A DNA stretch of 64,000 bases from Candidatus Methanophagales archaeon. GTDB lineage: Archaea > Halobacteriota > Syntropharchaeia > Alkanophagales > Methanospirareceae. Below, piece after piece: positions 1-64,000 of the stretch. Below the pieces are notes generated by a model, which had not been told where the DNA came from, ran no database searches, and was given only the letters and a program-made list of their open reading frames with translations. The stretch spans positions 444 through 64,443 of the forward strand of contig JAUVZJ010000006.1 in assembly GCA_030602585.1 (NCBI GenBank), written 5' to 3'. Every line of letters starts with the position of its first letter. Within the stretch, counting starts at the first letter, position 1. The position numbers and the translations under genes are program-made.

Positions 1-1
1 A

Positions 2-1021
2 AATATTAAAATTCAGGACAACTATGCCTTCATAGCTGATATAGCTGATAACCCTAAGTCGGAAAACGCCGTAGGTGGAGGAGGAGTAATCGCAGTTGAT
101 ATATCAGATCCTTACAAACCAAAAATTGTAGATATGGCTGAAAAAGGTATGGGTCTGGGCTTATTTATAAAAGATAATTATGCCTATGTAGCTGTTGGTC
201 AAGAAGGACTTGTCATCTATGATATTAAAGACCCAACTTCTATGAGACTTATAGGTACATGTCGTACACCTGGCACTGCCTGGGATGTGTGGGTTTCCGG
301 GGACTACGCCTTTATTGCTGATCTTGAAAAAGGACTAGCAATCGTTGATGTTTCTAATCCAACATTACCTAAACAGATAGCGCAGGCATCATGGGAAGGA
401 ACAATACACATATTTAGCATGGATTTAGAGTCAGAAAAGTACTTGAATAATGGTACCATATCAAAAGAATTATTAAACATATTTGCAAATGATGGTCTTT
501 CACTTATGGAAGATGATACTGTTATGAAAGAGAATGAAGACAGATGGGTAATAATAGAGAATGATGAGAAAAGTTACATCATCCAAAAAGAGGAAGAAAA
601 ACTAAACGTCTACATGGTACAGTCCTGTGCGGAGATAGTTAGAGGAGAAGAGAACTTTGTGTATGTGGCTGCTGGGCCACAGGGCTTGATAGTAATAGAT
701 GTGTCTAACCCCTTTGAGCCAAAGGTGGTATCACAGTTCAAATCTACAAATGATGCATGTGCTGAGGGACTGGCTGTACGGGATAATCTTTTGTATATAG
801 CAAATGGAAACCTCGTAGATCCTACGGACAATGGTCTTCTCATAATAGATGTGTCAGACCCTTCAAGCCCAAAAATAGTTGGAAAAGCCTCCTTCTCTGG
901 ATGGGTTGAAGGAGTAGCACTGCTCGAAGATAGGGCATTTGTTGCAAACACAGGGAAGGGTACCGCACTAATTGATATATCTAACATTAAGAAACCGTTG
1001 TTATTATCAAGAGCACCATAA
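2..1021 (+). CDS. LVIVD-repeat beta-propeller protein, 5' end outside the window, with an inserted ~70-aa module
   Basis: Frame is open from position 2 (NIKIQDNYAFIAD...VIAVDISDPYKPKIVD) into ORF 134..1021; repeated YAYVA..GL.I.DVSNP..P units. Confidence 0.85.
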   Translation, partial: NIKIQDNYAFIADIADNPKSENAVGGGGVIAVDISDPYKPKIVDMAEKGMGLGLFIKDNYAYVAVGQEGLVIYDIKDPTSMRLIGTCRTPGTAWDVWVSGDYAFIADLEKGLAIVDVSNPTLPKQIAQASWEGTIHIFSMDLESEKYLNNGTISKELLNIFANDGLSLMEDDTVMKENEDRWVIIENDEKSYIIQKEEEKLNVYMVQSCAEIVRGEENFVYVAAGPQGLIVIDVSNPFEPKVVSQFKSTNDACAEGLAVRDNLLYIANGNLVDPTDNGLLIIDVSDPSSPKIVGKASFSGWVEGVALLEDRAFVANTGKGTALIDISNIKKPLLLSRAP

Positions 1022-1240
1022 ATTAAGAAAATTAGAGATGGTTGAACACATAACTTTTCTCCGTTTAGGGTGGCGGGTAGGGCGCTGCAGGTTTATCCTT
1101 TTTGTTGCCTTCACAAGGAAGCAGATTAGAGGCGTTTATCCTATTGTCCCGATTTTTTAATTTTGAGGGGTTTGTAGAGTTCCCAATCTGTTTCCAAAAT
1201 GAAAATGTTTTATATTTGACATAAGCAATTTAAAAGCACG

Positions 1241-3250
1241 ATGAACTCAAAAGACCCGCTAACAATTTTAACCACCGTGTTCAATCATAGCTCTTTTCGG
1301 TTCAATCAAAAAGAAATAATAGACAATGTTTTAACCCCGAAGAACACGCTTGCCATTCTACCCACGGGTGCCGGGAAGTCTATCTGTTTCCAAATACCTG
1401 CATTGATATTTGATGGATTGACAGTTGTGGTGAGTCCGTTAATCGCATTGATGAAAGACCAGGTGGACAATCTGAAGAAGAATGGGGTTCTTGAAGCGGC
1501 GTATATTAATTCCATGCTGGATTCCAGTTCAAAAGAACGGATATACGAGCAATTAAAGGAATCGAAATTGAAGATGTTGTATGTCGCTCCCGAAACATTC
1601 GTAGATAACAAATTGATGAGTATATTAAAGTCGTGTAATATCAGCCTGATAGCGATTGACGAGGTGCATTGCATTTCTGTCTGGGGTCATAACTTCAGAC
1701 CCGACTATTTACGACTGCAAGGTGTAATAAAGGCACTAAACAACCCCCCTCCGCCTGTGCTTGGATTGACTGCTACCGCCACTAAAACCGTTGAAGAGGA
1801 TATACAAAAACAATTGGGTATCAACTGTGACGTGTTCAAAGACAGTTTTGACCGTAAGAACCTGTTATTTTCCGTGCTCACCTTGAAAAGCGCCATTAGA
1901 AAAGAAGAGTTACTCAAAACGCTGTTAACACAACTCAAAGGCTCTGCTATCGTTTACGTCAATTTCACAAGAACCGCAGAAGAACTGGCTAAATATCTGG
2001 CTGGGGAGGGGTTGAGCGTATCGCATTATCACGGTCAAATAGCGGATAAAGAAGAAAGGAAGAGGATACAAAATGATTTTATAAGCGGTAAAACGAGAAT
2101 CGTGGTTGCCACCAATGCATTTGGGATGGGCATTGACAAAGAGGATATAAGGGCGATAATCCATTACAATCTGCCGAAATCTATTGAGAGCTATTATCAG
2201 GAGGTTGGGCGTGCGGGAAGGGATGGAAAGATAGCGAATTGCATCTTGCTTTATTCTAAAGGGGATGAGAGAAAACTAAAAGGATTGATAAAACGAAATA
2301 CGCCATCAGCAAAGCAAATTAAAGCAGTGCTTGACCTGTTGACAGAAGGGGTAGGTAAATTGAGTTATGTGAACGTGAAGAGGGTAGCAAACGATTTGGA
2401 GCTGAATGAAGTTCCCATCAGATTGATTTTGCATCATCTTGAGAGGCTGGTAGCGATAAAAACGTATTTCAGGATTTACAGACGTGCGGTGGTGAGAATG
2501 CAGAATGCAGACGTTAAGCCACTAAAATTTTATCAGCAAGAGGCGGAAGAGATAATCAGGAATGCGTATTTCAAGAGGTATTTGAATAGTTGGTTGGATT
2601 TGGAAGTGTTGAGCAGTTCGGTTAAAATATCCATTCTGGGGATAAACAATGTGTTGCGGGAGTTGAAAATTGCAGGGATAATAGAACTTGAAGAACGTGA
2701 TTTTTGCACGCCTATCAAAGTCAATCCAGGTATAAAAGACGTTGATATGAATGAGCTTCTTGAGATTTTCCGGCGCCTGGAAGAGAGCAATCTAAGAAAG
2801 GTCGAGAACGTGGTGGAATATGTGGAGAGTGAGGAGTGCAAGAGGAAGTTCATTTTGAATTATTTCGGTGAAGAGTATGGTGGGGAGTGCAATGCGTGCA
2901 GTGTTTGCAATCCGTTTTTGCGTCACATAGGAGAGGATGTTGAAGCGGAAGGAATACCAGTCACCGATGAGGGAGGGAAAGAAATAGATTCGCGGTTGCC
3001 GGTGAAAAGAGAGGAGGTAATTGGCGAATTCGTAAATTTGAGCGTGTTTGAAGCGTTGAAGAAGTGGCGAAAAAATATTGCGGCTGAGAGGAATATCCCG
3101 GCTTATTGCGTTTTTCACAATAGCACGTTAATCGGCATAGCAAATCAATTGCCGAAGACAAAGGAGGAGTTAGAGGGGATTAAAGGAATTGGAGAAAAGA
3201 AGATTGAATCTTATGGTGATGAGATATTAAAGATAGTGAACGGAAATTAA
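1241..3250 (+). CDS. recQ: RecQ family ATP-dependent DNA helicase with Zn-binding region and C-terminal HRDC domain
   Basis: LPTGAGKS, DEVHCISVWGHNFRPDY, LTATA, ATNAFGMGIDK, YYQEVGRAGRDG; C...CNACSVC; HRDC ALKKWR...PAYCVFHNSTL. Confidence 0.93.
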   Translation: MNSKDPLTILTTVFNHSSFRFNQKEIIDNVLTPKNTLAILPTGAGKSICFQIPALIFDGLTVVVSPLIALMKDQVDNLKKNGVLEAAYINSMLDSSSKERIYEQLKESKLKMLYVAPETFVDNKLMSILKSCNISLIAIDEVHCISVWGHNFRPDYLRLQGVIKALNNPPPPVLGLTATATKTVEEDIQKQLGINCDVFKDSFDRKNLLFSVLTLKSAIRKEELLKTLLTQLKGSAIVYVNFTRTAEELAKYLAGEGLSVSHYHGQIADKEERKRIQNDFISGKTRIVVATNAFGMGIDKEDIRAIIHYNLPKSIESYYQEVGRAGRDGKIANCILLYSKGDERKLKGLIKRNTPSAKQIKAVLDLLTEGVGKLSYVNVKRVANDLELNEVPIRLILHHLERLVAIKTYFRIYRRAVVRMQNADVKPLKFYQQEAEEIIRNAYFKRYLNSWLDLEVLSSSVKISILGINNVLRELKIAGIIELEERDFCTPIKVNPGIKDVDMNELLEIFRRLEESNLRKVENVVEYVESEECKRKFILNYFGEEYGGECNACSVCNPFLRHIGEDVEAEGIPVTDEGGKEIDSRLPVKREEVIGEFVNLSVFEALKKWRKNIAAERNIPAYCVFHNSTLIGIANQLPKTKEELEGIKGIGEKKIESYGDEILKIVNGN

Positions 3251-3296
3251 AGACAAAGATAAAATATACCTACCAAATTAGATACAGGATAGAACA

Positions 3297-6200
3297 ATGG
3301 AGAACATTGCCAATGTCATGGATAGGCATTCCCTGATGGAATTCCTGAACCGCTTGAATTATCAAACCGAAGAGGTCATCCTTGACAAAGAAATAGACTT
3401 AGACCTGCCAGAACGAGCTAAGGACATTATTAAATCCATTGCTCTCATAAGCGATTACAAAACTGACGGTACGCAATTCAGGATTTATATTATTGAAGCG
3501 GAACGCTTACGCCGAACTGACATAAGAACTGTTCTGGAACCTTTCTACACCGGACACCCGCAGGTAAATACCCTTTTTGTTTTTACCCCCGAGAAGTATA
3601 ATCCACTTGTTCTCGTAAGTCCTCAACGAGTTCTTTCCCCGGAAGATAGGACAAAGACAAAACTGAAACTCCGTATTCTCCGGATAGATCGGGATAATGT
3701 TTATCATACTGACTTGGAGGTTTTAGAAGCCTTGAAACTCACTCCGGGCGAAGCGGACCCTTCAGAAATCTGGGCAAAACATCGTGACGCCTTCAGCATC
3801 GAGAAGGTAACAGAGGAATTCTTCAAAACCTATAAAGACAAATTTGACCATCTTAAAGAAGCTTTAGAGTTGAATAAGAGAAAAATCATATTTTTTAAAG
3901 ACGAGAAATATCTTGAAACTTTCGCACAACGCATTCTCGGAAGGCTGATTTTTCTTTACTTCCTGCAAAAGAAAGTCTGGCTAAACAAGGATAAGAAGTT
4001 CGTAGGCAATTTGCTGGATAGAGCCGAAGAGGAACATAAGAATTTTTACAAGGAGTTTTTAGAACCGCTATTTTTTGAGGTGTTGAACGAGCAAAGACAT
4101 AACAGCGAGTCGCCTTTTGGAACAATTCCGTATTTAAATGGCGGGCTTTTTGAAAAGGATTATAATTTCGAGGTAAAGTTGCCAAACGGGATATTTAGGG
4201 AGATAATAGATTTCTTTAACCGCTATAACTTTACGGTTCAGGAGAACACGCCGTTAGAGGTGGAAGTGAGCCTTGACCCTGAACTGCTTGGTAAAATGTT
4301 TGAAAATATGCTTGCTGAGAAGGAGAGAGGCGAGAAGGGAACTTTCTACACTCCTCGCCCTATCGTGCATTATATGTGCAGGGAGAGCTTGAAAGAATAT
4401 CTTGCCGCTTTTACAGATATTGCGAGGTATAAAATCCTGACGCTCGTGGAAGATAGTAGCACAGGGGATTTATCTGGTGATGAAGCCGAGAAACTTTGCA
4501 AAGCGCTGGATGAAGTTCGGATTCTCGACCCGGCAGTGGGTTCAGGTGCTTTCCTCGTGGGAATGATGCACGAGATTATCAATCTAAAAACAGTCCTGAC
4601 GGATAAATTAAAGATAGCGGTAACGAATGCAGAGCTTAAAAGAGAGATTATTAAATCCAATCTTTATGGTGTGGATATAGAACCGGAGGCGATTGAGATT
4701 GCCAGACTGCGACTCTGGCTTTCGTTGGTAGTAGATGAAGAACTTGACGACGTGGAGCCATTACCAAACCTTGATTATAAGTTGCTCGTGGGAAACAGCC
4801 TCGTAGAGAGTTGGCGAGGAAAGAAATTACTGGGAAAGGAGGTGTATCAGAAAACCTTCGGAGAAGATGAAACACTGAAATTGATTGAGGAACTCAGGAA
4901 TCTGAAAGAGAAACTTCTGAATGAAACGAACACGGATGAGAAGAAGAAACATCGTGAGCGTTCAGAGGAAATAGAATGGCAGTTAATTGAGAAGGGACTA
5001 AGCGAAGAGGCAGAATGGAAAACAAGGCGGGCACTTGAAATAAGTGGAAAATACAAACAATACGAGCATCCAGAGCGTAAAATGTCGGCAAAAGAGAAAA
5101 AGGAATTGAAGAAATTGAGAGAAGAAGCGGAGAATGCGGGAAGATTTTTGGAAGATATAAAGAAATCAGGCGAAAAAGCATTTTTCCTGCCTCAGATACA
5201 TTTTGCCGAGGTGTTCACCGAAAGAGGAGGTTTTGATATTGCCATTGCCAATCCGCCGTACGTAAGAACGCAGAAACTCTCTAAATTACCATATCGAGAC
5301 GATTTAGAACTTCATTTTGGCTTTATTGATGACTTCTACGTGCATTTCACTTTCCGCGCTTTTGAGCTCGTAAGACCGAAGGGGATCGTAACGTTCATCA
5401 CGTCGGATACCTATCTCACGCTTGCATGGAAAGAGAGGATGAGAGAATTTTTGCAAGATAATCGGATTAGAAGGCTTATACTCACGCCAAAAGCTTTTCG
5501 GGCAACGGTTAATACTGCTATTTACATCACTCAGAAAGAACATCTTGCGGATTATAACTTCACGTTCCTGGATGCAAGAGAGGTTAGTGGCAATGAAGAA
5601 GGGAACTGGGAAGACAAACTCATCGTGTTTGAGGGATTGAAGGAGGTAAAGCAATACGATACGCAGAATCCTGTAAGGATCGGCGATAAGGAATTGGAAG
5701 TATCTTACAGTCGACAGGCAGATGTCGGGCAGTTCCGAGTGCCTGTGGAACTATACAAGAAAGCGATTAAGCGGGTATTTTTCTCGCCAACAGCGAAGAA
5801 CTTGAAGTTGTACGAGAAGTTCATGCCGATAATGAAAGAACTTCATGAGAAGTGGTGGGATAAGATAAAATCAAGCAAGGATATACAGAAGAACAAAAAG
5901 GAAATAGAGAAATATTTGAAGATGTTAAAGCCCGGCGACGTTACTCTTTTGGGATTGATTACAAATGGTGGGGTAGGCTTACAAACATCAGACAATGGAA
6001 GGTTTTTAGCAGTGCTCGAAGGCACGAAAGAGGCGAAAAGGATTGAGGAAAGGCTTGAAGAGTTTGAAAGGAAGTGGGAGAGGAAAGAGCCGAAAATATA
6101 TGAGAAATGTCAGGAATTGTTGGCAACCCATTCCAGAAACGATGCGCTGGATAAACTGAGAAAGGAATTTGAAGAGAAGATGTTAGGGTTTCCAAGAGGG

Positions 6201-7010
6201 TTCATCTACAAGGTGATCAAGAAAGAGGACGTTTTTGATGCGGCTTCTTATCTTGAGGGTCTTGCGCCTGAGATAAGGGATGTTATGCGAAGGGTGATAA
6301 TTTTTGGTGGTATTCCAGAAAAAGAAAGCGATGTGAAAAGTCTGCGGAAGCTACCGAAGTTGCCTGATGATTTGAAAACGTTGGATACGGACTTGAAAAA
6401 GAAGGTGGAGGAAGAGTATGGGAAGCTGAAAGAAAAAGGTAGATGGATAGCTTTTACCAGAGGTGGAGAAGCTGAAAATATATACTTGACCCTTACGGAT
6501 CGATTCATAGATTGGTCACGAGATAGTGTGAAGTGGCTATTCAATAATTCAGGAAAAAAGGGTTCCGGAATGCCGGTCATAAGAAATCCACACTATTATT
6601 TTACTGAAGGCGTAACTTACATAGACGTTGGTGGAGCCGAGATAAAAGCGAGAATTTTGCCTTCTTCAATCTACGACCACACAGCACATTCTTTTTTCCC
6701 TGACGAGAAGGACATCTCACCAAAGTATCTCTTAGGAATACTGAATACTACTTTTGCTTCTTATTTTGCAAATGAATATTTGAATCATACAATGCACTTT
6801 GAACTTAACGATATCCGATTGTTTCCCGTTGCCATTCCAACCGAGAGCCAGCGAAAAGAGATAGAAAGCCTCGTTGACAAAGCGATTGAGATACAAAAGA
6901 AGCGGTATGCCTCTGATAAAGAGGAAGAGAAATCGGAGTTCTGGAAAGAACTTCAGAGGGTGCAGGAACGAATAAATGGGGAGGTGGAGGGGATATATGC
7001 GGGAAGTTGA
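3297..7010 (+). CDS. Large N6-adenine DNA methyltransferase with target-recognition domain (Eco57I/type IIG-like, DrmMI-like)
   Basis: PYLNGGLF, GTFYTP, ILDPAVGSGAFL, YGVDI, IANPPY; TaqI-C-like end YLLGILNT...LFPVAIP. Confidence 0.88.
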   Translation: MENIANVMDRHSLMEFLNRLNYQTEEVILDKEIDLDLPERAKDIIKSIALISDYKTDGTQFRIYIIEAERLRRTDIRTVLEPFYTGHPQVNTLFVFTPEKYNPLVLVSPQRVLSPEDRTKTKLKLRILRIDRDNVYHTDLEVLEALKLTPGEADPSEIWAKHRDAFSIEKVTEEFFKTYKDKFDHLKEALELNKRKIIFFKDEKYLETFAQRILGRLIFLYFLQKKVWLNKDKKFVGNLLDRAEEEHKNFYKEFLEPLFFEVLNEQRHNSESPFGTIPYLNGGLFEKDYNFEVKLPNGIFREIIDFFNRYNFTVQENTPLEVEVSLDPELLGKMFENMLAEKERGEKGTFYTPRPIVHYMCRESLKEYLAAFTDIARYKILTLVEDSSTGDLSGDEAEKLCKALDEVRILDPAVGSGAFLVGMMHEIINLKTVLTDKLKIAVTNAELKREIIKSNLYGVDIEPEAIEIARLRLWLSLVVDEELDDVEPLPNLDYKLLVGNSLVESWRGKKLLGKEVYQKTFGEDETLKLIEELRNLKEKLLNETNTDEKKKHRERSEEIEWQLIEKGLSEEAEWKTRRALEISGKYKQYEHPERKMSAKEKKELKKLREEAENAGRFLEDIKKSGEKAFFLPQIHFAEVFTERGGFDIAIANPPYVRTQKLSKLPYRDDLELHFGFIDDFYVHFTFRAFELVRPKGIVTFITSDTYLTLAWKERMREFLQDNRIRRLILTPKAFRATVNTAIYITQKEHLADYNFTFLDAREVSGNEEGNWEDKLIVFEGLKEVKQYDTQNPVRIGDKELEVSYSRQADVGQFRVPVELYKKAIKRVFFSPTAKNLKLYEKFMPIMKELHEKWWDKIKSSKDIQKNKKEIEKYLKMLKPGDVTLLGLITNGGVGLQTSDNGRFLAVLEGTKEAKRIEERLEEFERKWERKEPKIYEKCQELLATHSRNDALDKLRKEFEEKMLGFPRGFIYKVIKKEDVFDAASYLEGLAPEIRDVMRRVIIFGGIPEKESDVKSLRKLPKLPDDLKTLDTDLKKKVEEEYGKLKEKGRWIAFTRGGEAENIYLTLTDRFIDWSRDSVKWLFNNSGKKGSGMPVIRNPHYYFTEGVTYIDVGGAEIKARILPSSIYDHTAHSFFPDEKDISPKYLLGILNTTFASYFANEYLNHTMHFELNDIRLFPVAIPTESQRKEIESLVDKAIEIQKKRYASDKEEEKSEFWKELQRVQERINGEVEGIYAGS

Positions 7011-7114
7011 GAAGTGTGAGATAAGAAAAATTTGCTGAAAAAAAAATTCGATAAAGGTTGAGTATAGCTTTAGTTGCGAAATATTTATATTGATCTTATA
7101 TATATTCCATTCAC

Positions 7115-9124
7115 ATGGGCAACATGGATATAGGTAGAGCTAAAAGCACAAGTCACTACACGATGACGATATCTAGGACTACGGTAGACAAGCTCGGCAT
7201 CAAGTTGTACGATAAGGCATCTGCAGTAGTTGGAGAACTTATCGCGAACTCTTACGACGCCGACGCAGAGAACGTAACGATTAAGATGCCTCTTAATAGA
7301 TGGTTAGCCACTAAATCAGGTGGTGATGTAGTTGATCAGGGGTTTGAAATCTTAGTAGAGGACGACTGACATGGAATGACCCCCGATGAGATCAATGAGT
7401 TTTATCTTAGGGTTGGAGCTAACGCTAGAGAAGACGACAGGAGAGGGCCTTATTCACGTGATAAAGAACGGGCAAGAATGGGCCGTAAGGGTATTGGAAA
7501 ACTGGCACCATTCGGTATCTGTAAAACTATCGAGGTCCAAACCGCAGGCGAAGAAAATGATGGAGATAACTTCAGGGTTGCACACTTCGTCATGAACTTC
7601 GACGACATTAACCAAGAGACGGATGAACCTTATCACCCAGAAATCGTTTCCGACGACGGCACCTTATCTCAAAAGAGAGGAACGATAATAAAACTTCGGA
7701 ATTTTTATCACAGACGCACCCCTGATGAAGAGACTTTTCACCGTCAGATTGCTAGGTCTTTCGGTACTAAACTGCCGGATTTTAAAATAAAAATTGAAAA
7801 CACAGAAAACGGGAACGTATCTGAGATAGGCGAATTAGATGTCGAGATCGAAGAGGAGACAAAAATAAATGTTGATGATAGGCCCCCCGTGACAATGGAG
7901 GACGGAACAACTTTGCCGGTGAAAGGTTGGGTGGCTTACACGAAGCATCCTTACAAAAACGAAGAAGTTGCAGGTGTCAGAATTTACACTAGAGGGAAGA
8001 TAGGAGCAAGTACTAGGGACTTCGGTCTGAAGGCAGGATTCACAGGTGAGCATACTCTTCGGTCTTATCTTGCTGGCGTTATACATGCAGAGTGGCTGGA
8101 CAAAGACGATGGCGAAGATCTCGTACACACTGGTCGACAGGATATCCTTTGGGCTTCCGAGGAAGGAACTGCGTTTATGAAATGGGGGCAGCAACTACTA
8201 AAAGAGCTGGCAACAAAATCTAGAACCCCTCTGAGAGAAAAAGCGTGGCGTGTGTTCTTAGAGCGGTCTAATTTGGAAGAAGAAGCAAAAGAACGATTTC
8301 ACGACAAAGAGGTTGTGAAGCAAGCTATGGTTGTTGGAAAAGTCATAGGCCAAGTTACCTCTTTAGATGACCTAACAGATGAAAGTTATACACAAAAAAT
8401 CAAAGAGTTAGTCCTGACAATAACGCCTCACAAGATGCTGGTGGACAAATTAAAAGAAGTCGAAGAAAAGGGAGTGGGGACTCCTTTAGGTGTTATCTCT
8501 GCTATCTTCAACGACGCCAAGGTTGCAGAAGCGTCCTCACTTGGTCAAGTCGCCATGGTACGAATTGACATCGTAGACAAACTGGAGCAGCATCTTCAAT
8601 CAGGAGCATCGGTAGATGAAAGTGCACTCCAAAAATTGATAGAGAGTGCATCTTGGCTGGTGGATCCCAGGTGGACTGTCTTACAAGCTAATAAGTCGTT
8701 CGAAACCCTCCGCTCTGCGTTTGAGACTTGGTACCGAGATCAACATGGAACAGAAATAACGACGACAACGTTAAGCGGTTTGCAGAGACCTGACTTTGTG
8801 ATGATGCACGTAGGGCGCGGTGTGGAAATTGTGGAAATTAAGAGGCCAAGACACGCGCTTATAGATGAAGAGTTTGAGAGACTGCGATCGTATATTGGGG
8901 CGTTGGATAGATTTCTGGAAGCAAATCCAAATTTTAAGGAGGATTTTCCAAAAGTACACGCCACATTGATATGTGACAGTTTAAGATTAGGAGCAACCCC
9001 TCAACTGGCCTACGATAAGCTGAAAGATGACAGAAAGTTAAAAAAGAAAACTTGGTGGGAAATCTTGCAAGACACGAAGAAAGTTAACCAAGATTTCCTC
9101 GATGCCCGCAGTCCATCTGAGTGA
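7115..9124 (+). pseudogene. GHKL (MORC/HSP90-like) ATPase fused to a PD-(D/E)xK nuclease, interrupted by an in-frame TGA at 7367-7369
   Basis: ELIANSYDADA; VEDD*HGMT in place of DxGxGM; GRKGIGKLA; C-terminal RPDF...VEIKRP; ORFs 7115..7369 and 7376..9124 share a frame. Confidence 0.85.
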
Positions 9125-9147
9125 TAACTCATTTTAGTCTACCAATT

Positions 9148-9843
9148 TTATTGTTTATCACTTAGCATTTTCAATGGGTATTTGCATAGGCGTACTAAAG
9201 GGCAAACGTCACAAAGAGGTCGTTTCTTACAGACCATTAATGCGAAGTCTAGTAGTGCCTCGTGATAAGTCGCTGCTCGCCCTTTTGGAACGAGTTTCTG
9301 AGAGATCTTTTTGATATCATCGTTATTTACCCCACAGGACTTTGGTAAGTCAAATATTCTAGTTAAAACGCGAACTACGTTGGTGTCGACAATTGGAATA
9401 TCTCGACGAAAGCCAAAACAGAGAATCGCAGAGGCAGTGTAAGACCCCACTCCTGGAAGTTGCATCAGCTCGTCTCGATTATTTGGTACGTTTCCGCCGT
9501 ACTTCTGGCATATTGTCTTCACTGCGCTGACTATCCAAGGCAGCCTCTTTTTCAATCCCATTGGACGGCTGATTTGCTCGAGTTGTGTCAGATCCGCCGA
9601 AGCAAGTTTTTCAGGTGTTGGGAAACGTGTAATGAAAGAAGGATAGAATTTAGCGACCCTGTCGGCGGGAGTGCGTTGGAGGAAGAACTCTGCTACGAGC
9701 ACGCGGTAAGGATTAGGATTCACCCTCCAGGGGAATGTCTTTTTATTACTTCGATGCCAAACGAGCAAAGTCCTCGTGATAGTTTGTTCGCGTGATTTCA
9801 CGATTTCACCTCTTCCGTTACGATAAATGGCCGTACTCCTCAA
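9148..9843 (-). CDS. HhH-GPD DNA glycosylase, probably T:G mismatch-specific (Mig-like)
   Basis: FPWR, VAEFFLQRT, LPGVGSYTA, VDTNVVRV, 4Fe-4S motif C..KRPLC..CPL...C; no MutY NUDIX-like tail; overlaps a C5-MTase gene. Confidence 0.8.
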   Translation of the reverse strand: MRSTAIYRNGRGEIVKSREQTITRTLLVWHRSNKKTFPWRVNPNPYRVLVAEFFLQRTPADRVAKFYPSFITRFPTPEKLASADLTQLEQISRPMGLKKRLPWIVSAVKTICQKYGGNVPNNRDELMQLPGVGSYTASAILCFGFRRDIPIVDTNVVRVLTRIFDLPKSCGVNNDDIKKISQKLVPKGRAATYHEALLDFALMVCKKRPLCDVCPLVRLCKYPLKMLSDKQ

Positions 9844-10924
9844 CGAAGTATCGAACTAAGTTTTGGATGAAGAGCACCGGAACGGCATTTCCAATATACC
9901 GATCGGCCGAGGCAGTTTCGGTAGGGAAAACGAAGTGGTCAGGGAACGTCTGGAAGCGTGCAGCCTCTCTTGGAGTAATGCCTCTGTCCTGTTCAGGGTG
10001 TATGAATCGCCCGCTACTGGGACAAGTACAACGAGACGTTATAGTGGGCGATGGCTGGTTCCACCACATTCTACCGTAAACGTTCTCGGCTCCCCCATTT
10101 CTGAGTTTTCGGTGGCATCTAAGCCAAAGCCGTCGTGAAAGGTCTTTTCGGCTCCCGCCGTCCTTGGGAACGTTTTTAATTATTTCGAGTACTTTTTGAG
10201 TGTGCTTACGAGCTTTGTGATTTGGAATTACGGAATCCCGCTCACCCGGTTCGAGCGGTGGAAGATCAGCTATGGTCTCCCTCACGGTAACACACGGCAG
10301 CTTATCCCCCTCGTCAACGAATTTTGGATCGGAGTGTGTAGGTGGTGGCATTAATAGCTCTTCTTTACCGTTTGTGCCTTCCACGCTGAAAGCTATTACT
10401 CTCTTACGGTGTTGAGGAACTCCGTAGTCAGCAGCGTCGAGAATTTTGCAAACAGACTCGTAGCCCATCTCGTGCATTCGTTTGAGGTATAGGTCCAGGT
10501 ACCTACCACCTTCAAGCGTGGCGATACCAGGAACATTTTCGAATAGCACGACTTTAGGGCGAATCTCACGAACCCGCTTGAGGAACGCCACGATGAGGGC
10601 ATCTTTATCGTCTCCCTTTGGCAGTCCTCGAGTCCGCCGAAGACTGCTGAAACTTTGGCAGGGAGGGCACCCCACGACAAAATCTACATCGTGTTTTTTC
10701 AGTCCGTAGTGTTTTAAGATCTCGCTACCTTTTACGTGCTTTAAGTCACCACAAATTGGTTTTAAGTCCAGATTCTCCGGGTAAATTTTACACGCGGTGG
10801 AGTCGATATCGACAGCACCTACGATCCGACAACCAGCGAGTTCAAGACCCAGAGATGCGCCTCCACATCCGCAAAAGAGGTCGATCACATTGTAACACGG
10901 CGATATTATTTTCGACATTTGCAC
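9818..10924 (-). CDS. dcm: DNA (cytosine-5)-methyltransferase
   Basis: DLFCGCGG, GCPPCQSFS, FENVPG, YGVPQHRKR, REAARFQTFPD, IGNAVP. Confidence 0.95.
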   Translation of the reverse strand: MQMSKIISPCYNVIDLFCGCGGASLGLELAGCRIVGAVDIDSTACKIYPENLDLKPICGDLKHVKGSEILKHYGLKKHDVDFVVGCPPCQSFSSLRRTRGLPKGDDKDALIVAFLKRVREIRPKVVLFENVPGIATLEGGRYLDLYLKRMHEMGYESVCKILDAADYGVPQHRKRVIAFSVEGTNGKEELLMPPPTHSDPKFVDEGDKLPCVTVRETIADLPPLEPGERDSVIPNHKARKHTQKVLEIIKNVPKDGGSRKDLSRRLWLRCHRKLRNGGAENVYGRMWWNQPSPTITSRCTCPSSGRFIHPEQDRGITPREAARFQTFPDHFVFPTETASADRYIGNAVPVLFIQNLVRYFVEEYGHLS

Positions 10925-11020
10925 TATATTACATTTCCCTTCTTTTATTTTCTTTTATTTGTTTTTATATTCATCCCTGTTCTAAAAAATAAATGTTAAT
11001 TGAGTGGATAAGGATGCAAA

Positions 11021-14000
11021 ATGACCGAAGGACTCCCCGACATCATTGACAACTCAGAAGGCAAAAAACTTGGAGCGGTGCTGAACCAACTGCTGGAGCA
11101 AGGCGAGCCAGTAGTCCGCATCGTAACCGCATATTTCAACCACGAAGGTTTTGCCGTTTTAAAAAACGGGCTTGAAAACGCAAAAGAGTTCAAGTTACTA
11201 CTTGGAAAGGAGCAAGAACGTGAATTTGTCATTGGCAATAGATTGTGGGACGAGATAGAAATAGCAATGAATAAGAAGGAAACGCCTCCACTATTGAATG
11301 AAATCGTGGATTTTATAAATCAGGAGAAAGTTGAGGTCAGAGCGCTAAAGTTCAAAAATAAATTTTTGCACGGAAAAGCATATATCATTGACGGTATTCC
11401 GGTGATGGGTGGCGTTGGAATCGTTGGTTCCTCAAATCTCACCTACGCAGGTCTTACCGCAAATTACGAACTGAATGCGGTTTTGAAACAAGAATCCGCA
11501 GTGAAGGAATTAATAATATGGTTTGATGGCTTCTGGAACGAAGCCGAAGATTATAAAGATGAACTTCTCGACATCTTCACGGCTTTTACTTCCAAATACA
11601 CACCATACGAAGTTTACGTCAAAATTCTATACGAATATTTCAGAGACCGGTTCGAACTGGAAATAAGTCCAAAGGAGGAGACGCCAAGCCCGATTATTCT
11701 CGCGGATTTCCAGCACGATGGCTATCAGAATGCGAAGGATATACTCGAAAAATACGGTGGCGTAATACTTGCCGATTCTGTTGGGCTCGGCAAGACTTAC
11801 TTAGCTCTTAAACTCCTCGACGATTATGCCTACAAACTACGGCAAAAAGCGCTTCTTATTTGTCCCGCACAACTTAAAGAAGTCCTATGGGAGCCCGAAC
11901 TCAGGCGTGCAAGCATACGTGCAGACATCGAGAACATGGAGTTCGTGGGCAGAGATTCGTTCAGCGGTGAGATTGAGAATTATGCAGACTATGACCTCAT
12001 CGTAATAGACGAATCACATAATTTCAGAAACGCAAAAACAAACAGGTGGGAGAATATTTTTCAACTTCTCACCACTGGAAAACCCAAGAAATTGATTCTT
12101 CTAACTGCAACTCCTGTTAACAATTCCGTATTTGACCTTTACAACCAGCTCAGACTCATCGTAAAGGATAACGATGATTTTTTTGCAGGGAGTGGAATAA
12201 GAAATCTTAAAGGATATTTTCAAAAAGCCGAAGCGGATAAGGAAAATCTTTACGATATTCTTGAGGAAATTGCGGTAAGACGAAGCCGATACTTCATAAA
12301 AAAGAATTATCCTGATGCAGAAATAGATGGAAAAGCCGTCCAATTTCCAGAAAGAGAACTCCATACCGTCAGATATAGCCTTGAGAAAAGTTATAAAGGG
12401 CTATACAGAGAGGTTGCCAGCACAATTGAAAACCTCTACCTTGCACCGTACAATCCAGAAGCTTACAGAAAAGGGATGGTAAGTCCTGAGTTTGAGGGAC
12501 TTAAAGATAGGCTGCGGAAAGAAGGTTTGAGCGAAAAAGACGCACACAATTATATGATGAAACTCGGTAGGGGCACAGCACTCGTTCAGATTATGAAAAC
12601 CCTGTATCTAAAACGACTTGAAAGCAGTATTGAAGCCTTAAAAATAAGCCTTGTAAGGCAAAGAGATTTTCAGAAAAAATTCTCGCAGCTTTTGGAGAAA
12701 AATAAACTTCTGGATTCTTCTACATATCGCAAATTCTTTACGTGGAATGGGGTGGATGACCAAGAGAACGAGGTTGATGTAGAAAAGGCGATTTCACAAC
12801 TCCCTGAAGCTGACCCGAATCTTTACGACTTAGACACGTTCAAGAAATTCGTGAGTAAAGATGTAAAAGTGCTGGATGGCATAATCAAGAAACTCGAAAA
12901 GATAAAGGTTCAGGAGGATGACAAATTAAAAGAGTTAAAGAAACTTCTTGTTGGTGAGTTAAAGGGCAATAAAGTTGTCGTTTTTACTTATTTTAAGGAT
13001 ACAGCTCGCTATCTTTACCACCAATTAGGAGGAAGACTTGAAGATGGCAAGCGTTTGCCAGAAGGTGAAAGTTTCCTCAGAGAACTTGGTCATGAGCGCA
13101 TCAGTATCGTAGATAGTATTGTTGACCCAAGAGAGAGAAAAGACCGAATCATTCGGTTCGCACCAGAGGCAAACGCGACAAATGAAGAGATAAAGGATTC
13201 TATAAAGGGAACAGCCCGTGAAATTGACCTTCTGATTAGCACTGACGTTTTGAGTGAGGGACAGAATCTACAGGATTCTGACACGGTGATTAACTACGAT
13301 CTACACTGGAATCCTGTGAGAATGATTCAACGTGCAGGTAGAATTGATAGAATAGGGTCGCCATACAATAGGGTATTCAGCTACAATTTCAATCCCGAAG
13401 ATGCGCTTGAAGATATTCTTCACTTAGTAGAACGCATTTACAATAAATTAGAAGGTATAAATCGAAGCGTTGGACTGGATTCTTCGGTTATGGGTGAGAG
13501 ACCCAATCCACAAGATTTCAATGCCATACGGATGATTGCACAAGAAGATAAGAGTATTTGGGACGAACTTGAGCAATTATCAGAGATAGATGTCGGTGAA
13601 TTTTTAAAACAGGAACTTATTGACTTCATAAGACGTATTGGAGAGGAAAAACTGAGACGCATTCCGCTTGGGATTGGCAGTGGTATACGAAGCGAAGGGC
13701 GGAAAGGGCTTTTTGCAGCGATAAAAGACGAGAAAAATAACCGCCATTTCTGGCTATTCTACGATATAGGGAAGAGCACCATTTTAGACAGGAAACTTGA
13801 GGTCATCAAGCTTATTCGATGCCGAGAGAATGAGAAGCGTGTCGAACCCGACTTTGATGTGTATGCAATTCTGGAAAAACTGAAAAAACATATTGTTAAC
13901 CAAACGAGGGTAGTGAAGCATAGACTTTCTGTTTTACCACATCCGCAAAACCATGTCATGAATTGGCTACAAGCATTGCCTCCTTCAGAGGATCGAAAAC

Positions 14001-14218
14001 TGCTTATTGACTATTTTTCAAAGCCTCTGAGTGGATTGCAGATTAGGGAGCTAAGACGGTTGTGGCGAGAGAATAGGCAGAATAGTGAAGAAAACCTTCC
14101 CGCTATTTTACATCAGTTTGCTGAGACACATCCGCACATCATCGAAGTTCAGCCCTCTTCTATTTCTGAAATCTCTGAGGAAGACCTTCAACTTGTCGGG
14201 TGGATTGCACGGGTATAG
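11021..14218 (+). CDS. PLD-nuclease / SNF2-type helicase fusion (DrmD-like)
   Basis: FLHGKAYI...VGSSNLT...NYELN; LADSVGLGKT, VIDESHNFRN, LTATPVNN, STDVLSEGQNLQ, WNPVRMIQRAGRIDRIG. Confidence 0.9.
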   Translation: MTEGLPDIIDNSEGKKLGAVLNQLLEQGEPVVRIVTAYFNHEGFAVLKNGLENAKEFKLLLGKEQEREFVIGNRLWDEIEIAMNKKETPPLLNEIVDFINQEKVEVRALKFKNKFLHGKAYIIDGIPVMGGVGIVGSSNLTYAGLTANYELNAVLKQESAVKELIIWFDGFWNEAEDYKDELLDIFTAFTSKYTPYEVYVKILYEYFRDRFELEISPKEETPSPIILADFQHDGYQNAKDILEKYGGVILADSVGLGKTYLALKLLDDYAYKLRQKALLICPAQLKEVLWEPELRRASIRADIENMEFVGRDSFSGEIENYADYDLIVIDESHNFRNAKTNRWENIFQLLTTGKPKKLILLTATPVNNSVFDLYNQLRLIVKDNDDFFAGSGIRNLKGYFQKAEADKENLYDILEEIAVRRSRYFIKKNYPDAEIDGKAVQFPERELHTVRYSLEKSYKGLYREVASTIENLYLAPYNPEAYRKGMVSPEFEGLKDRLRKEGLSEKDAHNYMMKLGRGTALVQIMKTLYLKRLESSIEALKISLVRQRDFQKKFSQLLEKNKLLDSSTYRKFFTWNGVDDQENEVDVEKAISQLPEADPNLYDLDTFKKFVSKDVKVLDGIIKKLEKIKVQEDDKLKELKKLLVGELKGNKVVVFTYFKDTARYLYHQLGGRLEDGKRLPEGESFLRELGHERISIVDSIVDPRERKDRIIRFAPEANATNEEIKDSIKGTAREIDLLISTDVLSEGQNLQDSDTVINYDLHWNPVRMIQRAGRIDRIGSPYNRVFSYNFNPEDALEDILHLVERIYNKLEGINRSVGLDSSVMGERPNPQDFNAIRMIAQEDKSIWDELEQLSEIDVGEFLKQELIDFIRRIGEEKLRRIPLGIGSGIRSEGRKGLFAAIKDEKNNRHFWLFYDIGKSTILDRKLEVIKLIRCRENEKRVEPDFDVYAILEKLKKHIVNQTRVVKHRLSVLPHPQNHVMNWLQALPPSEDRKLLIDYFSKPLSGLQIRELRRLWRENRQNSEENLPAILHQFAETHPHIIEVQPSSISEISEEDLQLVGWIARV

Positions 14219-14303
14219 AAAAACAATAGCTAAAGAAGAAATATCAAATGGATTTTTAAACGCAGATATTTGCGGTGTTTCGCATCTCATGTGGGGGAAA
14301 TTT

Positions 14304-15605
14304 ATGAGGGAGAGCAAGATGAAAGAAGAGCCGATAATGAAGGGATTTGGGGTTCAGAGGAAAAGAAAAGGCAGGGAAAAGCTGATTGTATATACAGATG
14401 GAGCAAGCAGAGGAAACCCCGGACCTGCTGGCTTCGGTATTGTGATATGCGATGAGTCGGGAAAAATAGTAAAAAAATATGGAGAATTTATTGGCAACGC
14501 AACGAACAACATTGCAGAATACCGGGCATTGATAAAAGCATTAGAACTGGCGAGCAGTTTTCCAGTAAGCGAAATAAAATGCTTTTCGGACAGCGAGTTA
14601 ATGGTTAGGCAACTTAATGGTGAATACAGGGTGAAAAACGAAAAATTAGGTGAGTTATTTCTTCAGGTAAGAGAAAAAGAGAAGCGATTTGAAAAGATAA
14701 ATTATTTTCACATGCCGAGAGAGGAAGACCTTATAAAAAGGGCGGATAAATTAGCTAATCTCGCAATAGATGGGAAAATGTCTGAGGAGAGCGAATTAGA
14801 GAAAAGAAAGGAAAAAGAAATAGCGAAAGTGAAAGGCGATGAAGATGCTATGGATTATTATAAAAGGGGCAAGGATTTATTTTTAGCTTACAAGCACGAC
14901 CTATCGCCTGAGCGTGTGAAGGAAATCGAGTCACTGCTTAGGAAAGCAATAGAACTAAATCCCAAGCTGTGGGCTCCTCATTACTTCTTAGGCGAGTTAT
15001 TCTATTTGAAGAAGCGATTTCCTGATGCAAAAGCGGAATTTGAGAAAGCTCTTGATAAAAAACCGGATAGTGTGCCTGCCAAGTATTATTTGACTCAAAT
15101 TAGCAGAATTGAATCTGGTATTTCATTTCCAAGAGATTTAGATGAAGTTAAAAAAATGGCAAATAACCCGGTGTTGCTAAATCACGCATTGATAGAATGG
15201 TTTGAAAATACCCTTAGAGAACTGATTCAGGGAGTATTAAGGGATGCGTACGGAGAAGAATGGTGGTGGGAAGGAGTTCCAAGCGATGTGAGGAAGAAAT
15301 ATGGAGAAAGAGTTCAAGAAACTCGGTTAAAAGAGGAAAGGGGACTGCCCGAATTGTATTTTATTGACTTTTATGATTATGGAAAGATTATCGAGGCTAA
15401 GACTAATAAAGGGGTCTTCAGTTCTTATATGGAAAATCCGAAAGAGTGGAAGAAGAGATTAGACGATTTGGAACCAATCCGAAATGCAATAATGCATTGC
15501 AGAGGGCAATATCTTTCTGAGGAAACAATGTCAAGACTGAAGGAAAGCTGCATTGAACTACAAAAATTAATTGAGAAAGTGAGGAAAGGTGCTTTTCAGA
15601 AATGA
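14304..15605 (+). CDS. RNase HI - TPR - Swt1-like HEPN fusion protein
   Basis: YTDGASRGNPGPAG, TNNIAEY, SDSELMVRQLNGEYRVK, ADKLAN (DEDD set intact); TPR motifs KAIELNP..APHYFLG and FEKALDKKPD; FENTLRELI..YGEEWW...IRNAIMH. Start at ATG 14304 or 14319 avoids overlap with the upstream gene. Confidence 0.85.
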   Translation: MRESKMKEEPIMKGFGVQRKRKGREKLIVYTDGASRGNPGPAGFGIVICDESGKIVKKYGEFIGNATNNIAEYRALIKALELASSFPVSEIKCFSDSELMVRQLNGEYRVKNEKLGELFLQVREKEKRFEKINYFHMPREEDLIKRADKLANLAIDGKMSEESELEKRKEKEIAKVKGDEDAMDYYKRGKDLFLAYKHDLSPERVKEIESLLRKAIELNPKLWAPHYFLGELFYLKKRFPDAKAEFEKALDKKPDSVPAKYYLTQISRIESGISFPRDLDEVKKMANNPVLLNHALIEWFENTLRELIQGVLRDAYGEEWWWEGVPSDVRKKYGERVQETRLKEERGLPELYFIDFYDYGKIIEAKTNKGVFSSYMENPKEWKKRLDDLEPIRNAIMHCRGQYLSEETMSRLKESCIELQKLIEKVRKGAFQK

Positions 15606-15694
15606 TATGGAAAGAGGATAACATCCACCCCTCTATGTTTCCGGATAATAACATATCTTTATCTTTTGATTTTAACTTTAATTATATAGTAGAA

Positions 15695-15847
15695 ATGGAA
15701 GAAAGAAGAAAGAAAGTGGGGAAAATAGTTTCTGCCGATGTATCAAAGCCAAAAGGGAAAGTGGGGAAAATAGTTTCTGCCGAAATCTTGCGACGGAGTG
15801 AAGAGGAAAATGGTGGTAAGAGTAAAGGTCAGATTGAAAGCGCTTAA
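15695..15847 (+). CDS. Small hypothetical protein with a duplicated KVGKIVSA motif
   Basis: ATG 15695; 27-bp exact direct repeat at 15712-15738 and 15757-15783. Confidence 0.4.
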   Translation: MEERRKKVGKIVSADVSKPKGKVGKIVSAEILRRSEEENGGKSKGQIESA

Positions 15848-16238
15848 AGGGGAAAAAGGAAAAACAATAGAGGATATAGCATTACTCAATGCTGGATATG
15901 AGTCGAAAAATCCGGAGATGGTGATACCAGTAAATATCGCAGAGAAACTCGGTCTATGGCCAAAACTGCCAGAAGGAACAGAAGTGGAGGATTATGAAGT
16001 TGCAGGTGGGACAAAAATAAGGATTCACTACATTGAAGATTGTTTGGAAACGCAGGTAATTACAGAAGATAAGGATTCCGAACCCGTTGAAGTACCTGCG
16101 GTGATACTGGAAGGTGAAAAGGAGATTCTGGCAAGCGATAAGTGGATAAGTGCGCAAAAAATCGTTTTGGAGGATGTGGGCAAAGGGATTTGGAGATTTA
16201 GGGGAGAAGAAAAGAGGAGGAGTGAAAAATCCACCTGA
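15810..16238 (+). CDS. Archaeal hypothetical protein, retropepsin (clan AA)-like fold suspected
   Basis: VRVKVRL...ALLNAGYE..PEMVIP..IAEKLGLWP pattern; Asn at the usual catalytic Asp position. Confidence 0.5.
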   Translation: MVVRVKVRLKALKGEKGKTIEDIALLNAGYESKNPEMVIPVNIAEKLGLWPKLPEGTEVEDYEVAGGTKIRIHYIEDCLETQVITEDKDSEPVEVPAVILEGEKEILASDKWISAQKIVLEDVGKGIWRFRGEEKRRSEKST

Positions 16239-16319
16239 AAAAGTCTCAAAATTCTTCACGATTAGAATGGAGGAAAGCATTTCTTTGCATAACCTCTGAC
16301 ATACTTTTATATTAGAAAA

Positions 16320-17846
16320 ATGCACTGGTCTTTAGCAATCGCAAAGGAGATAGTAGAGCGAAGGAAAGAGAAAAAGCATGTTCTTGCTACCGGTATTACA
16401 CCCTCTGGCGATATTCACGTGGGAAACCTGCGAGAGATAATAATAGGAGAGGCAGTGCATTCTGCTCTTGTGGACATGGGCGTGGATGCGAGACTCATCT
16501 ACGTCGCAGACACTTTCGACCCGCTCAGGAGAAGATACTCGTTCCTTCCTGGAGAATACGAAGCGCATGTAGGAAAGCCATTATCAGCGATACCAGACCC
16601 TGAGGGATGCCATTCGTCATACGCAGACCATTTTCTACAGCCGTTCCTTGATTCTTTAGACGTTTTGGGCATAAAAATAGAGATTTTCAAAGCCGATGAG
16701 ATGTATAAGTCGGGTATGTACGTGGACGTGATAAAGGAAGCGATTTCGAGAAGAGAAGATTTGTCGCGGATAATAGAGGAAGTCTCCGGTAGGCAACTGC
16801 CGGAAGAATGGATGGCTTTTAATCCGCTTTGTGACGCCTGTGGCAGAATCACAACCGCAATTGTAAAGCGATACGATACAGAAAAGGAGGAAGTGTATTA
16901 CGAGTGCGAATGTGGAAACAATGGTGCTGCTTCGTTTAAAGCTGGCGGTAAATTAGCATGGCGAGTGGACTGGGCAGCGAGATGGAAAATCCTTGGCGTT
17001 ACAATTGAGCCTTTTGGCAAAGACCATGCCGCTCCCGGCGGCTCTTTTGACACGGGAAAAAGAATCTCCTTGGAAATCTACGATTACGAAGCACCGTATC
17101 CTATCCCTTTTGAGCACATCCTCCTAAAGACGAAGGCGGTAGAAGGAACGAAGGCGAAAGTAACGGCTATGTCATCATCCAGGGGAACGAACGTTCCGGT
17201 GCACGCGATATTAGAAGCAGTGCCACCCGAAATTTTAAAGCACGTCATTTCGAGAGTGCGACCGGATAAGCACATAGAATTTAACCCTTCATTACCGCTA
17301 CTCAACCTGATAGATGAATACGAGCGTGAAATAGGCGAAATAGGACGCGGTGTTGCGGGAAAAATTCCTTTCCGGCATTTCATCACCCTTGTGCAAATTG
17401 CACGAGGTGATTTCTCTGAACTCCTGAACGTCATCGAGAGAAGTGGGTATGAGGTTCGTGAAGAAAACGAAGAAGAAATAAAGGGGATAGGTGAAAAAGC
17501 ACGGTATGTGGAAAATTGGCTGCGTGGATATGCACCTCCAGGCTTGAAGTTCGAATTGCAACCGGCGTTACCGGCAGAGGAACTAAAAAGCTTGTCCGAG
17601 GCACAAAAAAAGGCATTGAAGCTAATGGCACAGGAAATAAAGGAAGGTAAGACCCTGAGTGCTGACGATTGGCATGATAAAATATATGAAGTAGCCTCCG
17701 GTACAAACATAGAAGCGAAAGAGATTTTTAGGGCAATTTATGTGGTTCTGTTGAAAAAGTCTTCGGGACCTCGTGCAGGCTGGCTTCTCGCATCTCTGGA
17801 TACTGAATTCATAAGGGAAAGGTTTGAGGCGGCGGCACGGATATGA
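16320..17846 (+). CDS. lysS: Lysine--tRNA ligase, class I
   Basis: GITPSGDIHVGNLRE, GKLAWRVDWAARW, EPFGKDH, MSSSRG, GPRAG. Confidence 0.96.
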   Translation: MHWSLAIAKEIVERRKEKKHVLATGITPSGDIHVGNLREIIIGEAVHSALVDMGVDARLIYVADTFDPLRRRYSFLPGEYEAHVGKPLSAIPDPEGCHSSYADHFLQPFLDSLDVLGIKIEIFKADEMYKSGMYVDVIKEAISRREDLSRIIEEVSGRQLPEEWMAFNPLCDACGRITTAIVKRYDTEKEEVYYECECGNNGAASFKAGGKLAWRVDWAARWKILGVTIEPFGKDHAAPGGSFDTGKRISLEIYDYEAPYPIPFEHILLKTKAVEGTKAKVTAMSSSRGTNVPVHAILEAVPPEILKHVISRVRPDKHIEFNPSLPLLNLIDEYEREIGEIGRGVAGKIPFRHFITLVQIARGDFSELLNVIERSGYEVREENEEEIKGIGEKARYVENWLRGYAPPGLKFELQPALPAEELKSLSEAQKKALKLMAQEIKEGKTLSADDWHDKIYEVASGTNIEAKEIFRAIYVVLLKKSSGPRAGWLLASLDTEFIRERFEAAARI

Positions 17847-17848
17847 GA

Positions 17849-18031
17849 CTAAAATATCCTTCTTAATGCTGTAAACCAGTAGTGCACATAACCACTGATG
17901 AAATCACCTATTTCCATCGCTGAGAAATCTTCTGGAATGGACGCACTTCCGGAAAGAATGGGTAGCAGCAGGAACAGCGCAATCACCACCAGCACTATTA
18001 TCGCTACTATTTTCATTTTTTCCTTCCGCAC
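17849..18031 (-). CDS. Small membrane protein
   Basis: One hydrophobic N-terminal helix; co-oriented with the upstream membrane gene. Confidence 0.55.
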   Translation of the reverse strand: MRKEKMKIVAIIVLVVIALFLLLPILSGSASIPEDFSAMEIGDFISGYVHYWFTALRRIF

Positions 18032-18089
18032 CTCTTATTCTTATTCTTTATTCTCTTATTATAAAAATGTATCGCAAGCAACCCCGAAT

Positions 18090-18749
18090 TTAACGGTTGT
18101 TACTGCCATTGCTATTGCCCGTTTTAACAAATAAAAGAGGGAAGATTATGTCGCTCAGGCAGCAAGGAAACCAAACTGAAATGAATAATATTACGAATAC
18201 AAAAGGCAGAAATAAAGCCCAATTTGCAGTGCCACCAAAAGCCATGAGGTAAAATAACGACGCCCACGTGCTCAACAAAACATGCCCGGCATGTGGAAAC
18301 TCGGTTGTGGGTTTCCAATAAGCGATTAAAATACCGAGAACCGCAAGTGGATTCACAAGCCACCATTCCTCGATAAACCCCAGGTGCAATTCCATCTCCG
18401 CTCCTAAAAGAATACCACCGAAATAGGGAAATAATATATCGCTTATCGTTGCTATGCCAACAGCGCCGATGTAGCCAATTAAAAATACCGACACGCCTTT
18501 TCCCCGGTGTAATCTATACATGCCCGTGGTCACGATCGCACTCAAGACGACATGAATCGGATGGAGGGTACAGAAAATCCTTTCAGAAATATTTGGAGAG
18601 AGGTGGACTGTCAGAAGCATGATAACTATTCCTGTAACGGCGCCAAAAAAGGTGAAAGGGGCATGGCTCAGTAACTCTTTGGTAATTAGCTTCGTTCTTT
18701 CTCGCGCCCTCATCCTGAAAACATTTACGTATTCGTTAATATGCTTCAT
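18090..18749 (-). CDS. His-containing integral membrane protein, possible metal permease
   Basis: About 6 TM helices; HAPFT, LHPIHVVLSA, PHAGHVLLST, PCCLSD; divergent from a NikR-like regulator. Confidence 0.6.
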   Translation of the reverse strand: MKHINEYVNVFRMRARERTKLITKELLSHAPFTFFGAVTGIVIMLLTVHLSPNISERIFCTLHPIHVVLSAIVTTGMYRLHRGKGVSVFLIGYIGAVGIATISDILFPYFGGILLGAEMELHLGFIEEWWLVNPLAVLGILIAYWKPTTEFPHAGHVLLSTWASLFYLMAFGGTANWALFLPFVFVILFISVWFPCCLSDIIFPLLFVKTGNSNGSNNR

Positions 18750-18762
18750 CCCTATTTTTCTG

Positions 18763-18836
18763 ATAATATTAATAACATTTAAATAATTTATTATTAATAT
18801 TTATGGAAGTATTTATAAATATGTTATTAATATTAT
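18763..18836. promoter_or_regulatory. Inverted-repeat operator in the divergent promoter
   Basis: ATAATATTAATAACAT (18763-18778) and its perfect inverse (18821-18836); also AATATTAATAA-N15-TTATTAATATT (18765-18801). Confidence 0.55.
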
Positions 18837-18849
18837 TTTGGAGAAGGAG

Positions 18850-19233
18850 ATGACAATAATCAGCATCTCGCTAACGGGAGAGATATTGGAGGAGATAGAC
18901 AGGCTACAAAAGGAACTCGGCTTCTCTGGAAGGTCCGAAGTGATAAGAGCCGGAGCACGAATGCTCCTCGCGGATAACAAAGAGAAAGAAAAACTGGAAG
19001 GCAGGCTGAACTCTGTGCTTTTGCTCATTCATGCACAAAAGATGGAGGATACCGTAACAGAGATAAAACATGAATTCGAGGACATCATAAGCACACAGAT
19101 TCATAACCACTTGCGAGAGGATAAATGTATCGAAGTGTTCATTTTAGATGGTGACGCTGCTCGAATAAAGCAATTGGTTAGATTGTTCCAGACAAGCGGG
19201 AAAATGGATTACGTTAAGTTGATAATTGCGTAA
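18850..19233 (+). CDS. nikR: NikR-like CopG/ribbon-helix-helix metal-responsive regulator
   Basis: IISISL...GFSGRSEVIR; metal ligands HEF...HNH...C. Confidence 0.75.
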   Translation: MTIISISLTGEILEEIDRLQKELGFSGRSEVIRAGARMLLADNKEKEKLEGRLNSVLLLIHAQKMEDTVTEIKHEFEDIISTQIHNHLREDKCIEVFILDGDAARIKQLVRLFQTSGKMDYVKLIIA

Positions 19234-19271
19234 GCTATTTTCTTCTTGCTCCTTTCTGAAACTTTGCCGAG

Positions 19272-19309
19272 AAACCTTTCTTTAGAAAAGAAAGCTTTAC
19301 CAAAGAAAC
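19272..19309 (+). repeat. Dispersed palindromic repeat, AAACCTTTCTTTAGAAAAGAAAGCTTTACCAAAGAAAC family
   Basis: Related copies at 45941-46012 and ~36547-36584 (minus); degenerate copies at ~19738-19797, ~26016-26047 and ~45029-45082. Confidence 0.7.
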
Positions 19310-19421
19310 AAGGGAAATGCTGTGGAAAAAATATGGAATGTAAAAGGAGGGTATGCAATCTCTACTCTTCTTGCTTCTTTCTGAAAGTTTACCGGGATAA
19401 AATCTTTATTTTTCTATTTTA

Positions 19422-19869
19422 GTGGTTATCATTAGTTTTCGAGTTCGATTTCTTTTAGTTTTTTCGCCGAAATATCGAGGAAAGGTATTGGACGGAGAAG
19501 TAGCTGAAGTAGCGGAAGAAATTATTAGGGAAACCTGCAAAGAGATTGATATTGAAATCATAGACATTGGTGTGAATGTAGACCACGTTCACCTTTTTAT
19601 CAAATATCCTCCAAAGTATTCCGTTAGCTGGATAGCGAAACGGATAAAGGGGAGAAGCAGTAAGCTATTGAGGGATAGATTTCCACATCTTAAGGTGTGG
19701 TGCCCGGACCACCTGTGGGCGCCTTCTTGCTATCACTAAAACTTTTTTAAAAAAAAAGTTTATCAACAAACGTTTAGAAAAAGTTTGACCAAAAACGCTT
19801 GGCAGCTTCGCAGTAGGGCAAGGATGGGTAGTGGTGGAGAGGTATATATCGGGGCAGAAGGGGCATAGT
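19422..19869 (+). pseudogene. tnpA: IS200/IS605 Y1 transposase TnpA remnant, interrupted near its C-terminus
   Basis: VFSPKYR, DHVHLF (HUH), KRIKGRSS, LWAPSCYH*; after ~74 bp of repeat DNA, AVGQGWVVVERYISGQ resumes with the catalytic Tyr. Confidence 0.85.
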
Positions 19870-19945
19870 TACTTCTCATGAATGAGATATCGAAAAAAAA
19901 CCGAAAATCATTTTATATCCTATACTAAATATATAGTAGCAGTAA

Positions 19946-20017
19946 GCCACTGAGTTCCGTACTTGGGGGAGGGGGGTTTAAGTACAGGCCTTGTACTTAA
20001 GTACGGGGTATAGTGAC
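19946..20017. mobile_element. IS200/IS605-type element end with subterminal hairpin
   Basis: Hairpin TTAAGTACA-GGCCT-TGTACTTAA; minus strand begins GTCACTATACCCC; lies just beyond tnpA. Confidence 0.55.
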
Positions 20018-20075
20018 TATATCCTTTAAAAATAAAAAATTTATATCTCGAACAAAGTTCGAGTCGGCTCAAAAT

Positions 20076-20114
20076 GGATGTCTCGGAATTTATTCCGATG
20101 GTGGGAAGGTTGGG
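20076..20114 (+). repeat. GGATG-hairpin repeat, copy 1 (diverged)
   Basis: GGATGTCTCGGAATTTATTCCGATGGTGGGAAGGTTGGG. Confidence 0.65.
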
Positions 20115-20166
20115 TTATATTAAATTATATAAAGAAAGGACATATTGGTAAAAAAGAGGCGAATAA

Positions 20167-20538
20167 ATGAAAAGCAAAATCGCAATAGGAATTGTGGTAA
20201 TATTATTGGTCGTTATTGTTGCATTTTCTGGATGCATTGAAGAACAATCATTACCAGAAGAAACACCTACAATAGCTCCAGAATTACCAGAACAACCTAT
20301 CATGACACCCGCTCAACCTACGATACCAACTACACAAAATATAAATGGCAATTATAAGGTTCAAGATGTTTCTGGCGATACAATAAATATAAACGGCAAT
20401 TATAATGAGATTAGGATACTTAATGCAGATGTCTCATTGATCCGAGTTAACGGGAACTACAATACTGTTTACTATCCTAAAGAAGCTAGACCTACGATAA
20501 AAGAAAATGGTTCCGGAAATGAGATCAAAACTTATTGA
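20167..20538 (+). CDS. Lipoprotein with Pro/Thr linker and INGNYN repeats (DUF3060-like)
   Basis: Signal peptide ending FSGC; three (I/V)NGNY(N/K) units. Confidence 0.7.
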   Translation: MKSKIAIGIVVILLVVIVAFSGCIEEQSLPEETPTIAPELPEQPIMTPAQPTIPTTQNINGNYKVQDVSGDTININGNYNEIRILNADVSLIRVNGNYNTVYYPKEARPTIKENGSGNEIKTY

Positions 20539-20581
20539 CGCTTCGCTACTATGTCAAGGGTTCAAATCATGAGGCAATAAA

Positions 20582-21073
20582 ATGGATGGAGAACATCAGT
20601 TTTTTCATAAGAACTGTGGTGAAATTTTAAGAATGGCGCTCAATATAGAATCTGAATTAGATTTCTTTATATCTAATTATTTTTGTTCTCCTCAAAGTTA
20701 TAAAACCTTTCTCTTTAAGGATTTAATTTTGGTGGAACACCACATGGTATTTGGACGTAAAATCGAGATTTTTAAAGAGATCTGTAAAAAGGAAAATATC
20801 GGTAAAGAAAGGATTGATAAGATAGTTGACGCTGTTAAGTTTGTAAATAGGATCAGAAATAGAGTTGCACACGATGAGGCATTTGTATCTGATCAAAAAG
20901 AAGGAATAAAACTTCAAAAACGTAAAAGTGTGAAATACAAACAAGATGAAATTGAAATCACATACGATCTCGTTAAGAAGGTCGATGAAAAAAGGTTATC
21001 CGCTATACAAGAAATTGTCAAGCTCTATATGGAACTATCTGACCCTTCAAGAGAGAAGAACATAGAATGGTGA
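20582..21073 (+). CDS. HEPN-like (MtlR-type) protein
   Basis: IESELDFFISNYF...FGRKIEIF...RIRNRVAH (Rx4H). Confidence 0.6.
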   Translation: MDGEHQFFHKNCGEILRMALNIESELDFFISNYFCSPQSYKTFLFKDLILVEHHMVFGRKIEIFKEICKKENIGKERIDKIVDAVKFVNRIRNRVAHDEAFVSDQKEGIKLQKRKSVKYKQDEIEITYDLVKKVDEKRLSAIQEIVKLYMELSDPSREKNIEW

Positions 21074-21149
21074 TATTATGGTAAAAATTTGGCATATAAT
21101 GGTTCCATCCCCTCCCGCGGTTCATCCCATCGCCCGACCTCCATCCCGC

Positions 21150-21300
21150 GGATGCCCCGCAATTCAGAGGCTGTCTCACAATTCAAAATCTCAACAAAAA
21201 GAAACCCAAATAGTGCTTTATAGCGGAAAATAAGCATTCATTTTCGCAAAATATCTAATTATGGGACTTTCTCTTCATTGCGGGGTGGAGAGGTTGGGGC
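21150..21300 (+). repeat. GGATG-hairpin repeat, copy 2, split by a MITE
   Basis: Removing the MITE and one TSD restores GGATGCCCCGCAATTCATTGCGGGGTGGAGAGGTTGGGGC. Confidence 0.8.
21167..21273. mobile_element. 107-bp MITE with 4-bp TSD (TTCA)
   Basis: Imperfect TIRs GAGGCTGTCTCACAATT / AATTATGGGACTTTCTC (12/17); TTCA at 21163-21166 and 21274-21277. Confidence 0.75.
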
Positions 21301-21339
21301 TTAAGAGTTTTTTATAAGCGGGGTTATGAATTTTAAAAG

Positions 21340-21964
21340 ATGAAAAAAAACATCCAAATTGTTGAGATTCTTATAGCACTTATGCTTGCATCAACAGTGC
21401 TGATAATACCTATAGCCCAACATATGGCATATTATAATGAAAAGATCTTGGAATACGAACATTTAGTACCTGAATTTTAGCGATTATAGGCACCATGTAC
21501 AAATTTATCAATCTCCAACGCTTTCATAAGTAATAATCGCTTTTTAGTAGCTCTTTATTTTGGTGCGTATGAATGACATGGTGCCTAATAGGCACTATGT
21601 CATATAAATAGTTTGCGTAATTATCGCCTTATTGGTGATAATAACGCAGGTATGCAGAGATTCAAGGCATGGTGCCTATAAAGCCAAAAATTCAGGTTAG
21701 TAGAAGAAGCAAAATATCCAGCAGCTAAACAGGATTTGATAAGCATTAGGGGTACTTTTATTTGGAAAATTAATATGAATGGGATTATCTTTTTTGTTCA
21801 CAACATCGAGTGCAGTGATAAGTATAAGTGGACTTTTTATATTTCTATTTAGGGGTATTGAGTCTGAGAAAATTTTAAAATATGTTGTTTGTCTAAGTAT
21901 CGTTTTTTTCTTGTGCGCAATAGTACTAATGGCAAGAGTAATATCTTTTTATCCTATACCTTAA
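21340..21964 (+). pseudogene. Small membrane-protein gene disrupted by a MITE and further decay
   Basis: MKKNIQIVEILIALML...YEHLV | EEAKYPAAKQDL reads through after MITE removal; the hydrophobic tail (ORF 21779..21964) is in another frame. Confidence 0.55.
21469..21696. mobile_element. 228-bp MITE with ~30-bp TIRs and 6-bp TSD (TTAGTA)
   Basis: CCTGAATTTTAGCGATTATAGGCACCATG / CATGGTGCCTATAAAGCCAAAAATTCAGG; TTAGTA at 21463-21468 and 21697-21702. Confidence 0.88.
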
Positions 21965-21993
21965 AGATATTGAAATTTGATGAGGATGATATA

Positions 21994-22401
21994 ATGACAA
22001 CAGATTGGCATAAAAGGATTGTAGGTGCAAAGAGAGAGGAACTTAGACGAAAAAGTCTTAGGATATATGATAGTGAGAAGATGATCGGGTTTAAATGGCC
22101 GGCGGACAGCGAATCGCAAATAAAGAGGGTAGACATACTTGCAGAGAATGAAAACGAGATTGTCATAGTTGAAGTGGAAGACGCAAAAGCGAACGGTTTG
22201 GAAATAGGTGTGCCATTTGTTGAACTTGGAGGGATTCTCCTTTTGACATACGTAGCGTCAAGGCATACCGATAAGATAGTTGAGCTATGTTTGATCTTTC
22301 CAAAGAATATCGAAAAGCACCGATTTGAGAAAATAAGTAAGATTATTGATGAAGCAAAAAGTGTATTGACGTCATTACAAATCAATATTGAACAAAGGTA
22401 G
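21994..22401 (+). CDS. Hypothetical protein, PD-(D/E)xK-like fold suspected
   Basis: H..IV, RVDILAE...IVIVEVED; ATG 21994. Confidence 0.5.
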   Translation: MTTDWHKRIVGAKREELRRKSLRIYDSEKMIGFKWPADSESQIKRVDILAENENEIVIVEVEDAKANGLEIGVPFVELGGILLLTYVASRHTDKIVELCLIFPKNIEKHRFEKISKIIDEAKSVLTSLQINIEQR

Positions 22402-22422
22402 TTGTGTGAATGAATAAAGCAG

Positions 22423-22462
22423 GGATGCACCCGAATTCATTCGGGTGTGGCGAGGATGGGGC
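22423..22462 (+). repeat. GGATG-hairpin repeat, copy 3
   Basis: GGATGCACCCGAATTCATTCGGGTGTGGCGAGGATGGGGC, enclosed by the IR ATAAAGCAG/CTGCTTTAT. Confidence 0.85.
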
Positions 22463-22535
22463 TGCTTTATAATCTCATGCTCGCTGAGTCTATTCATTTA
22501 ATTTATTATATTCTCGGCGAGTGTGAGTCGAAAAT

Positions 22536-22559
22536 GAAGCCCTCGAATTTATTCGGGGG
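22536..22559 (+). repeat. IS605-end-like hairpin related to the GGATG repeat
   Basis: GAAGCCCTCGAATTTATTCGGGGG, with the same AAT-TT-ATT core. Confidence 0.55.
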
Positions 22560-22643
22560 TTTTTACTCGGATCTGTTGCTGGTGCCTTTATCGGGCATAT
22601 GGTGAGCGAGATTTTGGAGTAAATGTATCTTTTTGGCGACGGC

Positions 22644-22717
22644 ATCTAACAGCGTGTTTCCGGTTCGCTACGCTCACCAAAATGCTTCGCACTTCGCAAA
22701 CACTGAAAACGTTATAG
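22644..22717 (+). other. Integron attC-like site
   Basis: R'' ATCTAAC (RYYYAAC), stem GTGTTT../..AAACAC, internal CGCTACGCTC and TGCTTCGCA hairpins, R' GTTATAG; ~20 bp after the stop of an ORF remnant (GSVAGAFIGHMVSEILE*). Confidence 0.6.
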
Positions 22718-22764
22718 AAAATTACTTAAGGTTAAACATACAAAATAAATAGCGAGGTGAAAAT

Positions 22765-22959
22765 ATGGAGGTAAAGGAAGTAATCTTGAAGGAAATCGAG
22801 CGGGTTCCTGAACAATATCTTGCGGAGATACTGGATTTTATACACTTTTTAGCGGCAAAAGCGTTGGAAGAAAGTATGGAAACAGCAATCGCAAGCGAAA
22901 CGTCCCTTAAAAAAGATTGGCTAAGACCGGAGGAGGACGAAGCTTGGCGAGATTTGTGA
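22765..22959 (+). CDS. DUF2281-type antitoxin
   Basis: EILDFIHFL...ASETSLKKDWLRPEEDEAWRDL; overlaps a toxin fragment. Confidence 0.8.
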   Translation: MEVKEVILKEIERVPEQYLAEILDFIHFLAAKALEESMETAIASETSLKKDWLRPEEDEAWRDL

Positions 22960-23060
22960 AGGGAGATGTGGTGGTTGTTCCATTTCCATTTTCGGATTTA
23001 ACCCGCGCCAAAAGGCGTCCTGCTCTGGTTATTACCGAATTAGAAGGGGATGACTTTTAA
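22944..23060 (+). pseudogene. Truncated PemK/MazF toxin
   Basis: ARFVKGDVVVVPFPFSDLTRAKRRPALVITELEGDDF*, the N-terminal 38 aa only. Confidence 0.85.
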
Positions 23061-23106
23061 ATAAAGGTGGTTATCATATAGATAGGGAAAAGGAGGTGAG
23101 AAAAAA

Positions 23107-23970
23107 ATGAGTGAAAAGTTGTTTGGGGAACGTCCATTGAGACTCGGTCCAATAATCGGAGTGATAGTAGCGATTGTGATACTGTTAATCGTGGTATCTT
23201 CGATGGTTGTCGTAATCGGTGCTGGTGAAACTGGCGTCAAGTTCAATCCTTTCGCTGGTGGTGTTCAGTCAGACGAGTTCACGGAGGGATTTCATTTCAA
23301 GGCGCCATGGGTTCATGTAGATAGATACAACGTCAAGACGCAGGACTACACAATGTCGAGAGTGGTAGAAGAGGGAGCAGTAAAGAGGGATGATAGAATT
23401 AGAACAGTGACAAAAGAAGGGCTCTATGTTGATCTGGATATAACCGTTCTTTACAGGATTGACCCAACCAAAGCTGATGAAATAAGGAGAACCATTGGTT
23501 TAGATGGTCAATATCAGGGAATTGTCGTTAGACCGACGATAAGAAACGCAGTGCGAGAAGTAATCAGCAGCTACAATGCTATGGATATCTACGGTGAAAA
23601 GAGACCGATAGTGGAGCAGAATATGCATGAAATATTAGTTGACCAGTTACAAGTAAGAAATATCGTCGTGGAGAGAATGCTACTGAGAGACGTTGAACTG
23701 CCTGCGGAATTAAGCGCGGCAATAGAAGCGAAGAAAACAGCGGAACAAGAAGCCCTGAGGATGGAGTATGTGCTGGATAAAGAGGAGCTGGAAAAGGAGA
23801 GAAAAATCATCGAAGCTGGAGGAATTTCAGAGGCGAACAAGATAATTGCAGGGAGCCTTAGCACAGAATATCTTACATGGTACTGGATAGACAACCTGGA
23901 TACACACGAGAGTGTTATCTACGTCCCGGTTGGTGAAGCAGGGATGCCGATGTTTAGAGAGATTCCCTGA
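23107..23970 (+). CDS. SPFH/prohibitin family membrane protein
   Basis: N-terminal TM helix, GETGVKF, EGFHFKAPW, LLRDVELP...AIEAKKTAEQEA; AGGAGGTGA RBS. Confidence 0.9.
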   Translation: MSEKLFGERPLRLGPIIGVIVAIVILLIVVSSMVVVIGAGETGVKFNPFAGGVQSDEFTEGFHFKAPWVHVDRYNVKTQDYTMSRVVEEGAVKRDDRIRTVTKEGLYVDLDITVLYRIDPTKADEIRRTIGLDGQYQGIVVRPTIRNAVREVISSYNAMDIYGEKRPIVEQNMHEILVDQLQVRNIVVERMLLRDVELPAELSAAIEAKKTAEQEALRMEYVLDKEELEKERKIIEAGGISEANKIIAGSLSTEYLTWYWIDNLDTHESVIYVPVGEAGMPMFREIP

Positions 23971-24099
23971 TTTTTTCAAAAGTTGGGGGGTTTAATTTTC
24001 CCCTCCATTTTTAGTAGCTCTGGAAATCTGAATATAGAGCACTGTTGGTGAAACGGAGGCATCGTTGGTTGAATGAAAAAATCTAAGAGGAGGTGAAAA

Positions 24100-24345
24100 A
24101 TGATAGCTATTCTAATAAGGCTCTTGATACCGCTAATCATTGGTATACTTGCTCTACTCGGAATCTTGAAAGTAAGTGAATGGTGGCGGTATGGAATACC
24201 ATATTGTGGTATATGTGGTAGATTGGTCTTGGGATTAAGGAGTAGTTGTCTAATAGAGGGTCAAAGAATTGAATGCCATGCTGATTGTTGCCCTCTGTAT
24301 CGTGAGAACCTTGTGTGTAAACGGAAAGTGATAATCGAGGACTGA
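24100..24345 (+). CDS. Small membrane-anchored Cys-rich protein
   Basis: TM helix then CGIC...C...C...CC; GAGGAGGTGA RBS. Confidence 0.55.
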   Translation: MIAILIRLLIPLIIGILALLGILKVSEWWRYGIPYCGICGRLVLGLRSSCLIEGQRIECHADCCPLYRENLVCKRKVIIED

Positions 24346-24358
24346 AAAATTAAAGGAG

Positions 24359-24619
24359 GTGATACGAATGTCAAAAATGGTTTTAGACAGACTATTGAGG
24401 GATATGAAGATAACGATAGATGAAAAGACTAAAGAAGATCTTTGGGAAGGTGTTAGAAGAGATTTCTCTATTGCTGGGTCAGTTGAGAATGAGAGATGTG
24501 AACATCTTGAGTTAATGACTAAAGATCGCAGAGGAAGGAGAATACTAGAGGGCTACATAAGAAAGTGGATGGAAAAGAGAAAAAAAGAAAAGAGAAAATT
24601 AATAGAAGTCCCTGCGTAG
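24359..24619 (+). CDS. Hypothetical protein
   Basis: ORF with AGGAGGTGA RBS (start could be ATG 24368). Confidence 0.5.
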   Translation: MIRMSKMVLDRLLRDMKITIDEKTKEDLWEGVRRDFSIAGSVENERCEHLELMTKDRRGRRILEGYIRKWMEKRKKEKRKLIEVPA

Positions 24620-24817
24620 ATAGTTCCAAAAAAGGGATTGATTACACGTTATGTGACCAAGATTGATCCTGGTACATGTGCGTCTATCATAAAAGACTTT
24701 CTTGGATATTACGATGAATTTTTCGAGAGAAGAAAAGAGTGGGTGGAAGATTTTGGAAAGAAGTTTTAGCTTTAATTAGAAAAAATGAAAAATAGGTGGC
24801 GATGCCCACAACAAAGC

Positions 24818-24857
24818 GGATGCACCCGATTTTAATCGGGTGTGGCGTGGTTGGGGC
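24818..24857 (+). repeat. GGATG-hairpin repeat, copy 4
   Basis: GGATGCACCCGATTTTAATCGGGTGTGGCGTGGTTGGGGC; 35/40 identical to copy 3, with a compensatory stem change. Confidence 0.85.
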
Positions 24858-24865
24858 TTCCCTTC

Positions 24866-25948
24866 TTATTTTTTAACCTTTGCATCTATCCCTATAATAT
24901 ACGCATAAGGAGCATAAGGCTTCACTTTCCTCGCTTCCAGTATCTCCAACTGAAAGTGAAATTCTTCTTGTTCGCATGCCTCTTCTATTTTCGCAGTTAA
25001 TCTCTCCTTTGCCTTATTTATTGCTATTTCAAGCGATTTCCTCTTCTCATCGCTCAAATCAGAATAAGAAGATACTACATCGTAGAAATGAATTATCCCG
25101 CCTTGTGGGTTAAGCATGCACAACGCTTCTCGAAGGAATGAATAAGCACTTTTCGGGAGGTTCATAATTATCCGGTCTGCCTTGTTTCGGAACTTCACGT
25201 AGATTTCTCTCACGTCGCCCTCTATCGCTTCTATGTTTCTCACACCGTTCAGCCTTATGTTCTCCTGAAGATACCGTATCGCATCGGGATTGATGTCAAT
25301 AGCAGCAACGTGACTTTGACGTGCTCGTTTAGCAACTTGTATGGAGAAAGAGCCGACACCTGCGAACATGTCTATTATTTCCTCTTTGCTATCCCGAACC
25401 TGCACTGCTACGCGATTTCGTTCACCCGCCAGACGAGGATTAAAATAAACCGTTTCCAGGTTGAGCTTGTATTTACAGCCGTTCTCCTTGTGCACCGTCT
25501 CTGTCCTGTTCTCACCTGCGATTATCTCCATCTTCCTTTTTCTGAATACACCTTCCACCGGTGAAATCCGTTTTGCTACCACTTTAATGTTTTTATGCAG
25601 GCTCATTAACGCATGCGCTACGAGCTGGTCATTCGTCCCGTTTATCACGTCAGTCAGCACCGCAATGTCACCGATTATTTCATAAGAGGGTTTCAGTCCA
25701 ACGATGTCTTCTATGCTCCTTCTCGGTTCCAATACCGCAAATTCTCTTGTTAAAAGTTCCGCAACACCTATTTCTCTTTTCTCCGCTTCTTTTAGCGCCC
25801 GTATAAGCGGTAAATAAATAAAATCGGCGTCGGAATTTATCTTTGCGTCCGTTCTCAGCAGTTCGAGTTCTTTCAACGCTCTACGGATTTCTTCTCCCCT
25901 TCTCTTCTCTACTTTCACACAGGGCAAATTCTCTGTTTCTGCTTTCAT
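24866..25948 (-). CDS. trm5: tRNA (guanine-37-N1)-methyltransferase, Trm5 family
   Basis: YEIIGDIA, ETVHKENG, VYFNPRLAGER, DMFAGVGSF, DINPDA, IIMNLP. Confidence 0.88.
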   Translation of the reverse strand: MKAETENLPCVKVEKRRGEEIRRALKELELLRTDAKINSDADFIYLPLIRALKEAEKREIGVAELLTREFAVLEPRRSIEDIVGLKPSYEIIGDIAVLTDVINGTNDQLVAHALMSLHKNIKVVAKRISPVEGVFRKRKMEIIAGENRTETVHKENGCKYKLNLETVYFNPRLAGERNRVAVQVRDSKEEIIDMFAGVGSFSIQVAKRARQSHVAAIDINPDAIRYLQENIRLNGVRNIEAIEGDVREIYVKFRNKADRIIMNLPKSAYSFLREALCMLNPQGGIIHFYDVVSSYSDLSDEKRKSLEIAINKAKERLTAKIEEACEQEEFHFQLEILEARKVKPYAPYAYIIGIDAKVKK

Positions 25949-26079
25949 GGCTTTCTTTATTTGATCTACTTTTTCATCTACCTGTAATGTAATTTGGCAG
26001 GGAGGGTTGATAAGTCAACCCTTTTAGAAAACGGTTTAATCCAAAACTGAGTTCTTTTTTGGTGGGAGTGTCTGGCCCC

Positions 26080-26973
26080 TTATAAAGAAAGTTTGAAAGG
26101 CAGCCCTTTTCTACAACCATATTCACGTATGCAGAACGAAGCAACTAAATTACCCGTTTTAGCACTTTCGTATATTCCCTTTTCGTGTAGCAACCCATAC
26201 AAGAATCCTGCTGCGAATGCATCGCCCGCGCCTGTCGTATCTACCACATCCGTTGGATATGCATCTATTAAATGCGATTCTCCGGTGCTATCTGCTACAT
26301 AACTGCCTTTCTCGCCAAGCGTCACGCAGACAATCTTAGCACCAATGTTCAGAAGAACCTCAGCACCTTTTTCGTAATTATCATCCTTCATTAATGATTT
26401 CAACTCTTTAAGGCTGAGAAAAACCACTTCGCTTCGCTCTATTATCACAGTTAAATCCTCAAGCTCGTATGTGAAGCAGAGCATACCGGGGCTGAAACTT
26501 AGCTTCGATTTTATTTCGCGCGCCAATTCGCACTGCATTTCCAGTTGCTCCTTGTTTACAAACGAACTCGTATGTAGAAACCTCGCATTCTCTATAAATT
26601 CCATATCTATATTCTCTATATGCAGCTTAGCATTCACACCTGAATGGATATAAAGCGCCCGTTCTCCTTCGGCATCAATGAATCCTATTGCGGCGCCTGT
26701 GTAACCCTCTTCTTTTATTATCCTCGTCTCTACTCCTTCTTTACTGAACTCTTCCAGAATTAGTTCGCCTTCTTCATCTTTTCCTACAATACCCACGAAC
26801 CCTGCATCAACGCCTAATCTCGATAATGCAACGGTTGTATTCGCCGCAGAGCCACCCGGCACCTTCATTACGTCTATAATACCTACCTCTTCCCCTCCGC
26901 TCGCTATTCGTTCCACGACATAAAGAACGTCGTAATTCAAGGCGCCTAAGCCGATTACTTCTTTTACACTCAT
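26080..26973 (-). CDS. PfkB family carbohydrate/nucleoside kinase
   Basis: PGGSAANT, VTLGEKGS, VDTTGAGDAFAAGF. Confidence 0.92.
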   Translation of the reverse strand: MSVKEVIGLGALNYDVLYVVERIASGGEEVGIIDVMKVPGGSAANTTVALSRLGVDAGFVGIVGKDEEGELILEEFSKEGVETRIIKEEGYTGAAIGFIDAEGERALYIHSGVNAKLHIENIDMEFIENARFLHTSSFVNKEQLEMQCELAREIKSKLSFSPGMLCFTYELEDLTVIIERSEVVFLSLKELKSLMKDDNYEKGAEVLLNIGAKIVCVTLGEKGSYVADSTGESHLIDAYPTDVVDTTGAGDAFAAGFLYGLLHEKGIYESAKTGNLVASFCIREYGCRKGLPFKLSL

Positions 26974-26978
26974 TTTAA

Positions 26979-27557
26979 TTACGCTTTTAGTTCCCCTTTC
27001 TCATCTATATAACTTTCAACTCTTATTTTCATCGCCGAAAACTCCTCCAAAACATCCAATCTCTTGCATCGCTCCGCCAAATATTCCATGTCCATGTTGT
27101 CAAACTGTCTGACATAGATTCCTTCGGCATCCTTTATGTCTTGCTCGCTTCCAAATAGCAGTTTATTCGCAATCGTATCCTCCGGCGATGTTACGTAAAA
27201 CACAAAATCCGCGAAACTTACTTTCCTTCTCCTTTTTAACGTTAGCCGGTCATTTTCGCCGTAGATTCCTTTTATATCCAGTCTTATCATTGAAGTTTTA
27301 TCTTCTATCATGGCATGAGACTTCTCCTCAAACGCCGTTTTTACATCATCTACATCTGCAAAAAAGTCATTCTCTTTAAGGAGTTCTACAAATCTCTTTA
27401 CTTTGGGCATATCCATCTCGATTATTATGTCTATATCCATTGTCGTGCGGGGAACACCGTAAAACAGAACCGCTAAACCTCCAACTACTACATACGCTAC
27501 CTTTTCTTCATTTAAAAACGTGCACACCAATTCTAATATCTCATTCATGTTTCGCAT
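26979..27557 (-). CDS. Nucleotidyltransferase (DUF6036-like)
   Basis: VVGGLAVLFYGVPRTTMDID, SPEDTIANKL, QDIKDA. Confidence 0.8.
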   Translation of the reverse strand: MRNMNEILELVCTFLNEEKVAYVVVGGLAVLFYGVPRTTMDIDIIIEMDMPKVKRFVELLKENDFFADVDDVKTAFEEKSHAMIEDKTSMIRLDIKGIYGENDRLTLKRRRKVSFADFVFYVTSPEDTIANKLLFGSEQDIKDAEGIYVRQFDNMDMEYLAERCKRLDVLEEFSAMKIRVESYIDEKGELKA

Positions 27558-27705
27558 TTTTCGATATCCTCATTGCAAATTCTATAAGGTTTAAACCCTG
27601 TTCAAAGGTTTCGATTTCGGAGAATTTTCTTGCTCTTAACGCTTCTCTTATCCATCCTTTCTCCCTTTCCTCTTTTATTCTCGCTCTTAGTTCTTCTTTT
27701 TTCAT
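27541..27705 (-). CDS. 54-aa protein coupled to the nucleotidyltransferase (possible TA partner)
   Basis: MKKEELRARIKEEREKGWIREALRARKFSEIETFEQGLNLIEFAMRISKNAKHE, read manually; overlaps both neighbours. Confidence 0.55.
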   Translation of the reverse strand: MKKEELRARIKEEREKGWIREALRARKFSEIETFEQGLNLIEFAMRISKNAKHE

Positions 27706-28940
27706 TACTCTTGAGCCAGAGCCTCAAATATCTTTTTACCAAGATTAGTGACCGAAAACCATTCGATTCCCCAACCATGTCTCACGAAATATTCGTCCCT
27801 GTCCTTCTCATACCCAAAATCAAGAAGTCCAAACAACTTAAGTGCTGGCATGATTCTTTCCGCGAAAACGCTTAAAATGAATTCTGTCATCGCCCAATAA
27901 CCTTCAAGCTCGTCTTCTGTATTCTGCAGTTCCATTCCGGCTTCCTTTAACTGTTCTTTAAACAAATATGTCTCTTCGGGTTCGCACTCTGAGAAAAGGA
28001 AAGCCATATCCCACCTTCTTGCTTGCACATACTCCGGTCTTCCTCCACTATACGGCGGTAAAAACTTCTCCCACCTCGTTCCATTCCACATCGCATCGAA
28101 CAATAGCATAAATTGCTCCTTTAGCGAAAGCGTCTTGAAAATATCTATTCTTGGAGTCATCACTAATGTGTTTTTTGCGCTCACAACGAACAAGTCTAAA
28201 GTTATGCTTACGTTGTAAAACAGGTGGATGGTTCTCGAATCGGGTTGATTTGCAGTGCTTTTCAGTTCTTCTGGGCTGCTCATCAATTCGTTCAACGCAA
28301 AAACGTGTTTTCTACCGATGAAGCTACTCGCAGCAGTCAGTTTCATGCCGTTATTTGCTGATAGGTAGTTCAAGAACGTCTGGAAATCTCTTACAACTGA
28401 TGTATTGCTTGACTTCAAATCTTCTTCCGAAAACGACTCGTTAATCTCTTCGCTCACTTCATAATGTTGTTCGTAGTTCACTTCTATCTCTTCTTCTTGA
28501 CCCATAAACCATCTTTCAAAATCTTCTTCCCATGTCTCGCTTTCCGGATCGAGTTCAAAGTAAGTTTCAAATCTGCGGATGTATTTTTGAGGGTCTTCGC
28601 ATGCCGAAAGTATGTCATCCAGTTGTTCTTCTTCCACGTCGCCACGTTCATGAAGGAACTTGTAGAATTTCTTGAATGCAACGAGTATGGGACGGACATC
28701 GCTCTTGCCACCGCCCACCTTTCGGATATACCAATTCCCGAGATAGTCTTCGATATCAGTGCCTGCAACTTCCAAAAGGCTTTTTCCCTCGTAACCGGTG
28801 AGGTAGTGGAAGGCGAAGAAGCTGATTTGTTCAGCGTGCGCTGAAGCTGTTTCTTTGCTTATTCCTTTTTCTGTCGTTAGATGGTCATAAAACTGTTTGG
28901 TTAATTTTTCCGTTTTCTTTTCTAAACTCCTGTGGGTCAT
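27705..28940 (-). CDS. Protein with an integrase SAM-like N-terminal domain and no catalytic recombinase domain
   Basis: FYDHLTTEKGISKETASAH...IEDYLGNWYIRK...AFKKFYKFL; no R-HxxR-Y set in the C-terminal part. Confidence 0.55.
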   Translation of the reverse strand: MTHRSLEKKTEKLTKQFYDHLTTEKGISKETASAHAEQISFFAFHYLTGYEGKSLLEVAGTDIEDYLGNWYIRKVGGGKSDVRPILVAFKKFYKFLHERGDVEEEQLDDILSACEDPQKYIRRFETYFELDPESETWEEDFERWFMGQEEEIEVNYEQHYEVSEEINESFSEEDLKSSNTSVVRDFQTFLNYLSANNGMKLTAASSFIGRKHVFALNELMSSPEELKSTANQPDSRTIHLFYNVSITLDLFVVSAKNTLVMTPRIDIFKTLSLKEQFMLLFDAMWNGTRWEKFLPPYSGGRPEYVQARRWDMAFLFSECEPEETYLFKEQLKEAGMELQNTEDELEGYWAMTEFILSVFAERIMPALKLFGLLDFGYEKDRDEYFVRHGWGIEWFSVTNLGKKIFEALAQE

Positions 28941-28942
28941 TT

Positions 28943-30175
28943 TTACGCCTCGGCAAGTTTTTGCTTCAGTTCTTCAAAAACACTTTCTTCGCCAAATTTT
29001 CCTTCTATTGGTTCAATATTATCTTTGATAGGCTCCAAATCGTCTCTTATTTTCTTTGCATTCGGATTTATCAAAAAAATCCTTATTTCCGGATTTCTTT
29101 TCACGGCATCGAAGAATACATTTCTGATATGTTCGTCTCCGAAGGAGTAGCCTATGATAATGCAAATCTTCTCTGAACGCAAACTGGTTTTTAAGCGAGT
29201 GAACAACTCAAAAAAAGGGTCTTTGTAAACTTCTTTCTCTCGCATTGGGTATATCATTGCGTTTTCGAGTTTACTTGGTTCAAGAGGGGTTTTAATTATC
29301 TCTTCTTTGTAGATATATTGGTCAATAGAACCATGCAGCTTTAAAAGCTTGATTTTGTATTTATTTTTGTCATATCTCTCGGGATCCCAATCTCCTATCC
29401 TTCTTTGCGGATCAGAGTATGTAAATCCATCGTAAAAATCATCAAATTTGTCTTTTGTTTCAATATATTTTTCAATAACCGTGTCATAGTTCGTTGTGAA
29501 GATGTTGAAGGAAGAGGAGCAATTTTCTAAAATCTTAAAGAGTCGGTCATATTTATCTTTAATGTCCGCCTTGATAGAATCATCATGTTTAATCTTCTCA
29601 TTTATGTTACATTCCTTCTTGATAAATTCGATTATTTTCGATTTTAGGTTTTTTGAAAGGTTTTGATTAAGTAAGATTCTCATTCGGTTTAATTCTTTTT
29701 CTAAATTTTCGATTATTACGGGTGAATTATTAATTTGGTCTGCTATTTCATTATAGCGATTAGGTGTGAGATTCAGCATTTCTATTAATTGTGACCGAGG
29801 GGTTTGTTCTTCCATTATCTCTTTTAGCTCCTTGCTTGCATCAGCTAATTTACGCATTCCTATACAACCTCTTTCTATGAAGGCATGATACCAATCTAAA
29901 TAATTAGATTTTAGATATCTTATTGTAGGGTTGTCTGATGGTTTAGCCAGATCATTCAAGACTGTGAGAAGGTCTTCTAAATTATTAAATTCCATAGCAT
30001 CAATGGCATAATATAGCACTTCATCATCCATTAGCTTCCGGTTACCCTCTCTCTTCACCAAGTTATAATCTATAATTTTTTCGAATACACTACTCAATCC
30101 ATCTTCTCCACTCATCGTTGGTATCCCAAACGGCTTAGAAGCCCCTGCACCTAAGAAAAGCATCATCTTAACCAC
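28943..30175 (-). CDS. SIR2-like (SIR2_2) protein, putative NADase defence effector
   Basis: LFLGAGAS..FGIPTM, IFTTNYD, LLKLHGS, IIGYSFGDEHI. Confidence 0.88.
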   Translation of the reverse strand: MVKMMLFLGAGASKPFGIPTMSGEDGLSSVFEKIIDYNLVKREGNRKLMDDEVLYYAIDAMEFNNLEDLLTVLNDLAKPSDNPTIRYLKSNYLDWYHAFIERGCIGMRKLADASKELKEIMEEQTPRSQLIEMLNLTPNRYNEIADQINNSPVIIENLEKELNRMRILLNQNLSKNLKSKIIEFIKKECNINEKIKHDDSIKADIKDKYDRLFKILENCSSSFNIFTTNYDTVIEKYIETKDKFDDFYDGFTYSDPQRRIGDWDPERYDKNKYKIKLLKLHGSIDQYIYKEEIIKTPLEPSKLENAMIYPMREKEVYKDPFFELFTRLKTSLRSEKICIIIGYSFGDEHIRNVFFDAVKRNPEIRIFLINPNAKKIRDDLEPIKDNIEPIEGKFGEESVFEELKQKLAEA

Positions 30176-32241
30176 CCTCCTTTTTGAAGTTCTTTTCTTA
30201 GTCTCGGATTGAGACGATTGGTAATTTCTTGGGCTATTTTTTTACTTGCCGCTGCAATACCTTCCACACACCATCCAATCTTTCCTATATCCTCTTCCTT
30301 TTCTATTTTCGTTAAAAGAACGTCAACATTAATGCGATTGACAATTTCTCTGGCTACTTCTTCACCTGCCACTGCAATACCTCCCAGACACCATCCAATC
30401 ATTCTTATATCCTCTTCTATTTCTATTCTCTTTAAAACGCTATCAACCAATTTCAATCCTGCTTCTTTACTTGCCGCTGCAATACCCACTACACAAAATA
30501 CTATATTTCTTGATGCGTCCTCTTCTATTTTTATTTTCGATGAAAGAGTGTCAATATTAATGCAACTGACAATTTCTCGTGCTACTTCTTTATTTGCCCC
30601 CGCAATATACCTCGCGCACCATCCTATCTTTCCTATATTCTCTTCTTTCACTATGCCCTTTTTAATTGATTTTTGTATTTTATCATCTTCAATCAATTGT
30701 TCTAGTAATGTTCTTCCTCCTTTCTTCATGAAACAGTCTCCTCCGAGCTGAATCACAACATCAATAGCATTTCTTGGATCCGTGCTTGTCAGGTATTTGT
30801 AAAACAAGCAATATTGTAGTAAATCCTCATCTTTCTGTTTTAGGATTTCCTCTTTGCTTCTTTCTCCGAGAGAAGGATATGCTTGGTATGCTCTAAAATA
30901 TAATTCAGCAATAGAAGAGTGTATAAGCGAAAGCATTCTATTTCTTCCTATCTCCTCCGTTTCAATTATTTCCGAAAGTTCCATCAGTTCATTGATTTTG
31001 TCCTCCTCTAATTCAAGTTGCTCTTCCAGAAAGTTTCGCGCAACAGGAATTTCAAACCTGTAAAAAACGGACAAAGGAAGAAAAACATCTTCTGCATTTA
31101 TTCTTGGTTTGTCTTTCCCTGCATTTATATCTCTAATCGAATCTCTTATCTTCTCGTAAATCTCTTTTTCTTCTACGGTATCCTTTTTCGGATTATACGA
31201 CTTTAATGCCCATGATAAATGCCAAAGGTCTTTCTTGTATTATTCAAGGTTTTTTGATACCGTTTTTATTCTTTTGTCGCTAAAACCATATTCTCTCTTC
31301 AAAAACCGCTTTATCATCTCTTCTGTTATGTCTTCCGCATGTATCTCTATTTTACTCAAATGCTCAAATACCGAAGCTTCCTTTGGGTGTTCTCCTTGAA
31401 TCTCTCTTGTTGGTCGAGACCCGATTAGAAGTCTTGTCTTCAAATTCCGGTTTTTAAAATCCCTGACTAATCGCTCGCATTCAGTAGGAAGAAGATGCGT
31501 ATCGTCAACGATAAAAACCGTTTTTTTATCTTTTATCTCAGAAATATCATCAAAATAACGTTTGACCGCATCTCTTGAATGCCTTTTGAGTTCCACAATA
31601 TAAACATCTTTATTTTCATTTGCAAGTTTGAAACCGATATTTTTCAGAATAACTGATTTCCCGGAAGCTGGCTCACCCAAAACCAGTTGAATATTGTCGT
31701 TTTCCAGCTTCTTTATAATCTCATTTACTTCTTTTCGTTCAACAACAAGACATTCTTCAAAGTCTATCCATTCAGGCTCTTTCTTGAAAAAATCACTTCC
31801 AACGGATTCTCCTTTTCTCAAAATGGATTGGATAGTGGGTATGGTTATTTCTGGTGGCTTTACTTCTATTCCTCGTGTGTGAATTTCAATCAAATGAAGC
31901 AATAACTCTTTGATCTCCTCGTGGTCTGCTCTAAGTTCTTTAAAAGAATAAAGCGTGATTTCCTGAATATCCTTTAAATACTTAACTGAAACTCCTACCT
32001 TCTCGCTAATTTCATTAAATTGACTCTCAGACAACCCCTTCAACTCTTTTATAAGCTCTTCTTTTTCATCTGGCGAGAACTCATCAAAAGCGTTCTTTAT
32101 AATTTGTCCTACAACGGGGATAGCACCTACAGCTTCTTTTACAGCAAACTTAGCAATATCTTCAGGCTTTATCTCACTCAACCGTTCACTCAACCCTTTT
32201 TTCGTCTTTTCAAACAGGATTTTAAGTTTTTCAGATACCAT
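30163..32241 (-). pseudogene. STAND-like P-loop ATPase with C-terminal helical repeats, split by an in-frame TAA at 31240-31242
   Basis: GEPASGKS, FIVDDTH, LIGSR; KNLE*YKKDLWHLSWALK...FLPLSVFYRFE continues in frame into ORF 30163..31074; ~40-aa repeats EEDIGKIGWC..GIA.A..EVAREI. Confidence 0.8.
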
Positions 32242-32423
32242 CTCTAAAATCTCTATTGGCTATACTATCATAAAATAGTTCCAATGCTCAACTAAAGCCT
32301 TCGCAGAATCCCTCAGTGGAATAACGTAATCGCTTACAAACTTCTTCCACTCACCCCTATCCGCATTTTATATTCATACGATACCTTTTTCTTAGCGCCG
32401 ATAATTTTTAATAATAATGTGCT

Positions 32424-33104
32424 ATGCAAAGGAAATATAAAAAACATGGTTTCTTCAGTTTCTCGGACAGCAAGAACAGAGAACTCTGGTGCTTGAAGCA
32501 TGGCGAATCGGAAATAAACACCGTATGCAGGGTCTTGGAAGTATCAAGAAAGGAGATAAGGACGAGAGAGGAGGAGAAAAAAGTTATTCTTAACGGAATA
32601 ATTGCTGACGATACCGCGAAATTACCTTTTGTTTCGTGGGAAGAGCGAGAAGAGCTTGTGAAGGACAAGGTAGTGCAAATAGAGAATGCATACGTGAAGA
32701 GGTGGCAGGGAATGGTTACGTTGTATGCAGGTAAAAACGCGAAAGTGCGCGTAATCGAAAATGAAATTGATTTTCCCAGTTGGGTTGAGTTGATGAAGCC
32801 TAAGAAGAGGACGATAGAGGAAATAGTCGGCTGTGAAGGTGCATTTGATGTAATAGTGGAAGGAAATATAATATCAATGGCGGAAGAGGAAAATAAAAAG
32901 GCGCGGGTATTAGACGATGGCACGGGCGCACTGTTTCTCATGCTGAGAGAAGAAGAACGTATTTTGTTTGGAATGCCAGTTAAGGCGAGGGGAAATGTGG
33001 TGGAATCGGAAGGAGGCTATGTGTTAATGGCGGAAGAAGTTAAAATACTGGGTGAAGAGTTTATAATAGAAGAGATGAGGAACTTTTTGTGCAGATATAC
33101 GTGA
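32424..33104 (+). CDS. OB-fold ssDNA-binding / RPA-like protein
   Basis: GIIADDTAKLPFVSW, IENAYVKRWQG; second OB fold with VLDDGTG. Confidence 0.8.
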   Translation: MQRKYKKHGFFSFSDSKNRELWCLKHGESEINTVCRVLEVSRKEIRTREEEKKVILNGIIADDTAKLPFVSWEEREELVKDKVVQIENAYVKRWQGMVTLYAGKNAKVRVIENEIDFPSWVELMKPKKRTIEEIVGCEGAFDVIVEGNIISMAEEENKKARVLDDGTGALFLMLREEERILFGMPVKARGNVVESEGGYVLMAEEVKILGEEFIIEEMRNFLCRYT

Positions 33105-33126
33105 ATCTTATGGATTTCGAGCAATA

Positions 33127-33307
33127 AACTTGACTTTGTCATATTTAAAATTTACCGCCGAGAACGCGGAATTAGAGGTTTAGTTTATTAGCGGTTCAGC
33201 TCGTTAGCTAAACCCCTAAACCTCCAAAAACCCCTACCTCCAAACCCCTAAACCTACATCCTCTGCGTTCTCCGTGAACTCTGCGGTTAATCTGACAATG
33301 TCAAGTT
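33127..33307. repeat. Three nested inverted-repeat elements
   Basis: Outer AACTTGACTTTGTCA/TGACAATGTCAAGTT; middle TTACCGCCGAGAACGCGGA/CTCTGCGTTCTCCGTGAACTCTGCGGTTAA; inner TTAGAGGTTTTAG.../CTAAACCCCTAAACC. Confidence 0.75.
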
Positions 33308-33427
33308 AAATGCAGATTGAAAAACGTAAAATACTTTTTCTTTTTAAAGAAATTTAGTTTCACATTGTTTTTTATATAAGTTTTGTCATAAACAAAAAGG
33401 AGGAGAGGAAATAGGGGGGAGATACGA

Positions 33428-34615
33428 ATGAGGGATGTAGCGATAATAGGAATTGGGCATACGAAGTTTGGACGAGCCACGAAGATGTCTCATGAGTTAT
33501 TTTCAGATGCGACACTGCAAGCAATGGACGATGCGGGTGTGGAATTGAAGGAGATAGAAGCTTTATTTCAAGGCGCTGCTCTTCCGGGTTTTGAAGAAGG
33601 GCAGGTAATGCCCGCGGCGTTCTCAGCCGCTGACCTCAACCTGGGACCTATACCTGCGACGCGATGTGAAGGCGCATGTGCATCTGCATCTGTTGCAATA
33701 AGAGATGGCGCAATGTGGGTCGGTGCCGGGGAATACGATATGGTGATAGCGGGAGGAGTGGAAAAAGCTTTGATGATGGGGACATCATTTGCATCAAGGA
33801 CATTTGCAATGGCCTGTCATGCGCCAACAGAAGGACCTGTGGGGCTCACATTTCCAGGCGTATTCGCAATGGCTGCGAGACTCTATTCGATAAATTATGA
33901 CATGCCACTTGATACAGTCAGAGAAAAAATGGCGTCTGTTTCAGTAAAGAACCACAGGCACGGTGCTTTAAATCCTTTAGCGCAGTTCTATAAGAAGTTA
34001 GGTGACCTGAAGGTAGAGGACGTAATAAATTCAAAATTTGTAGCCGACCCGATAACGCTTCTGGACTGCTGCCCGTTTTCAGATGGAGCATCTGCTCTTG
34101 TGCTCTGTTCCGCAGAGGAAGCGAGGAAATATACTGATGAGCCGATTTACATATTGGGAATGGGACAGGGTTCAGGTGGTCCATTATCGAAGATGGCGGA
34201 CTTAACAAAGCCAGTTTCGAGGATAAGCTCTGCGAAGATGGCGTTTAAGCAAGCAGGTCTCAGCCCGGAAGATATTGATATGCTGGAAGTTCACGATTGT
34301 TTTACGATTGCGGAATTGATCGCACTTGAGTGTATGGGTTTCTTTGATTGGGGAGAAGCGGCAGATGCAACCGCAGATGGACAAACGGAGATAGGTGGGG
34401 AAATACCTGTAAATATGTCTGGCGGGTTAATAGGCAAGGGGCATCCAATAGGTGCAACGGGGGCTTCTCAGGTTTACTGGGTCGTTAAGCAGATGAGGGG
34501 AGAAGCACCAAGAGGTAATCAAATTGACCCTGTTCCGGAGTATGGAATGACCGATACACTTGGAGGCGACTTCGGAACGTTGTGCCATTTTATACTTGGA
34601 AGGTCGAAGAAATAG
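33428..34615 (+). CDS. Acetyl-CoA acyltransferase (thiolase, archaeal SCP-x type)
   Basis: EGACASAS, KNHRHG, CCPFSDGA, EVHDCFT, GHPIGATG. Confidence 0.93.
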   Translation: MRDVAIIGIGHTKFGRATKMSHELFSDATLQAMDDAGVELKEIEALFQGAALPGFEEGQVMPAAFSAADLNLGPIPATRCEGACASASVAIRDGAMWVGAGEYDMVIAGGVEKALMMGTSFASRTFAMACHAPTEGPVGLTFPGVFAMAARLYSINYDMPLDTVREKMASVSVKNHRHGALNPLAQFYKKLGDLKVEDVINSKFVADPITLLDCCPFSDGASALVLCSAEEARKYTDEPIYILGMGQGSGGPLSKMADLTKPVSRISSAKMAFKQAGLSPEDIDMLEVHDCFTIAELIALECMGFFDWGEAADATADGQTEIGGEIPVNMSGGLIGKGHPIGATGASQVYWVVKQMRGEAPRGNQIDPVPEYGMTDTLGGDFGTLCHFILGRSKK

Positions 34616-34617
34616 AA

Positions 34618-35070
34618 ATGGTAGGAAAAGAGCGGGAGGAAATGGAGAAAGAACTGAAGGGATATACGGTTTTAACGCATGCGGAATATGAGGAAGGGAT
34701 AAAGGAAGGGAAATTGTTAGGGCTGAGGTGTGCATCATGCAAAAAGATAACTTGCCATCCAATGCCTGTTTGCCAGTGGTGCAGCGGGAGGAGTCTTGAG
34801 AGAACAGAATTGAGCGGAGAAGGCGAGTTGATGACGTTTACGATAATCCGGGTGCCAGCAGAGGGATTTGAAGATGACGTCCCTTATATCCCATGTCTGG
34901 TGAAAACAAAGGAGGGACCCTGTGTCGTAGGACGGCTTGATTACGATGCTGAACGTGCCTCGCAAGTGTTAATTAGTAAGCAGGTGAAACTGAGTGGTGC
35001 ATATACCCATAAAGGCGATAAATTCTCCGGAGGGACTCATACATGCCCGGTTTTTGAAGTTATAGGATGA
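34618..35070 (+). CDS. DUF35 Zn-ribbon/OB-fold thiolase partner
   Basis: CASC..HPMPVCQWC, LSGEGELMTFT, PYIPCLV. Confidence 0.9.
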   Translation: MVGKEREEMEKELKGYTVLTHAEYEEGIKEGKLLGLRCASCKKITCHPMPVCQWCSGRSLERTELSGEGELMTFTIIRVPAEGFEDDVPYIPCLVKTKEGPCVVGRLDYDAERASQVLISKQVKLSGAYTHKGDKFSGGTHTCPVFEVIG

Positions 35071-35101
35071 AAATATTTATGAAAAGGATAAAAGAAGTGC
35101 C

Positions 35102-35962
35102 ATGAACGGAAAGAAAGTTTGTGTTCTGGGAATAGGTGTAATGGGAAGTGGAATAGCGCAGGTATGTGCTCAAACGGGTTACGACGTATCAGTTGTGAGC
35201 AGGAGTGAAGAATCACTGGAAAAGGGAGTTGGAAAAATAAAAAAAGACCTTTCGAGACTTGCGAAAAAAGGGCATATAAAACAGGAGGAGACGGAGCGGA
35301 TTGTGGATGTGATAAGCGCAAATGCGACAACGAGCATGGAAGAGGGTGCAAAGGGTGCGGATTTTGTAATTGAAGCGGTGTATGAGGACATGGAACTGAA
35401 GCAGGAGATATTCAGAGACTTGGATAGGATATGTCCAGAGCATACTATTCTCGGGAGTAATACCTCTACATTTCCTATTACCGCTTTAGCTTCAGTAACA
35501 AAAAGACCGGATAAGGTAATTGGAATCCATTTCATGAATCCCGTGCCTTTAATGAAGGGAGTGGAGATAATAAAATCGCTATTAACTTCTGAGGATACGC
35601 TAAGTAAAACGCTGGCATTCGTACATTCGCTGGGTAAGGAGACGGTTATTGTTAAGGATTCGCCAGGGTTCGTTACGACCCGAATGATGTGTCTTATTTT
35701 GAATGAGGCGGTAAAGATGCGAGAAAACGAGCTCGCTACCGTAGAGGATATAGATAAAATATTAAAGCTTTCTTTTAACTGGCCTATGGGTCCTTTTCAG
35801 CTTTTAGACTTGATAGGGATAGACATTGTGGTAGCAGTGCTCAATACCATTTACAATGAGACCGGTTTGGATAGATTTAAACCCGCGGTTCTTATGGTGC
35901 AGATGGTAAGAGCAGGATGGACCGGGATGAAAGCAGGGAAGGGGTTCTATGAGTATAGGTAG
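35102..35962 (+). CDS. hbd: 3-hydroxyacyl-CoA dehydrogenase
   Basis: GIGVMGSGIAQ, VIEAVYE, SNTST, GIHFMNP, DSPGF, WPMGPF, GKGFY. Confidence 0.92.
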   Translation: MNGKKVCVLGIGVMGSGIAQVCAQTGYDVSVVSRSEESLEKGVGKIKKDLSRLAKKGHIKQEETERIVDVISANATTSMEEGAKGADFVIEAVYEDMELKQEIFRDLDRICPEHTILGSNTSTFPITALASVTKRPDKVIGIHFMNPVPLMKGVEIIKSLLTSEDTLSKTLAFVHSLGKETVIVKDSPGFVTTRMMCLILNEAVKMRENELATVEDIDKILKLSFNWPMGPFQLLDLIGIDIVVAVLNTIYNETGLDRFKPAVLMVQMVRAGWTGMKAGKGFYEYR

Positions 35963-36061
35963 GTGTTAGGTAAAAGATGTGTTATAGCTGATGAAAGGGG
36001 CTACTTTTATAAGCGGAGAAGACAAAATATCTTAAATAATAAAAAGGTGGAACAAACAATT

Positions 36062-36241
36062 ATGGCTCTGGAAGAAGAGATAAGAATTTTGAGGCAGGAT
36101 GTGGAATATATCAAAGGAGCTTTAGCAGAGCTTGTGGAGGATTCTGTGCTAACGAGCGAGGAAGAGGGGCTGATAAGGAAAGCGACGGAAGCTGTGCGCC
36201 GGGGCGACCTATCGTGCTTCATAAAGGCGGAAGAGATATGA
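36062..36241 (+). CDS. Putative antitoxin
   Basis: Acidic 59-aa ORF with ATGA overlap to a RelE-like toxin. Confidence 0.7.
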   Translation: MALEEEIRILRQDVEYIKGALAELVEDSVLTSEEEGLIRKATEAVRRGDLSCFIKAEEI

Positions 36242-36492
36242 GCTACGAGGTCAGGGTCCACGAAAGTGTGAAAAATCTTCTCAAAAGGATTCCAAAGGAG
36301 GATAGGAATAGACTCAAAAGTCTTATTTTATCGCTTGAAAAACCTTATGACGTGCCACATGTGAAAATAAAAGGAAAAGAAGGTGTTTACAGGGCACGGC
36401 TTGGAAAATACCGAATCCTTTACTCGATATTCGAGGAAGAAAGGCTCGTTCTCGTCCTAAAAGTGGATAAAAGAGAGCGAGTTTATAGATGA
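36238..36492 (+). CDS. relE: RelE/ParE family toxin
   Basis: MSYEV...KIKGKEGVYRARLGKYRILY...VDKRERVY. Confidence 0.88.
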   Translation: MSYEVRVHESVKNLLKRIPKEDRNRLKSLILSLEKPYDVPHVKIKGKEGVYRARLGKYRILYSIFEEERLVLVLKVDKRERVYR

Positions 36493-36593
36493 GTGTAGTG
36501 TGTCTCAAAAATGAATTAGTGGAAGAAACGTAGATACCTACCATCAGGTTCTTTTGGTAAAGCTTTTCTTTTAAGAAGTGGTTTGCGATATTA

Positions 36594-37388
36594 ATGACTG
36601 ACGAAAAGAAATACGAAAATGTATTGTATAAGAAGAAGGAAAAAGTTGCGACAATAACATTTGACAGGCCGAAAGCGTTGAATGCATTGAATACAGCTCT
36701 ATTGACGGATTTACGAGATGCATTAGAGGATGCAGAAGCCGATGTCGAGGTGCGTGCAGTTGTAATAACAGGAGCGGGCGATAAGGCGTTCTGTGCCGGT
36801 GCCGATATTGTAGAGTTGCTTGAGAAGAGTTCCGTAGAAGCAAGCGAGTGGTCGAGGTGGATTCATGGGATAACAACGAACATGGAAAAGATGCGGAAGC
36901 CGATAATAGCAAAGATAAACGGGTTCTGTTTGGGTGGTGGGTTGGAGCTTGCGATGGCATGTGATTGCAGGATTGCATCAGAAAAAGCGATATTTGGTCA
37001 GCCGGAGATAAACCTGGCGATTATTCCGGGTGGCGGCGGCACACAAAGACTAACGAGGTTGGTAGGGCGGACGAAAGCGATGGAAATGCTGATGTCCGGC
37101 GAGCACATAGACGCCGAAGAAGCTTTTCGGTTAACACTCGTGAATAAAGTCGTCCCCGCAGATGAACTCGACAGTGCGGTTGATGAACTTGTCAAAAAAC
37201 TGCTTTCTAAAAGTGCTGTTACGCTCGGAATAATAAAGGATGCGGTGAACAGGGGTATAGAAATGGACCTGGAGCAGGCATTGCAGTACGAAGCGGAATG
37301 CTTCGGGTCGGCACTTGCGACTGAGGATGCGAGGGGAGGGTTAAAGGCTTTTTTGGAGAGGCGGAAGGCGGGGTTTAAAGGGAAGTGA
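36594..37388 (+). CDS. crt: Enoyl-CoA hydratase (crotonase)
   Basis: RPKALNAL, AFCAGADI, GFCLGGGLELAMACD, FGQPEINL, PGGGGTQRL. Confidence 0.93.
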   Translation: MTDEKKYENVLYKKKEKVATITFDRPKALNALNTALLTDLRDALEDAEADVEVRAVVITGAGDKAFCAGADIVELLEKSSVEASEWSRWIHGITTNMEKMRKPIIAKINGFCLGGGLELAMACDCRIASEKAIFGQPEINLAIIPGGGGTQRLTRLVGRTKAMEMLMSGEHIDAEEAFRLTLVNKVVPADELDSAVDELVKKLLSKSAVTLGIIKDAVNRGIEMDLEQALQYEAECFGSALATEDARGGLKAFLERRKAGFKGK

Positions 37389-37441
37389 GGGAACAGGCAT
37401 CAAAAATTTGGGGTGATTTAAAGCGTCACGAAACGGATTGC

Positions 37442-37519
37442 AGATGACGTTTTTGGTGTTTGCGAAGTATCGTCGGCATTTGGGCTGAGTGTTAGCGTAG
37501 CTGCAAACACATTATTACA
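37442..37519 (-). other. Degenerate attC-like site, same family as 22644-22717
   Basis: Minus strand GTGTAATAATGTGTTTGCAGCTACGCTAACACTCAGCCCAAATGCCGACGATACTTCGCAAACACCAAAAACGTCATCT, 8 bp after the HD gene stop. Confidence 0.6.
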
Positions 37520-37527
37520 CGAGGGCG

Positions 37528-39249
37528 TTAGCATCGTTTCGATTTATCAGGAAAGCACTCAGATAATCCCTCTTTACTTATTATTTTCTTCAATATCCCA
37601 TCGGAATCTAATTCAATACGATCTATTTTAAAATCAAACGGATTAGAATCATTTGGTTTGTATTCAAATTTGAATGTTCTATCATCATCCTCAATGTCCT
37701 TTATTGTTATAATTATGTTAGTCCCAACTTTTTTAATAATTTGGTAATACTTTCGAGCTATTGTTTCAAAGTGTTTATAGGGCTTAACATATTCTGGAGG
37801 CTTAACATATTCTGGAGTCGCATTACCATATTCAAATTCTATTTCTACCTTTTTCATATTAAAATCCTTAACAAAGGGCGTACAAAACCCAGGTATTTTT
37901 GTATAGCCCTCGCCCATCGTAAATCGCGACCATTCACATAAATCATCTAATAAATTGAACCACAGATATAATATTTTTTCGTCACGTATTCCTGGTCTAA
38001 TATTTTCAGTAGAGTGGTAGATAATTGTCTTAAGGATTTCTTGGCAAATTAAAAATTTCTCGTCAATCCCCTTACCCTCATAGCTCTTTAAGGCATCAAG
38101 GTGGATATCATAATCCTCTTTGAACATTTCAAGGTGTTCGATTAATTTCATACAACTAAATAGACCATGATTATATTCCAATAATGCAGTTGATATAAGA
38201 GGTCGCAAATGTTGCGTTTGATGGATACTCTTGATTTTTATACAATCTATAATTTTTCCATCGTACACACGTAGCTTTTTGGCCTTATCCTCTCTTGAAT
38301 TATCTTCTGTATTAGCCTCTATTGTATATCCCTTCTCGCCATCCACGATTCCCCATTCTTTTTCATTCTTTTCTTTTTCTAAAAGGTATGCTTCACGGGA
38401 TAACTCTTTATTCTTCTCCTTGAATTCCTTTCTCACCTTATCATCAATTGAACCATCGTCCAGGTGTTTCTTACAGCTTGGCGGTAACTCAAACAAATAA
38501 TCTACACTTTTAACTCTTTGTTTTCTACTATATGGATCTGAAGAATTAGTTTCTGGTTTAGTTTCTGGTTTTATTGCCAAGCTTAGGATGTCAATTAAAT
38601 AATCAAAAATCCCATGATATGACAAAGGGAAATCCACTGCGGGTTCAATGAGTTTAATATTTTTGTAATGTGAAAACATTTCCCTATATTTCTCATTAGT
38701 TGAGTGAATGACCTCAATTGGATAACCCAAATCATGTGTCATTGCAATAATGCAGAATATTGCACTTTTATCATCATTATTCTTACCCTTAGCAGTAGTA
38801 TACATACGTAACTTCGAATATTTCAATTTCTCTCTAAATAGCATTTCACCCATTAAGTATAAGTTAATGCAGTGATTAATATGGTCCCTATAACGTACAG
38901 AACCGTATAATACCTCTTCAAATTCTCGGAACGTCTTTTGATAATTATACAATTCTTCGACACCAACAATTTCGTTTCTGAACCCAATGTATTCCAATGA
39001 GGAATTTAATAATTCTTTCCAGATTTCTAACGATATTTTTTGTAACTCATTAATTAAACAATGAGCTTCTTTGAGCGTTAATTCTTTGCTCTCCAATTCT
39101 TTTTGACTTTCTAAAAACTTCTTGATATATTCCTTTAGTTCTGTATTTTTAATATGCTTAATATTATTAATTGCCGCCCTAAAAGAGAAAAAATAGTCAT
39201 ACAATTCTTTGGAATTTATTTCACTCCACTTATCCCTTTCGTCGGGCAT
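37528..39249 (-). CDS. HD-superfamily phosphohydrolase with an inserted ~80-aa module; AT-rich accessory gene
   Basis: YRDHINHC...IAMTHDLGYP...NHGLFS...YHS...LDDLCEWSR. Confidence 0.75.
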   Translation of the reverse strand: MPDERDKWSEINSKELYDYFFSFRAAINNIKHIKNTELKEYIKKFLESQKELESKELTLKEAHCLINELQKISLEIWKELLNSSLEYIGFRNEIVGVEELYNYQKTFREFEEVLYGSVRYRDHINHCINLYLMGEMLFREKLKYSKLRMYTTAKGKNNDDKSAIFCIIAMTHDLGYPIEVIHSTNEKYREMFSHYKNIKLIEPAVDFPLSYHGIFDYLIDILSLAIKPETKPETNSSDPYSRKQRVKSVDYLFELPPSCKKHLDDGSIDDKVRKEFKEKNKELSREAYLLEKEKNEKEWGIVDGEKGYTIEANTEDNSREDKAKKLRVYDGKIIDCIKIKSIHQTQHLRPLISTALLEYNHGLFSCMKLIEHLEMFKEDYDIHLDALKSYEGKGIDEKFLICQEILKTIIYHSTENIRPGIRDEKILYLWFNLLDDLCEWSRFTMGEGYTKIPGFCTPFVKDFNMKKVEIEFEYGNATPEYVKPPEYVKPYKHFETIARKYYQIIKKVGTNIIITIKDIEDDDRTFKFEYKPNDSNPFDFKIDRIELDSDGILKKIISKEGLSECFPDKSKRC

Positions 39250-39496
39250 TTTTACCAGCCACCTTTTATTGCCGCCTACTAAAAATGAATGCGAAAATTT
39301 TTCTTCCCCTCCCTTATAGAATAACGTCTTTTTATTTATACCTTCCTCTCATTATTCCTTATTATGAACCTCATCTCGATATATGGCCTCTCGCATGCGG
39401 AGATAGAAGCGATAATAGAAACGGCAAAGTGCTTCCCTCTTACTTTGATGCCTCGCGAGAGAAGGATTAAAATCTTTCCTTTCTAAGAATACGTCC

Positions 39497-40642
39497 ATGA
39501 AAAAAATATACCACATTGCGGACACGCACATAGGATATTCGGCATATAGAAGAATAGACGAAGCGACAGGGCTGAATCACCGTGAAGTGGACACCTACGA
39601 AGCGTTCAAGCAATTTGTGGATTATGCGCTGAAGGAAAGACCGGATGTGATATTACATGCAGGCGACCTGTTCGACTCCGTTCGACCAACGAACCGTGCT
39701 ATTTCTTTCACGCTTAGCCAGATATTAAGATTAAGCGATGCAGGAATACCATTTGTAGCGATTTCCGGCAATCACGAAACGCCTCGTTTGAAGGAGACAG
39801 GCAGTGTATTCAGCCTGTTTGAGCATATTCCTGATGTGCACTTAGTTTATGAAAATAAATACGAACTCGTTGAAATTGACGATATAAGCATCCATGCGAT
39901 TCCTCATTGCGATGATATTAAAGGCGAGAAGAATAAAATGATGTCGAATAACAGCGATACGAGTTTTAATATCGCACTTATCCATGCAAGCGTTCTCGGT
40001 GCAGGACAACCGATTTTCAGGATGGGCGAATTCAACGAGCAAATTGTTGATATTAACGATTTGACAAATTTTGACTACCTCGCACTGGGGCATTTTCATA
40101 AGTGCACGAAAGTAATGGAAGATGCTTATTACGCAGGCTCAACAGAAAGGTTCAGCTTTAATGAAGTAAACGACGATAAAGTGTTCTTAGAAGTCAGATT
40201 GAGAGAAGATGGCGAAAAAGAAGTTATATTCCACGAGTTAAGAACAAGAGAAATGATGGATTTGGAGCCGATTGTTTGTAACAGTCTCGATGAGCACGAG
40301 ATAAGAAGCACTATAAAACATCGCATCATGGAATGCAATCCGGAAAATAAAGTGGTGAGGTTAAAAGTGCAGGATATACCACTGCACGTATATCATTCGC
40401 TGGATTTTGACGAGCTAAAGCGACTGACGAAGTCCGCAGTTCATTTTGAGATAAAATACGAATTCCAGAGTGATAATGAATTGCTTTCTGCCGAACATCC
40501 TGCCTTTCGTTCTTTACATAGCGAGTTCGAGCAGTTTATCCGCAAATATACGATTGGCGCGCATATAAATAAGACAAGGCTAAAGGAGTTGGGGTTGAGG
40601 TATATGCAGGGATGGGAAAGAGAGGAGCAGGAGGAGGAATAA
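39497..40642 (+). CDS. mre11: Mre11/SbcD nuclease
   Basis: HIADTHIG, HAGDLFD, ISGNHE, YLALGHFH, YAGSTER. Confidence 0.88.
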   Translation: MKKIYHIADTHIGYSAYRRIDEATGLNHREVDTYEAFKQFVDYALKERPDVILHAGDLFDSVRPTNRAISFTLSQILRLSDAGIPFVAISGNHETPRLKETGSVFSLFEHIPDVHLVYENKYELVEIDDISIHAIPHCDDIKGEKNKMMSNNSDTSFNIALIHASVLGAGQPIFRMGEFNEQIVDINDLTNFDYLALGHFHKCTKVMEDAYYAGSTERFSFNEVNDDKVFLEVRLREDGEKEVIFHELRTREMMDLEPIVCNSLDEHEIRSTIKHRIMECNPENKVVRLKVQDIPLHVYHSLDFDELKRLTKSAVHFEIKYEFQSDNELLSAEHPAFRSLHSEFEQFIRKYTIGAHINKTRLKELGLRYMQGWEREEQEEE

Positions 40643-40773
40643 GTAGCTCCTCAAAAAAATATTTGGAATTTGGTTGGTGCCTGGAGCTTGTGATTTATTA
40701 AGATAATAGTGCTTCGTTGTGATGGAGAAAAAGTTTTTTAATGATGAAAGAGAAATGATAATGCAAAGAAGAA

Positions 40774-40846
40774 AGTCCCGTGGTGTAGCGGTCAAGCATA
40801 CCGGCCTTTGGAGCCTGTGACAGGGGTTCGAATCCTCTCGGGACTA
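40774..40846 (+). tRNA. tRNA-Gln(TTG)
   Basis: Acceptor AGTCCCG/CGGGACT, loop CTTTGGA, T-loop GTTCGAATC; one mismatch in the anticodon stem. Confidence 0.93.
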
Positions 40847-40932
40847 CTAAAAACTTTTTTACTCCGCAAAAACCTTTAGTAAAAAAACCCGTAAAAATCA
40901 ATAAATAGCTTTTGATTAGGGTATATTATATC

Positions 40933-41028
40933 ATGAAAGCGGTAATTTTAGCGGCAGGCGAAGGTAAAAGGATGCGCCCACTTACTTATGAAAGACCAAA
41001 AGTAATGCTTCCAAGGTTTCATTCCTGA
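40933..41028 (+). pseudogene. 5' fragment of a GlmU/sugar-phosphate nucleotidyltransferase gene
   Basis: [27 protein letters not shown] then RFHS*; antisense to the DUF123 gene. Confidence 0.85.
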
Positions 41029-41436
41029 TTCATAGAAACTATCGTAAACGCGTTCTTTTAGCCTGGTTAAGCTGTTAGAGAAGAACAAATGACTTTTACA
41101 TGAACAATCGGTGCATCCGAAGTTTTCTATGAAATCTAACTCCTTTCTTAGGTGCATGTTCGCAGCTATTTCGCATTCTTTCCGCTCCTCTGCTTCTGCG
41201 AACACTACTTCCTTTATTTCTACTGCAGGACACGCCATGAAATAATCTATATGCCAGTGCAATTTCTTGTTATTGCCGGGGTTACGCAAATGTCGTTCTA
41301 CCCTTCGTTCTAATCCAGAAAGAGCAGAGCCGACATAAGCATAAAATCCCTTTTTGAACGCTATGCATCCTATTTTACCTATTTCTGCTTCTATATCCTT
41401 CCTGTTCTCTATGATTAGCACGTAGGTTCCTTTCAA
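40948..41436 (-). CDS. GIY-YIG (DUF123/Uri) nuclease family protein
   Basis: [41 protein letters not shown]. Confidence 0.88.
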
Positions 41437-41545
41437 TTTGTTTTCTTCGCCATATTGAGGAAAATCTCACAGTCGGGGACTTATACCTATATCTATATAA
41501 CATATATGATATAAACGAAAGTAAAGGAGGTGAGATAAGAAAAAA

Positions 41546-42322
41546 ATGGATTTTGGATTGATAGTTGGAATAATATTTGTGGCATTGATTATATTGGCGT
41601 CTTCGATAAAGGTAGTGAAGGAATATGAGCGAGGCGTAATCTTCAGACTTGGACGTTTAGTAGGAGCAAGGGGACCCGGGCTGTTCTTAATCATACCCAT
41701 CTTCGAGTCCATGGTAAAGATAGACTTAAGGGTGTTGGTGTTCGACGTCCCGCCACAGGAGGTTATAACCAGGGATAACGTCACCACGAGAGTAAATGCA
41801 GTCGTCTATTATCGTGTGCTTGACCCGGAGAAGGCGGTAACCGCAGTGGAGAGATACGAGTATGCCACTTCTCAAATCGCTCTGACCACGATAAGAGGCG
41901 TGATAGGGCAGGCGGAACTGGATGATTTGCTCTCTGAAAGGGACAAACTAAATAAACGATTGCAGGCCATAATTGACGAAGCAACAGACCCCTGGGGGAT
42001 AAAAGTCTCAGCGGTGGAGATAAAAGACGTGGAGTTGCCAAAAGAGATGCAGCGCGCGATGGCTGCGCAGGCAGAAGCAGAGCGGAATAGAAGAGCGCGA
42101 ATTATCACCGCAGATGCGGAGTTCCAGGCGTCGAAGAAGATTGCAGAAGCTGCGAACGTCCTTCAAAAAGAAAAAGGCGGGATGTTCATTAGAACATTAC
42201 AAACAATAAAAGAGGCAACGGAGGAGAAAGCTACTACTGTCGTCATCCCGTTCCCAATAGAAATGCTCGAGGCTTTCGGACACCGATCCGAGACAAAGTC
42301 CAAATCTAAAAAAGAGGACTAA
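41546..42322 (+). CDS. Stomatin/slipin (SPFH) protein
   Basis: EYERGVIFRLGR, PPQEVITRDNVT, WGIKV, AMAAQAEAER. Confidence 0.93.
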   Translation: MDFGLIVGIIFVALIILASSIKVVKEYERGVIFRLGRLVGARGPGLFLIIPIFESMVKIDLRVLVFDVPPQEVITRDNVTTRVNAVVYYRVLDPEKAVTAVERYEYATSQIALTTIRGVIGQAELDDLLSERDKLNKRLQAIIDEATDPWGIKVSAVEIKDVELPKEMQRAMAAQAEAERNRRARIITADAEFQASKKIAEAANVLQKEKGGMFIRTLQTIKEATEEKATTVVIPFPIEMLEAFGHRSETKSKSKKED

Positions 42323-42326
42323 GCAA

Positions 42327-42450
42327 GAAATCCCAAGTAAATCCCAATTTCCAAATCCCAAAAAGAAACCACGAGATTTTACAAGATTAATGTGTTCTTG
42401 TGGTTAAAAAGAGTGCAAAATTGGTAGTATTGGGATTTGGGATTTTTTAG
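42327..42450. repeat. Inverted 7-mer-type repeat (AAATCCC.../...GGGATTT) enclosing an AACCACGAGA/TCTTGTGGTT hairpin
   Basis: AAATCCCAA units on the left and TTGGGATTT units on the right. Confidence 0.65.
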
Positions 42451-42475
42451 AGCTCCACAATTGGAAATAGATGGT

Positions 42476-43807
42476 ATGGGGAAGCAATTCTTAGAAATAA
42501 CCGAGAAAGAGAAAGTAGAAAAAATAATCGCCGACTTCAGCGTAAAACTTGCAACACAGATAGCCGTTGAGGCGGAAAAAGTGAAAATAGGCGAAGCACT
42601 CGGTAGAATTGCTTCCGCAGATATTTTTTCCCTTCTCAGTATCCCACCCTTTGACCGGTCAACTATGGACGGCTACGCAGTTGTAGCCTCTGATACGTTC
42701 TACGCCGATGAAAATAATCCTTCAGCGTTGATTATAAAAGGATATATCCCCGCTGGTGAGTTCCCTTCGCAATACGTAGAAAAAGGCTATTGCATGGGCA
42801 TATCTACCGGTGCACCACTTCCAAAAGGAGTAAACGCGGTTGTAAAAGTCGAAAATACTTCCGAGTATCGGGACTCTGTGGAAGGCGAAAGGGAAGGGGG
42901 AAAGATAAAAAAGGTGAAGATATACAAACCTGTCGCTCCTGCCGAAAATATCATGCTTGCAGGTTCGGATATAAAGCGAGGAGAGCAGATAGTAAGGAAT
43001 GGAACCACGCTAACACCGCGTGAGACGGGTGTTCTGGCTGCTTGCGGGATAAATGAAGTTTCTGTACGTAAAAAGCCGATAGTGGCAATTATATCCACAG
43101 GCAACGAAATAATAGCGCCTGGAGAAGACCTCAAGCCCGGAAAAATATACGATGTTAATGCACAGGCACTCAGCGATTCTGTTAGAGAAAGCGGCTGCAC
43201 GCCTTTATTCCTCGGTATAGCCAGCGATAATATCGAAGAAATGACAGGAAAGATAGAAGAGACGTTGAAAGAAGGTGCTGACGTTATAATCGCTTCTGGA
43301 GGGACCTCTGCTGGCGTTGGCGACCTGCTGCCCAAAGCGATAGAAGAGCATGGCGAGATTATCGTGCACGGCGTGGACATAAAACCAGGAAAGCCGTTCA
43401 TTTTCGGTATGCTACATGAAAAGCCTGTGTTCGGATTGCCTGGAAATCCAACTTCCGCATTGATTACATTCAACCTTTTCGTTGCTCCTTTGCTACGCAC
43501 AATATCCGGTATCCATTTGCAAAATTATGAAGAGGGTGAAAGCAGAAAGACAAAGCGAAAAAAAGCAAAGGCAGGGCTTAGAATCTTCTCCGAGCGTGGA
43601 CGAAATGAATACGTGCTTGTAAATCTTGTTCCTGTGAAAACGCCGGGAGAAGGAGAAGAACCTTTTCTTGCCTATCCTATTCTCTCCGGCTCCGGTGCAA
43701 TCACGACACTATCAAAAGCGGATGGCTATATATTCATGGAGAAAGGGAAGGAGATAATAGAAGAAGGAGAGATGGTGGAAGTGGAATTGTTGGCATCCAG
43801 GTTTTAA
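42476..43807 (+). CDS. moeA: Molybdopterin molybdotransferase
   Basis: PPFDRSTMDGYAV, ISTGAPLP, STGNE, SGGTSAG, KPGKP, GLPGNP. Confidence 0.93.
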   Translation: MGKQFLEITEKEKVEKIIADFSVKLATQIAVEAEKVKIGEALGRIASADIFSLLSIPPFDRSTMDGYAVVASDTFYADENNPSALIIKGYIPAGEFPSQYVEKGYCMGISTGAPLPKGVNAVVKVENTSEYRDSVEGEREGGKIKKVKIYKPVAPAENIMLAGSDIKRGEQIVRNGTTLTPRETGVLAACGINEVSVRKKPIVAIISTGNEIIAPGEDLKPGKIYDVNAQALSDSVRESGCTPLFLGIASDNIEEMTGKIEETLKEGADVIIASGGTSAGVGDLLPKAIEEHGEIIVHGVDIKPGKPFIFGMLHEKPVFGLPGNPTSALITFNLFVAPLLRTISGIHLQNYEEGESRKTKRKKAKAGLRIFSERGRNEYVLVNLVPVKTPGEGEEPFLAYPILSGSGAITTLSKADGYIFMEKGKEIIEEGEMVEVELLASRF

Positions 43808-43851
43808 CTTTAACTTTTATATTGTAATAACATATAGACATATCTTAGAAA

Positions 43852-43971
43852 CCCGCCTTAACTCAGTTTGGAAGAGTGCGCGGCTGTAGTGTGACGTTTT
43901 ATCACCTCCCAAGGGTCATATAACCGCGCGCGGACACCGTGCTGTCCCCGGTTCAAATCCGGGAGGCGGGA
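43852..43971 (+). tRNA. tRNA-Tyr(GTA) with a 46-nt intron (43890-43935) at position 37/38
   Basis: CCCGCCT/AGGCGGG acceptor (C1:G72), CGCGG-CTGTAG^A-CCGTG, GTTCAAATC; TATA-like TTTTATAT ~30 bp upstream. Confidence 0.92.
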
Positions 43972-43980
43972 TTTTTTAAA

Positions 43981-45027
43981 ATGACAGAAATGAAAGAACT
44001 ATTGAAAAAATTAGCCGATGCACATGGCGTTTCGGGCTACGAAGAAGGGGTAAGGGGAATCGTGGAAGCGGAGTTACGGGAATACGTGGACGAGATAAAA
44101 ACCGACAGGTTGGGGAATCTGATAGCCACGAAGCACGGTAAGAAACCTTCTGTTATGATAGCTGCGCACCTCGATGAGATAGGGCTTATGGTGAAGCATA
44201 TAGAAGACGAGGGTTTCATAAGATTCTCAACCGTGGGAGGCTGGTTTGCGCAGACATTGCTCAATCAAAGGGTGATTTTGCACACCGAGGGCGGCGATGC
44301 GTTCGGCGTTATAGGCTCGAAACCGCCTCATGCAATGAAGAAGGAAGAGAGAGAGAAGGTAATAAAATCCGAAGATATGTTCATTGACGTAGGCGCTCGT
44401 AGCAAAGAAGAAGTGGAGCAAATGGGTATTCCTCTTGGAACGCCAGTCACCATAGACCGGCACTTTGTAGAGCTCAAAAACGAGATGGTTACCTGTAAAG
44501 CATTTGATAATCGGTCAGGCATTGCAATGATGATAGAGGCGCTTAAAAGGGCAAATACTGAATTCGAGGTGTATGCAGTGGGAACAGTGCAGGAGGAAGT
44601 AGGACTGAAAGGAGCACGGACTACCGCTTATGAACTCAACCCTGACGTTGCGATCGCAACCGATGTAGCAATAGCTGGCGGGCATCCCGGTATAGAGAAG
44701 AAGGATACAACGATAGAGATAGGAAAAGGTCCGGTAATCACCGTTTCCGATGCTGCGGGTCGTGGTATAATAACGCCCCCTTCAGTATTGAAATGGCTTA
44801 AAGAGTCTGCTTCTCGTTATAATATAGAATACCAGTTGAGCGTAGCAGAGGGCGGCACAACCGACGCTACTGCAATACTTCTCACGAAAAGCGGCATACC
44901 CTCAGGCGTAATTAGCGTTCCCACAAGGTATATTCACACGCCTGTGGAGTTATTAAGCTTAAAAGACCTTGATAGATGCGCTGAACTCATTGCAAAAGCT
45001 ATCGAGCGAGTGGGGGATTACTTCTAA
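43981..45027 (+). CDS. M42 family (TET) aminopeptidase
   Basis: GVSGYE, AAHLDEIG, KAFDNR, VQEEVGL, GGTTDA, RYIHTP. Confidence 0.93.
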   Translation: MTEMKELLKKLADAHGVSGYEEGVRGIVEAELREYVDEIKTDRLGNLIATKHGKKPSVMIAAHLDEIGLMVKHIEDEGFIRFSTVGGWFAQTLLNQRVILHTEGGDAFGVIGSKPPHAMKKEEREKVIKSEDMFIDVGARSKEEVEQMGIPLGTPVTIDRHFVELKNEMVTCKAFDNRSGIAMMIEALKRANTEFEVYAVGTVQEEVGLKGARTTAYELNPDVAIATDVAIAGGHPGIEKKDTTIEIGKGPVITVSDAAGRGIITPPSVLKWLKESASRYNIEYQLSVAEGGTTDATAILLTKSGIPSGVISVPTRYIHTPVELLSLKDLDRCAELIAKAIERVGDYF

Positions 45028-45116
45028 ATAAACCCTTTTCTTTTAGAAAAAACTTTTTTGCTTCGCAAAGACCTTTACTAAAAATTAAAAAGTCTTAGCG
45101 GTTTCAGGAAAGAAAA

Positions 45117-45884
45117 ATGCCTTTAAGAATAAACCTTGGTGGCATCGTTCCTTTTTCTACCATAGACTGGCGAGGAAAAGCAGCAATGGTGATATTTCTT
45201 AGAGGATGTCCGCTCCGATGCAGCTATTGCCAGAATTATAACCTGTTAGAAGACTCTCACTACGGTGAGATGAAAGAAATAGAAGAGGACATAAAGAAAA
45301 ACGAGGATTTCATAGATGCGGTGGTTATCTCCGGCGGTGAACCCTTCATGCAACCTCAGGCAATAGAGGAAATCGCGGAATTCGCGAAAAAGCACTCGCT
45401 GTTCGTTGCCGTGCAGACGAATGGGTTTTATCCCGCGGTTATCGAATCCATGCTAAAAAGGAAACTAATTGATAAAATCTTCCTCGACATCAAGGCGCCG
45501 CTATCAGATGAGAAGCTGTACGAGAAACTAACAAAGGTCTCCGGGGTAACGAGAAGAGTAAAAAATACGCTTGATGTTTGTATCCATGCGAAAATAGACC
45601 TCGAACTGGTAACGACCGTATTCAAGAATCTCGTTGGCGGCGAGGAAGTGAAGCGCATAGCGGAAGAAATTGAAGAGGCTGGTGCCGCATACTGCCCGTA
45701 TGTAATACAACAGGGAAGAGCCGAAATCGTTCCCGACAAAGCAATAAAAGAGGAGGACGTGTTCAGCCACGACGAGTTAAAAGAGCTCGCAGCACTTGCA
45801 TACCATGCCGCATATCTGAAAGAAGTCAGGGTCAGAACCAGGGAAGATGGTGAAGAAGTAATATTCAAGAGGGGGAAATCCTAA
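45117..45884 (+). CDS. nrdG: Anaerobic ribonucleotide reductase activating radical SAM protein
   Basis: STIDW, GCPLRCSYCQN, SGGEP, TNG, LDIKAP. Confidence 0.8.
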   Translation: MPLRINLGGIVPFSTIDWRGKAAMVIFLRGCPLRCSYCQNYNLLEDSHYGEMKEIEEDIKKNEDFIDAVVISGGEPFMQPQAIEEIAEFAKKHSLFVAVQTNGFYPAVIESMLKRKLIDKIFLDIKAPLSDEKLYEKLTKVSGVTRRVKNTLDVCIHAKIDLELVTTVFKNLVGGEEVKRIAEEIEEAGAAYCPYVIQQGRAEIVPDKAIKEEDVFSHDELKELAALAYHAAYLKEVRVRTREDGEEVIFKRGKS

Positions 45885-46090
45885 ATCCTAAACTCTAAAT
45901 ACTAAACAAACCCAAATGACAAAAATAAAAAATTCAAAACAAACCTTTCTTTTGAACGGCTTCGCCGTTCCATTGCTTTAGCAATGTGAAAAGAAAGCTT
46001 TACCAAAGAAACTATTATTTCAAAAAAGTTTGTTTTGGTATTGTGATTTTGAATTTTGATATTGTTTAGGATTTAGTGCTTGGTATTTAG
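45877..46090. repeat. Nested repeat: 7-mer inverted repeat > AAAGCTTTACCAAAGAAAC element > 30-bp double hairpin
   Basis: Outer AAATCCTAAATCCTAAA.../...TTTAGGATTTAG; middle 45941-46012; inner 45957-45986 flanked by TGAA. Confidence 0.75.
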
Positions 46091-46126
46091 TTATTTATAA
46101 CGATATTGTCTACTTAAGGGGTGAAC

Positions 46127-46459
46127 ATGGTAAGCGTTTTTATTGAGGCGGTTCCCGCAAATGTGCTTATTGCAAGAGCAGTTTGTAACGATAACGGGGA
46201 TAGCAATGCGAATTACACATGCTTCGGAATGATGATAAGGATAAGAGGGGATAAAAAACTTGTTTTGAAGAGGGTAATTATCGAACAGGCAATTGGCAGG
46301 GGATTGACCGAAAACGAATGGCAGAGTGTTGCATGGAATTATATCGGTGCTATTTCCAAATCGGAGCAAGACGAGATTGTATTCGTGGATTCCGAAGAAT
46401 CAAAAATCATGGATGAGTATTGGGACAAACAGTTAGAGAGTGTCAAAAAGAAAACTTAA
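46127..46459 (+). CDS. Hypothetical protein
   Basis: ORF with GGGGTGA RBS, co-oriented with neighbours. Confidence 0.55.
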   Translation: MVSVFIEAVPANVLIARAVCNDNGDSNANYTCFGMMIRIRGDKKLVLKRVIIEQAIGRGLTENEWQSVAWNYIGAISKSEQDEIVFVDSEESKIMDEYWDKQLESVKKKT

Positions 46460-46486
46460 AAAGTAGTTATCATATAATCAAACAAC

Positions 46487-46933
46487 ATGGCAAAAATAAA
46501 ATGCGTTTTCTGGAAGGATAAACTCGGTGGGGAAACAGAGAGGCAGGTAACAGAGGCTTTCAGCTACGGATTTACCGTCGGTCCGCATGGCGAATGGGAA
46601 ATGGTAATCGCAAAGGAGGATAAAGAAGTGAAGAAGGACGAAGTCGTGAATATAAAGATAAACGAAATAGAGGTGCCTCCAAAGTCAATAATCTTGCCTT
46701 GCCCCATATTGCGACACGCACTTGGTATAGTTTCTTCGCTCGCGGCAGTGGGAAAGCCGACGGCGGTTGAGGAAAGAAGAGTTTTTGATGAAGTCATTTT
46801 TCACCCAATAAGCGATGGTAAGGTGGGCAAAGGGGAATTACTCTGTGTTATGAACATATTTTACGCTACAATCGAGCGAAGGCTTACAAGGGGAGCTGCG
46901 GAAAAGTGGCTGCAGGAGAGATACAGGTATTAG
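46487..46933 (+). CDS. DUF22 family protein
   Basis: WEMVIAKED, PCPILRHALG, DGKVGKGELL. Confidence 0.65.
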   Translation: MAKIKCVFWKDKLGGETERQVTEAFSYGFTVGPHGEWEMVIAKEDKEVKKDEVVNIKINEIEVPPKSIILPCPILRHALGIVSSLAAVGKPTAVEERRVFDEVIFHPISDGKVGKGELLCVMNIFYATIERRLTRGAAEKWLQERYRY

Positions 46934-47472
46934 CATTTGTCGGTGCACCCGCGGCAGGGAAGACCGAAGCTGCATCGGTTGCAAAGGAAATGGGCATTCC
47001 AGTCATAACAATGGGAGAAGTAATAAGAGAAGAGTTGAAAATGCGAGGGCTTTCGTTAAGCGACGAAAATGCGGGCAGAGTAGCAACTGAGCTAAGGGAT
47101 AGGGAGGGGATGGATGCGATTGCAAAACGGTGCATCCCGCTTATAAAGGACATAGAGAGAAAAAAAGCGGAAAAGATGGTTATCGTGATAGATGGAATAA
47201 GAGGCATCGCAGAAGTAGAAACGTTCAAGAGAGAATTTGGCAATGATTTCGTTCTTGTGAGAGTAGATGCGCCTCTTAGCCTTAGATATGAACGAATAAA
47301 ATCCCGTGGTAGAAGCGATGACTTATTAAGTATCAGCGATTTTAAGAAGCGAGAGGAAAGGGAGAAAGGCTGGGGTATGGGAGAAGCGATGGAAAAAGCA
47401 GATAAGGTTGTAAAGAACGAGAGTTTCATAGAGGAGTTTAAAGAACAGATAAAAAGGATTGTATTTCCATAG
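46906..47472 (+). CDS. Dephospho-CoA kinase-like P-loop protein (UPF0200)
   Basis: VGAPAAGKT, MGEVIRE, IDGIRG..E, RGRSDD, REKGWG. Confidence 0.85.
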   Translation: MAAGEIQVLAFVGAPAAGKTEAASVAKEMGIPVITMGEVIREELKMRGLSLSDENAGRVATELRDREGMDAIAKRCIPLIKDIERKKAEKMVIVIDGIRGIAEVETFKREFGNDFVLVRVDAPLSLRYERIKSRGRSDDLLSISDFKKREEREKGWGMGEAMEKADKVVKNESFIEEFKEQIKRIVFP

Positions 47473-47483
47473 CTAATGTAAAA

Positions 47484-47570
47484 AACCACGAGATTAACAC
47501 AAGACCAGAAAACAGAGAATAGATAACAGAGAACAGAAAACAGAATTCTGACTTCTGTTCTCTGACTTCT
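47484..47570. repeat. CAGAGAA/CAGAAAA 7-mer tandem-inverted repeat
   Basis: CAGAAAA CAGAGAA TAGATAA CAGAGAA CAGAAAA CAGAATT CTGACTT CTGTTCT CTGACTT. Confidence 0.65.
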
Positions 47571-47594
47571 CGTATCTTCATCACAATTTCTCGC

Positions 47595-48041
47595 TTACAC
47601 GGCATTTGCAACACTCAAGGGTTTCATGCTTTCCGTGGGAAACAACTGGTATTGCCGCATTGCTCTGCTCCCCTTTCTCTCTAAAATACCTTCAGAATGC
47701 ATGCTCGCCAAATACGTTGATATGGTGCTAAGTCGCACATTCTCATCGAATGCTTCTTCATATATTCTCTTTACCTGTGAAGAGGTGAACCAACCATTTG
47801 GGGCACGTTCGTCATAGCGCAAAAAAGATGCCAACCTTTCCTTTATCGTGAGGTCTTCGCCTCCGCCGTCATAGGGATTCCTAACGGACGATGAAGAAAG
47901 TTGTCCCTCTAAAAACTGTGTTATACTTCTTATCATGAGAGGTTTAAACGATTCGCTTAGTAAATCACCTTCGCTTTCCATAGAAGTTTTCACTCCTTCT
48001 TCATTCGTCACCTCCACCCGCACCTTTATTCCCATCTTCAC
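47595..48041 (-). CDS. Hypothetical winged-helix protein
   Basis: WFTSSQVKRIYE...LSTISTYLASM...GILERKG. Confidence 0.6.
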   Translation of the reverse strand: MKMGIKVRVEVTNEEGVKTSMESEGDLLSESFKPLMIRSITQFLEGQLSSSSVRNPYDGGGEDLTIKERLASFLRYDERAPNGWFTSSQVKRIYEEAFDENVRLSTISTYLASMHSEGILERKGSRAMRQYQLFPTESMKPLSVANAV

Positions 48042-48216
48042 GTCTTCACCTGTTCACTGAACAAATGAAGTATAGTTGGAGGTTATATATAAAGGTATAG
48101 GGTAAAGAAGGGAAAAACATACTTATTTCCTATGGAGCGAAGCAGTGAATAAGTGAACCTTACTAAAACTTTATACCGTAGAAGATAAATTTTAAATAGC
48201 GGAGGGCAAGGCGAAG

Positions 48217-49446
48217 TTGGCTGCGAAGAAAGATTACTACGATACTTTAGGTGTGGATAAAGGAGCATCGCAGGACGGAATAAAACGTGCTTATCGGAGA
48301 TTAGCGAAAAAATATCATCCTGACCTTAACAAGGATAATACGAAGGATGCGGAAGAGAAGTTCAAAGAGGTATCTGAGGCTTATGAGGTGTTATCAGACC
48401 AGCAGAAGAGAACGAATTATGATAGTTTTGGACATGCCGGCGTTGATTTTGGTCCGGGAGGATTTGACTGGTCTCATTTCACGAGGTTTAACGATATAGA
48501 CGATATATTTGGTGATTTGCTCAGAGATTTATTTGGAGGAGGCCGTGGATTTGGTAGAGGAGGTGGTGGTGCCGGAGTAGGAAGTGCCATATTTGATGAG
48601 TTCTTCGGCAGGGGCTATACGAGAGCGGATGGGAGATACAGACCAGAAAGAGGAAGCGATATCAGGTATGGGCTTGAGATAGACCTTGAGGAAGCAGTGA
48701 AGGGAATGGAGAAAGAGATAAGCATTGTTAAAGAAGAGCAATGCCCCTCCTGTAAGGGAACAGGTGCGAGTTCGGGTGGATTGGGAACCTGTTCTACCTG
48801 TGGAGGAACGGGACAGACAAGGAAAGTGCAAAGGCAGGGCTTTGCTCAATTCGTTTCTATCTCTACATGTCCTCGATGTGGAGGAAGGGGAAAAGTGATA
48901 GAGAAGCCGTGCGAGGATTGCAATGGAAGCGGTAAAAATAGAGTGAATAAGCGAATATCGGTGCGAGTACCACCGGGTGTGGATACCGGAAGCAGATTAA
49001 GGATTGCAGGTGAAGGAGGAGCAGGAGAAAGAGGAGGACCACCGGGCGATTTGTATGTAGTGATCCATGTAAGAGAGCATGAATTCTTCAAAAGGGCGGG
49101 GGATGACCTGTTTTGTGATATTCCTATTCGCTTCGCACAGGCAGCGCTTGGCGATGAGATAGAGGTAAAGACGATAGATGGTAACGTTGCGAGAATAAAA
49201 ATGCCGGCGGGCACGCAATCAGGCACGGTTTTCCGGCTGAAGAACAAAGGAATGCCGGATTTGAAAGGCTACGGCAGAGGAAACATGCTGGTGAAAGTGG
49301 ATGTAGTAACGCCAGCAAAACTGAGTAAAAAACAGAAGGAATTGCTACGTGAATTTGATAATGAAGTGGGAGGAGGACAAGAAGAGGGGCAAGGGCAAAA
49401 GAAAGGTTACTTCTGGTGGAATAAAAACGAAGGTAGAAGTAAATAA
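48217..49446 (+). CDS. dnaJ: Chaperone DnaJ
   Basis: J domain with HPD, G/F region, four CxxCxGxG; TTG start. Confidence 0.96.
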
Positions 49447-49506
49447 AATACAAACTATCCAAAATTAACATTAGCACCGCTTAATAGAATAGATAAAAAG
49501 AAGGAG

Positions 49507-51297
49507 ATGAATGGCATGAGCACAAAGAGAGAAATAAGAACGCCTATACTCTCAGTTCTGGGACACATAGACCATGGTAAGACCACTTTACTCGATTCCA
49601 TAAGGGGCACTGCGATAACAGTGAAGGAAGCAGGACGTGTAACACAGCATATAGGCGCAACAGAAATTCCCGTTGATACGATAAAGAAGATTTGTGAACC
49701 CTTAAAAAGAGACTGGACGGGAATAGAAGTCCCTGGTTTGCTTTTCATTGACACGCCAGGGCATCATGCTTTCGCCTCTTTGAGGAAAAGGGGAAGTGCT
49801 TTAGCCGACGTTGCGGTTCTTGTGGTGGACGTGATGGAGGGATTCCAGCCGCAAACATACGAATCGTTAAACATTTTAAAATTATTAAAAACGCCGTTTG
49901 TCGTTGCATTAAACAAAATAGACCGTATAAAGGGGTGGAATTCAAAGAAGGAACCTTTCTTTATCAATTGTAAAGACCAGCCGGAATATGCGATGAAGGA
50001 ACTGGATGCGAAAATATATGAAATAGTGGGCGACCTTTACGATAAAGGCTTCTCGACCGAGCGGTATGACCGGATAAAAGACTTCTCAAGAAATGTGAGT
50101 ATCGTGCCGGTGAGTGCGAAGACCGGGGAAGGTATTGCAGATTTGCTACTCGTGCTCATAGGCTTATCGCAGAAGTTCTTTGAACGAACTTTGAAGCTAC
50201 ATTTAGAAGATGCGGGCGTTGGCACTATATTGGAGAAGAAGGAGGAGAGAGGGCTCGGAACCACGATTGACGTGATATTATACGATGGAAAGATCGGCGT
50301 GGGCGATACGATAGTGATAGGAAGCACAGAGGAGACGCCAATAGTAACAAAAGTGAAGGCGTTGTTGAAGCCACGCGCTTTGCAGGAAATACGAATGGAG
50401 CAAAGATTTGATCGTGTGAAAACGGTGAATGCCGCTTCTGGCGTGAAAATAGTAGCCCCGGATATAGAAAATGCGCTTCCCGGTTCGCAGGTAAGGGTGG
50501 TGAAAGAGGAGGATGTGCTTGAGAGCGTGGTGAAAGAGGTGAAGAGCGAGATCGAGGAGATGAAAATGGAGACAAGCCCGGAAGGAATAATCATAAGGGC
50601 GGATACAATCGGGTCGCTGGAAGCGCTTGCTCTTGAGCTGAAAGGTGACGAGATAGTCGAGATAAAAAAGGCGGAAGTCGGGAATATATCTAAAAGAGAT
50701 GTGATAGACGCTACTACGGTTAAGAATCGTTATTCCAGGGTTATTTTGGGCTTTAACGTTGATATACTTCCGGATGCAAAAGAAATAGCTTTGCAAAACG
50801 GGATACCCGTGTTTATAAACGATGTTATTTACCGATTGATAGAAGATTACGCGAATTGGGTGAAGGAAGAGCGGGAGAAAGAGAAGCGGGATAGAGCGGA
50901 GCGGCTGACTACGCCTGCTAAGATAAAAATACTGCCTGGGTGTGTGTTCAGACAAAGCAAGCCTGCTATCGTGGGTGTAGAAGTTTTGGGTGGTAAAATA
51001 AGAACCGGTGTGGAACTGGTAAAAGCGGATGGGGCAAACGTTGGAAAGATAAATGAGATACAGGATAAAGGAGAGAGCATAAAAAGTGCAGAGCAGGGGA
51101 TGCAGGTCGCTATTTCAATGAAAAAACCGACGGTGGGGCGGCAAATAAATGAGAAGGATGTTTTATACGTGGATATTACCGAAGAGGAAATGAAAGAGAT
51201 AAAAATGATAAGGGGTTTGTTGTCGGCAGATGAAGAAGAAGTGCTGGGGGAATTGCTGGAGATAAAGAGAAGTAGGAATCCTGTTTGGGGTGAATGA
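49507..51297 (+). CDS. infB: Translation initiation factor aIF5B (IF-2)
   Basis: LGHIDHGKT, TQHIGAT, DTPGH, NKID, VFRQSKPAIVG. Confidence 0.96.
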   Translation: MNGMSTKREIRTPILSVLGHIDHGKTTLLDSIRGTAITVKEAGRVTQHIGATEIPVDTIKKICEPLKRDWTGIEVPGLLFIDTPGHHAFASLRKRGSALADVAVLVVDVMEGFQPQTYESLNILKLLKTPFVVALNKIDRIKGWNSKKEPFFINCKDQPEYAMKELDAKIYEIVGDLYDKGFSTERYDRIKDFSRNVSIVPVSAKTGEGIADLLLVLIGLSQKFFERTLKLHLEDAGVGTILEKKEERGLGTTIDVILYDGKIGVGDTIVIGSTEETPIVTKVKALLKPRALQEIRMEQRFDRVKTVNAASGVKIVAPDIENALPGSQVRVVKEEDVLESVVKEVKSEIEEMKMETSPEGIIIRADTIGSLEALALELKGDEIVEIKKAEVGNISKRDVIDATTVKNRYSRVILGFNVDILPDAKEIALQNGIPVFINDVIYRLIEDYANWVKEEREKEKRDRAERLTTPAKIKILPGCVFRQSKPAIVGVEVLGGKIRTGVELVKADGANVGKINEIQDKGESIKSAEQGMQVAISMKKPTVGRQINEKDVLYVDITEEEMKEIKMIRGLLSADEEEVLGELLEIKRSRNPVWGE

Positions 51298-51322
51298 AGT
51301 GTGGCACGTTTGTAAAATGGTT

Positions 51323-51411
51323 TTTACCGCTGAGCCCGCAGAGAACACAGAGAGTCAGAAAAATCATTTATCTTATTTCATCTTAGCGCTCTCCGTGACC
51401 ACGGCGGTAAA
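51323..51411. repeat. ACCGC.GAG..CGCAGAG-type inverted repeat between convergent genes
   Basis: TTTACCGCTGAGCCCGCAGAGAACACAGAG / CTTAGCGCTCTCCGTGACCACGGCGGTAAA; same family as 33152-33290. Confidence 0.7.
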
Positions 51412-51422
51412 CAAATAAGGGT

Positions 51423-52232
51423 TTAGTTTTGGATTTTCCTCGCTACAAAAATGAACCCGGTATGAGCAATCATTTTATGTTCAGGACGCATGCTTCTACC
51501 CTTTATCTCCCAGCCGCGCATACCAACCTCATAAATACTCATAACACGGAAGCTTCGCGGGTATCTCAACTCCAGCCGTTTCGATAGCTTGTATATCTGC
51601 AACACGGTAGGATTGTAACACAGGAGTATTCCACCGTTTCTCAGCGATTGTTCTATGTGCTTCAGCACTCGCCAGGGCTCTTGAAGGTCCAATATTATTC
51701 TATCCAATTCTTTCTCTTCTATGCCTTCATACACATCCTTATCCTTTAATATCAACTCCCCTGAATGTTCTTTTCCTGTACTTTCTACTTTGCCGAAGAA
51801 TGTTTCTATGTTTTTTCGTGCGATTTCCGAGAATTCCTTCCTCCTTTCATACGATACCACTTTACCGTCCTTGCCCACAGCACGTAACAAAGCCATCGTA
51901 AGAGCTCCTGAGCCTGACCCCGCTTCTAATACCTTTGCACCCGGAAATATGTCCGCGAGCATTAAAATGGCTGCGATGTCCTTGGGGTATATTATTTGCG
52001 AACCTTTCCGCATCTTTGATATGTATTCTGCTAAAGTTGGTCTGACGATCAGGAGGTTTTCTCCACCGGCGGACTTTATAACACTTCCGTCCTCTAATCC
52101 TATTATCTCGTCATGCGAGATTGTGCCACGGGTGAAAGAGAAAGAGGAGCCCGTTTTCAATAAAATCCGGTATCTTTTACCTTTTTTATCTATCAGATGC
52201 ACGAGCTCGCCTTCTTTCATACGCATTGACAT
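51423..52232 (-). CDS. trmI: tRNA (adenine-N1)-methyltransferase
   Basis: QIIYPKD, VLEAGSGSGALT, LDLQEPW, RPEHKMIAHTGF. Confidence 0.93.
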   Translation of the reverse strand: MSMRMKEGELVHLIDKKGKRYRILLKTGSSFSFTRGTISHDEIIGLEDGSVIKSAGGENLLIVRPTLAEYISKMRKGSQIIYPKDIAAILMLADIFPGAKVLEAGSGSGALTMALLRAVGKDGKVVSYERRKEFSEIARKNIETFFGKVESTGKEHSGELILKDKDVYEGIEEKELDRIILDLQEPWRVLKHIEQSLRNGGILLCYNPTVLQIYKLSKRLELRYPRSFRVMSIYEVGMRGWEIKGRSMRPEHKMIAHTGFIFVARKIQN

Positions 52233-52451
52233 TGATTTAATATTGACTTAGGTGAATAATAAGGGGGGATTTTTGGGTGTCTTAAAGACCGACCATATGC
52301 TTTGCACCTAAATTCACGTTTGCACTTTTATTCGGTTAGTTGCACCTTTATTCGCTCATAATTAGTATCTTAGGAGCACAGCCGCTTTGCTCCCAAAACA
52401 CCAATCAGAAGAATACAAGTGATGAACACAAATGTTTTTATATGGAAAAGA

Positions 52452-53126
52452 TTAACTGGCAAAATCTGCGAATAAATGCAATAGCATTATCTCCGTGCCA
52501 GTGTATCTTTGGATATGAACAGTCTCAAAAATTAGTGAGTGCGCAACAAAACCTCCAACCTTATTGAATGGTATTTTTTCATTTGTTTTTGCTTTCCTCT
52601 TTTCTAATGCTTTCTTGACAGCTACTATAGCTTCATCAATGGGTTTGGACAATATGTAGCCTAACATAATTCCATGACTATGGCCATAACTATATCTTCC
52701 CTCTATGAAGTCAAGTACACCTTCTTCTACATATAGACCCCCATGTCTTTTTCCTTCACCAAAAAGGAGTTTCGCCTCTACGGCCAAGTAACCATTAGGG
52801 GAATAATTGTCCCAAGTGAATTTGATGTCTATTTGAGAATATTTAATATTAGTTAGGGGATGTACAAGATTTAAACTAAGAGGCTCTGCACGGATTTTAT
52901 ACGTCTCTTGTTCTTTTTGTATTTCATTTACCAGTTCTATTGTAATTGTATTTTCAAGTGTTTTCTTCTTTCTATTCTTTTGTGACCTGCATAATTGTTT
53001 AACAAAATTTTTTTGTCTTAGCTGGTCTGAACCCAGTATCAACAAATTTAATGCCGCCTTTAAGTAAGCAGAAGGAATTGAGAAAGTTGGCTTTCCTTTA
53101 TAGTGTCCCTGTTTATAATTTGCCAT
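52452..53126 (-). CDS. PD-(D/E)xK-like protein downstream of an N6-MTase
   Basis: ENTIT, IDIKF...AVEAKLL, YVEEGVLDF..GRYS, GIMLGY; 14-nt overlap with the MTase. Confidence 0.6.
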   Translation of the reverse strand: MANYKQGHYKGKPTFSIPSAYLKAALNLLILGSDQLRQKNFVKQLCRSQKNRKKKTLENTITIELVNEIQKEQETYKIRAEPLSLNLVHPLTNIKYSQIDIKFTWDNYSPNGYLAVEAKLLFGEGKRHGGLYVEEGVLDFIEGRYSYGHSHGIMLGYILSKPIDEAIVAVKKALEKRKAKTNEKIPFNKVGGFVAHSLIFETVHIQRYTGTEIMLLHLFADFAS

Positions 53127-56100
53127 CTCGATTCTCCATATGCTCCCTGATGATTTCGTCAGCATCATTCAAAGCTGACGATTCAGACCAAAATCTTTCT
53201 TCTGATGGTTTAATGATGTACAAACGTTCCCCTTCATATACCCTGAGATGGCCCCATGCATATACCCCTCCAGAAATCTCGTTTTTTACATTTTCTGATA
53301 ATTTTATCAGTGCCTCTTCTATCCCCTTAACTTTCTTTGGTTCATCTGCTTGTTTTGCTCTTTGTGATGTTTGTCTGAACTCCACTAATGTTAAAGAAGG
53401 AGATTTATCTTCTAGTTCGTATAATTGATAAATCACTTTTTTGCCTTCTAATGCCAACAGGTCATTTAATTGTTCGCATAACCTATTTGCGTACTTCTCT
53501 AATTGTTTTAATGTTGGACTGCGGATACTTCTTAGTCGACTTTTCTTTTTCTTTCGGTTTAAAAAGTGATCTATTGTATAATTAATCATGTCCTCCACAA
53601 TAATGCGTTCTTCCTTGGTTAATTCATACAGGTCGCAAACAGATTTGAATAAAGAGTCTTCTAGACCCTTGATTTCTGATGAAGAGGCAGATTTCCACGA
53701 TTCACACAGCTTATTTTCGATTGCAATTACTTCATTCCATCTATTATCCTCTAAATCAAGGATAGACTTGGGCAATGGAACATTAAGCCAATCTTTTTGT
53801 TCAATCAACTTAAAATGCCAACCAAAACTATCCCCTAGCAAAAATGCGAAATATATGCCGAGTTTGGTGTTAAGAACTGCGTTAATTCTATGTGCTATTT
53901 GTTCGCCTTTATTATAAAAGGATATTCCAATAAATATACCTGAAAAGATAGTATCATGCGGTGTAAAAGCAACTCTTGTTTCGTTTTCTATTAAACTTCT
54001 GCGGAAAATCAATAAAGGGCCTCTAAATAATTCAATGCTTCTTTTCCGGCCCAATTTTCTATAAGAAAAGATAGGTAAGATTTCAGAATCTACGCAATAC
54101 TTAAAGTTTTTATCTTCTTCAAGATTAGGAAGTAAAAAGTATTCATGGAAATTGCTCTCATCATATACAGATCCATGTTCATAACCTTGGCCATATTGGT
54201 TATCTGGAATGCCGATTTGCTTTAAAACATTTTTCAATGTAAAATTTTTATAGAGTTTCTGAATTAATTCAAAATCTCTTTGTGTCCCTCTAAATGCTAT
54301 TTTCCATAGATGGGGATTTTCGATTAAAAGGTCAGTAGATATTGTTTGAATATCTGATGAATGTATAATTATGTCCTCTCTCCTTTTTATCCCCGAATAC
54401 CATTTGGGGCAGATATATGTGATGCAAGAATTCATTTCAGGAGCGTGTGGCCTGTATATGAATACACTGCCTGGCATTCCAGTACTTCCTCCCCTCCCTT
54501 TTTTATCCCCAAACAATATTTTTGAGTCGGAAAGGTCGGAAAGATTAAAAACTAATTCAACGAAATTTTCCGTTAAAAATGAATTTAACCAAAAATTATC
54601 CGATGCTTTTTTCTGTTGATAGAAAATCCTACTTGAGATAATAAATGCGATTTTAGTCTTTGGTTTAGCAAAATCTTTCACACGAATCATAATTGCTTGG
54701 TCAGGGCGATTTCTATAAATCTTCTTTTTCTTACAATAATCTAATGCCCATTGTTTACCTAATGCCGGGTTTTCAGGATCGCAAGGCGCCGTATCTTCTC
54801 CTAACTTCGTCCACGGAAGGTTCCCTACGATGAGGTCGAATTTTAGACTTTTGAACGGTTCATTTCGATTAAATATATGCTCCGAATTGCAGATATCCTG
54901 TATATAGAGTGGTGGATAATAATCCTCCTCCCATTGTGGGTGATAAATGAGTTTTGGGAATTTAATAACTTCTGGATTGGTGAAATTCTCATCGAGTTCC
55001 AATAACGCCAAATAGAGACTGAAGGCAGTAACTTCAACGGCTCCAGGTTCAACGTCCACCCCATATATCTGGTTCAAGAATATTTGGAGAATCTCATCGT
55101 GGCTGAGCTTTCTACCTAATTTACGGCTTCTTTTCAAAACAAGTCTGCGAAAAGCATCCACAAGAAAAACGCCTGATCCACAGGCAGGGTCGAGAATACG
55201 AGCATCATCCGACAAATCCAGCATTGCTATAGATTGAACCAGTTCTACGAGATGGAACTTTGTATAGTGAATGCTCTTTGCCCTTGCGTCGATCGGATCC
55301 TTTGAGTGTGCAAACATCTCATAAATACTGCTTATCAATTCAATTGGAATTATATCAAAACTATATGGCCATAGTCTTTTCTGACCTTTTATGTTATTGT
55401 TATCATCAAATTCAATACCACTCATCACAGTACCATCAAAGAATGCACGTATAATTTTGTACGGTTTATCATCTCTAATTTTTTTTTCATCCTCCTTATA
55501 TAGTGGAAATAAATCACCATTGAACGTTATTCGTAGCCATTGGAAAAAATTGTCGAGTTGTTCTCTATCAGTTAACAAATCTTTAATATCCCCATGTTCA
55601 AAATTCGCCTTTAAGAATTCTGGTGTGATAATTTTACGATCCCATAAATATGCCATAAAAATAGCCCTTCCAAGGAGCGCATGAGCAATATGAACTGGGA
55701 CACGATCGCTATCACCTCTAGTTAATTTTTGCTCAGTATCCCATAAATCATCCAATAATGATTTTTCAACTCGCTGATTGGGGTCAATTTGTCTCCCAAC
55801 GCCACTTTCCCAAAATTTACCTGTATCAAATAACTCTCGCCTAAATTGTTCGACATCTTTCAGTCCTTCAGAAGTTATTTCCAATACATCTAAAATATGA
55901 GTGTCTTCAGTATCTTCTTCTTGTGGACGGGCAAATGCATCATATATACGCACCTCAGTTGGGCTAATTAACCAAAGAATAGGAGCCCTACCAGTGTTCC
56001 AAACATCTTTCCTAATTTGTTTTATCTGTTCTTTAGATATTCCTTCAATGTCTTTAAAATAGATGCAGGAGTGTCCAGCCCTTCCTTTAAGAGTTGCAGG

Positions 56101-56298
56101 GGTTTCATAAATCAAATCGATCTTCGCTTCGTGTTGATTTTCATCTAGAATACGCCCGTGACGGAGGAAAACCTCATCTTCTTTTTCTGCCTTTTCTCTA
56201 TCATACAGCCCATCCACAAAGTCCCCACTATCTGTGAGAAAACCTGCCGACTTCAATGTAATGTTAATGGATTTTTTTAGCGTCAGCACTTCACTCAT
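53113..56298 (-). CDS. Large N6-adenine DNA methyltransferase (type IIG/type I M-like)
   Basis: FNGDLFP, IPIELISSIYE, HYTK, LDPACGSGVFL, YGVDV, VGNLPW. Confidence 0.85.
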   Translation of the reverse strand: MSEVLTLKKSINITLKSAGFLTDSGDFVDGLYDREKAEKEDEVFLRHGRILDENQHEAKIDLIYETPATLKGRAGHSCIYFKDIEGISKEQIKQIRKDVWNTGRAPILWLISPTEVRIYDAFARPQEEDTEDTHILDVLEITSEGLKDVEQFRRELFDTGKFWESGVGRQIDPNQRVEKSLLDDLWDTEQKLTRGDSDRVPVHIAHALLGRAIFMAYLWDRKIITPEFLKANFEHGDIKDLLTDREQLDNFFQWLRITFNGDLFPLYKEDEKKIRDDKPYKIIRAFFDGTVMSGIEFDDNNNIKGQKRLWPYSFDIIPIELISSIYEMFAHSKDPIDARAKSIHYTKFHLVELVQSIAMLDLSDDARILDPACGSGVFLVDAFRRLVLKRSRKLGRKLSHDEILQIFLNQIYGVDVEPGAVEVTAFSLYLALLELDENFTNPEVIKFPKLIYHPQWEEDYYPPLYIQDICNSEHIFNRNEPFKSLKFDLIVGNLPWTKLGEDTAPCDPENPALGKQWALDYCKKKKIYRNRPDQAIMIRVKDFAKPKTKIAFIISSRIFYQQKKASDNFWLNSFLTENFVELVFNLSDLSDSKILFGDKKGRGGSTGMPGSVFIYRPHAPEMNSCITYICPKWYSGIKRREDIIIHSSDIQTISTDLLIENPHLWKIAFRGTQRDFELIQKLYKNFTLKNVLKQIGIPDNQYGQGYEHGSVYDESNFHEYFLLPNLEEDKNFKYCVDSEILPIFSYRKLGRKRSIELFRGPLLIFRRSLIENETRVAFTPHDTIFSGIFIGISFYNKGEQIAHRINAVLNTKLGIYFAFLLGDSFGWHFKLIEQKDWLNVPLPKSILDLEDNRWNEVIAIENKLCESWKSASSSEIKGLEDSLFKSVCDLYELTKEERIIVEDMINYTIDHFLNRKKKKSRLRSIRSPTLKQLEKYANRLCEQLNDLLALEGKKVIYQLYELEDKSPSLTLVEFRQTSQRAKQADEPKKVKGIEEALIKLSENVKNEISGGVYAWGHLRVYEGERLYIIKPSEERFWSESSALNDADEIIREHMENRDGKL

Positions 56299-56355
56299 TC
56301 ATTTCTCCCCCTATCTTCCCTTCACCACACACATTTTGGTACACTTAATACTCTT

Positions 56356-56577
56356 TCACTCCTGCCCCTTTAGATCTTTTAATATTCTTCTCAAATCTTC
56401 AAATGTATAGTTATCTGTGAGATCAGTAACAATCTCAAATATTCCCTTTAGTTGTTCGAGCGTATATTCGTTTTTAGATTTGATTATGCTGAAAGATTTG
56501 GTCTTATCGAACTTATTCTTCTCTTCTCCTTGCTTCTTTATCGTTACTTCCCCCCATCGCTTATTCGCCACTCTCAT
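56356..56577 (-). CDS. Small hypothetical protein
   Basis: 73-aa ORF upstream of and co-oriented with the MTase. Confidence 0.4.
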   Translation of the reverse strand: MRVANKRWGEVTIKKQGEEKNKFDKTKSFSIIKSKNEYTLEQLKGIFEIVTDLTDNYTFEDLRRILKDLKGQE

Positions 56578-56838
56578 ATCTTACACCATAAATTATACTA
56601 TTGGTTATACCAATGGTATAATCTAAATATATATAAGTTTTTCGGAATATTTTTTGAAAAGCTAACAATAATCTGATGTTAAGCCAACCAGTCGCATTCA
56701 CCACTCGCATGAGTCCCACCCCGAAACCCGAAGAGTCACCAGTACCGACCATCGAAAAATTTATAAGTAATACATAACGTATGAAAGTTAAAAGACAAAT
56801 CCATAATGAGCGATGCGGCGCTTGGATGGAATAAAAAA

Positions 56839-57168
56839 ATGGCAACGATCACCATCAAAAAAGGCTATTTGGAGATTTTAAAGACTTTAGGTAGTGCAGA
56901 AACTGTCGTTGAGGACGCAATACGAAAGTATTTAATAGACAAAAGCGTAGAGAGGATTGAGAAAGCAAAGTGGAAAATCAAGGAATTTGAGAGGAAATAC
57001 GATTGTAACTATGCAGAATTTATCGAGACAATATCAAATGAGGAAGGATTAAAAGCAGTTGAAAAGATAAGTCCGAATTGGGAAGCGGATATGACGGAGT
57101 GTGAATACTGGGAGAAGGAACTGGAAGAATGGAAGATGCGATTAGAAGACATTTTGATAAAATCATAG
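56839..57168 (+). CDS. Putative antitoxin
   Basis: IKEFERKYDCNYAEF...WEADMTECEYW pattern; overlaps the next ORF. Confidence 0.6.
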   Translation: MATITIKKGYLEILKTLGSAETVVEDAIRKYLIDKSVERIEKAKWKIKEFERKYDCNYAEFIETISNEEGLKAVEKISPNWEADMTECEYWEKELEEWKMRLEDILIKS

Positions 57169-57335
57169 AGGATGCTAAGGCTGTTATTGAAGATGTTGAG
57201 ATCGAACAGGACTATTCTGTTAAGAGGGCACTTTTAAAAATAAGCGGAATTTTTAGGAATTTTAAAGTCAGGATTAGGGAGGTCATTGATGAAGATAAAC
57301 GGAAATATGCTTATTATTTGATTAGAAAAGATTAA
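57129..57335 (+). pseudogene. Probably truncated DUF6516/TumE-like toxin
   Basis: VRIREVI...RKYAYYL then stop, without the usual DN.PH tail. Confidence 0.5.
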
Positions 57336-57387
57336 ATCAATGAAATAAGAAGATAACTTCAAGCCATGAAAATGGAGACGAGATACA

Positions 57388-59310
57388 ATGCGAAAAAGCA
57401 TAACGCAAAAAATTTTGGAGGGACATACAGTAGAAGGCAAATTTGAACCCGGTAAGGAGATAGCGATAAAAATAGACCAGACTTTAACGCAGGATGCAAC
57501 CGGAACCATGGCTTATTTACAATTCGAAGCGATGAACGTCGAGAGGGTAAAAACAGAGCTCTCTGTGAGTTACATAGACCATAACACGATTCAGGCAGGA
57601 TTTGAGAATGCCGATGACCACCGATACCTCCAGTCTATCGCAGCAAAATATGGTATTCTGTTATCGAAAACGGGAAACGGAATATGTCATCAAGTTCACC
57701 TTGAACGGTTTGGAAAACCAGGGGAAACATTGTTAGGTTCTGATAGCCATACGCCCACTGGTGGTGGAATAGGGATGATTGCGATTGGTGCCGGCGGGTT
57801 GGACGTTGCAGTTGCAATGGGTGGTGGTCCTTTCTATCTCACATGTCCGAAAGTAATAAAACTGAATTTGAAAGGAGAACTGCGTCCCTGGGTAACCGCA
57901 AAAGATGTCACACTAAAAGTTTTGGAGCTGTTCACGACAAAAGGAAATGTTGGCTCTATATTTGAATACGGAGGCGATGGGGTGAAAACACTTTCGGTTC
58001 CTGAACGTGCGACGATAACAAATATGGGCGCAGAATGCGGCGTTACTACTTCTGTGTTCCCCTGTGACGAAATAACAATGCAATTCCTGCAGGCGCAAGG
58101 CAGAGCACAGGATTGGCTTGCAATTAAGGCAGATGAAGATGCAGAATATGCGAAGGTGGTTGAGATTGACTTGAGTGAGGTCGTTCCTCTTGTTGCATGC
58201 CCGCATAGTCCTGACAACGTCAAGCCGGTAACGGAATTGGAAGGCATGGCTGTGAATCAGGTATGCATTGGAAGCTGCACTAATTCTTCATACAAAGACC
58301 TGATGACTGTTGCAAGGATATTGAAGGGTAAAAGGGTTCATCCTGACGTGGATTTTGTAATTGCCCCGGGGTCTAAACAGGTGCTTGAGAATATTTGCAG
58401 AGCAGGCGCATTAACCAACCTCATATCTGCGGGTGCAAGGATTGCAGAGTGTGCCTGCGGATTCTGTATCGGAAACAGTTATGCACCTGCGACGGATGCG
58501 GTATCAATACGGACGAGCAACCGTAATTTTCTTGGTCGTTCCGGGACGAACAGCGCAAAAGTATATTTAGTTAGCCCGGAAACAGCCGCTGCGACGGTTA
58601 TCAGCGGGAAGATGACAGACCCACGAAGTTTCGGAATGGAATATCCGCAGGTGGAGATGCCCGCGAAATTCTATATAGACGACAGCATGATTCTCCAACC
58701 TTCTAAGACGCCTGAGAACGTCGAGATATACCGAGGACCAAATATAGGCGAGCCACCCTCGAATTCTCCGCTGCCTGACGCTATTTTGGGATTCGTGACT
58801 ATCAAAGTAGCTGATAAAATCACCACTGACCACATTATACCGGCAGGTAGCAGGATGAAATACCGGTCTAATATAGCCAAATATGCGGAGTTTGTATTTG
58901 AAATGGTGGATAAGGATTTTTATAAAAGGGCTGTTCAATACCGCGATAAGGGAAAACATAATATCATCGTAGCCGGGGAGAGTTATGGTCAGGGCTCCTC
59001 ACGCGAACATGCGGCACTATGTCCCATGTTTTTGGGTGTAAAGGCAGTGATTGCGAAGTCGTTTGAGCGGATACATGCAGCAAATCTCGTTAATTTCGGG
59101 ATTGCCCCACTCACTTTCAAATCGGAATCGGATTATAATGGCATAGATGTGGGTGACGAGATTGAGATTCCAGGCATAAGGCGGCTGTTGTCAAAGAATG
59201 AGGAATTGGTGGTGAGAAACCAAACGAAAGGGGTTGAATTCGAGGTCTGTTATGAGCTGTCGGAACGGCAGCGTGATATTGTTCTTGCTGGTGGCCGAGG
59301 ACGAAATTGA
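57388..59310 (+). CDS. Aconitate hydratase (single-chain)
   Basis: QDATGT, DHNT, GICHQVH, GSDSHT, IGSCTNS, CGFCIG, TSNRNF, TTDHI, YGQGSSREHAA. Confidence 0.92.
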   Translation: MRKSITQKILEGHTVEGKFEPGKEIAIKIDQTLTQDATGTMAYLQFEAMNVERVKTELSVSYIDHNTIQAGFENADDHRYLQSIAAKYGILLSKTGNGICHQVHLERFGKPGETLLGSDSHTPTGGGIGMIAIGAGGLDVAVAMGGGPFYLTCPKVIKLNLKGELRPWVTAKDVTLKVLELFTTKGNVGSIFEYGGDGVKTLSVPERATITNMGAECGVTTSVFPCDEITMQFLQAQGRAQDWLAIKADEDAEYAKVVEIDLSEVVPLVACPHSPDNVKPVTELEGMAVNQVCIGSCTNSSYKDLMTVARILKGKRVHPDVDFVIAPGSKQVLENICRAGALTNLISAGARIAECACGFCIGNSYAPATDAVSIRTSNRNFLGRSGTNSAKVYLVSPETAAATVISGKMTDPRSFGMEYPQVEMPAKFYIDDSMILQPSKTPENVEIYRGPNIGEPPSNSPLPDAILGFVTIKVADKITTDHIIPAGSRMKYRSNIAKYAEFVFEMVDKDFYKRAVQYRDKGKHNIIVAGESYGQGSSREHAALCPMFLGVKAVIAKSFERIHAANLVNFGIAPLTFKSESDYNGIDVGDEIEIPGIRRLLSKNEELVVRNQTKGVEFEVCYELSERQRDIVLAGGRGRN

Positions 59311-59332
59311 GGAGTGCAGAGAGGTTACGCAA

Positions 59333-59953
59333 TCATTCATCAAGAAGTAAAAAATTTTCATCCAGAATACCCATCGCTTCTTTCTCTCTACGACCACCGC
59401 ATTTCTTGACGATACCGGCATAATGTACCATAAGTTTTTTTAGCTCCTCCTTTTCTCGCTCATCTTCGATTACAACATCATACCTCGTTGCGAGGATAGT
59501 AGCTTCAATCACGGCATTAAGCCCGCGGTTTATCGCTTTTACTTCTTTTCTATTTATTTTTACTGCAATGGGCGTCAATTGAAAGAGGTAAAATTCACTG
59601 CACTCTTCTGCCAGAACGCTCTGGAATATTATCCATGAATTCGCTTCTGTTAATGCCGGTAATCCGGAAAAAAAGGAGAAATAGGTTTCGTTCAGATTAT
59701 CAAATGCTGCTTTCACAAATAAGACTGCGTCATCTGTCACATTCGCCATTAACTTATTTGTTTCCATCAGGTTAGAAAGCGTTTTTGAACCTTCGTATAG
59801 CTTCACAAAATGGTTATTTTTGTCTTTGTCTTTGTCTTCGCTGGTTGTAGTTATTATACCAATAGGAGCTGCGTTAAGCTTCCCGGAAGCTGACTTCGTT
59901 GTAACTATTACTTCTGATATGCCTTCGTCTATCCCGGCTTCTTTTAAGTCCAT
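59333..59953 (-). CDS. DUF447 family protein
   Basis: EVIVTT...NAAPIGI, GSKTLSNL, AINRGLNAVIEATILATR. Confidence 0.85.
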   Translation of the reverse strand: MDLKEAGIDEGISEVIVTTKSASGKLNAAPIGIITTTSEDKDKDKNNHFVKLYEGSKTLSNLMETNKLMANVTDDAVLFVKAAFDNLNETYFSFFSGLPALTEANSWIIFQSVLAEECSEFYLFQLTPIAVKINRKEVKAINRGLNAVIEATILATRYDVVIEDEREKEELKKLMVHYAGIVKKCGGRREKEAMGILDENFLLLDE

Positions 59954-60070
59954 TTTTACACAAACGCTATCAGTTTTCTTCTCAATGTTTTAAAATAGAA
60001 ATGTTGATATGGTATTAGTATTTAAAGTCATGTTAATTTTTTTGATTACGAGCAGGAGAAATAAAATAGC

Positions 60071-60757
60071 ATGGACAGAGTTAGACCTTTTGTATTCATA
60101 AATGCCGCAATGAGCGCGGATGGAAAAATATCAACGGTGAAGAGGAAACAGACGAGAATAAGCGGCAAAGAAGACTTTGACAGGGTTGATTCACTGAAGG
60201 CGGAATGCGATGCAATAATGGTTGGCGTAGGCACTGTTTTAGCTGATAACCCTTCTTTAACTGTGAAATCAGAAAATAGGCGAGAAGAAAGGAAGAGCGC
60301 GGGAAAAGATGAAAATCCGTTGCGAATAGTGGTGGACGGCAGGGCGAGAACGCCTGTTGATGCAGAGATATTGAACAAAGGCGAAGGCAGACGAATAATT
60401 GCGGTTTCTGAACAGGCAATTGTAGAGGATTTGGACAGATTAGGCGAGAAAGCGGAGATTATGGTCTGCGGCAAGGAAGAAGTGGACTTAAAGAAACTTC
60501 TGTATATATTATTGCAGCGTGGTGTGAGCAGATTGATGGTGGAAGGTGGTGCAACGCTTAATTGGTCTTTGGTCTCGCAAAAGCTCGTTGACGAAATATA
60601 CATATACGTTGGCAATATGATAATAGGTGGCGAAGACGCACCGACACTTGTGGATGGTAAAGGGTTTGTTAAGGAAGACGCGATGGTAAAGCTGGAGCTT
60701 TTGAGTGCAGAGAAGATGGACGAGGGTGTTTTGTTGCGGTGGCGTGTTCGTAAGTAA
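60071..60757 (+). CDS. arfC: 2,5-diamino-6-ribosylamino-4(3H)-pyrimidinone 5'-phosphate reductase
   Basis: RPFVFINAAMSADGKI, MVGVGTVLADNPSL, LMVEGGATL. Confidence 0.9.
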   Translation: MDRVRPFVFINAAMSADGKISTVKRKQTRISGKEDFDRVDSLKAECDAIMVGVGTVLADNPSLTVKSENRREERKSAGKDENPLRIVVDGRARTPVDAEILNKGEGRRIIAVSEQAIVEDLDRLGEKAEIMVCGKEEVDLKKLLYILLQRGVSRLMVEGGATLNWSLVSQKLVDEIYIYVGNMIIGGEDAPTLVDGKGFVKEDAMVKLELLSAEKMDEGVLLRWRVRK

Positions 60758-60928
60758 CTGAGTAGGTGATGGTAAAATATGAAACTTCCTGACGGAATAA
60801 AGGATATAAACGATCTTGCCAAACACCCCAATCAACCCCAAAAGGCGGACTCATAATAGATGATTAAACATAGCTATCAAAAAACATTTTTCATTTTTTG
60901 TTTATAGATTCGTTAATTGTGCAAACAT

Positions 60929-61711
60929 TTAACCTCCACAAATCTTCTCAAATATCTCCTTCACCGCAACAACCGCTTTAGAATCCTTAGGCAGTTCTAT
61001 TATCGGCTTTCCTACCAAATCATACGCCCTTATGTTCTCGTCTTCGGGAACTGTTCCTATGAGCGTAAGCCCGCTATCTTTTACCATCGCAGGCAAGGCG
61101 TTCTTCACCGCTTCATCCTCCGTAACCTTGTTCAACACGAGATATATGTGCCGAAAGTTAATCTGCAGCTTCTCTGCAAGGTTCTTTATGGCTAATGCAG
61201 TGTCTATACCCCTTTTAGTGGGATCGCTAACCACGAGCATTGTATCCACGTCCCTTGTCGTTCTGCGGCTTAGATGCTCCAACCCCGCTTCGCAATCTAT
61301 CAGTATCGTAGGGAACCGAGCAGACAGTTTATCAATAAAATGCCTTAACATGTCGTTTATCAAGCAATAGCAGCCCGGACCTTCAGAACGTCCCATAGCT
61401 AATACCGAGAAAAGAGGTGTGTTTACCGTTATCTCCTCTATCTTATATTCAATCAACATATCAGTGGGCATCTGTTCAGAGAAAAATACGCCACTTGGCG
61501 ATGCTATCTCTTCCCTTACATCTCCTATCGTCTTATTTACTTTCACGCCTAACGTGCTTGGAAGACACGTTGCAGGGTCGGCATCTATCGCAAGCACTCT
61601 TCCTTTTCCATTTTCTGACAGGAATTTTAGCATTAACGATGCGATTACAGTTTTTCCCGTGCCTCCTTTTCCCGCTACTGCTATGATATTAGCCTTATCC
61701 CCTTTCATCAC
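60929..61711 (-). CDS. cooC: CooC/AcsF nickel-insertion ATPase
   Basis: GKGGTGKT, IDADP, GPGCYC, DCEAGLEHLSR. Confidence 0.88.
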   Translation of the reverse strand: MMKGDKANIIAVAGKGGTGKTVIASLMLKFLSENGKGRVLAIDADPATCLPSTLGVKVNKTIGDVREEIASPSGVFFSEQMPTDMLIEYKIEEITVNTPLFSVLAMGRSEGPGCYCLINDMLRHFIDKLSARFPTILIDCEAGLEHLSRRTTRDVDTMLVVSDPTKRGIDTALAIKNLAEKLQINFRHIYLVLNKVTEDEAVKNALPAMVKDSGLTLIGTVPEDENIRAYDLVGKPIIELPKDSKAVVAVKEIFEKICGG

Positions 61712-61773
61712 TTTTTCTAACTTCTTTCTCCTTCTCTCCAGAAACCTTATTAATTTATTGTTACTTCTTGTAT

Positions 61774-62697
61774 ATGAAAAGAGTCATGCCTACACCCGTT
61801 TACCTTGAAACTTACAGAAGCGGTGAGCTTGAAAAAAGGATAGAGAAATTTGAGGATATACTAAACGAGTGTAAACTGTGTCCAAGAGAGTGTGCCGTCA
61901 ACAGAAACAGAGGCGAGAAGGGCTATTGCAAATCCGATAAATATATGATGGTATCCAGCGTGCAGCCACATTTTGGAGAAGAAGACGTGCTGGTTGGGAC
62001 GCAAGGCTCGGGAACGATATTCCTTACAAACTGTAACCTTGGTTGCATCTACTGTCAAAACTATGACATAAGCCATTTAGGACATGGACAGAGGATGACG
62101 GAGGAGGATTTTGCGTTTAGCATGCTCGGTCTGCAAAAAAGAGAGTGCCATAACATCAATTTCGTTACTCCTACTCATTTCATACCGCAAATAGTGAAAG
62201 CGCTGAAAATAGCAGTTGAAAATGGGCTTCACGTCCCTCTCGTCTATAATTGCGGTGGTTACGAATCAAAAAGCACCATAGAGTTGTTGGATGGAATCGT
62301 GGATATATACATGCCTGACACAAAGTATGGCGATGTGGAAACTGCAAAGAAATACTCCAATGCACCTGATTACTTTGAGACGTGTAAAGAAGCGTTAAAG
62401 GAAATGCACCGTCAGGTCGGAGATTTAAAAGTGGACGAAAGGGGGATAGCGGTGAGCGGGTTGCTGATTAGGCATTTAGTGCTTCCGAATGGATTAGCAG
62501 GCTCTGCTGAAGTTTTGAAGTTCATTGCTACTGAAATATCGAAGGAATCATACGTAAATATAATGCTACAATATAGACCTATGTATAAGGCATACGAGTA
62601 TAAAGAACTGAACAGGGGGCTAAAAATGAGCGAATACCGCGAAGCAATAGATATTGCGAGGGAATGGGGGCTGCATAGGGGGTTTGAGCAGATATAG
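61774..62697 (+). CDS. PflX-like radical SAM protein
   Basis: CKLCPRECAVNR, HFGEE, CNLGCIYCQN, VTPTH, RHLVLP. Confidence 0.88.
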   Translation: MKRVMPTPVYLETYRSGELEKRIEKFEDILNECKLCPRECAVNRNRGEKGYCKSDKYMMVSSVQPHFGEEDVLVGTQGSGTIFLTNCNLGCIYCQNYDISHLGHGQRMTEEDFAFSMLGLQKRECHNINFVTPTHFIPQIVKALKIAVENGLHVPLVYNCGGYESKSTIELLDGIVDIYMPDTKYGDVETAKKYSNAPDYFETCKEALKEMHRQVGDLKVDERGIAVSGLLIRHLVLPNGLAGSAEVLKFIATEISKESYVNIMLQYRPMYKAYEYKELNRGLKMSEYREAIDIAREWGLHRGFEQI

Positions 62698-62741
62698 AAG
62701 GGGAGATGAAAGAATAAGGGAAAGAATTAAGAGGTAGTGGT

Positions 62742-64000
62742 ATGATGTTATCGCATAAAAGCGAACAAGGAGAAGAGATGGTCAAAGGTGAAGGTTTTTG
62801 TTTAGATGAAAAGTTGAAATCTCTTGACACCGAGGACTTCTATAATTTGGTACAAAATCTAATAAGGAAAAACACGGAAGTTCATAGATTGGTTTTGGAG
62901 TGGTTTAAAGAGAAAGCAAAGGCTTCAAGAGTTGCCGAAAAAGAAATAGTAACTCTAAATGACGAATTATTGATGGAATACTGGGAAAATGCTAAAAATA
63001 TAATCTCGGAATTCAATGAATATGGCGGCGGACCTGAAAAGGAAGAGGAGGAAGCCGATCATTGGCTAAATGAACTTTCAGAATTGATTGAAGAAGGTAA
63101 TATATCCGCAAACGCGAAGTTTGATTTTTTAGATGACGCTTTTGTGGAGTATGATAAGGATAACTCAGGTTTTGAGGATGCATTGAGGGATATATTTTTC
63201 GAGATTTGCGAGACGAATGAAGAATGGAAATATTTGGTGGAAAAACTGGCAAAACGTCCCTCTGATTGGCGAAAAAAGTTGATTATGACTATTCAGAAGA
63301 GCTATCTTTGCGATGAAAAAGCTTATTTAGAAACGCGTATGGAAAATCTCCATTACGGTATGGATTACTGGGATTTGGTGGAGTTCTATGTTAATAAGGG
63401 AGATTTGCAAAAGGCTTTGGAAACCGCAGAGCAAGGGATATTAAAAGGTGAGGGGAAGCTTACGGAACTGTTCCAATTTTTATTTGAGCATTTTGCTGAA
63501 AAAAGGGACACACCTAATATAGAACGAATCGTTCATACTGCGGTGACCCGGAAGAGCGAAGAGAAAAACATGCTGGACAGGCTATTTGAGTATTATAAGG
63601 CTCAAGGTAATTACGAAAAAGCAAAAGAAGCTCTGTTAAAGGCATATAAATTCATGCGATATGGAAACTACTATGCAGAATACAAGAAAATGAAGGCGTT
63701 TCTGAAGGATGCAGACTGGAAACAGATTGAGCCCAAAATCTTCAAAGATATTCAAGAAAAAGATATCTATGGCTATCTACGAATCTGCCTGGACAAAAAC
63801 ATGAAAGAAACTGTCCTGCATGGAATTTTGAATCCTCCTAAGAATCAATGGATAATGATAAATGAGTTTGATGAATTCGCAGCTAAGCTGGAAGAAGAAT
63901 TTCCAGAAAGGATTATAGAGTATTACTGGCAAAGCGCTTATAGAAACATCCCTGGTGGGAATAGAAATACTTATCGTATTGCATCAGGATATTTGGCTAA
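62742..64000 (+). CDS. Helical hypothetical protein running off the window end
   Basis: Frame read manually from ATG 62742/62778 (LMEYWENAKNIISEFNEYGGG...DYWDLVEFY...) and still open at 64000; missing from the ORF track because it has no stop. Confidence 0.7.
   Translation, partial: MMLSHKSEQGEEMVKGEGFCLDEKLKSLDTEDFYNLVQNLIRKNTEVHRLVLEWFKEKAKASRVAEKEIVTLNDELLMEYWENAKNIISEFNEYGGGPEKEEEEADHWLNELSELIEEGNISANAKFDFLDDAFVEYDKDNSGFEDALRDIFFEICETNEEWKYLVEKLAKRPSDWRKKLIMTIQKSYLCDEKAYLETRMENLHYGMDYWDLVEFYVNKGDLQKALETAEQGILKGEGKLTELFQFLFEHFAEKRDTPNIERIVHTAVTRKSEEKNMLDRLFEYYKAQGNYEKAKEALLKAYKFMRYGNYYAEYKKMKAFLKDADWKQIEPKIFKDIQEKDIYGYLRICLDKNMKETVLHGILNPPKNQWIMINEFDEFAAKLEEEFPERIIEYYWQSAYRNIPGGNRNTYRIASGYLA

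Follow-up and report, generated by a model that had tools for sequence, protein, structure and literature searches.

Gene content of the locus and integrity of the fusion gene

We analyzed a 64,000-nt stretch of a contig from a Candidatus Methanophagales archaeon (referred to here as the window; the genome is G000 in our set). The window encodes a RecQ-family helicase (1241..3250, forward strand; DEAD, Helicase_C, RecQ_Zn_bind, and HRDC domains; NCBIfam recQ_fam, 404 bits versus a cutoff of 219.8), a block of R-M and HKD-Snf2 genes (3297-14218) that ends with a PLD(HKD)-Snf2 helicase (11021-14218), the gene studied here (14304..15605, forward strand), two small open reading frames (ORFs; 15602-15847 and 15798-16238), and a class I lysyl-tRNA synthetase (LysRS; 16320..17846, forward strand; Pfam tRNA-synt_1f and synteny). 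Neither small ORF had a family match or a counterpart in relatives. In G041 and G037, a 198-aa ORF, which has no counterpart in the window, lies between the fusion or RNase HI gene and LysRS.

The gene encodes 433 aa from the ATG at 14304 and consists of RNase HI, linker helix, TPR, and Swt1-like HEPN parts within a single open frame (14085-15605, forward strand). The true start is uncertain: the 470-aa database entry P0002 implies a TTG at 14193, and ATGs at 14319 and 14337 are further alternatives; homologs align from approximately residue 27 on, and residues 1 to 23 have pLDDT values of <50 in the AF2 model. Two putative signals on the forward strand, TTTTTAAA (14253-14260; 44 nt 5′ of the ATG at 14304) and GTGGGGG (14291-14297; 6 nt 5′ of it), were read from the sequence only; the gene may possibly have its own expression signals within 14253..14297 (forward strand). 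No Rfam match at an E value of 0.1 or better was present in 14000-16400.

The region 13900-16400 was spanned without indels by contigs of two sequencing runs from the same study, one of which may be the source sample itself. The source genome is a draft (89 contigs; 92.7% complete). The fusion was intact (i.e., without internal stops) in 4 of the 68 genomes of the order (G000, G033, G055, and G041), representing four genera, and at least 13 further 90%-identity protein clusters carried it among the 120 matches listed (query coverage of at least 93%; 398 to 423 aa). Given this recurrence in relatives and the contigs of two runs spanning the junction, the fusion is not an assembly artifact. A preliminary description of this DNA had read from the letters a single frame joining an RNase HI with intact DEDD residues, two or three TPRs, and a Swt1-like HEPN domain with an intact RNAIMH motif, directly after the PLD-helicase. 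The 433-aa ORF, the Pfam matches, and the conserved motifs described below bear out each of these points, and the fusion is not unique to this assembly.

Domain composition of the fusion protein

The type-1 RNase H domain extends over residues ~25 to 160 (14376..14783, forward strand) and matched Pfam RVT_3 (residues 31 to 153; E value, 9.9e-20; 71.1 bits versus a cutoff of 21.6) and RNase_H (46.5 versus 25.8 bits). PDB entries 3u3g, 4h8k, 3hst, and 4e19 were matched by sequence, and Foldseek superposed the model on Halobacterium RNase H1 (4e19_A; TM score on target, 0.94; rmsd, 1.2 over 132 columns; E value, 1.8e-11). The acidic residues D32 (14397-14399; first Asp of the site), E72 (14517-14519), D96 (14589-14591), and D148 (14745-14747; all codons on the forward strand), which we take to be the equivalents of E. 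coli D10, E48, D70, and D134, were kept in all 12 RNase H-bearing rows of alignment A1. D96 aligns with the site that is changed from D to N in the LC11-RNase H1/hybrid cocrystal 4h8k relative to 3u3g. Judged by its residues, the RNase H head is predicted to be catalytically complete. A separate housekeeping rnhA, which the preliminary description had proposed to look for, was not found: this genome has no type-1 RNase H besides the fusion, and an RNase HII is encoded elsewhere in it.

A long predicted helix (residues 142 to 196; 14727..14891, forward strand; AF2 model) connects the final helix of the RNase H domain with the first TPR, with low confidence at residues ~160 to 180 (pLDDT of 54 to 58 in blocks 161-180). 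The TPR region (residues ~179 to 275; 14838..15128, forward strand) comprises approximately 2.5 to 3 repeats. The Pfam TPR_2 match (residues 226 to 255; 24 bits) was below the cutoff of 27, and VIA-align matched the model to designed and natural TPRs (1na3_B; Z score, 15.5; 86 of 86 residues; rmsd, 1.8), a structure match that identifies the 34-residue helix-turn-helix repeats and superhelix of TPRs. No other part of the protein is as divergent (pN of 0.25 to 0.26 versus 0.06 to 0.12 in the flanking domains).

The Swt1-like HEPN domain (residues ~288 to 427; 15165..15584, forward strand) was identified by Pfam HEPN_Swt1 (PF18731; residues 297 to 423; 30.4 bits versus a cutoff of 27.5; 33.3 bits in the genome search), by the PADLOC model PDC-M34B (E value, 4.8e-21; 73 to 75 bits), and by ESM Atlas clusters with HEPN_Swt1 (score, 0.93). 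The AF2 model is all-helical over residues 289 to 427. The Rx4H motif, R393-N-A-I-M-H398 (15480..15497, forward strand), retains its R..H pair in 23 of the 23 alignment rows that cover it, and E301, R305, and the Rx4H motif are invariant or nearly so. A co-occurring strain variant carries A395S within the motif, where Ser occurs naturally in P0004 and P0007. Foldseek (pdb) and VIA-align searches with the TPR-HEPN model returned TPR matches only (model residues 1 to 96 of 167), and an HEPN-only profile (A3) found nothing meaningful among PDB sequences (best E value, 0.009, to a designed protein).

Comparison with known systems

The combination of an RNase H-type module with an HEPN RNase is shared with RnlA-LsoA (RNase LS); fusions of this family were termed two-headed RNases and proposed to target RNA in RNA:DNA duplexes by Anantharaman 2013 (PMC3710099), and E. 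coli RnlA activation requires RNase HI (PMC5308261). Unlike RNase LS, the fusion has a Swt1-like HEPN domain, carries an RNase HI of the canonical archaeal/actinobacterial type in place of a caulimovirus-like module, has TPRs separating its two nuclease domains, and comes from an archaeal host. No RnlA-type Pfam match at an E value of 0.01 or better was found in the fusion and no RnlB/LsoB-like antitoxin was evident beside it, the downstream ORFs having no family match; we did not assign it to the RnlA/LsoA toxin-antitoxin systems. The HEPN-MNT type II/VII toxin-antitoxin systems were also rejected, with no NTP_transf_2 or Polbeta match among the window ORFs flanking the gene.

The HEPN part belongs with the Swt1-like family (PF18731) by its score above the Pfam cutoff, its Rx4H motif, and its PDC-M34B match. 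Described prokaryotic members (Ava_2192 type) either carry an AAA+ ATPase as fusion partner or are encoded within R-M operons (PMC3710099). Eukaryotic Swt1 combines a PIN domain with a probably inactive HEPN domain; the partners here are RNase HI and TPRs. The PADLOC PDC-M34 system was rejected as well: the B-like domain is present and the A gene is absent, the PDC-M34A model (PDLC04589) having no match in this 92.7%-complete genome or in control genomes. PDC-M34 is itself an unvalidated candidate system. No literature was found under the names PDC-M34, Swt1-like HEPN, HEPN_Swt1, or PF18731.

Stand-alone type-1 RNases H (4e19; LC11-RNase H1, 3u3g/4h8k; Rv2228c N domain, 3hst; Sulfolobus tokodaii RNase HI, 2ehg) are 38 to 44% identical to the head (TM scores on target, 0.90 to 0.94) and have the same four acidic residues, whereas only the fusion has the 270-aa TPR-HEPN extension; Rv2228c is instead fused to an acid phosphatase (NCBIfam name). 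TPRs and HEPN domains occur in one chain in the LA2681 family and animal DZIP3 (PMC3710099, Table 1), which by the description there have other HEPN families and no RNase H. No description of the RNase HI-TPR-HEPN architecture was found in the literature, consistent with the preliminary description, which knew it from no characterized system; the supplements of PMC3710099 and PMC13385816 could list the architecture or locus.

Distribution and modularity in related genomes

Collinear, near-full-length copies were present in 6 of the 68 order genomes, i.e., the 4 intact copies and those of G039 and G038, with one in-frame stop each; further collinear copies in G048 and G045 were broken by frameshifts. 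Many such "decayed" copies come from draft metagenome bins, and the stops and frameshifts in G038, G039, G045, and G048 could be assembly errors. The RNase H part was absent from the TPR-HEPN remnants of G016, G020, and G008, and seven genomes had RNase HI alone, with the tail cleanly lost, in the same locus slot. A type-1 RNase H was present in 30 of the 68 genomes (10 of the 23 of high quality) and absent from the other 38.

The TPR-HEPN module also occurs behind HEAT repeats (P0020, P0023, and G040), behind a Cys-rich segment (a Zn ribbon by eye) with extra TPRs (P0031, P0034, P0036, P0122, P0123, and P0252), and on its own in some proteins. The Zn-ribbon-TPR-HEPN paralogs have housekeeping gene contexts. 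One of these (G035) lies beside LeuRS and suggested an aminoacyl-tRNA synthetase link; this adjacency was taken as a coincidence because none of its three orthologs (G021, G029, and G018) is beside LeuRS. An exhaustive profile search with the TPR-HEPN alignment yielded 85,418 matches at E values of ≤0.001, swamped by generic TPR proteins, of which approximately 15 single-stretch, full-profile matches were usable. Given its patchy distribution, frequent pseudogenization, and modular TPR-HEPN part, the fusion gene behaves like an accessory gene.

Selection and recombination

Pairwise dN/dS ratios (NG86) were calculated for each domain among intact copies. The RNase H, TPR, and HEPN values were 0.18, 0.23, and 0.09 between G000 and G033 and 0.20, 0.23, and 0.18 between G000 and G055. 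In intact copies, purifying selection acts on each of the three parts (dN/dS, 0.09 to 0.23).

Within genus g8, dS differed among domains. Between G041 and G039, it was 0.22 in RNase H versus 1.17 in TPR and 0.86 in HEPN; between G039 and G038, it was 0.25, 0.02, and 0.12, respectively. The RNase H tree grouped sequences by genus, and fused, split, and stand-alone forms occur together in its g8 clade. The per-domain dS values and the mixed clade point to recombination within the gene among g8 genomes.

History of the locus

RecQ lies directly upstream of the gene in 10 of 18 relatives' loci, often with a 4-nt overlap or a gap of <60 nt, and class I LysRS lies downstream in 8 of 18. RecQ is itself patchy (49 of the 68 order genomes). 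The R-M/HKD-Snf2 block separates RecQ from the fusion only in this genome and G055; HKD-Snf2 is directly upstream of the fusion in both, with frames overlapping by 19 nt in G055. RecQ is followed by the gene without HKD-Snf2 in G033 (intact fusion), in G039, G038, G048, and G045 (interrupted), and in G040 (two-gene form), and neither RecQ nor HKD-Snf2 adjoins the fusion in G041. No fusion lies within at least 1.4 kb downstream of the HKD-Snf2 orthologs of G057, G062, and G056 (82 to 86% identical); that of G057 keeps the pairing with a divergent Dcm methylase seen in this genome.

In the congener G031 (RecQ, 93% identical; LysRS, 97% identical), RecQ is joined directly to LysRS, 82 nt replacing a 13,053-nt block (3263..16315; blastn of the G031 junction) that contains the R-M/HKD-Snf2 genes, the fusion, and the two small ORFs. 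G042 has the same direct joining. In genus g12, RecQ leads directly to an AdoMet synthetase in G060, G059, and G053, and G055 has the island and the fusion there. Relative to congeners, the block and the fusion are thus present or absent together in both genera. A 31-nt possible scar in G031 maps to 15617-15647, just past the fusion stop, and hints at loss rather than joint gain.

In these arrangements, the gene is an older resident of the RecQ-LysRS locus, inherited by vertical descent, and the neighboring defense genes were inserted later. Its adjacency to the PLD-helicase island is secondary. The preliminary description had placed the gene at the edge of a defense island; membership in the island was not supported, given the frequencies of RecQ upstream and LysRS downstream and the restriction of the block to two genomes. 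The counterevidence that it had named, namely, that the gene be the only, vertically inherited RNase HI, with an HEPN domain decayed in relatives, was borne out in part: this genome has no other type-1 RNase H, the fusion shares synteny with stand-alone RNase HI genes of relatives, and many relatives have a decayed tail or none. Four genomes, however, retain an intact HEPN domain under constraint.

Proposed function and alternatives

With moderate confidence, we consider the protein an accessory, single-chain, two-headed RNase of ANME-1-type archaea, for which a role in conflict or stress is somewhat likelier than one in routine nucleic acid maintenance. The RNase H head would bind RNA:DNA hybrids (R-loops, primers, or replication or reverse transcription intermediates) and nick their RNA strand, thereby placing the protein on hybrid structures. 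The HEPN tail would dimerize, as other HEPN RNases do, to form a composite R/H site that cuts single-stranded RNA, and the TPR segment may gate or dimerize the HEPN domain or bind a protein ligand. The fusion would then amount to a covalently linked form of the RNase HI-RnlA pair of E. coli, serving the restriction of invading elements or a regulated RNA shutdown. No conserved antitoxin-like or sensor partner was found among the relatives' loci.

A maintenance enzyme acting with RecQ in resolving R-loops or transcription-replication conflicts, with no defense role, has a real but minority chance of being correct. RNase H would remove hybridized RNA, HEPN would trim the free tail of the nascent RNA, and the TPRs would dock on a replisome or RNA polymerase partner. 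Consistent with this are the RecQ genes directly upstream with overlapping or nearly abutting frames, the vertical descent and genus-wise RNase H tree, the stand-alone RNase HI in the same slot of seven genomes, the purifying selection on every domain, the paralogous TPR-HEPN genes among housekeeping genes, and the status of the fusion as the only type-1 RNase H in its genome. However, the gene is dispensable within the genus (G031 and G042), more than half of the order genomes (38 of 68) have no type-1 RNase H at all, RecQ is patchy, TPR-HEPN repeatedly decays or is swapped, and the HEPN subfamily is related to a defense candidate family. The stable position beside RecQ and an aminoacyl-tRNA synthetase and the housekeeping contexts of the Zn-ribbon-TPR-HEPN paralogs are also compatible with a maintenance role.

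A more specific form of the conflict role, which we think unlikely, is a single-protein archaeal abortive infection system, in which the RNase HI head would detect hybrids of viruses, plasmids, or retroelements and the fast-diverging, recombining TPR segment would license HEPN dimerization into a collateral RNase.

It is very improbable that RNase HI alone is functional and that the TPR-HEPN tail is a silent or decaying appendage. The clean loss of the tail in seven genomes that keep RNase HI and its decay in others would fit such a history, as would the probably inactive HEPN domain of eukaryotic Swt1 (PMC3710099), but the Rx4H motif, E301, and R305 show little or no variation, HEPN dN/dS (0.09 to 0.18) does not exceed that of the RNase H domain, and the HEPN domain is 87% identical to that of G033. 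We give scarcely any credence to the context envisaged in the preliminary description, in which the fusion would serve the neighboring PLD(HKD)-Snf2 helicase, or the entire island, as an effector partner. The direct adjacency in G000 and G055 and the joint presence or absence of block and fusion in two genera speak for it; against it are the loci of other genera in which the gene directly follows RecQ without HKD-Snf2, the G041 fusion adjoined by neither, the HKD-Snf2 orthologs without a fusion nearby, and the possible scar in G031. An assembly chimera, or a read-through joining two genes, has a negligible probability: the genome is a draft of 89 contigs, but the same single frame recurs in four genera and in further protein clusters from several sources, and contigs of two runs cross the junction without indels.

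Implications

The earlier interpretation as a whole stood in part: the fusion is real and recurrent, with intact motifs and constrained domains, whereas membership in the defense island was not supported and a PDC-M34A partner is absent. The locus illustrates that a position at the edge of a defense island need not mean membership: a gene found there can have been at the locus longer than the island. Downstream of RecQ, ANME-1 genomes have a variable slot that gains R-M genes and loses the fusion gene, which fits the defense-rich variable hotspots reported for ANME-1 (PMC13385816).

A natural RNase HI-HEPN fusion provides independent "Rosetta stone" support for a functional link between the two and offers a compact protein for asking whether recognition of RNA:DNA hybrids controls an HEPN nuclease. 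To our knowledge, this link has so far been shown genetically for E. coli RnlA only. If hybrid-sensing abortive infection were true, the fusion would be a self-sufficient equivalent of the RNase HI-RnlA circuit of E. coli, and a housekeeping-type RNase HI could be co-opted as an immune sensor.

Architecture and integrity of the fusion

The fusion gene (14304-15605, + strand) lies in a single frame, open from 14085 to 15605, that encodes 433 aa from the ATG at 14304. The start codon is ambiguous (TTG 14193 or ATG 14304, 14319, or 14337); homologues begin near residue 27, and residues 1 to 23 were disordered in the AlphaFold model. Pfam profiles detected a type-1 RNase H domain (RVT_3, residues 31 to 153, E 9.9e-20; RNase_H for the same N-terminal domain, 46.5 bits), one clear TPR (residues 226 to 255, below the cut-off), and HEPN_Swt1 (residues 297 to 423, 30.4 bits versus a cut-off of 27.5). 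Two further results agree with the identification of HEPN: PADLOC model PDC-M34B matched residues 287 to 414 (E 4.8e-21), and the ESM Atlas neighbours of residues 285 to 433 were HEPN_Swt1 clusters (score 0.93).

In an alignment of 24 homologues, the RNase H acidic residues D32, E72, D96, and D148 were kept in all 12 rows with the domain, and the R393...H398 pair of the HEPN domain was kept in all 23 rows covering the site; E301 and R305 of the first HEPN helix were invariant. D96 aligns with the position at which the LC11-RNase H1/hybrid co-crystal 4h8k, compared with 3u3g, carries Asn. The RNAIMH motif lies exactly where the preliminary description had placed it (15480-15497).

In the AlphaFold model (mean pLDDT, 84.7; pTM, 0.43), the individual domains were confident but only loosely placed relative to one another. 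Its RNase H fold matched Halobacterium RNase H1 (TM 0.94 on the target; rmsd, 1.2) and is followed by a long helix (residues 142 to 196) and then by a TPR stack that matched TPR structures (Z 15.5 over 86 residues). The C-terminal domain, the predicted HEPN fold, was all-helical; TPR matches filled the lists obtained by structure comparison.

The single-frame fusion, as first described, was borne out by contigs spanning it, by the same frame in other genomes, and by protein clusters. Two sequencing runs within one study, one of them possibly the source sample, gave contigs that covered 13900-16400 with no indels. The contig of the second run differed from the window at 13 single letters over 2.5 kb, 8 of which fell within 15486-15554 (a 70-nt stretch that surrounds and follows the Rx4H motif; 5 synonymous changes plus A395S, M409I, and S415N), a cluster that resembles a small recombination tract. 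The same uninterrupted frame was present in 4 of the 68 genomes of the order, representing four genera (the window's own genome, G033, G055, and G041). Among the matches listed, 13 of 120 protein clusters had the same architecture (398 to 423 aa; coverage, at least 93%); these came from several sources, some labelled Methanophagales. A distant fused form (P0027 and its cluster member P0268; 42% identity) carried the source label of a Thermoplasmatota metagenome bin.

Genomic context

Using blastp, we compared the ORFs of 18 loci of relatives with the window. A homologue of the window's RecQ-family helicase (1241-3250) lay directly upstream of the fusion, of its RNase HI-only form, or of a remnant in 10 loci (G033, G039, G038, G040, G048, G045, G036, G021, G037, and G020), its frame often overlapping or nearly abutting the downstream one. 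This helicase has Zn-binding and HRDC domains and passes the NCBIfam recQ_fam cut-off, but fails that of the RecQ equivalog. It is 669 aa long in the window and in the congener G031; most relatives' orthologues (e.g., L027, L032, and L040) have 780 to 817 aa, with approximately 100 additional residues preceding the HRDC domain. Class I LysRS (16320-17846 in the window) was downstream in 8 of the 18 loci (G041, G039, G040, G036, G037, G027, G003, and G020).

In the window, RecQ is separated from the fusion by an island (3297-14218) comprising a type IIG restriction-modification enzyme (3297-7010); an apparently split BbrUII/HgiDII-family restriction enzyme (a short HATPase-like N-terminal piece, 7115-7369, and the main ORF, 7376-9124); a MutY/Nth-like HhH-GPD enzyme (9148-9843; "type II nicking endonuclease" in PADLOC) that overlaps a C5 cytosine methylase (Dcm; 9818-10924); and an HKD-Snf2 helicase (11021-14218). 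The glycosylase may accompany the methylase as its mismatch-repair enzyme. A comparable arrangement was found only in G055, in which one contig carries, in order, RecQ, a type IIG enzyme, an Mrr-like gene, HKD-Snf2, the fusion, and AdoMet synthetase. HKD-Snf2 orthologues (82 to 86% identity) occurred in G057, G062, and G056, with no fusion within at least 1.4 kb downstream, and G057 keeps the window's divergent Dcm (Dcm, 90% identity; helicase, 84%). The conserved partner of the helicase is therefore the methylase rather than the fusion; Dcm and HKD-Snf2 (9818-14218; L093 of G057) may constitute a two-gene methylase-PLD-helicase system. The initial placement of the fusion with the defence island is not supported by these comparisons: judged by gene order, its locus is the RecQ-LysRS locus, and the island appears to be a later arrival.

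Loss and decay

The fusion is the sole type-1 RNase H and the sole Swt1-like HEPN protein in a 92.7%-complete genome. No second type-1 enzyme, such as the separate housekeeping rnhA raised in the preliminary description, was found in the genome; another of its contigs encodes RNase HII, the usual housekeeping RNase H of archaea. Any RVT_3-type RNase H was present in only 30 of the 68 genomes of the order (10 of the 23 high-quality ones).

Genomes of a single genus differed in whether they had the gene. In the congener G031 (RecQ, 93% identical; LysRS, 97%), RecQ is joined directly to LysRS; homology to the window ends at 3262 and restarts at 16316, with 82 nt replacing 13,053 nt. Of these 82 nt, 31 align to 15617-15647, just beyond the fusion stop codon (26/31 identical; score of 35, with none of 200 shuffles above 29), which hints weakly at a deletion and not a gain. 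RecQ also directly joins LysRS in G042 and AdoMet synthetase in three genomes of the genus of G055 (G060, G059, and G053). Elsewhere, the fusion copy contained one in-frame stop (TGA in G039; TAA in G038) or was frameshifted (G048 and G045), was split into RNase HI and a separate HEAT-TPR-HEPN gene (G040), was represented by RNase HI alone (64 to 76% identical; G036, G037, G021, G027, G003, G004, and G006), or persisted as TPR/HEPN remnants without RNase H (G016, G020, G008, and others). Since the relatives are draft bins, any single stop or frameshift may be an error, unlike the loss of a whole domain. In the RNase H-domain tree, sequences grouped by genus; the clade of genus g8 mixed fused, interrupted, split, and stand-alone forms, and the fused G041 was sister to the stand-alone G037 (support, 90/89). 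An old fusion whose tail was lost repeatedly would be the simplest reading. The gene is accessory and unstable.

Other genes near the locus

An 81-aa ORF (15602-15847) has a start ATG that overlaps the fusion stop (ATGA). Neither a family match nor a homologue in relatives was found for it; its first 15 codons span the 31 nt that G031 retains. No Pfam, NCBIfam, or PADLOC profile matched the 146-aa ORF (15798-16238) between the fusion and LysRS, and the loci of relatives had no counterpart of it; in the ESM Atlas it resembles clusters of archaeal hypothetical proteins (0.96) and, more weakly, clan-AA aspartic-protease-like ones (0.88). Two g8 genomes have a 198-aa ORF between the fusion or RNase HI and LysRS (L026:2184-2780 in G041 and L032:8610-9206 in G037; 93% identical to each other), which had no Pfam match and is absent from the window. 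An IS200-like Y1 transposase ORF (19422-19739; Y1_Tnp, E 5.8e-27) lies approximately 1.6 kb past LysRS. Other contigs of the genome encode a second HKD-Snf2-like gene (G000:C19:3157-5724; 36% identical) and a second RecQ-like helicase (G000:C67:12846-13868; 44%).

Constraint and module exchange

Nei-Gojobori dN/dS values on codon alignments (segments of 100 to 140 codons, so the figures are rough) for the RNase H, TPR, and HEPN segments were 0.18, 0.23, and 0.09 between the window's genome and G033, and 0.20, 0.23, and 0.18 between it and G055. Constraint on the HEPN segment is thus no weaker than on RNase H, and the TPR segment is the most diverged (pN, 0.25 to 0.26). Within g8, synonymous distances were mosaic along the gene (dS in the same order: G041-G039, 0.22, 1.17, and 0.86; G039-G038, 0.25, 0.02, and 0.12), which suggests that the TPR-HEPN part has been exchanged by recombination.

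Elsewhere, the TPR-HEPN module stands on its own or follows either HEAT repeats or a Cys-rich segment (Zn-ribbon-like by eye) and extra TPRs. These paralogues occupy varied housekeeping contexts, with no conserved partner gene in the loci compared. A classical HEPN (PF05168)-nucleotidyltransferase pair (L035:12870-13669, in G035) is found approximately 4 kb from a Zn-ribbon-TPR-HEPN paralogue. An HEPN-only profile, run against 401 genomes sampled from the phylum, matched strongly (>180 bits) in this family only; nine other genomes gave weak Swt1-like matches (≤72 bits).

Proposed mechanism and role

The fusion is one constrained chain carrying two complete nuclease active-site signatures with TPRs between them. 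No conserved partner gene emerged from the relatives' loci compared, and PDC-M34A, the partner in PADLOC candidate PDC-M34, had no match in the genome. Dimeric action is the rule for HEPN RNases. The RNase H head would bind and cut RNA:DNA hybrids, the HEPN tail would cut ssRNA as a dimer, and the TPRs would bind a ligand or else gate the tail or bring about its dimerisation. RnlA is one HEPN RNase that acts as a dimer (PMC8266594). Coupling of the two activities in one chain is plausible by analogy with the RNase H-HEPN "two-headed RNases" of the RNase LS family, whose proposed target is RNA in hybrids (PMC3710099), and with E. coli RNase HI, which is needed for activation of the HEPN toxin RnlA and for antitoxin recruitment (PMC5308261).

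The components and the idea of RNase H-HEPN cooperation are already known. In the literature covered, we found no description of the RNase HI-TPR-Swt1-HEPN architecture or of its RecQ-linked locus. A 2026 paper on ANME-1 variable hotspots reports restriction-modification and toxin-antitoxin genes there; the passages covered make no mention of RecQ and contain neither this architecture nor its locus (PMC13385816).

The protein might serve in RecQ-linked surveillance of hybrids, a role that we regard as somewhat less likely than one in biological conflict. Its patchiness, decay, module exchange, and PADLOC homology tilt the balance towards conflict, and we consider the chances about even that the fusion functions in conflict or defence.

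Follow-up and report, generated by a model that had tools for sequence, protein, structure and literature searches.

What assembled the run of small accessory genes between nikR and trm5 in this Candidatus Methanophagales genome, and what are the 42-base hairpin repeats (HP40) that divide it? In this methane-seep archaeon HP40 marks off small blocks of accessory genes that some natural strains have, others lack and others hold in a different order, and it extends beyond the 64,000-nucleotide stretch analysed (the window). A single element fills the 5.6-kb nikR-trm5 interval, consisting of an insertion sequence (IS) left end (LE), a dead tnpA, a right end (RE) and then repeated units of cargo plus an RE-like site, arranged as follows.

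18838..19233, + strand: nikR, left chromosomal flank (Pfam NikR_C and RHH_1)
19238..19421, + strand: IS200-type LE, rearranged, with LE motif TTGCTCCTTTCTGAAACTTTGCC
19422..19870, + strand: dead tnpA, a Y1 HUH transposase (Pfam Y1_Tnp, E 5.8e-27, fragment 19422–19739)
19880..20017, + strand: outward TATA-like promoter module and IS right-end hairpins (type A RE), ending ...GTACGGGGTATAGTGAC at 20017
20076..20116, + strand: HP40 copy 1 (54.4 bits, covariance model)
20167..21073, + strand: cassette 1, DUF3060 lipoprotein (20167–20538) and 163-aa HEPN-like protein (20582–21073)
21150..21302, + strand: HP40 copy 2, hairpin arms 21155–21163 and 21277–21285
21340..22401, + strand: cassette 2, ORF fragment, 231-bp MITE (21467–21697), 61-aa membrane ORF and 135-aa ORF
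22423..22464, + strand: HP40 copy 3 (64.8 bits), GGGGC ending at 22462
22535..22566, + strand: RE-like site with type C tail, TGAAG-CCCTCGAAT-TT-ATTCGGGGG-TTTTTAC
22765..24769, + strand: cassette 3, DUF2281 antitoxin-like gene, MazF/PemK-like fragment, SPFH/Band 7 protein and three small ORFs
24818..24859, + strand: HP40 copy 4 (65.7 bits), right boundary of the whole nikR-trm5 element
24866..25948, − strand: trm5, right chromosomal flank (Pfam TRM5-TYW2_MTfase and Trm5_N)

The nikR stop codon lies 4–5 nt ahead of the LE, and the junction ...GCGTAAGCTA(A)|TTTC... between them recurs in genome G004 and locus L054, where the LE likewise adjoins the nikR stop. The LE motif is common to the window and 12 other tnpA loci; here the LE also carries a 37-nt mini-repeat insertion (19272–19308, one of around 50 genomic copies) and a partial duplication (19357–19397). 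The Y1 transposase that the original prediction placed beside the array is the Pfam-recognised fragment listed above. Judged against an intact 183-aa copy (L045:6873-7424), it has an N-terminal truncation and a small repeat insertion at ~19740–19810, upstream of the catalytic-Tyr motif, and a metagenome contig joining 19735 to 19811 represents tnpA without this insert. The promoter/RE module recurs in C54, L052 and L061, with divergence starting right after GTGAC. On the right, trm5 has orthologues in 25/25 relatives. The orthologous nikR-trm5 site is empty in G005 (170 bp) and holds different cargo in other relatives, and the same trm5 flank is abutted by three different RE-like tail types: HP40 copy 4 in the window, a type A site in the same place in G001, and a tail resembling type C in G004.

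HP40 consists of GGATGC, a 9-bp covarying hairpin and TGGnnnGGwTGGGGC. All four co-oriented copies originally reported were recovered, and a covariance model built on five copies recovers only the known ones in the window, as had been claimed. Repeat grouping gave three full copies and three tails, and the strict pattern has two exact matches in the window versus none in 100 shuffles. Copy 1 has a damaged tail, GGTTGGG-TT where GGTTGGGGC is expected (one variant metagenome contig restores GGTTGGG+G+C), and copy 2 is split in its hairpin loop by a 109-nt MITE-like element (21166–21274) with TC/TC on either side. Copy 4 does abut trm5, its GGGGC ending at 24857, 8 nt from the stop codon. The proposal that the stems differ yet stay paired is borne out across 61 copies, in which 91.6% of cells pair, versus 73.2% when shuffled and 36–48% with the partner slid, and six of the nine stem pairs show compensatory changes (96 cells). 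Both the 5′ GGATGC and the 3′ tail show conservation across genera, while the stem varies, and mismatch counts (TG 12 and GT 3 versus AC 4 and CA 4) do not clearly indicate the folding strand.

Judged by its sequence, HP40 is a variant of the IS200/IS605-family RE hairpin. The hairpin foot CCCCG...CGGGG-T is common to both, and loci of Methanoperedens, Methanosarcinales and Methanophagales have GGATGC-hairpin-T..GTGAC sites on the downstream side of tnpA. Hybrid tails link the two, with TGGCCTGGATGTGAC at C44:29374 and an RE arm joined to an HP40 tail in C60 and G003. HP40 proper ends in GGGGC (type B), its sister types in ...GTGAC (type A) and ...TTTAC (type C); the related hairpin noticed earlier near 22536 is real and carries this third tail, forming the right end of a 2.45-kb segment missing from variant strains. 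In IS608 (PMC3201880), a guide lies 5′ of the RE hairpin foot and the cleavage site 3′ of it, a geometry that HP40 shares through its guide-like GGATGC and probable 3′ exchange point, although the distance from foot to exchange point is 10 nt in IS608 and 15–16 nt in HP40.

This genome has ~13 copies of HP40, which are not scattered: most belong to three arrays (C69, C45 and C57), co-oriented within each. HP40 was present in 26 of the 41 related genomes searched (related genomes are not independent samples), and each copy sits just 3′ of one to three small co-oriented ORFs. The suggested link to a HUH Y1 enzyme proved to be both physical and phylogenetic. Among 25 array loci picked by HP40 alone, the most widely shared gene family was TnpA (7 loci), which in every case lay upstream in the same orientation. 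Around 80 loci picked by TnpA, in a search that covered 445,249 nt upstream and 248,061 nt downstream, 35 of 37 HP40 matches lay downstream on the same strand (one was downstream on the opposite strand and one upstream); three of these loci coincide with HP40-first loci (L091=L029, L051=L033, L095=L042). Where at least 1.5 kb downstream was available, 23 of 43 TnpA loci had a match. Close TnpA (at least 56% identity) occurred in 20/26 HP40-positive versus 0/15 HP40-negative genomes, the six positive genomes without it being incomplete MAGs with only one or two HP40 matches each. Among solved structures, the intact TnpA matches those of IS200/IS605 transposases (2ec2, E 9.6e-26; 2a6m, E 4.7e-23), with which its HUH and Y-I-x-x-Q motifs align. 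No tnpA is within view of the C57 array, and the one beside the nikR-trm5 array is dead.

Natural variants were taken from Logan contigs, not raw reads, at 90% likeness. In three samples, metagenome contigs bridge blocks of the interval, with joints 20114+G->22566 (X3, depth 32.8, side 39; X1, depth 3.3), 22461->22677 (X2, depth 254, side 39) and 20016->22462 (X2, depth 203.9, side 28); a further joint, 22564->20016, was seen in X9, and two more, 20018->21277 and 20018->22462, at the RE end. As anticipated for strain indels bounded by the repeat, the four main joints each fall 0–2 nt from GTGAC|, GGGGC| or TTTAC|; several joints have short sides (28–45 nt), some are recorded as 'between: not known', and contig joints of this kind can stem from repeats or other organisms. 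In X2, contigs over 19989–22567 have a depth of 9.9–14.6, versus 250–254 for the flank contigs. At its left junction the 2.45-kb segment misses the expected position by 2 nt, with GGTTGGG-TT in place of GGTTGGGGC, and the joints that go back, 24859->22423 (X1, depth 134) and 22567->20076, differ from the predicted simple circle junctions.

HP40 is thus probably an RE-type recognition/cleavage site of an IS200/IS605-family Y1 (HUH) transposase in ANME-type archaea, and we lean towards the view that TnpA works in trans on single-stranded DNA, recombining RE-like sites so that cassettes are inserted, excised and shuffled. HP40 would then comprise a guide-like GGATGC 5′ of the foot, the covarying hairpin and the conserved 3′ tail, with DNA exchange at the tail end, after ...GGGGC. 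A TnpA dimer from an intact copy elsewhere, such as that on contig C83, may bind a pair of RE-like hairpins lying on one DNA single strand, cut 3′ of each tail and swap the strands. Two sites within one array would give a deletion and a single-stranded circle with cargo and one site, a circle would insert just 3′ of a resident site, and repeated rounds could assemble and reorder arrays. The part of attI would fall to the IS right end, here the type A RE at 19880..20017, that of attC to HP40, and that of Pc to the outward TATA-like promoter after tnpA. Layout, breakpoints and the tie to TnpA support the original prediction of a cassette-capture array, possibly HUH-driven; the chemistry (cleavage and strand transfer by TnpA at HP40, single-stranded DNA and circles) is inferred.

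Like IS200/IS605 elements (IS608, ISDra2), this system has a Y1 HUH transposase with HUH and catalytic-Tyr motifs, subterminal hairpins with no inverted repeats, and an LE abutting a short ...YAA target. It differs in that the right-end site has multiplied into arrays whose copies are separated by unrelated cargo, and in having three interchangeable tail types, cargo blocks without a left end, and no tnpB. The label integron-like holds for the layout only: a recombinase gene, a primary site, repeated units of small ORFs plus a folded site, and an outward promoter. Also shared with integrons (IntI, attI, attC) are small, mostly promoterless cassette ORFs, sites kept more by structure than sequence, accessory cargo (TA genes, membrane proteins, Cass2/GyrI-like) and arrays that vary between strains. 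Integrons, however, use a tyrosine recombinase where a HUH Y1 transposase is found here, the site architecture differs, neither an integron integrase nor attC features are present, and the host here is an archaeon. Accessory genes bounded by sites or captured beside a HUH end also recall the pdif modules of Acinetobacter plasmids, in which repeated short recombination sites used by XerC/D bound accessory genes, and the one-ended capture of ISCR/IS91, in which Y2 rolling-circle enzymes pick up genes beside the element's end; to our knowledge, ISCR and IS91 leave no site-punctuated arrays. Our literature search found no description of arrays of cassettes punctuated by IS200-type right-end sites.

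Alternatively, HP40 copies could be no more than right ends, alternative or decayed ones, that belong to ordinary IS200-type transposons with passenger genes, arrays arising by nested or one-ended transposition (LE plus any RE-like site) and decay, and strain differences by ordinary deletion or homologous recombination instead of site-by-site cassette exchange. HP40 is clearly RE-derived and downstream of tnpA, many tnpA copies are fragments, the whole nikR-trm5 interval acts as a single insertion, and cassette-1 homologues, found in 8/66 family genomes, mostly have no type B HP40 close by in other genomes (one of eight loci has one). We nevertheless consider this unlikely. In the internal variants the LE, tnpA and the chromosomal flank on either side are retained, all differences falling between RE-like ends, and the breakpoints occupy non-homologous positions, 14–17 nt past one hairpin and 7 nt past another, which argues against homologous recombination. 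One cassette occurs behind two different RE-like sites, as cassette 1 follows HP40 in the window and directly follows a solo RE (...GTGAC) in another genus (G003:C69). An LE-like motif was found within 300 nt downstream of HP40 in 0/98 copies, hence the cassettes are not small complete IS elements.

A role mainly at the RNA level, with HP40 as a 3′-UTR hairpin serving in transcript termination, stabilisation or processing for small accessory genes and an incidental or secondary transposon tie, would suit its position a few to tens of nt past the upstream stop codon and the orientation shared with the upstream gene (46/60 copies); covariation is equally expected of an RNA hairpin, and REP elements double as RNA elements. 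It is nonetheless very unlikely given only ~13 copies per genome, the strict tie to tnpA presence and orientation, conserved flanks around a variable stem, and DNA breakpoints at the tail end. An Rfam search of 17000–27000 (E up to 10) gave seven matches, all well below gathering cut-offs; the only one touching HP40, mir-1468 (22457–22544), overlaps copy 3 at the final bases of its tail.

That a domesticated Y1 enzyme spreads a selfish palindrome through intergenic DNA, with neighbouring genes as bystanders, is a decidedly improbable reading. The intergenic hairpin after genes, the conserved 5′ oligonucleotide and the Y1 enzyme do match REP/BIME and RAYT (TnpA-REP) as characterised in two papers (PMC3333891, PMC8266576). 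However, HP40 is low-copy, forms co-oriented arrays and not inverted BIME pairs, and bounds mobile accessory cargo that varies between strains, and its TnpA is a multi-copy IS gene with its own LE and RE, often decayed, where RAYT is a single domesticated gene. Archaeal integrons have been reported, described as integrons of the IntI/attC kind (10.1101/2022.02.06.479319). A true integron or other tyrosine-recombinase array with HP40 as an unusual attC is barely credible here: in its favour are the layout of cassettes, a GyrI-like/Cass2 'integron-associated' protein within the C45 array and, 3 kb away, an ORF (27705–28940) bearing an integrase N-terminal SAM-like domain, but that ORF has no catalytic integrase domain match, is beyond trm5 on the other strand and was not found beside other arrays, whose recurrent neighbour is TnpA, and HP40, a short hairpin that is nearly perfect and has conserved single-stranded flanks, does not resemble attC. 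The layout of attC is R''-L''...L'-R'.

Of the cargo functions first proposed, the HEPN label for 20582–21073 found no Pfam support, its sole lead being an ESM-Atlas match (0.97 to a 'RiboL-PSP-HEPN' cluster), and the nuclease-like label for 21994–22401 was without support, the 135-aa ORF of cassette 2 belonging to no recognised family. As for the toxin–antitoxin label, the toxin gene (22917–23060) is a fragment, 47 aa long, whose PemK match is weak (E 0.04). Elsewhere, a HicAB-like cassette with its HP40 shows ~88% nucleotide identity between two genera.

Four copies of the hairpin repeat, here called HP40, lie on the + strand of the window where the original prediction had placed them:

20076–20116, + strand, HP40 copy 1, compact form
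21150–21302, + strand, HP40 copy 2, complementary arms CCCCGCAAT and ATTGCGGGG split by a 109-nt insertion at 21166–21274
22423–22464, + strand, HP40 copy 3, compact form
24818–24859, + strand, HP40 copy 4, compact form

The unit comprises GGATGC, a 9-bp stem with a 2–4-nt AT-rich loop and the tail TGGnnnGGwTGGGGC(TT). The strict pattern occurred twice in the window and not at all in 100 shuffles, and a repeat search of the window grouped the HP40 copies together, as well as their tails. In the window's genome (2.05 Mb, 89 contigs, 42% G+C), a covariance model trained on five copies listed 23 matches, of which 13 were good (E ≤ 8.6e-6). By contig, HP40 was placed on the window's own contig C69 (three compact copies and the split copy, all +), the 5-kb contig C45 (n = 3, all −), C57 (n = 4, all −), and C28, C54 and C31 (one each). 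Each copy in the arrays of this genome stands 3' of one to three small co-oriented ORFs, which include membrane proteins, a GyrI-like/Cass2 protein and a c-subunit-like protein. The model also matched 26 of the 41 related genomes searched, with the copies on any one contig co-oriented. HP40 was found in 19 of 24 genomes of the window's family (own genome excluded) and in all genomes of two other families of the class (4/4 and 1/1), and the model matched none of the nine genomes from five further families (f4, f5, f7–f9). The clustering that the original prediction proposed to look for is present, in this genome mainly as three co-oriented arrays. Among viral contigs in IMG/VR a sequence pattern for HP40 gave 15 matches, none of which forms the hairpin (at most 5 of 9 pairs), and no HP40 was found there by that pattern.

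Across an alignment of 61 copies from 27 sources, 91.6% of stem cells were paired, compared with 73.2% when shuffled and 36–48% when the partner was slid, and compensatory changes affected six of the nine stem pairs (96 cells). The gene upstream of HP40 was co-oriented at 46 of 60 copies, whereas the downstream gene was mixed (36 co-oriented, 23 opposed; both by a crude gene call), hence HP40 goes with the 3' end of the preceding gene. Two hairpins on contig C28 of the related genome G011 (fetched locus L019, 2723–2767 and 4309–4352) have a different stem, GGAC-GGAGGTC-GAAA-GACCTCC, with an HP40-like tail end, ...GGTCGGGGCT or ...GGTTGGGGCT, and an HP40 subfamily in five loci carries the alternative tail GGTGG(A/T)CTGTGC(C/A)TCG; both may be further site variants.

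To identify proteins associated with HP40, all ORFs of 25 array loci picked solely by HP40 presence were clustered. The family common to the most loci was IS200-type TnpA, the Y1 HUH transposase (7 loci, always upstream and on the array strand). In the reverse test, the intact 183-aa TnpA of the window's genome (L045:6873–7424) used as query against species-representative genomes returned 80 loci, whose titles name Methanophagales/ANME-1, Methanoperedens, ANME-2 and ANME-3 lineages, Argoarchaeum and Syntrophoarchaeum. The DNA scanned around them (445 kb upstream, 248 kb downstream) held 37 HP40 copies, of which 35 were downstream on the tnpA strand, one downstream on the opposite strand and one upstream; the TnpA-first and HP40-first sets overlap, three loci being the same places. 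The link to a HUH Y1 enzyme, proposed initially from sequence, is thus supported from both directions. Close TnpA relatives (at least 56% identity) were present in 20 of 26 HP40-positive and 0 of 15 HP40-negative relatives, these 41 genomes not being independent. Three HP40-negative genomes have only distant IS200 homologues (29–43% identity), and presence and absence alternate inside genera g3, g5 and g6.

The tnpA fragment in the window matches Pfam Y1_Tnp (E 5.8e-27) and is dead: it has lost part of its N-terminus, and a small insertion interrupts it ahead of the tyrosine. The genome has four tnpA loci, with left ends (LE) and right ends (RE) of the insertion sequence (IS). Its intact TnpA covers positions 2–121 of the 121 in the Y1_Tnp profile (E 6.6e-33) and matches the IS200/IS605 structures PDB 2ec2, 2a6m and 2xm3, in which both the HUH motif and the tyrosine of Y-I-x-x-Q line up.

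The sequence of HP40 makes it a variant form of the right-end hairpin of the IS. At the tnpA end, contigs C83 and C3 and loci L052, L059 and L061 share a conserved RE hairpin, ...CCGTAC-TTAA-GTACGGGG with TATGTGAC after it, and sequence diverges immediately past GTGAC in intact IS copies. A hairpin foot, CCCCG...CGGGG-T, is common to HP40 and the RE. We detected RE-like sites by a strict hairpin scan, as a looser one (1389 matches) was too permissive, and typed them by tail end as A (GTGAC), B (HP40, GGGGC) or C (TTTAC). Fifteen type A sites (GGATGC-hairpin-T..GTGAC) were found; such sites follow tnpA in Methanoperedens, Methanosarcinales and Methanophagales loci. All those in the 11 tnpA-oriented loci are on the tnpA strand; two are one place fetched twice, adjoining trm5 in G001, and two more are in HP40-first loci, one on the array strand. 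Intermediate forms include the tail TGGCCTGGATGTGAC on C44 and RE arms fused to an HP40 tail in C60 and G003. The type C tail TTTTTAC ends a site at window 22535–22566, and a decayed form adjoins trm5 in G004. The RE has a subterminal hairpin in place of terminal inverted repeats, and the layout of these sites parallels that of the IS608 right end, in which a cleavage site 10 nt 3' of the hairpin foot is paired by four guide bases on the foot's 5' side (PMC3201880). No convincing LE hairpin was found among the LE sequences examined, the LE motif having been located by fuzzy pattern search. Members of the IS200/IS605 family insert 3' of a short specific target and do not duplicate it; here, 12 LE flanks mostly end ...YAA, and no empty/filled pair was seen for the IS itself.

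Comparison of the nikR–trm5 interval between relatives bore out the expected gain and loss, being empty in G005 and differently filled elsewhere:

G005, 170 bp, without the element
G003, 440 bp, promoter and RE-like remnant only
G015, about 1 kb
Window, 5.6 kb
G004, 6.3 kb, containing a 1696-aa ORF

The LE begins 4–5 nt past the nikR stop codon in the window, G004 and contig L054, and the last RE-like site is 3–8 nt from the trm5 stop. Against this one flank the window has a type B site, G001 a type A site and G004 a type C-like site. The whole interval is thus one element, with cargo that varies by lineage. The covariance model found no type B HP40 in the nikR–trm5 regions of G001, G003 and G005, with a tail-only partial match in G003 (E 0.029). 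The single 1696-aa ORF that occupies the element in G004, which belongs to another genus (L017:9690–14780), and a NosD/beta-helix PGF-CTERM surface protein carried as cargo in L044 and L033, indicate that large envelope proteins are possible as cargo.

Homologues of cassette 1 (a DUF3060 lipoprotein and a HEPN-like protein) occur in 8 of 66 family genomes and 5 of 14 genera, and none was found in the same-genus genome in this search. On contig C69 of G003 the cassette stands directly behind a solo promoter-plus-RE ending GTGAC, and in each of the two genomes the homology between this locus and the window begins no more than about 15 nt from the end of the site. A HicAB-like cassette, including its HP40, shows about 88% nucleotide identity between genomes of two genera; the Trm5 proteins of these two genomes are 72–77% identical to that of the window. 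Against cassette mobility, type B HP40 was near only one of eight cassette-1 loci in other genomes. A two-gene cassette is duplicated within G011, with copies too diverged to place the homology boundaries. We also considered whether cassettes could be small complete IS elements and rejected this, because the LE motif follows none of 98 HP40 copies and there was no positional conservation downstream.

Natural variants were sought in marine-sediment runs in which 18800–26000 is present, four of which (X1, X2, X3, X9) were compared, all as Logan contigs at 90% likeness; uncovered parts in X3 and X9 were left out as evidence. Runs sharing few words with the region (X4–X8, X10–X12) were set aside and carry no information on habitat. 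Contig depth, which does not equal share of cells, was even across the region in X1 (121–197), a run that may be the source of this DNA, whereas in X2 contigs over 19989–22567 had depth 9.9–14.6 vs 250–254 in the flanks. The bridging contigs were as follows:

20114 + G to 22566, X3 (depth 32.8, side 39) and X1 (depth 3.3), 2.45 kb lost and canonical tail GGTTGGGGC restored
22461 to 22677, X2 (depth 254, side 39)
20016 to 22462, X2 (depth 203.9, side 28), two ambiguous letters
22534 to 22420, X2 (depth 203.9)
22564 to 20016, X9 (depth 3.5), three ambiguous letters

Indexed exactly, the type A tail (GTGAC) ends at 20017, that of HP40 copy 3 (GGGGC) at 22462 and the type C tail (TTTAC) at 22566. 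With the ambiguous letters taken into account, all breakpoints but one were 0–2 nt from an RE-like tail end, with one junction displaced by 2 nt; the exception, 22534 to 22420, has its near end 3 nt upstream of where HP40 copy 3 begins. The original prediction that strain indels break at the repeats therefore holds in these contigs with one exception, the joints having short sides, some marked 'between: not known', and repeats being able to give such joints at 90% likeness. The 2.45-kb segment ends at non-homologous positions, 14 nt and 7 nt past the hairpins, which argues against homologous recombination.

IS200/IS605 elements move by single-strand 'peel and paste' through a circular ssDNA intermediate. 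On the simplest reading of the arrays, a TnpA dimer would bind two RE-like hairpins on one strand, cut 3' of each tail and exchange the strands. Two RE-like sites in one array would then give a deletion and a circle, and a circle that meets a resident site would be inserted 3' of that site. This exchange would reproduce the 20114/22566 structure (resident site, cargo ... incoming site, old flank), and leaves unexplained two joints that go back, 24859 to 22423 (X1, depth 134) and 22567 to 20076. A putative TATA-like module after tnpA is directed into the array. We put at a little below an even chance the broader proposal that ANME-type archaea carry an integron analogue run by a HUH Y1 transposase on ssDNA, with the RE as docking site, HP40-type hairpins as cassette sites, ssDNA circles and an outward promoter, which would be a second, independently evolved platform.

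Among the rival explanations, most weight goes to an ordinary passenger-carrying IS with alternative ends. HP40 as an RNA 3'-end element comes second; a scan of 17000–27000 against Rfam (E up to 10) gave nothing but weak matches of chance level, none of them close to the gathering score, and the long copy 2 folded as RNA was unremarkable (z = −1.24). Third is a REP/RAYT-like repeat, but such systems have high-copy intergenic REPs, often in inverted pairs, and a single domesticated TnpA, whereas here about 13 co-oriented HP40 copies accompany four tnpA loci with IS LE and RE. Last is an integron run by a tyrosine recombinase. Its attC sites are imperfect palindromes (R''-L''/L'-R') with a GTTRRRY core, and the HP40 consensus lacks attC cores; a Pfam search of flanking ORFs in three arrays found no IntI, with only Phage_int_SAM_1 at 27705–28940. 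The recurrent neighbour is TnpA. We rejected this reading; the integron-like layout first proposed stands for ORF-plus-site cassettes that vary between strains and falls for IntI and attC. A tRNA or att-site idea was likewise dropped, with no tRNA within or adjoining the arrays.

To our knowledge, no well-understood system other than the integron stockpiles single genes and shuffles them as cassettes, and integrons require a tyrosine recombinase. We found no description of cargo arrays punctuated by IS200-type right-end hairpins in searches of openly accessible literature. If the exchange mechanism holds, these arrays could count as a cassette platform of a new kind. Were a Y1 HUH transposase to do the integron's job via its own right-end hairpin, cassette capture would have evolved at least twice, exchange of small defence, toxin–antitoxin and envelope genes among uncultured methane-oxidising archaea would be accounted for, and a very small enzyme (about 180 aa) with 42-nt sites would be available for single-strand DNA insertion. 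The GGATGC-hairpin-tail also offers a simple signature by which ANME genomes can be searched for pools of accessory genes.

Several small elements were found alongside the arrays. A MITE-like element about 110 nt long (AGAGGCTGTCTCAC...GGGAC...CTCT), which pairs internally, lies at window 21166–21274, with other copies at C43:1998, C66:22910, C26:36327, C60:8577, C48:55855, C68:9145 and L018:15247–15360. RE-like hairpins carry it in their apical loop, bordered by TC/TC or TT/TT; hairpin arms flank it in at least five places, and it appears to target loops of the transposase's own sites. A 37-nt mini-repeat, AAACCTTTCTTTAGAAAAGAAAGCTTTACCAAAGAAA, is at 19272–19308, and related 40–75-nt forms end ...AAAAACGCTTCGCAG, one at about 19740–19810; together they occupy about 50 places in the genome. 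In several genomes the related forms break tnpA after the same codon (...APSCYH), sometimes in frame, and an X2 contig without the tnpA insert joins 19735 to 19811. Just past trm5/pfkB, three genes at 26979–30175 (− strand) encode a DUF6036/AbiEii-like nucleotidyltransferase, a 411-aa protein whose only domain is an integrase N-terminal SAM-like one and a 410-aa SIR2_2 protein, and may be a defence island. Inside cassette 2, a 231-bp MITE with 30-nt terminal inverted repeats (21467–21697) looks recently active, with 99% identical copies on C18 and C42 and raised contig depth over the same positions in X1 and X2.
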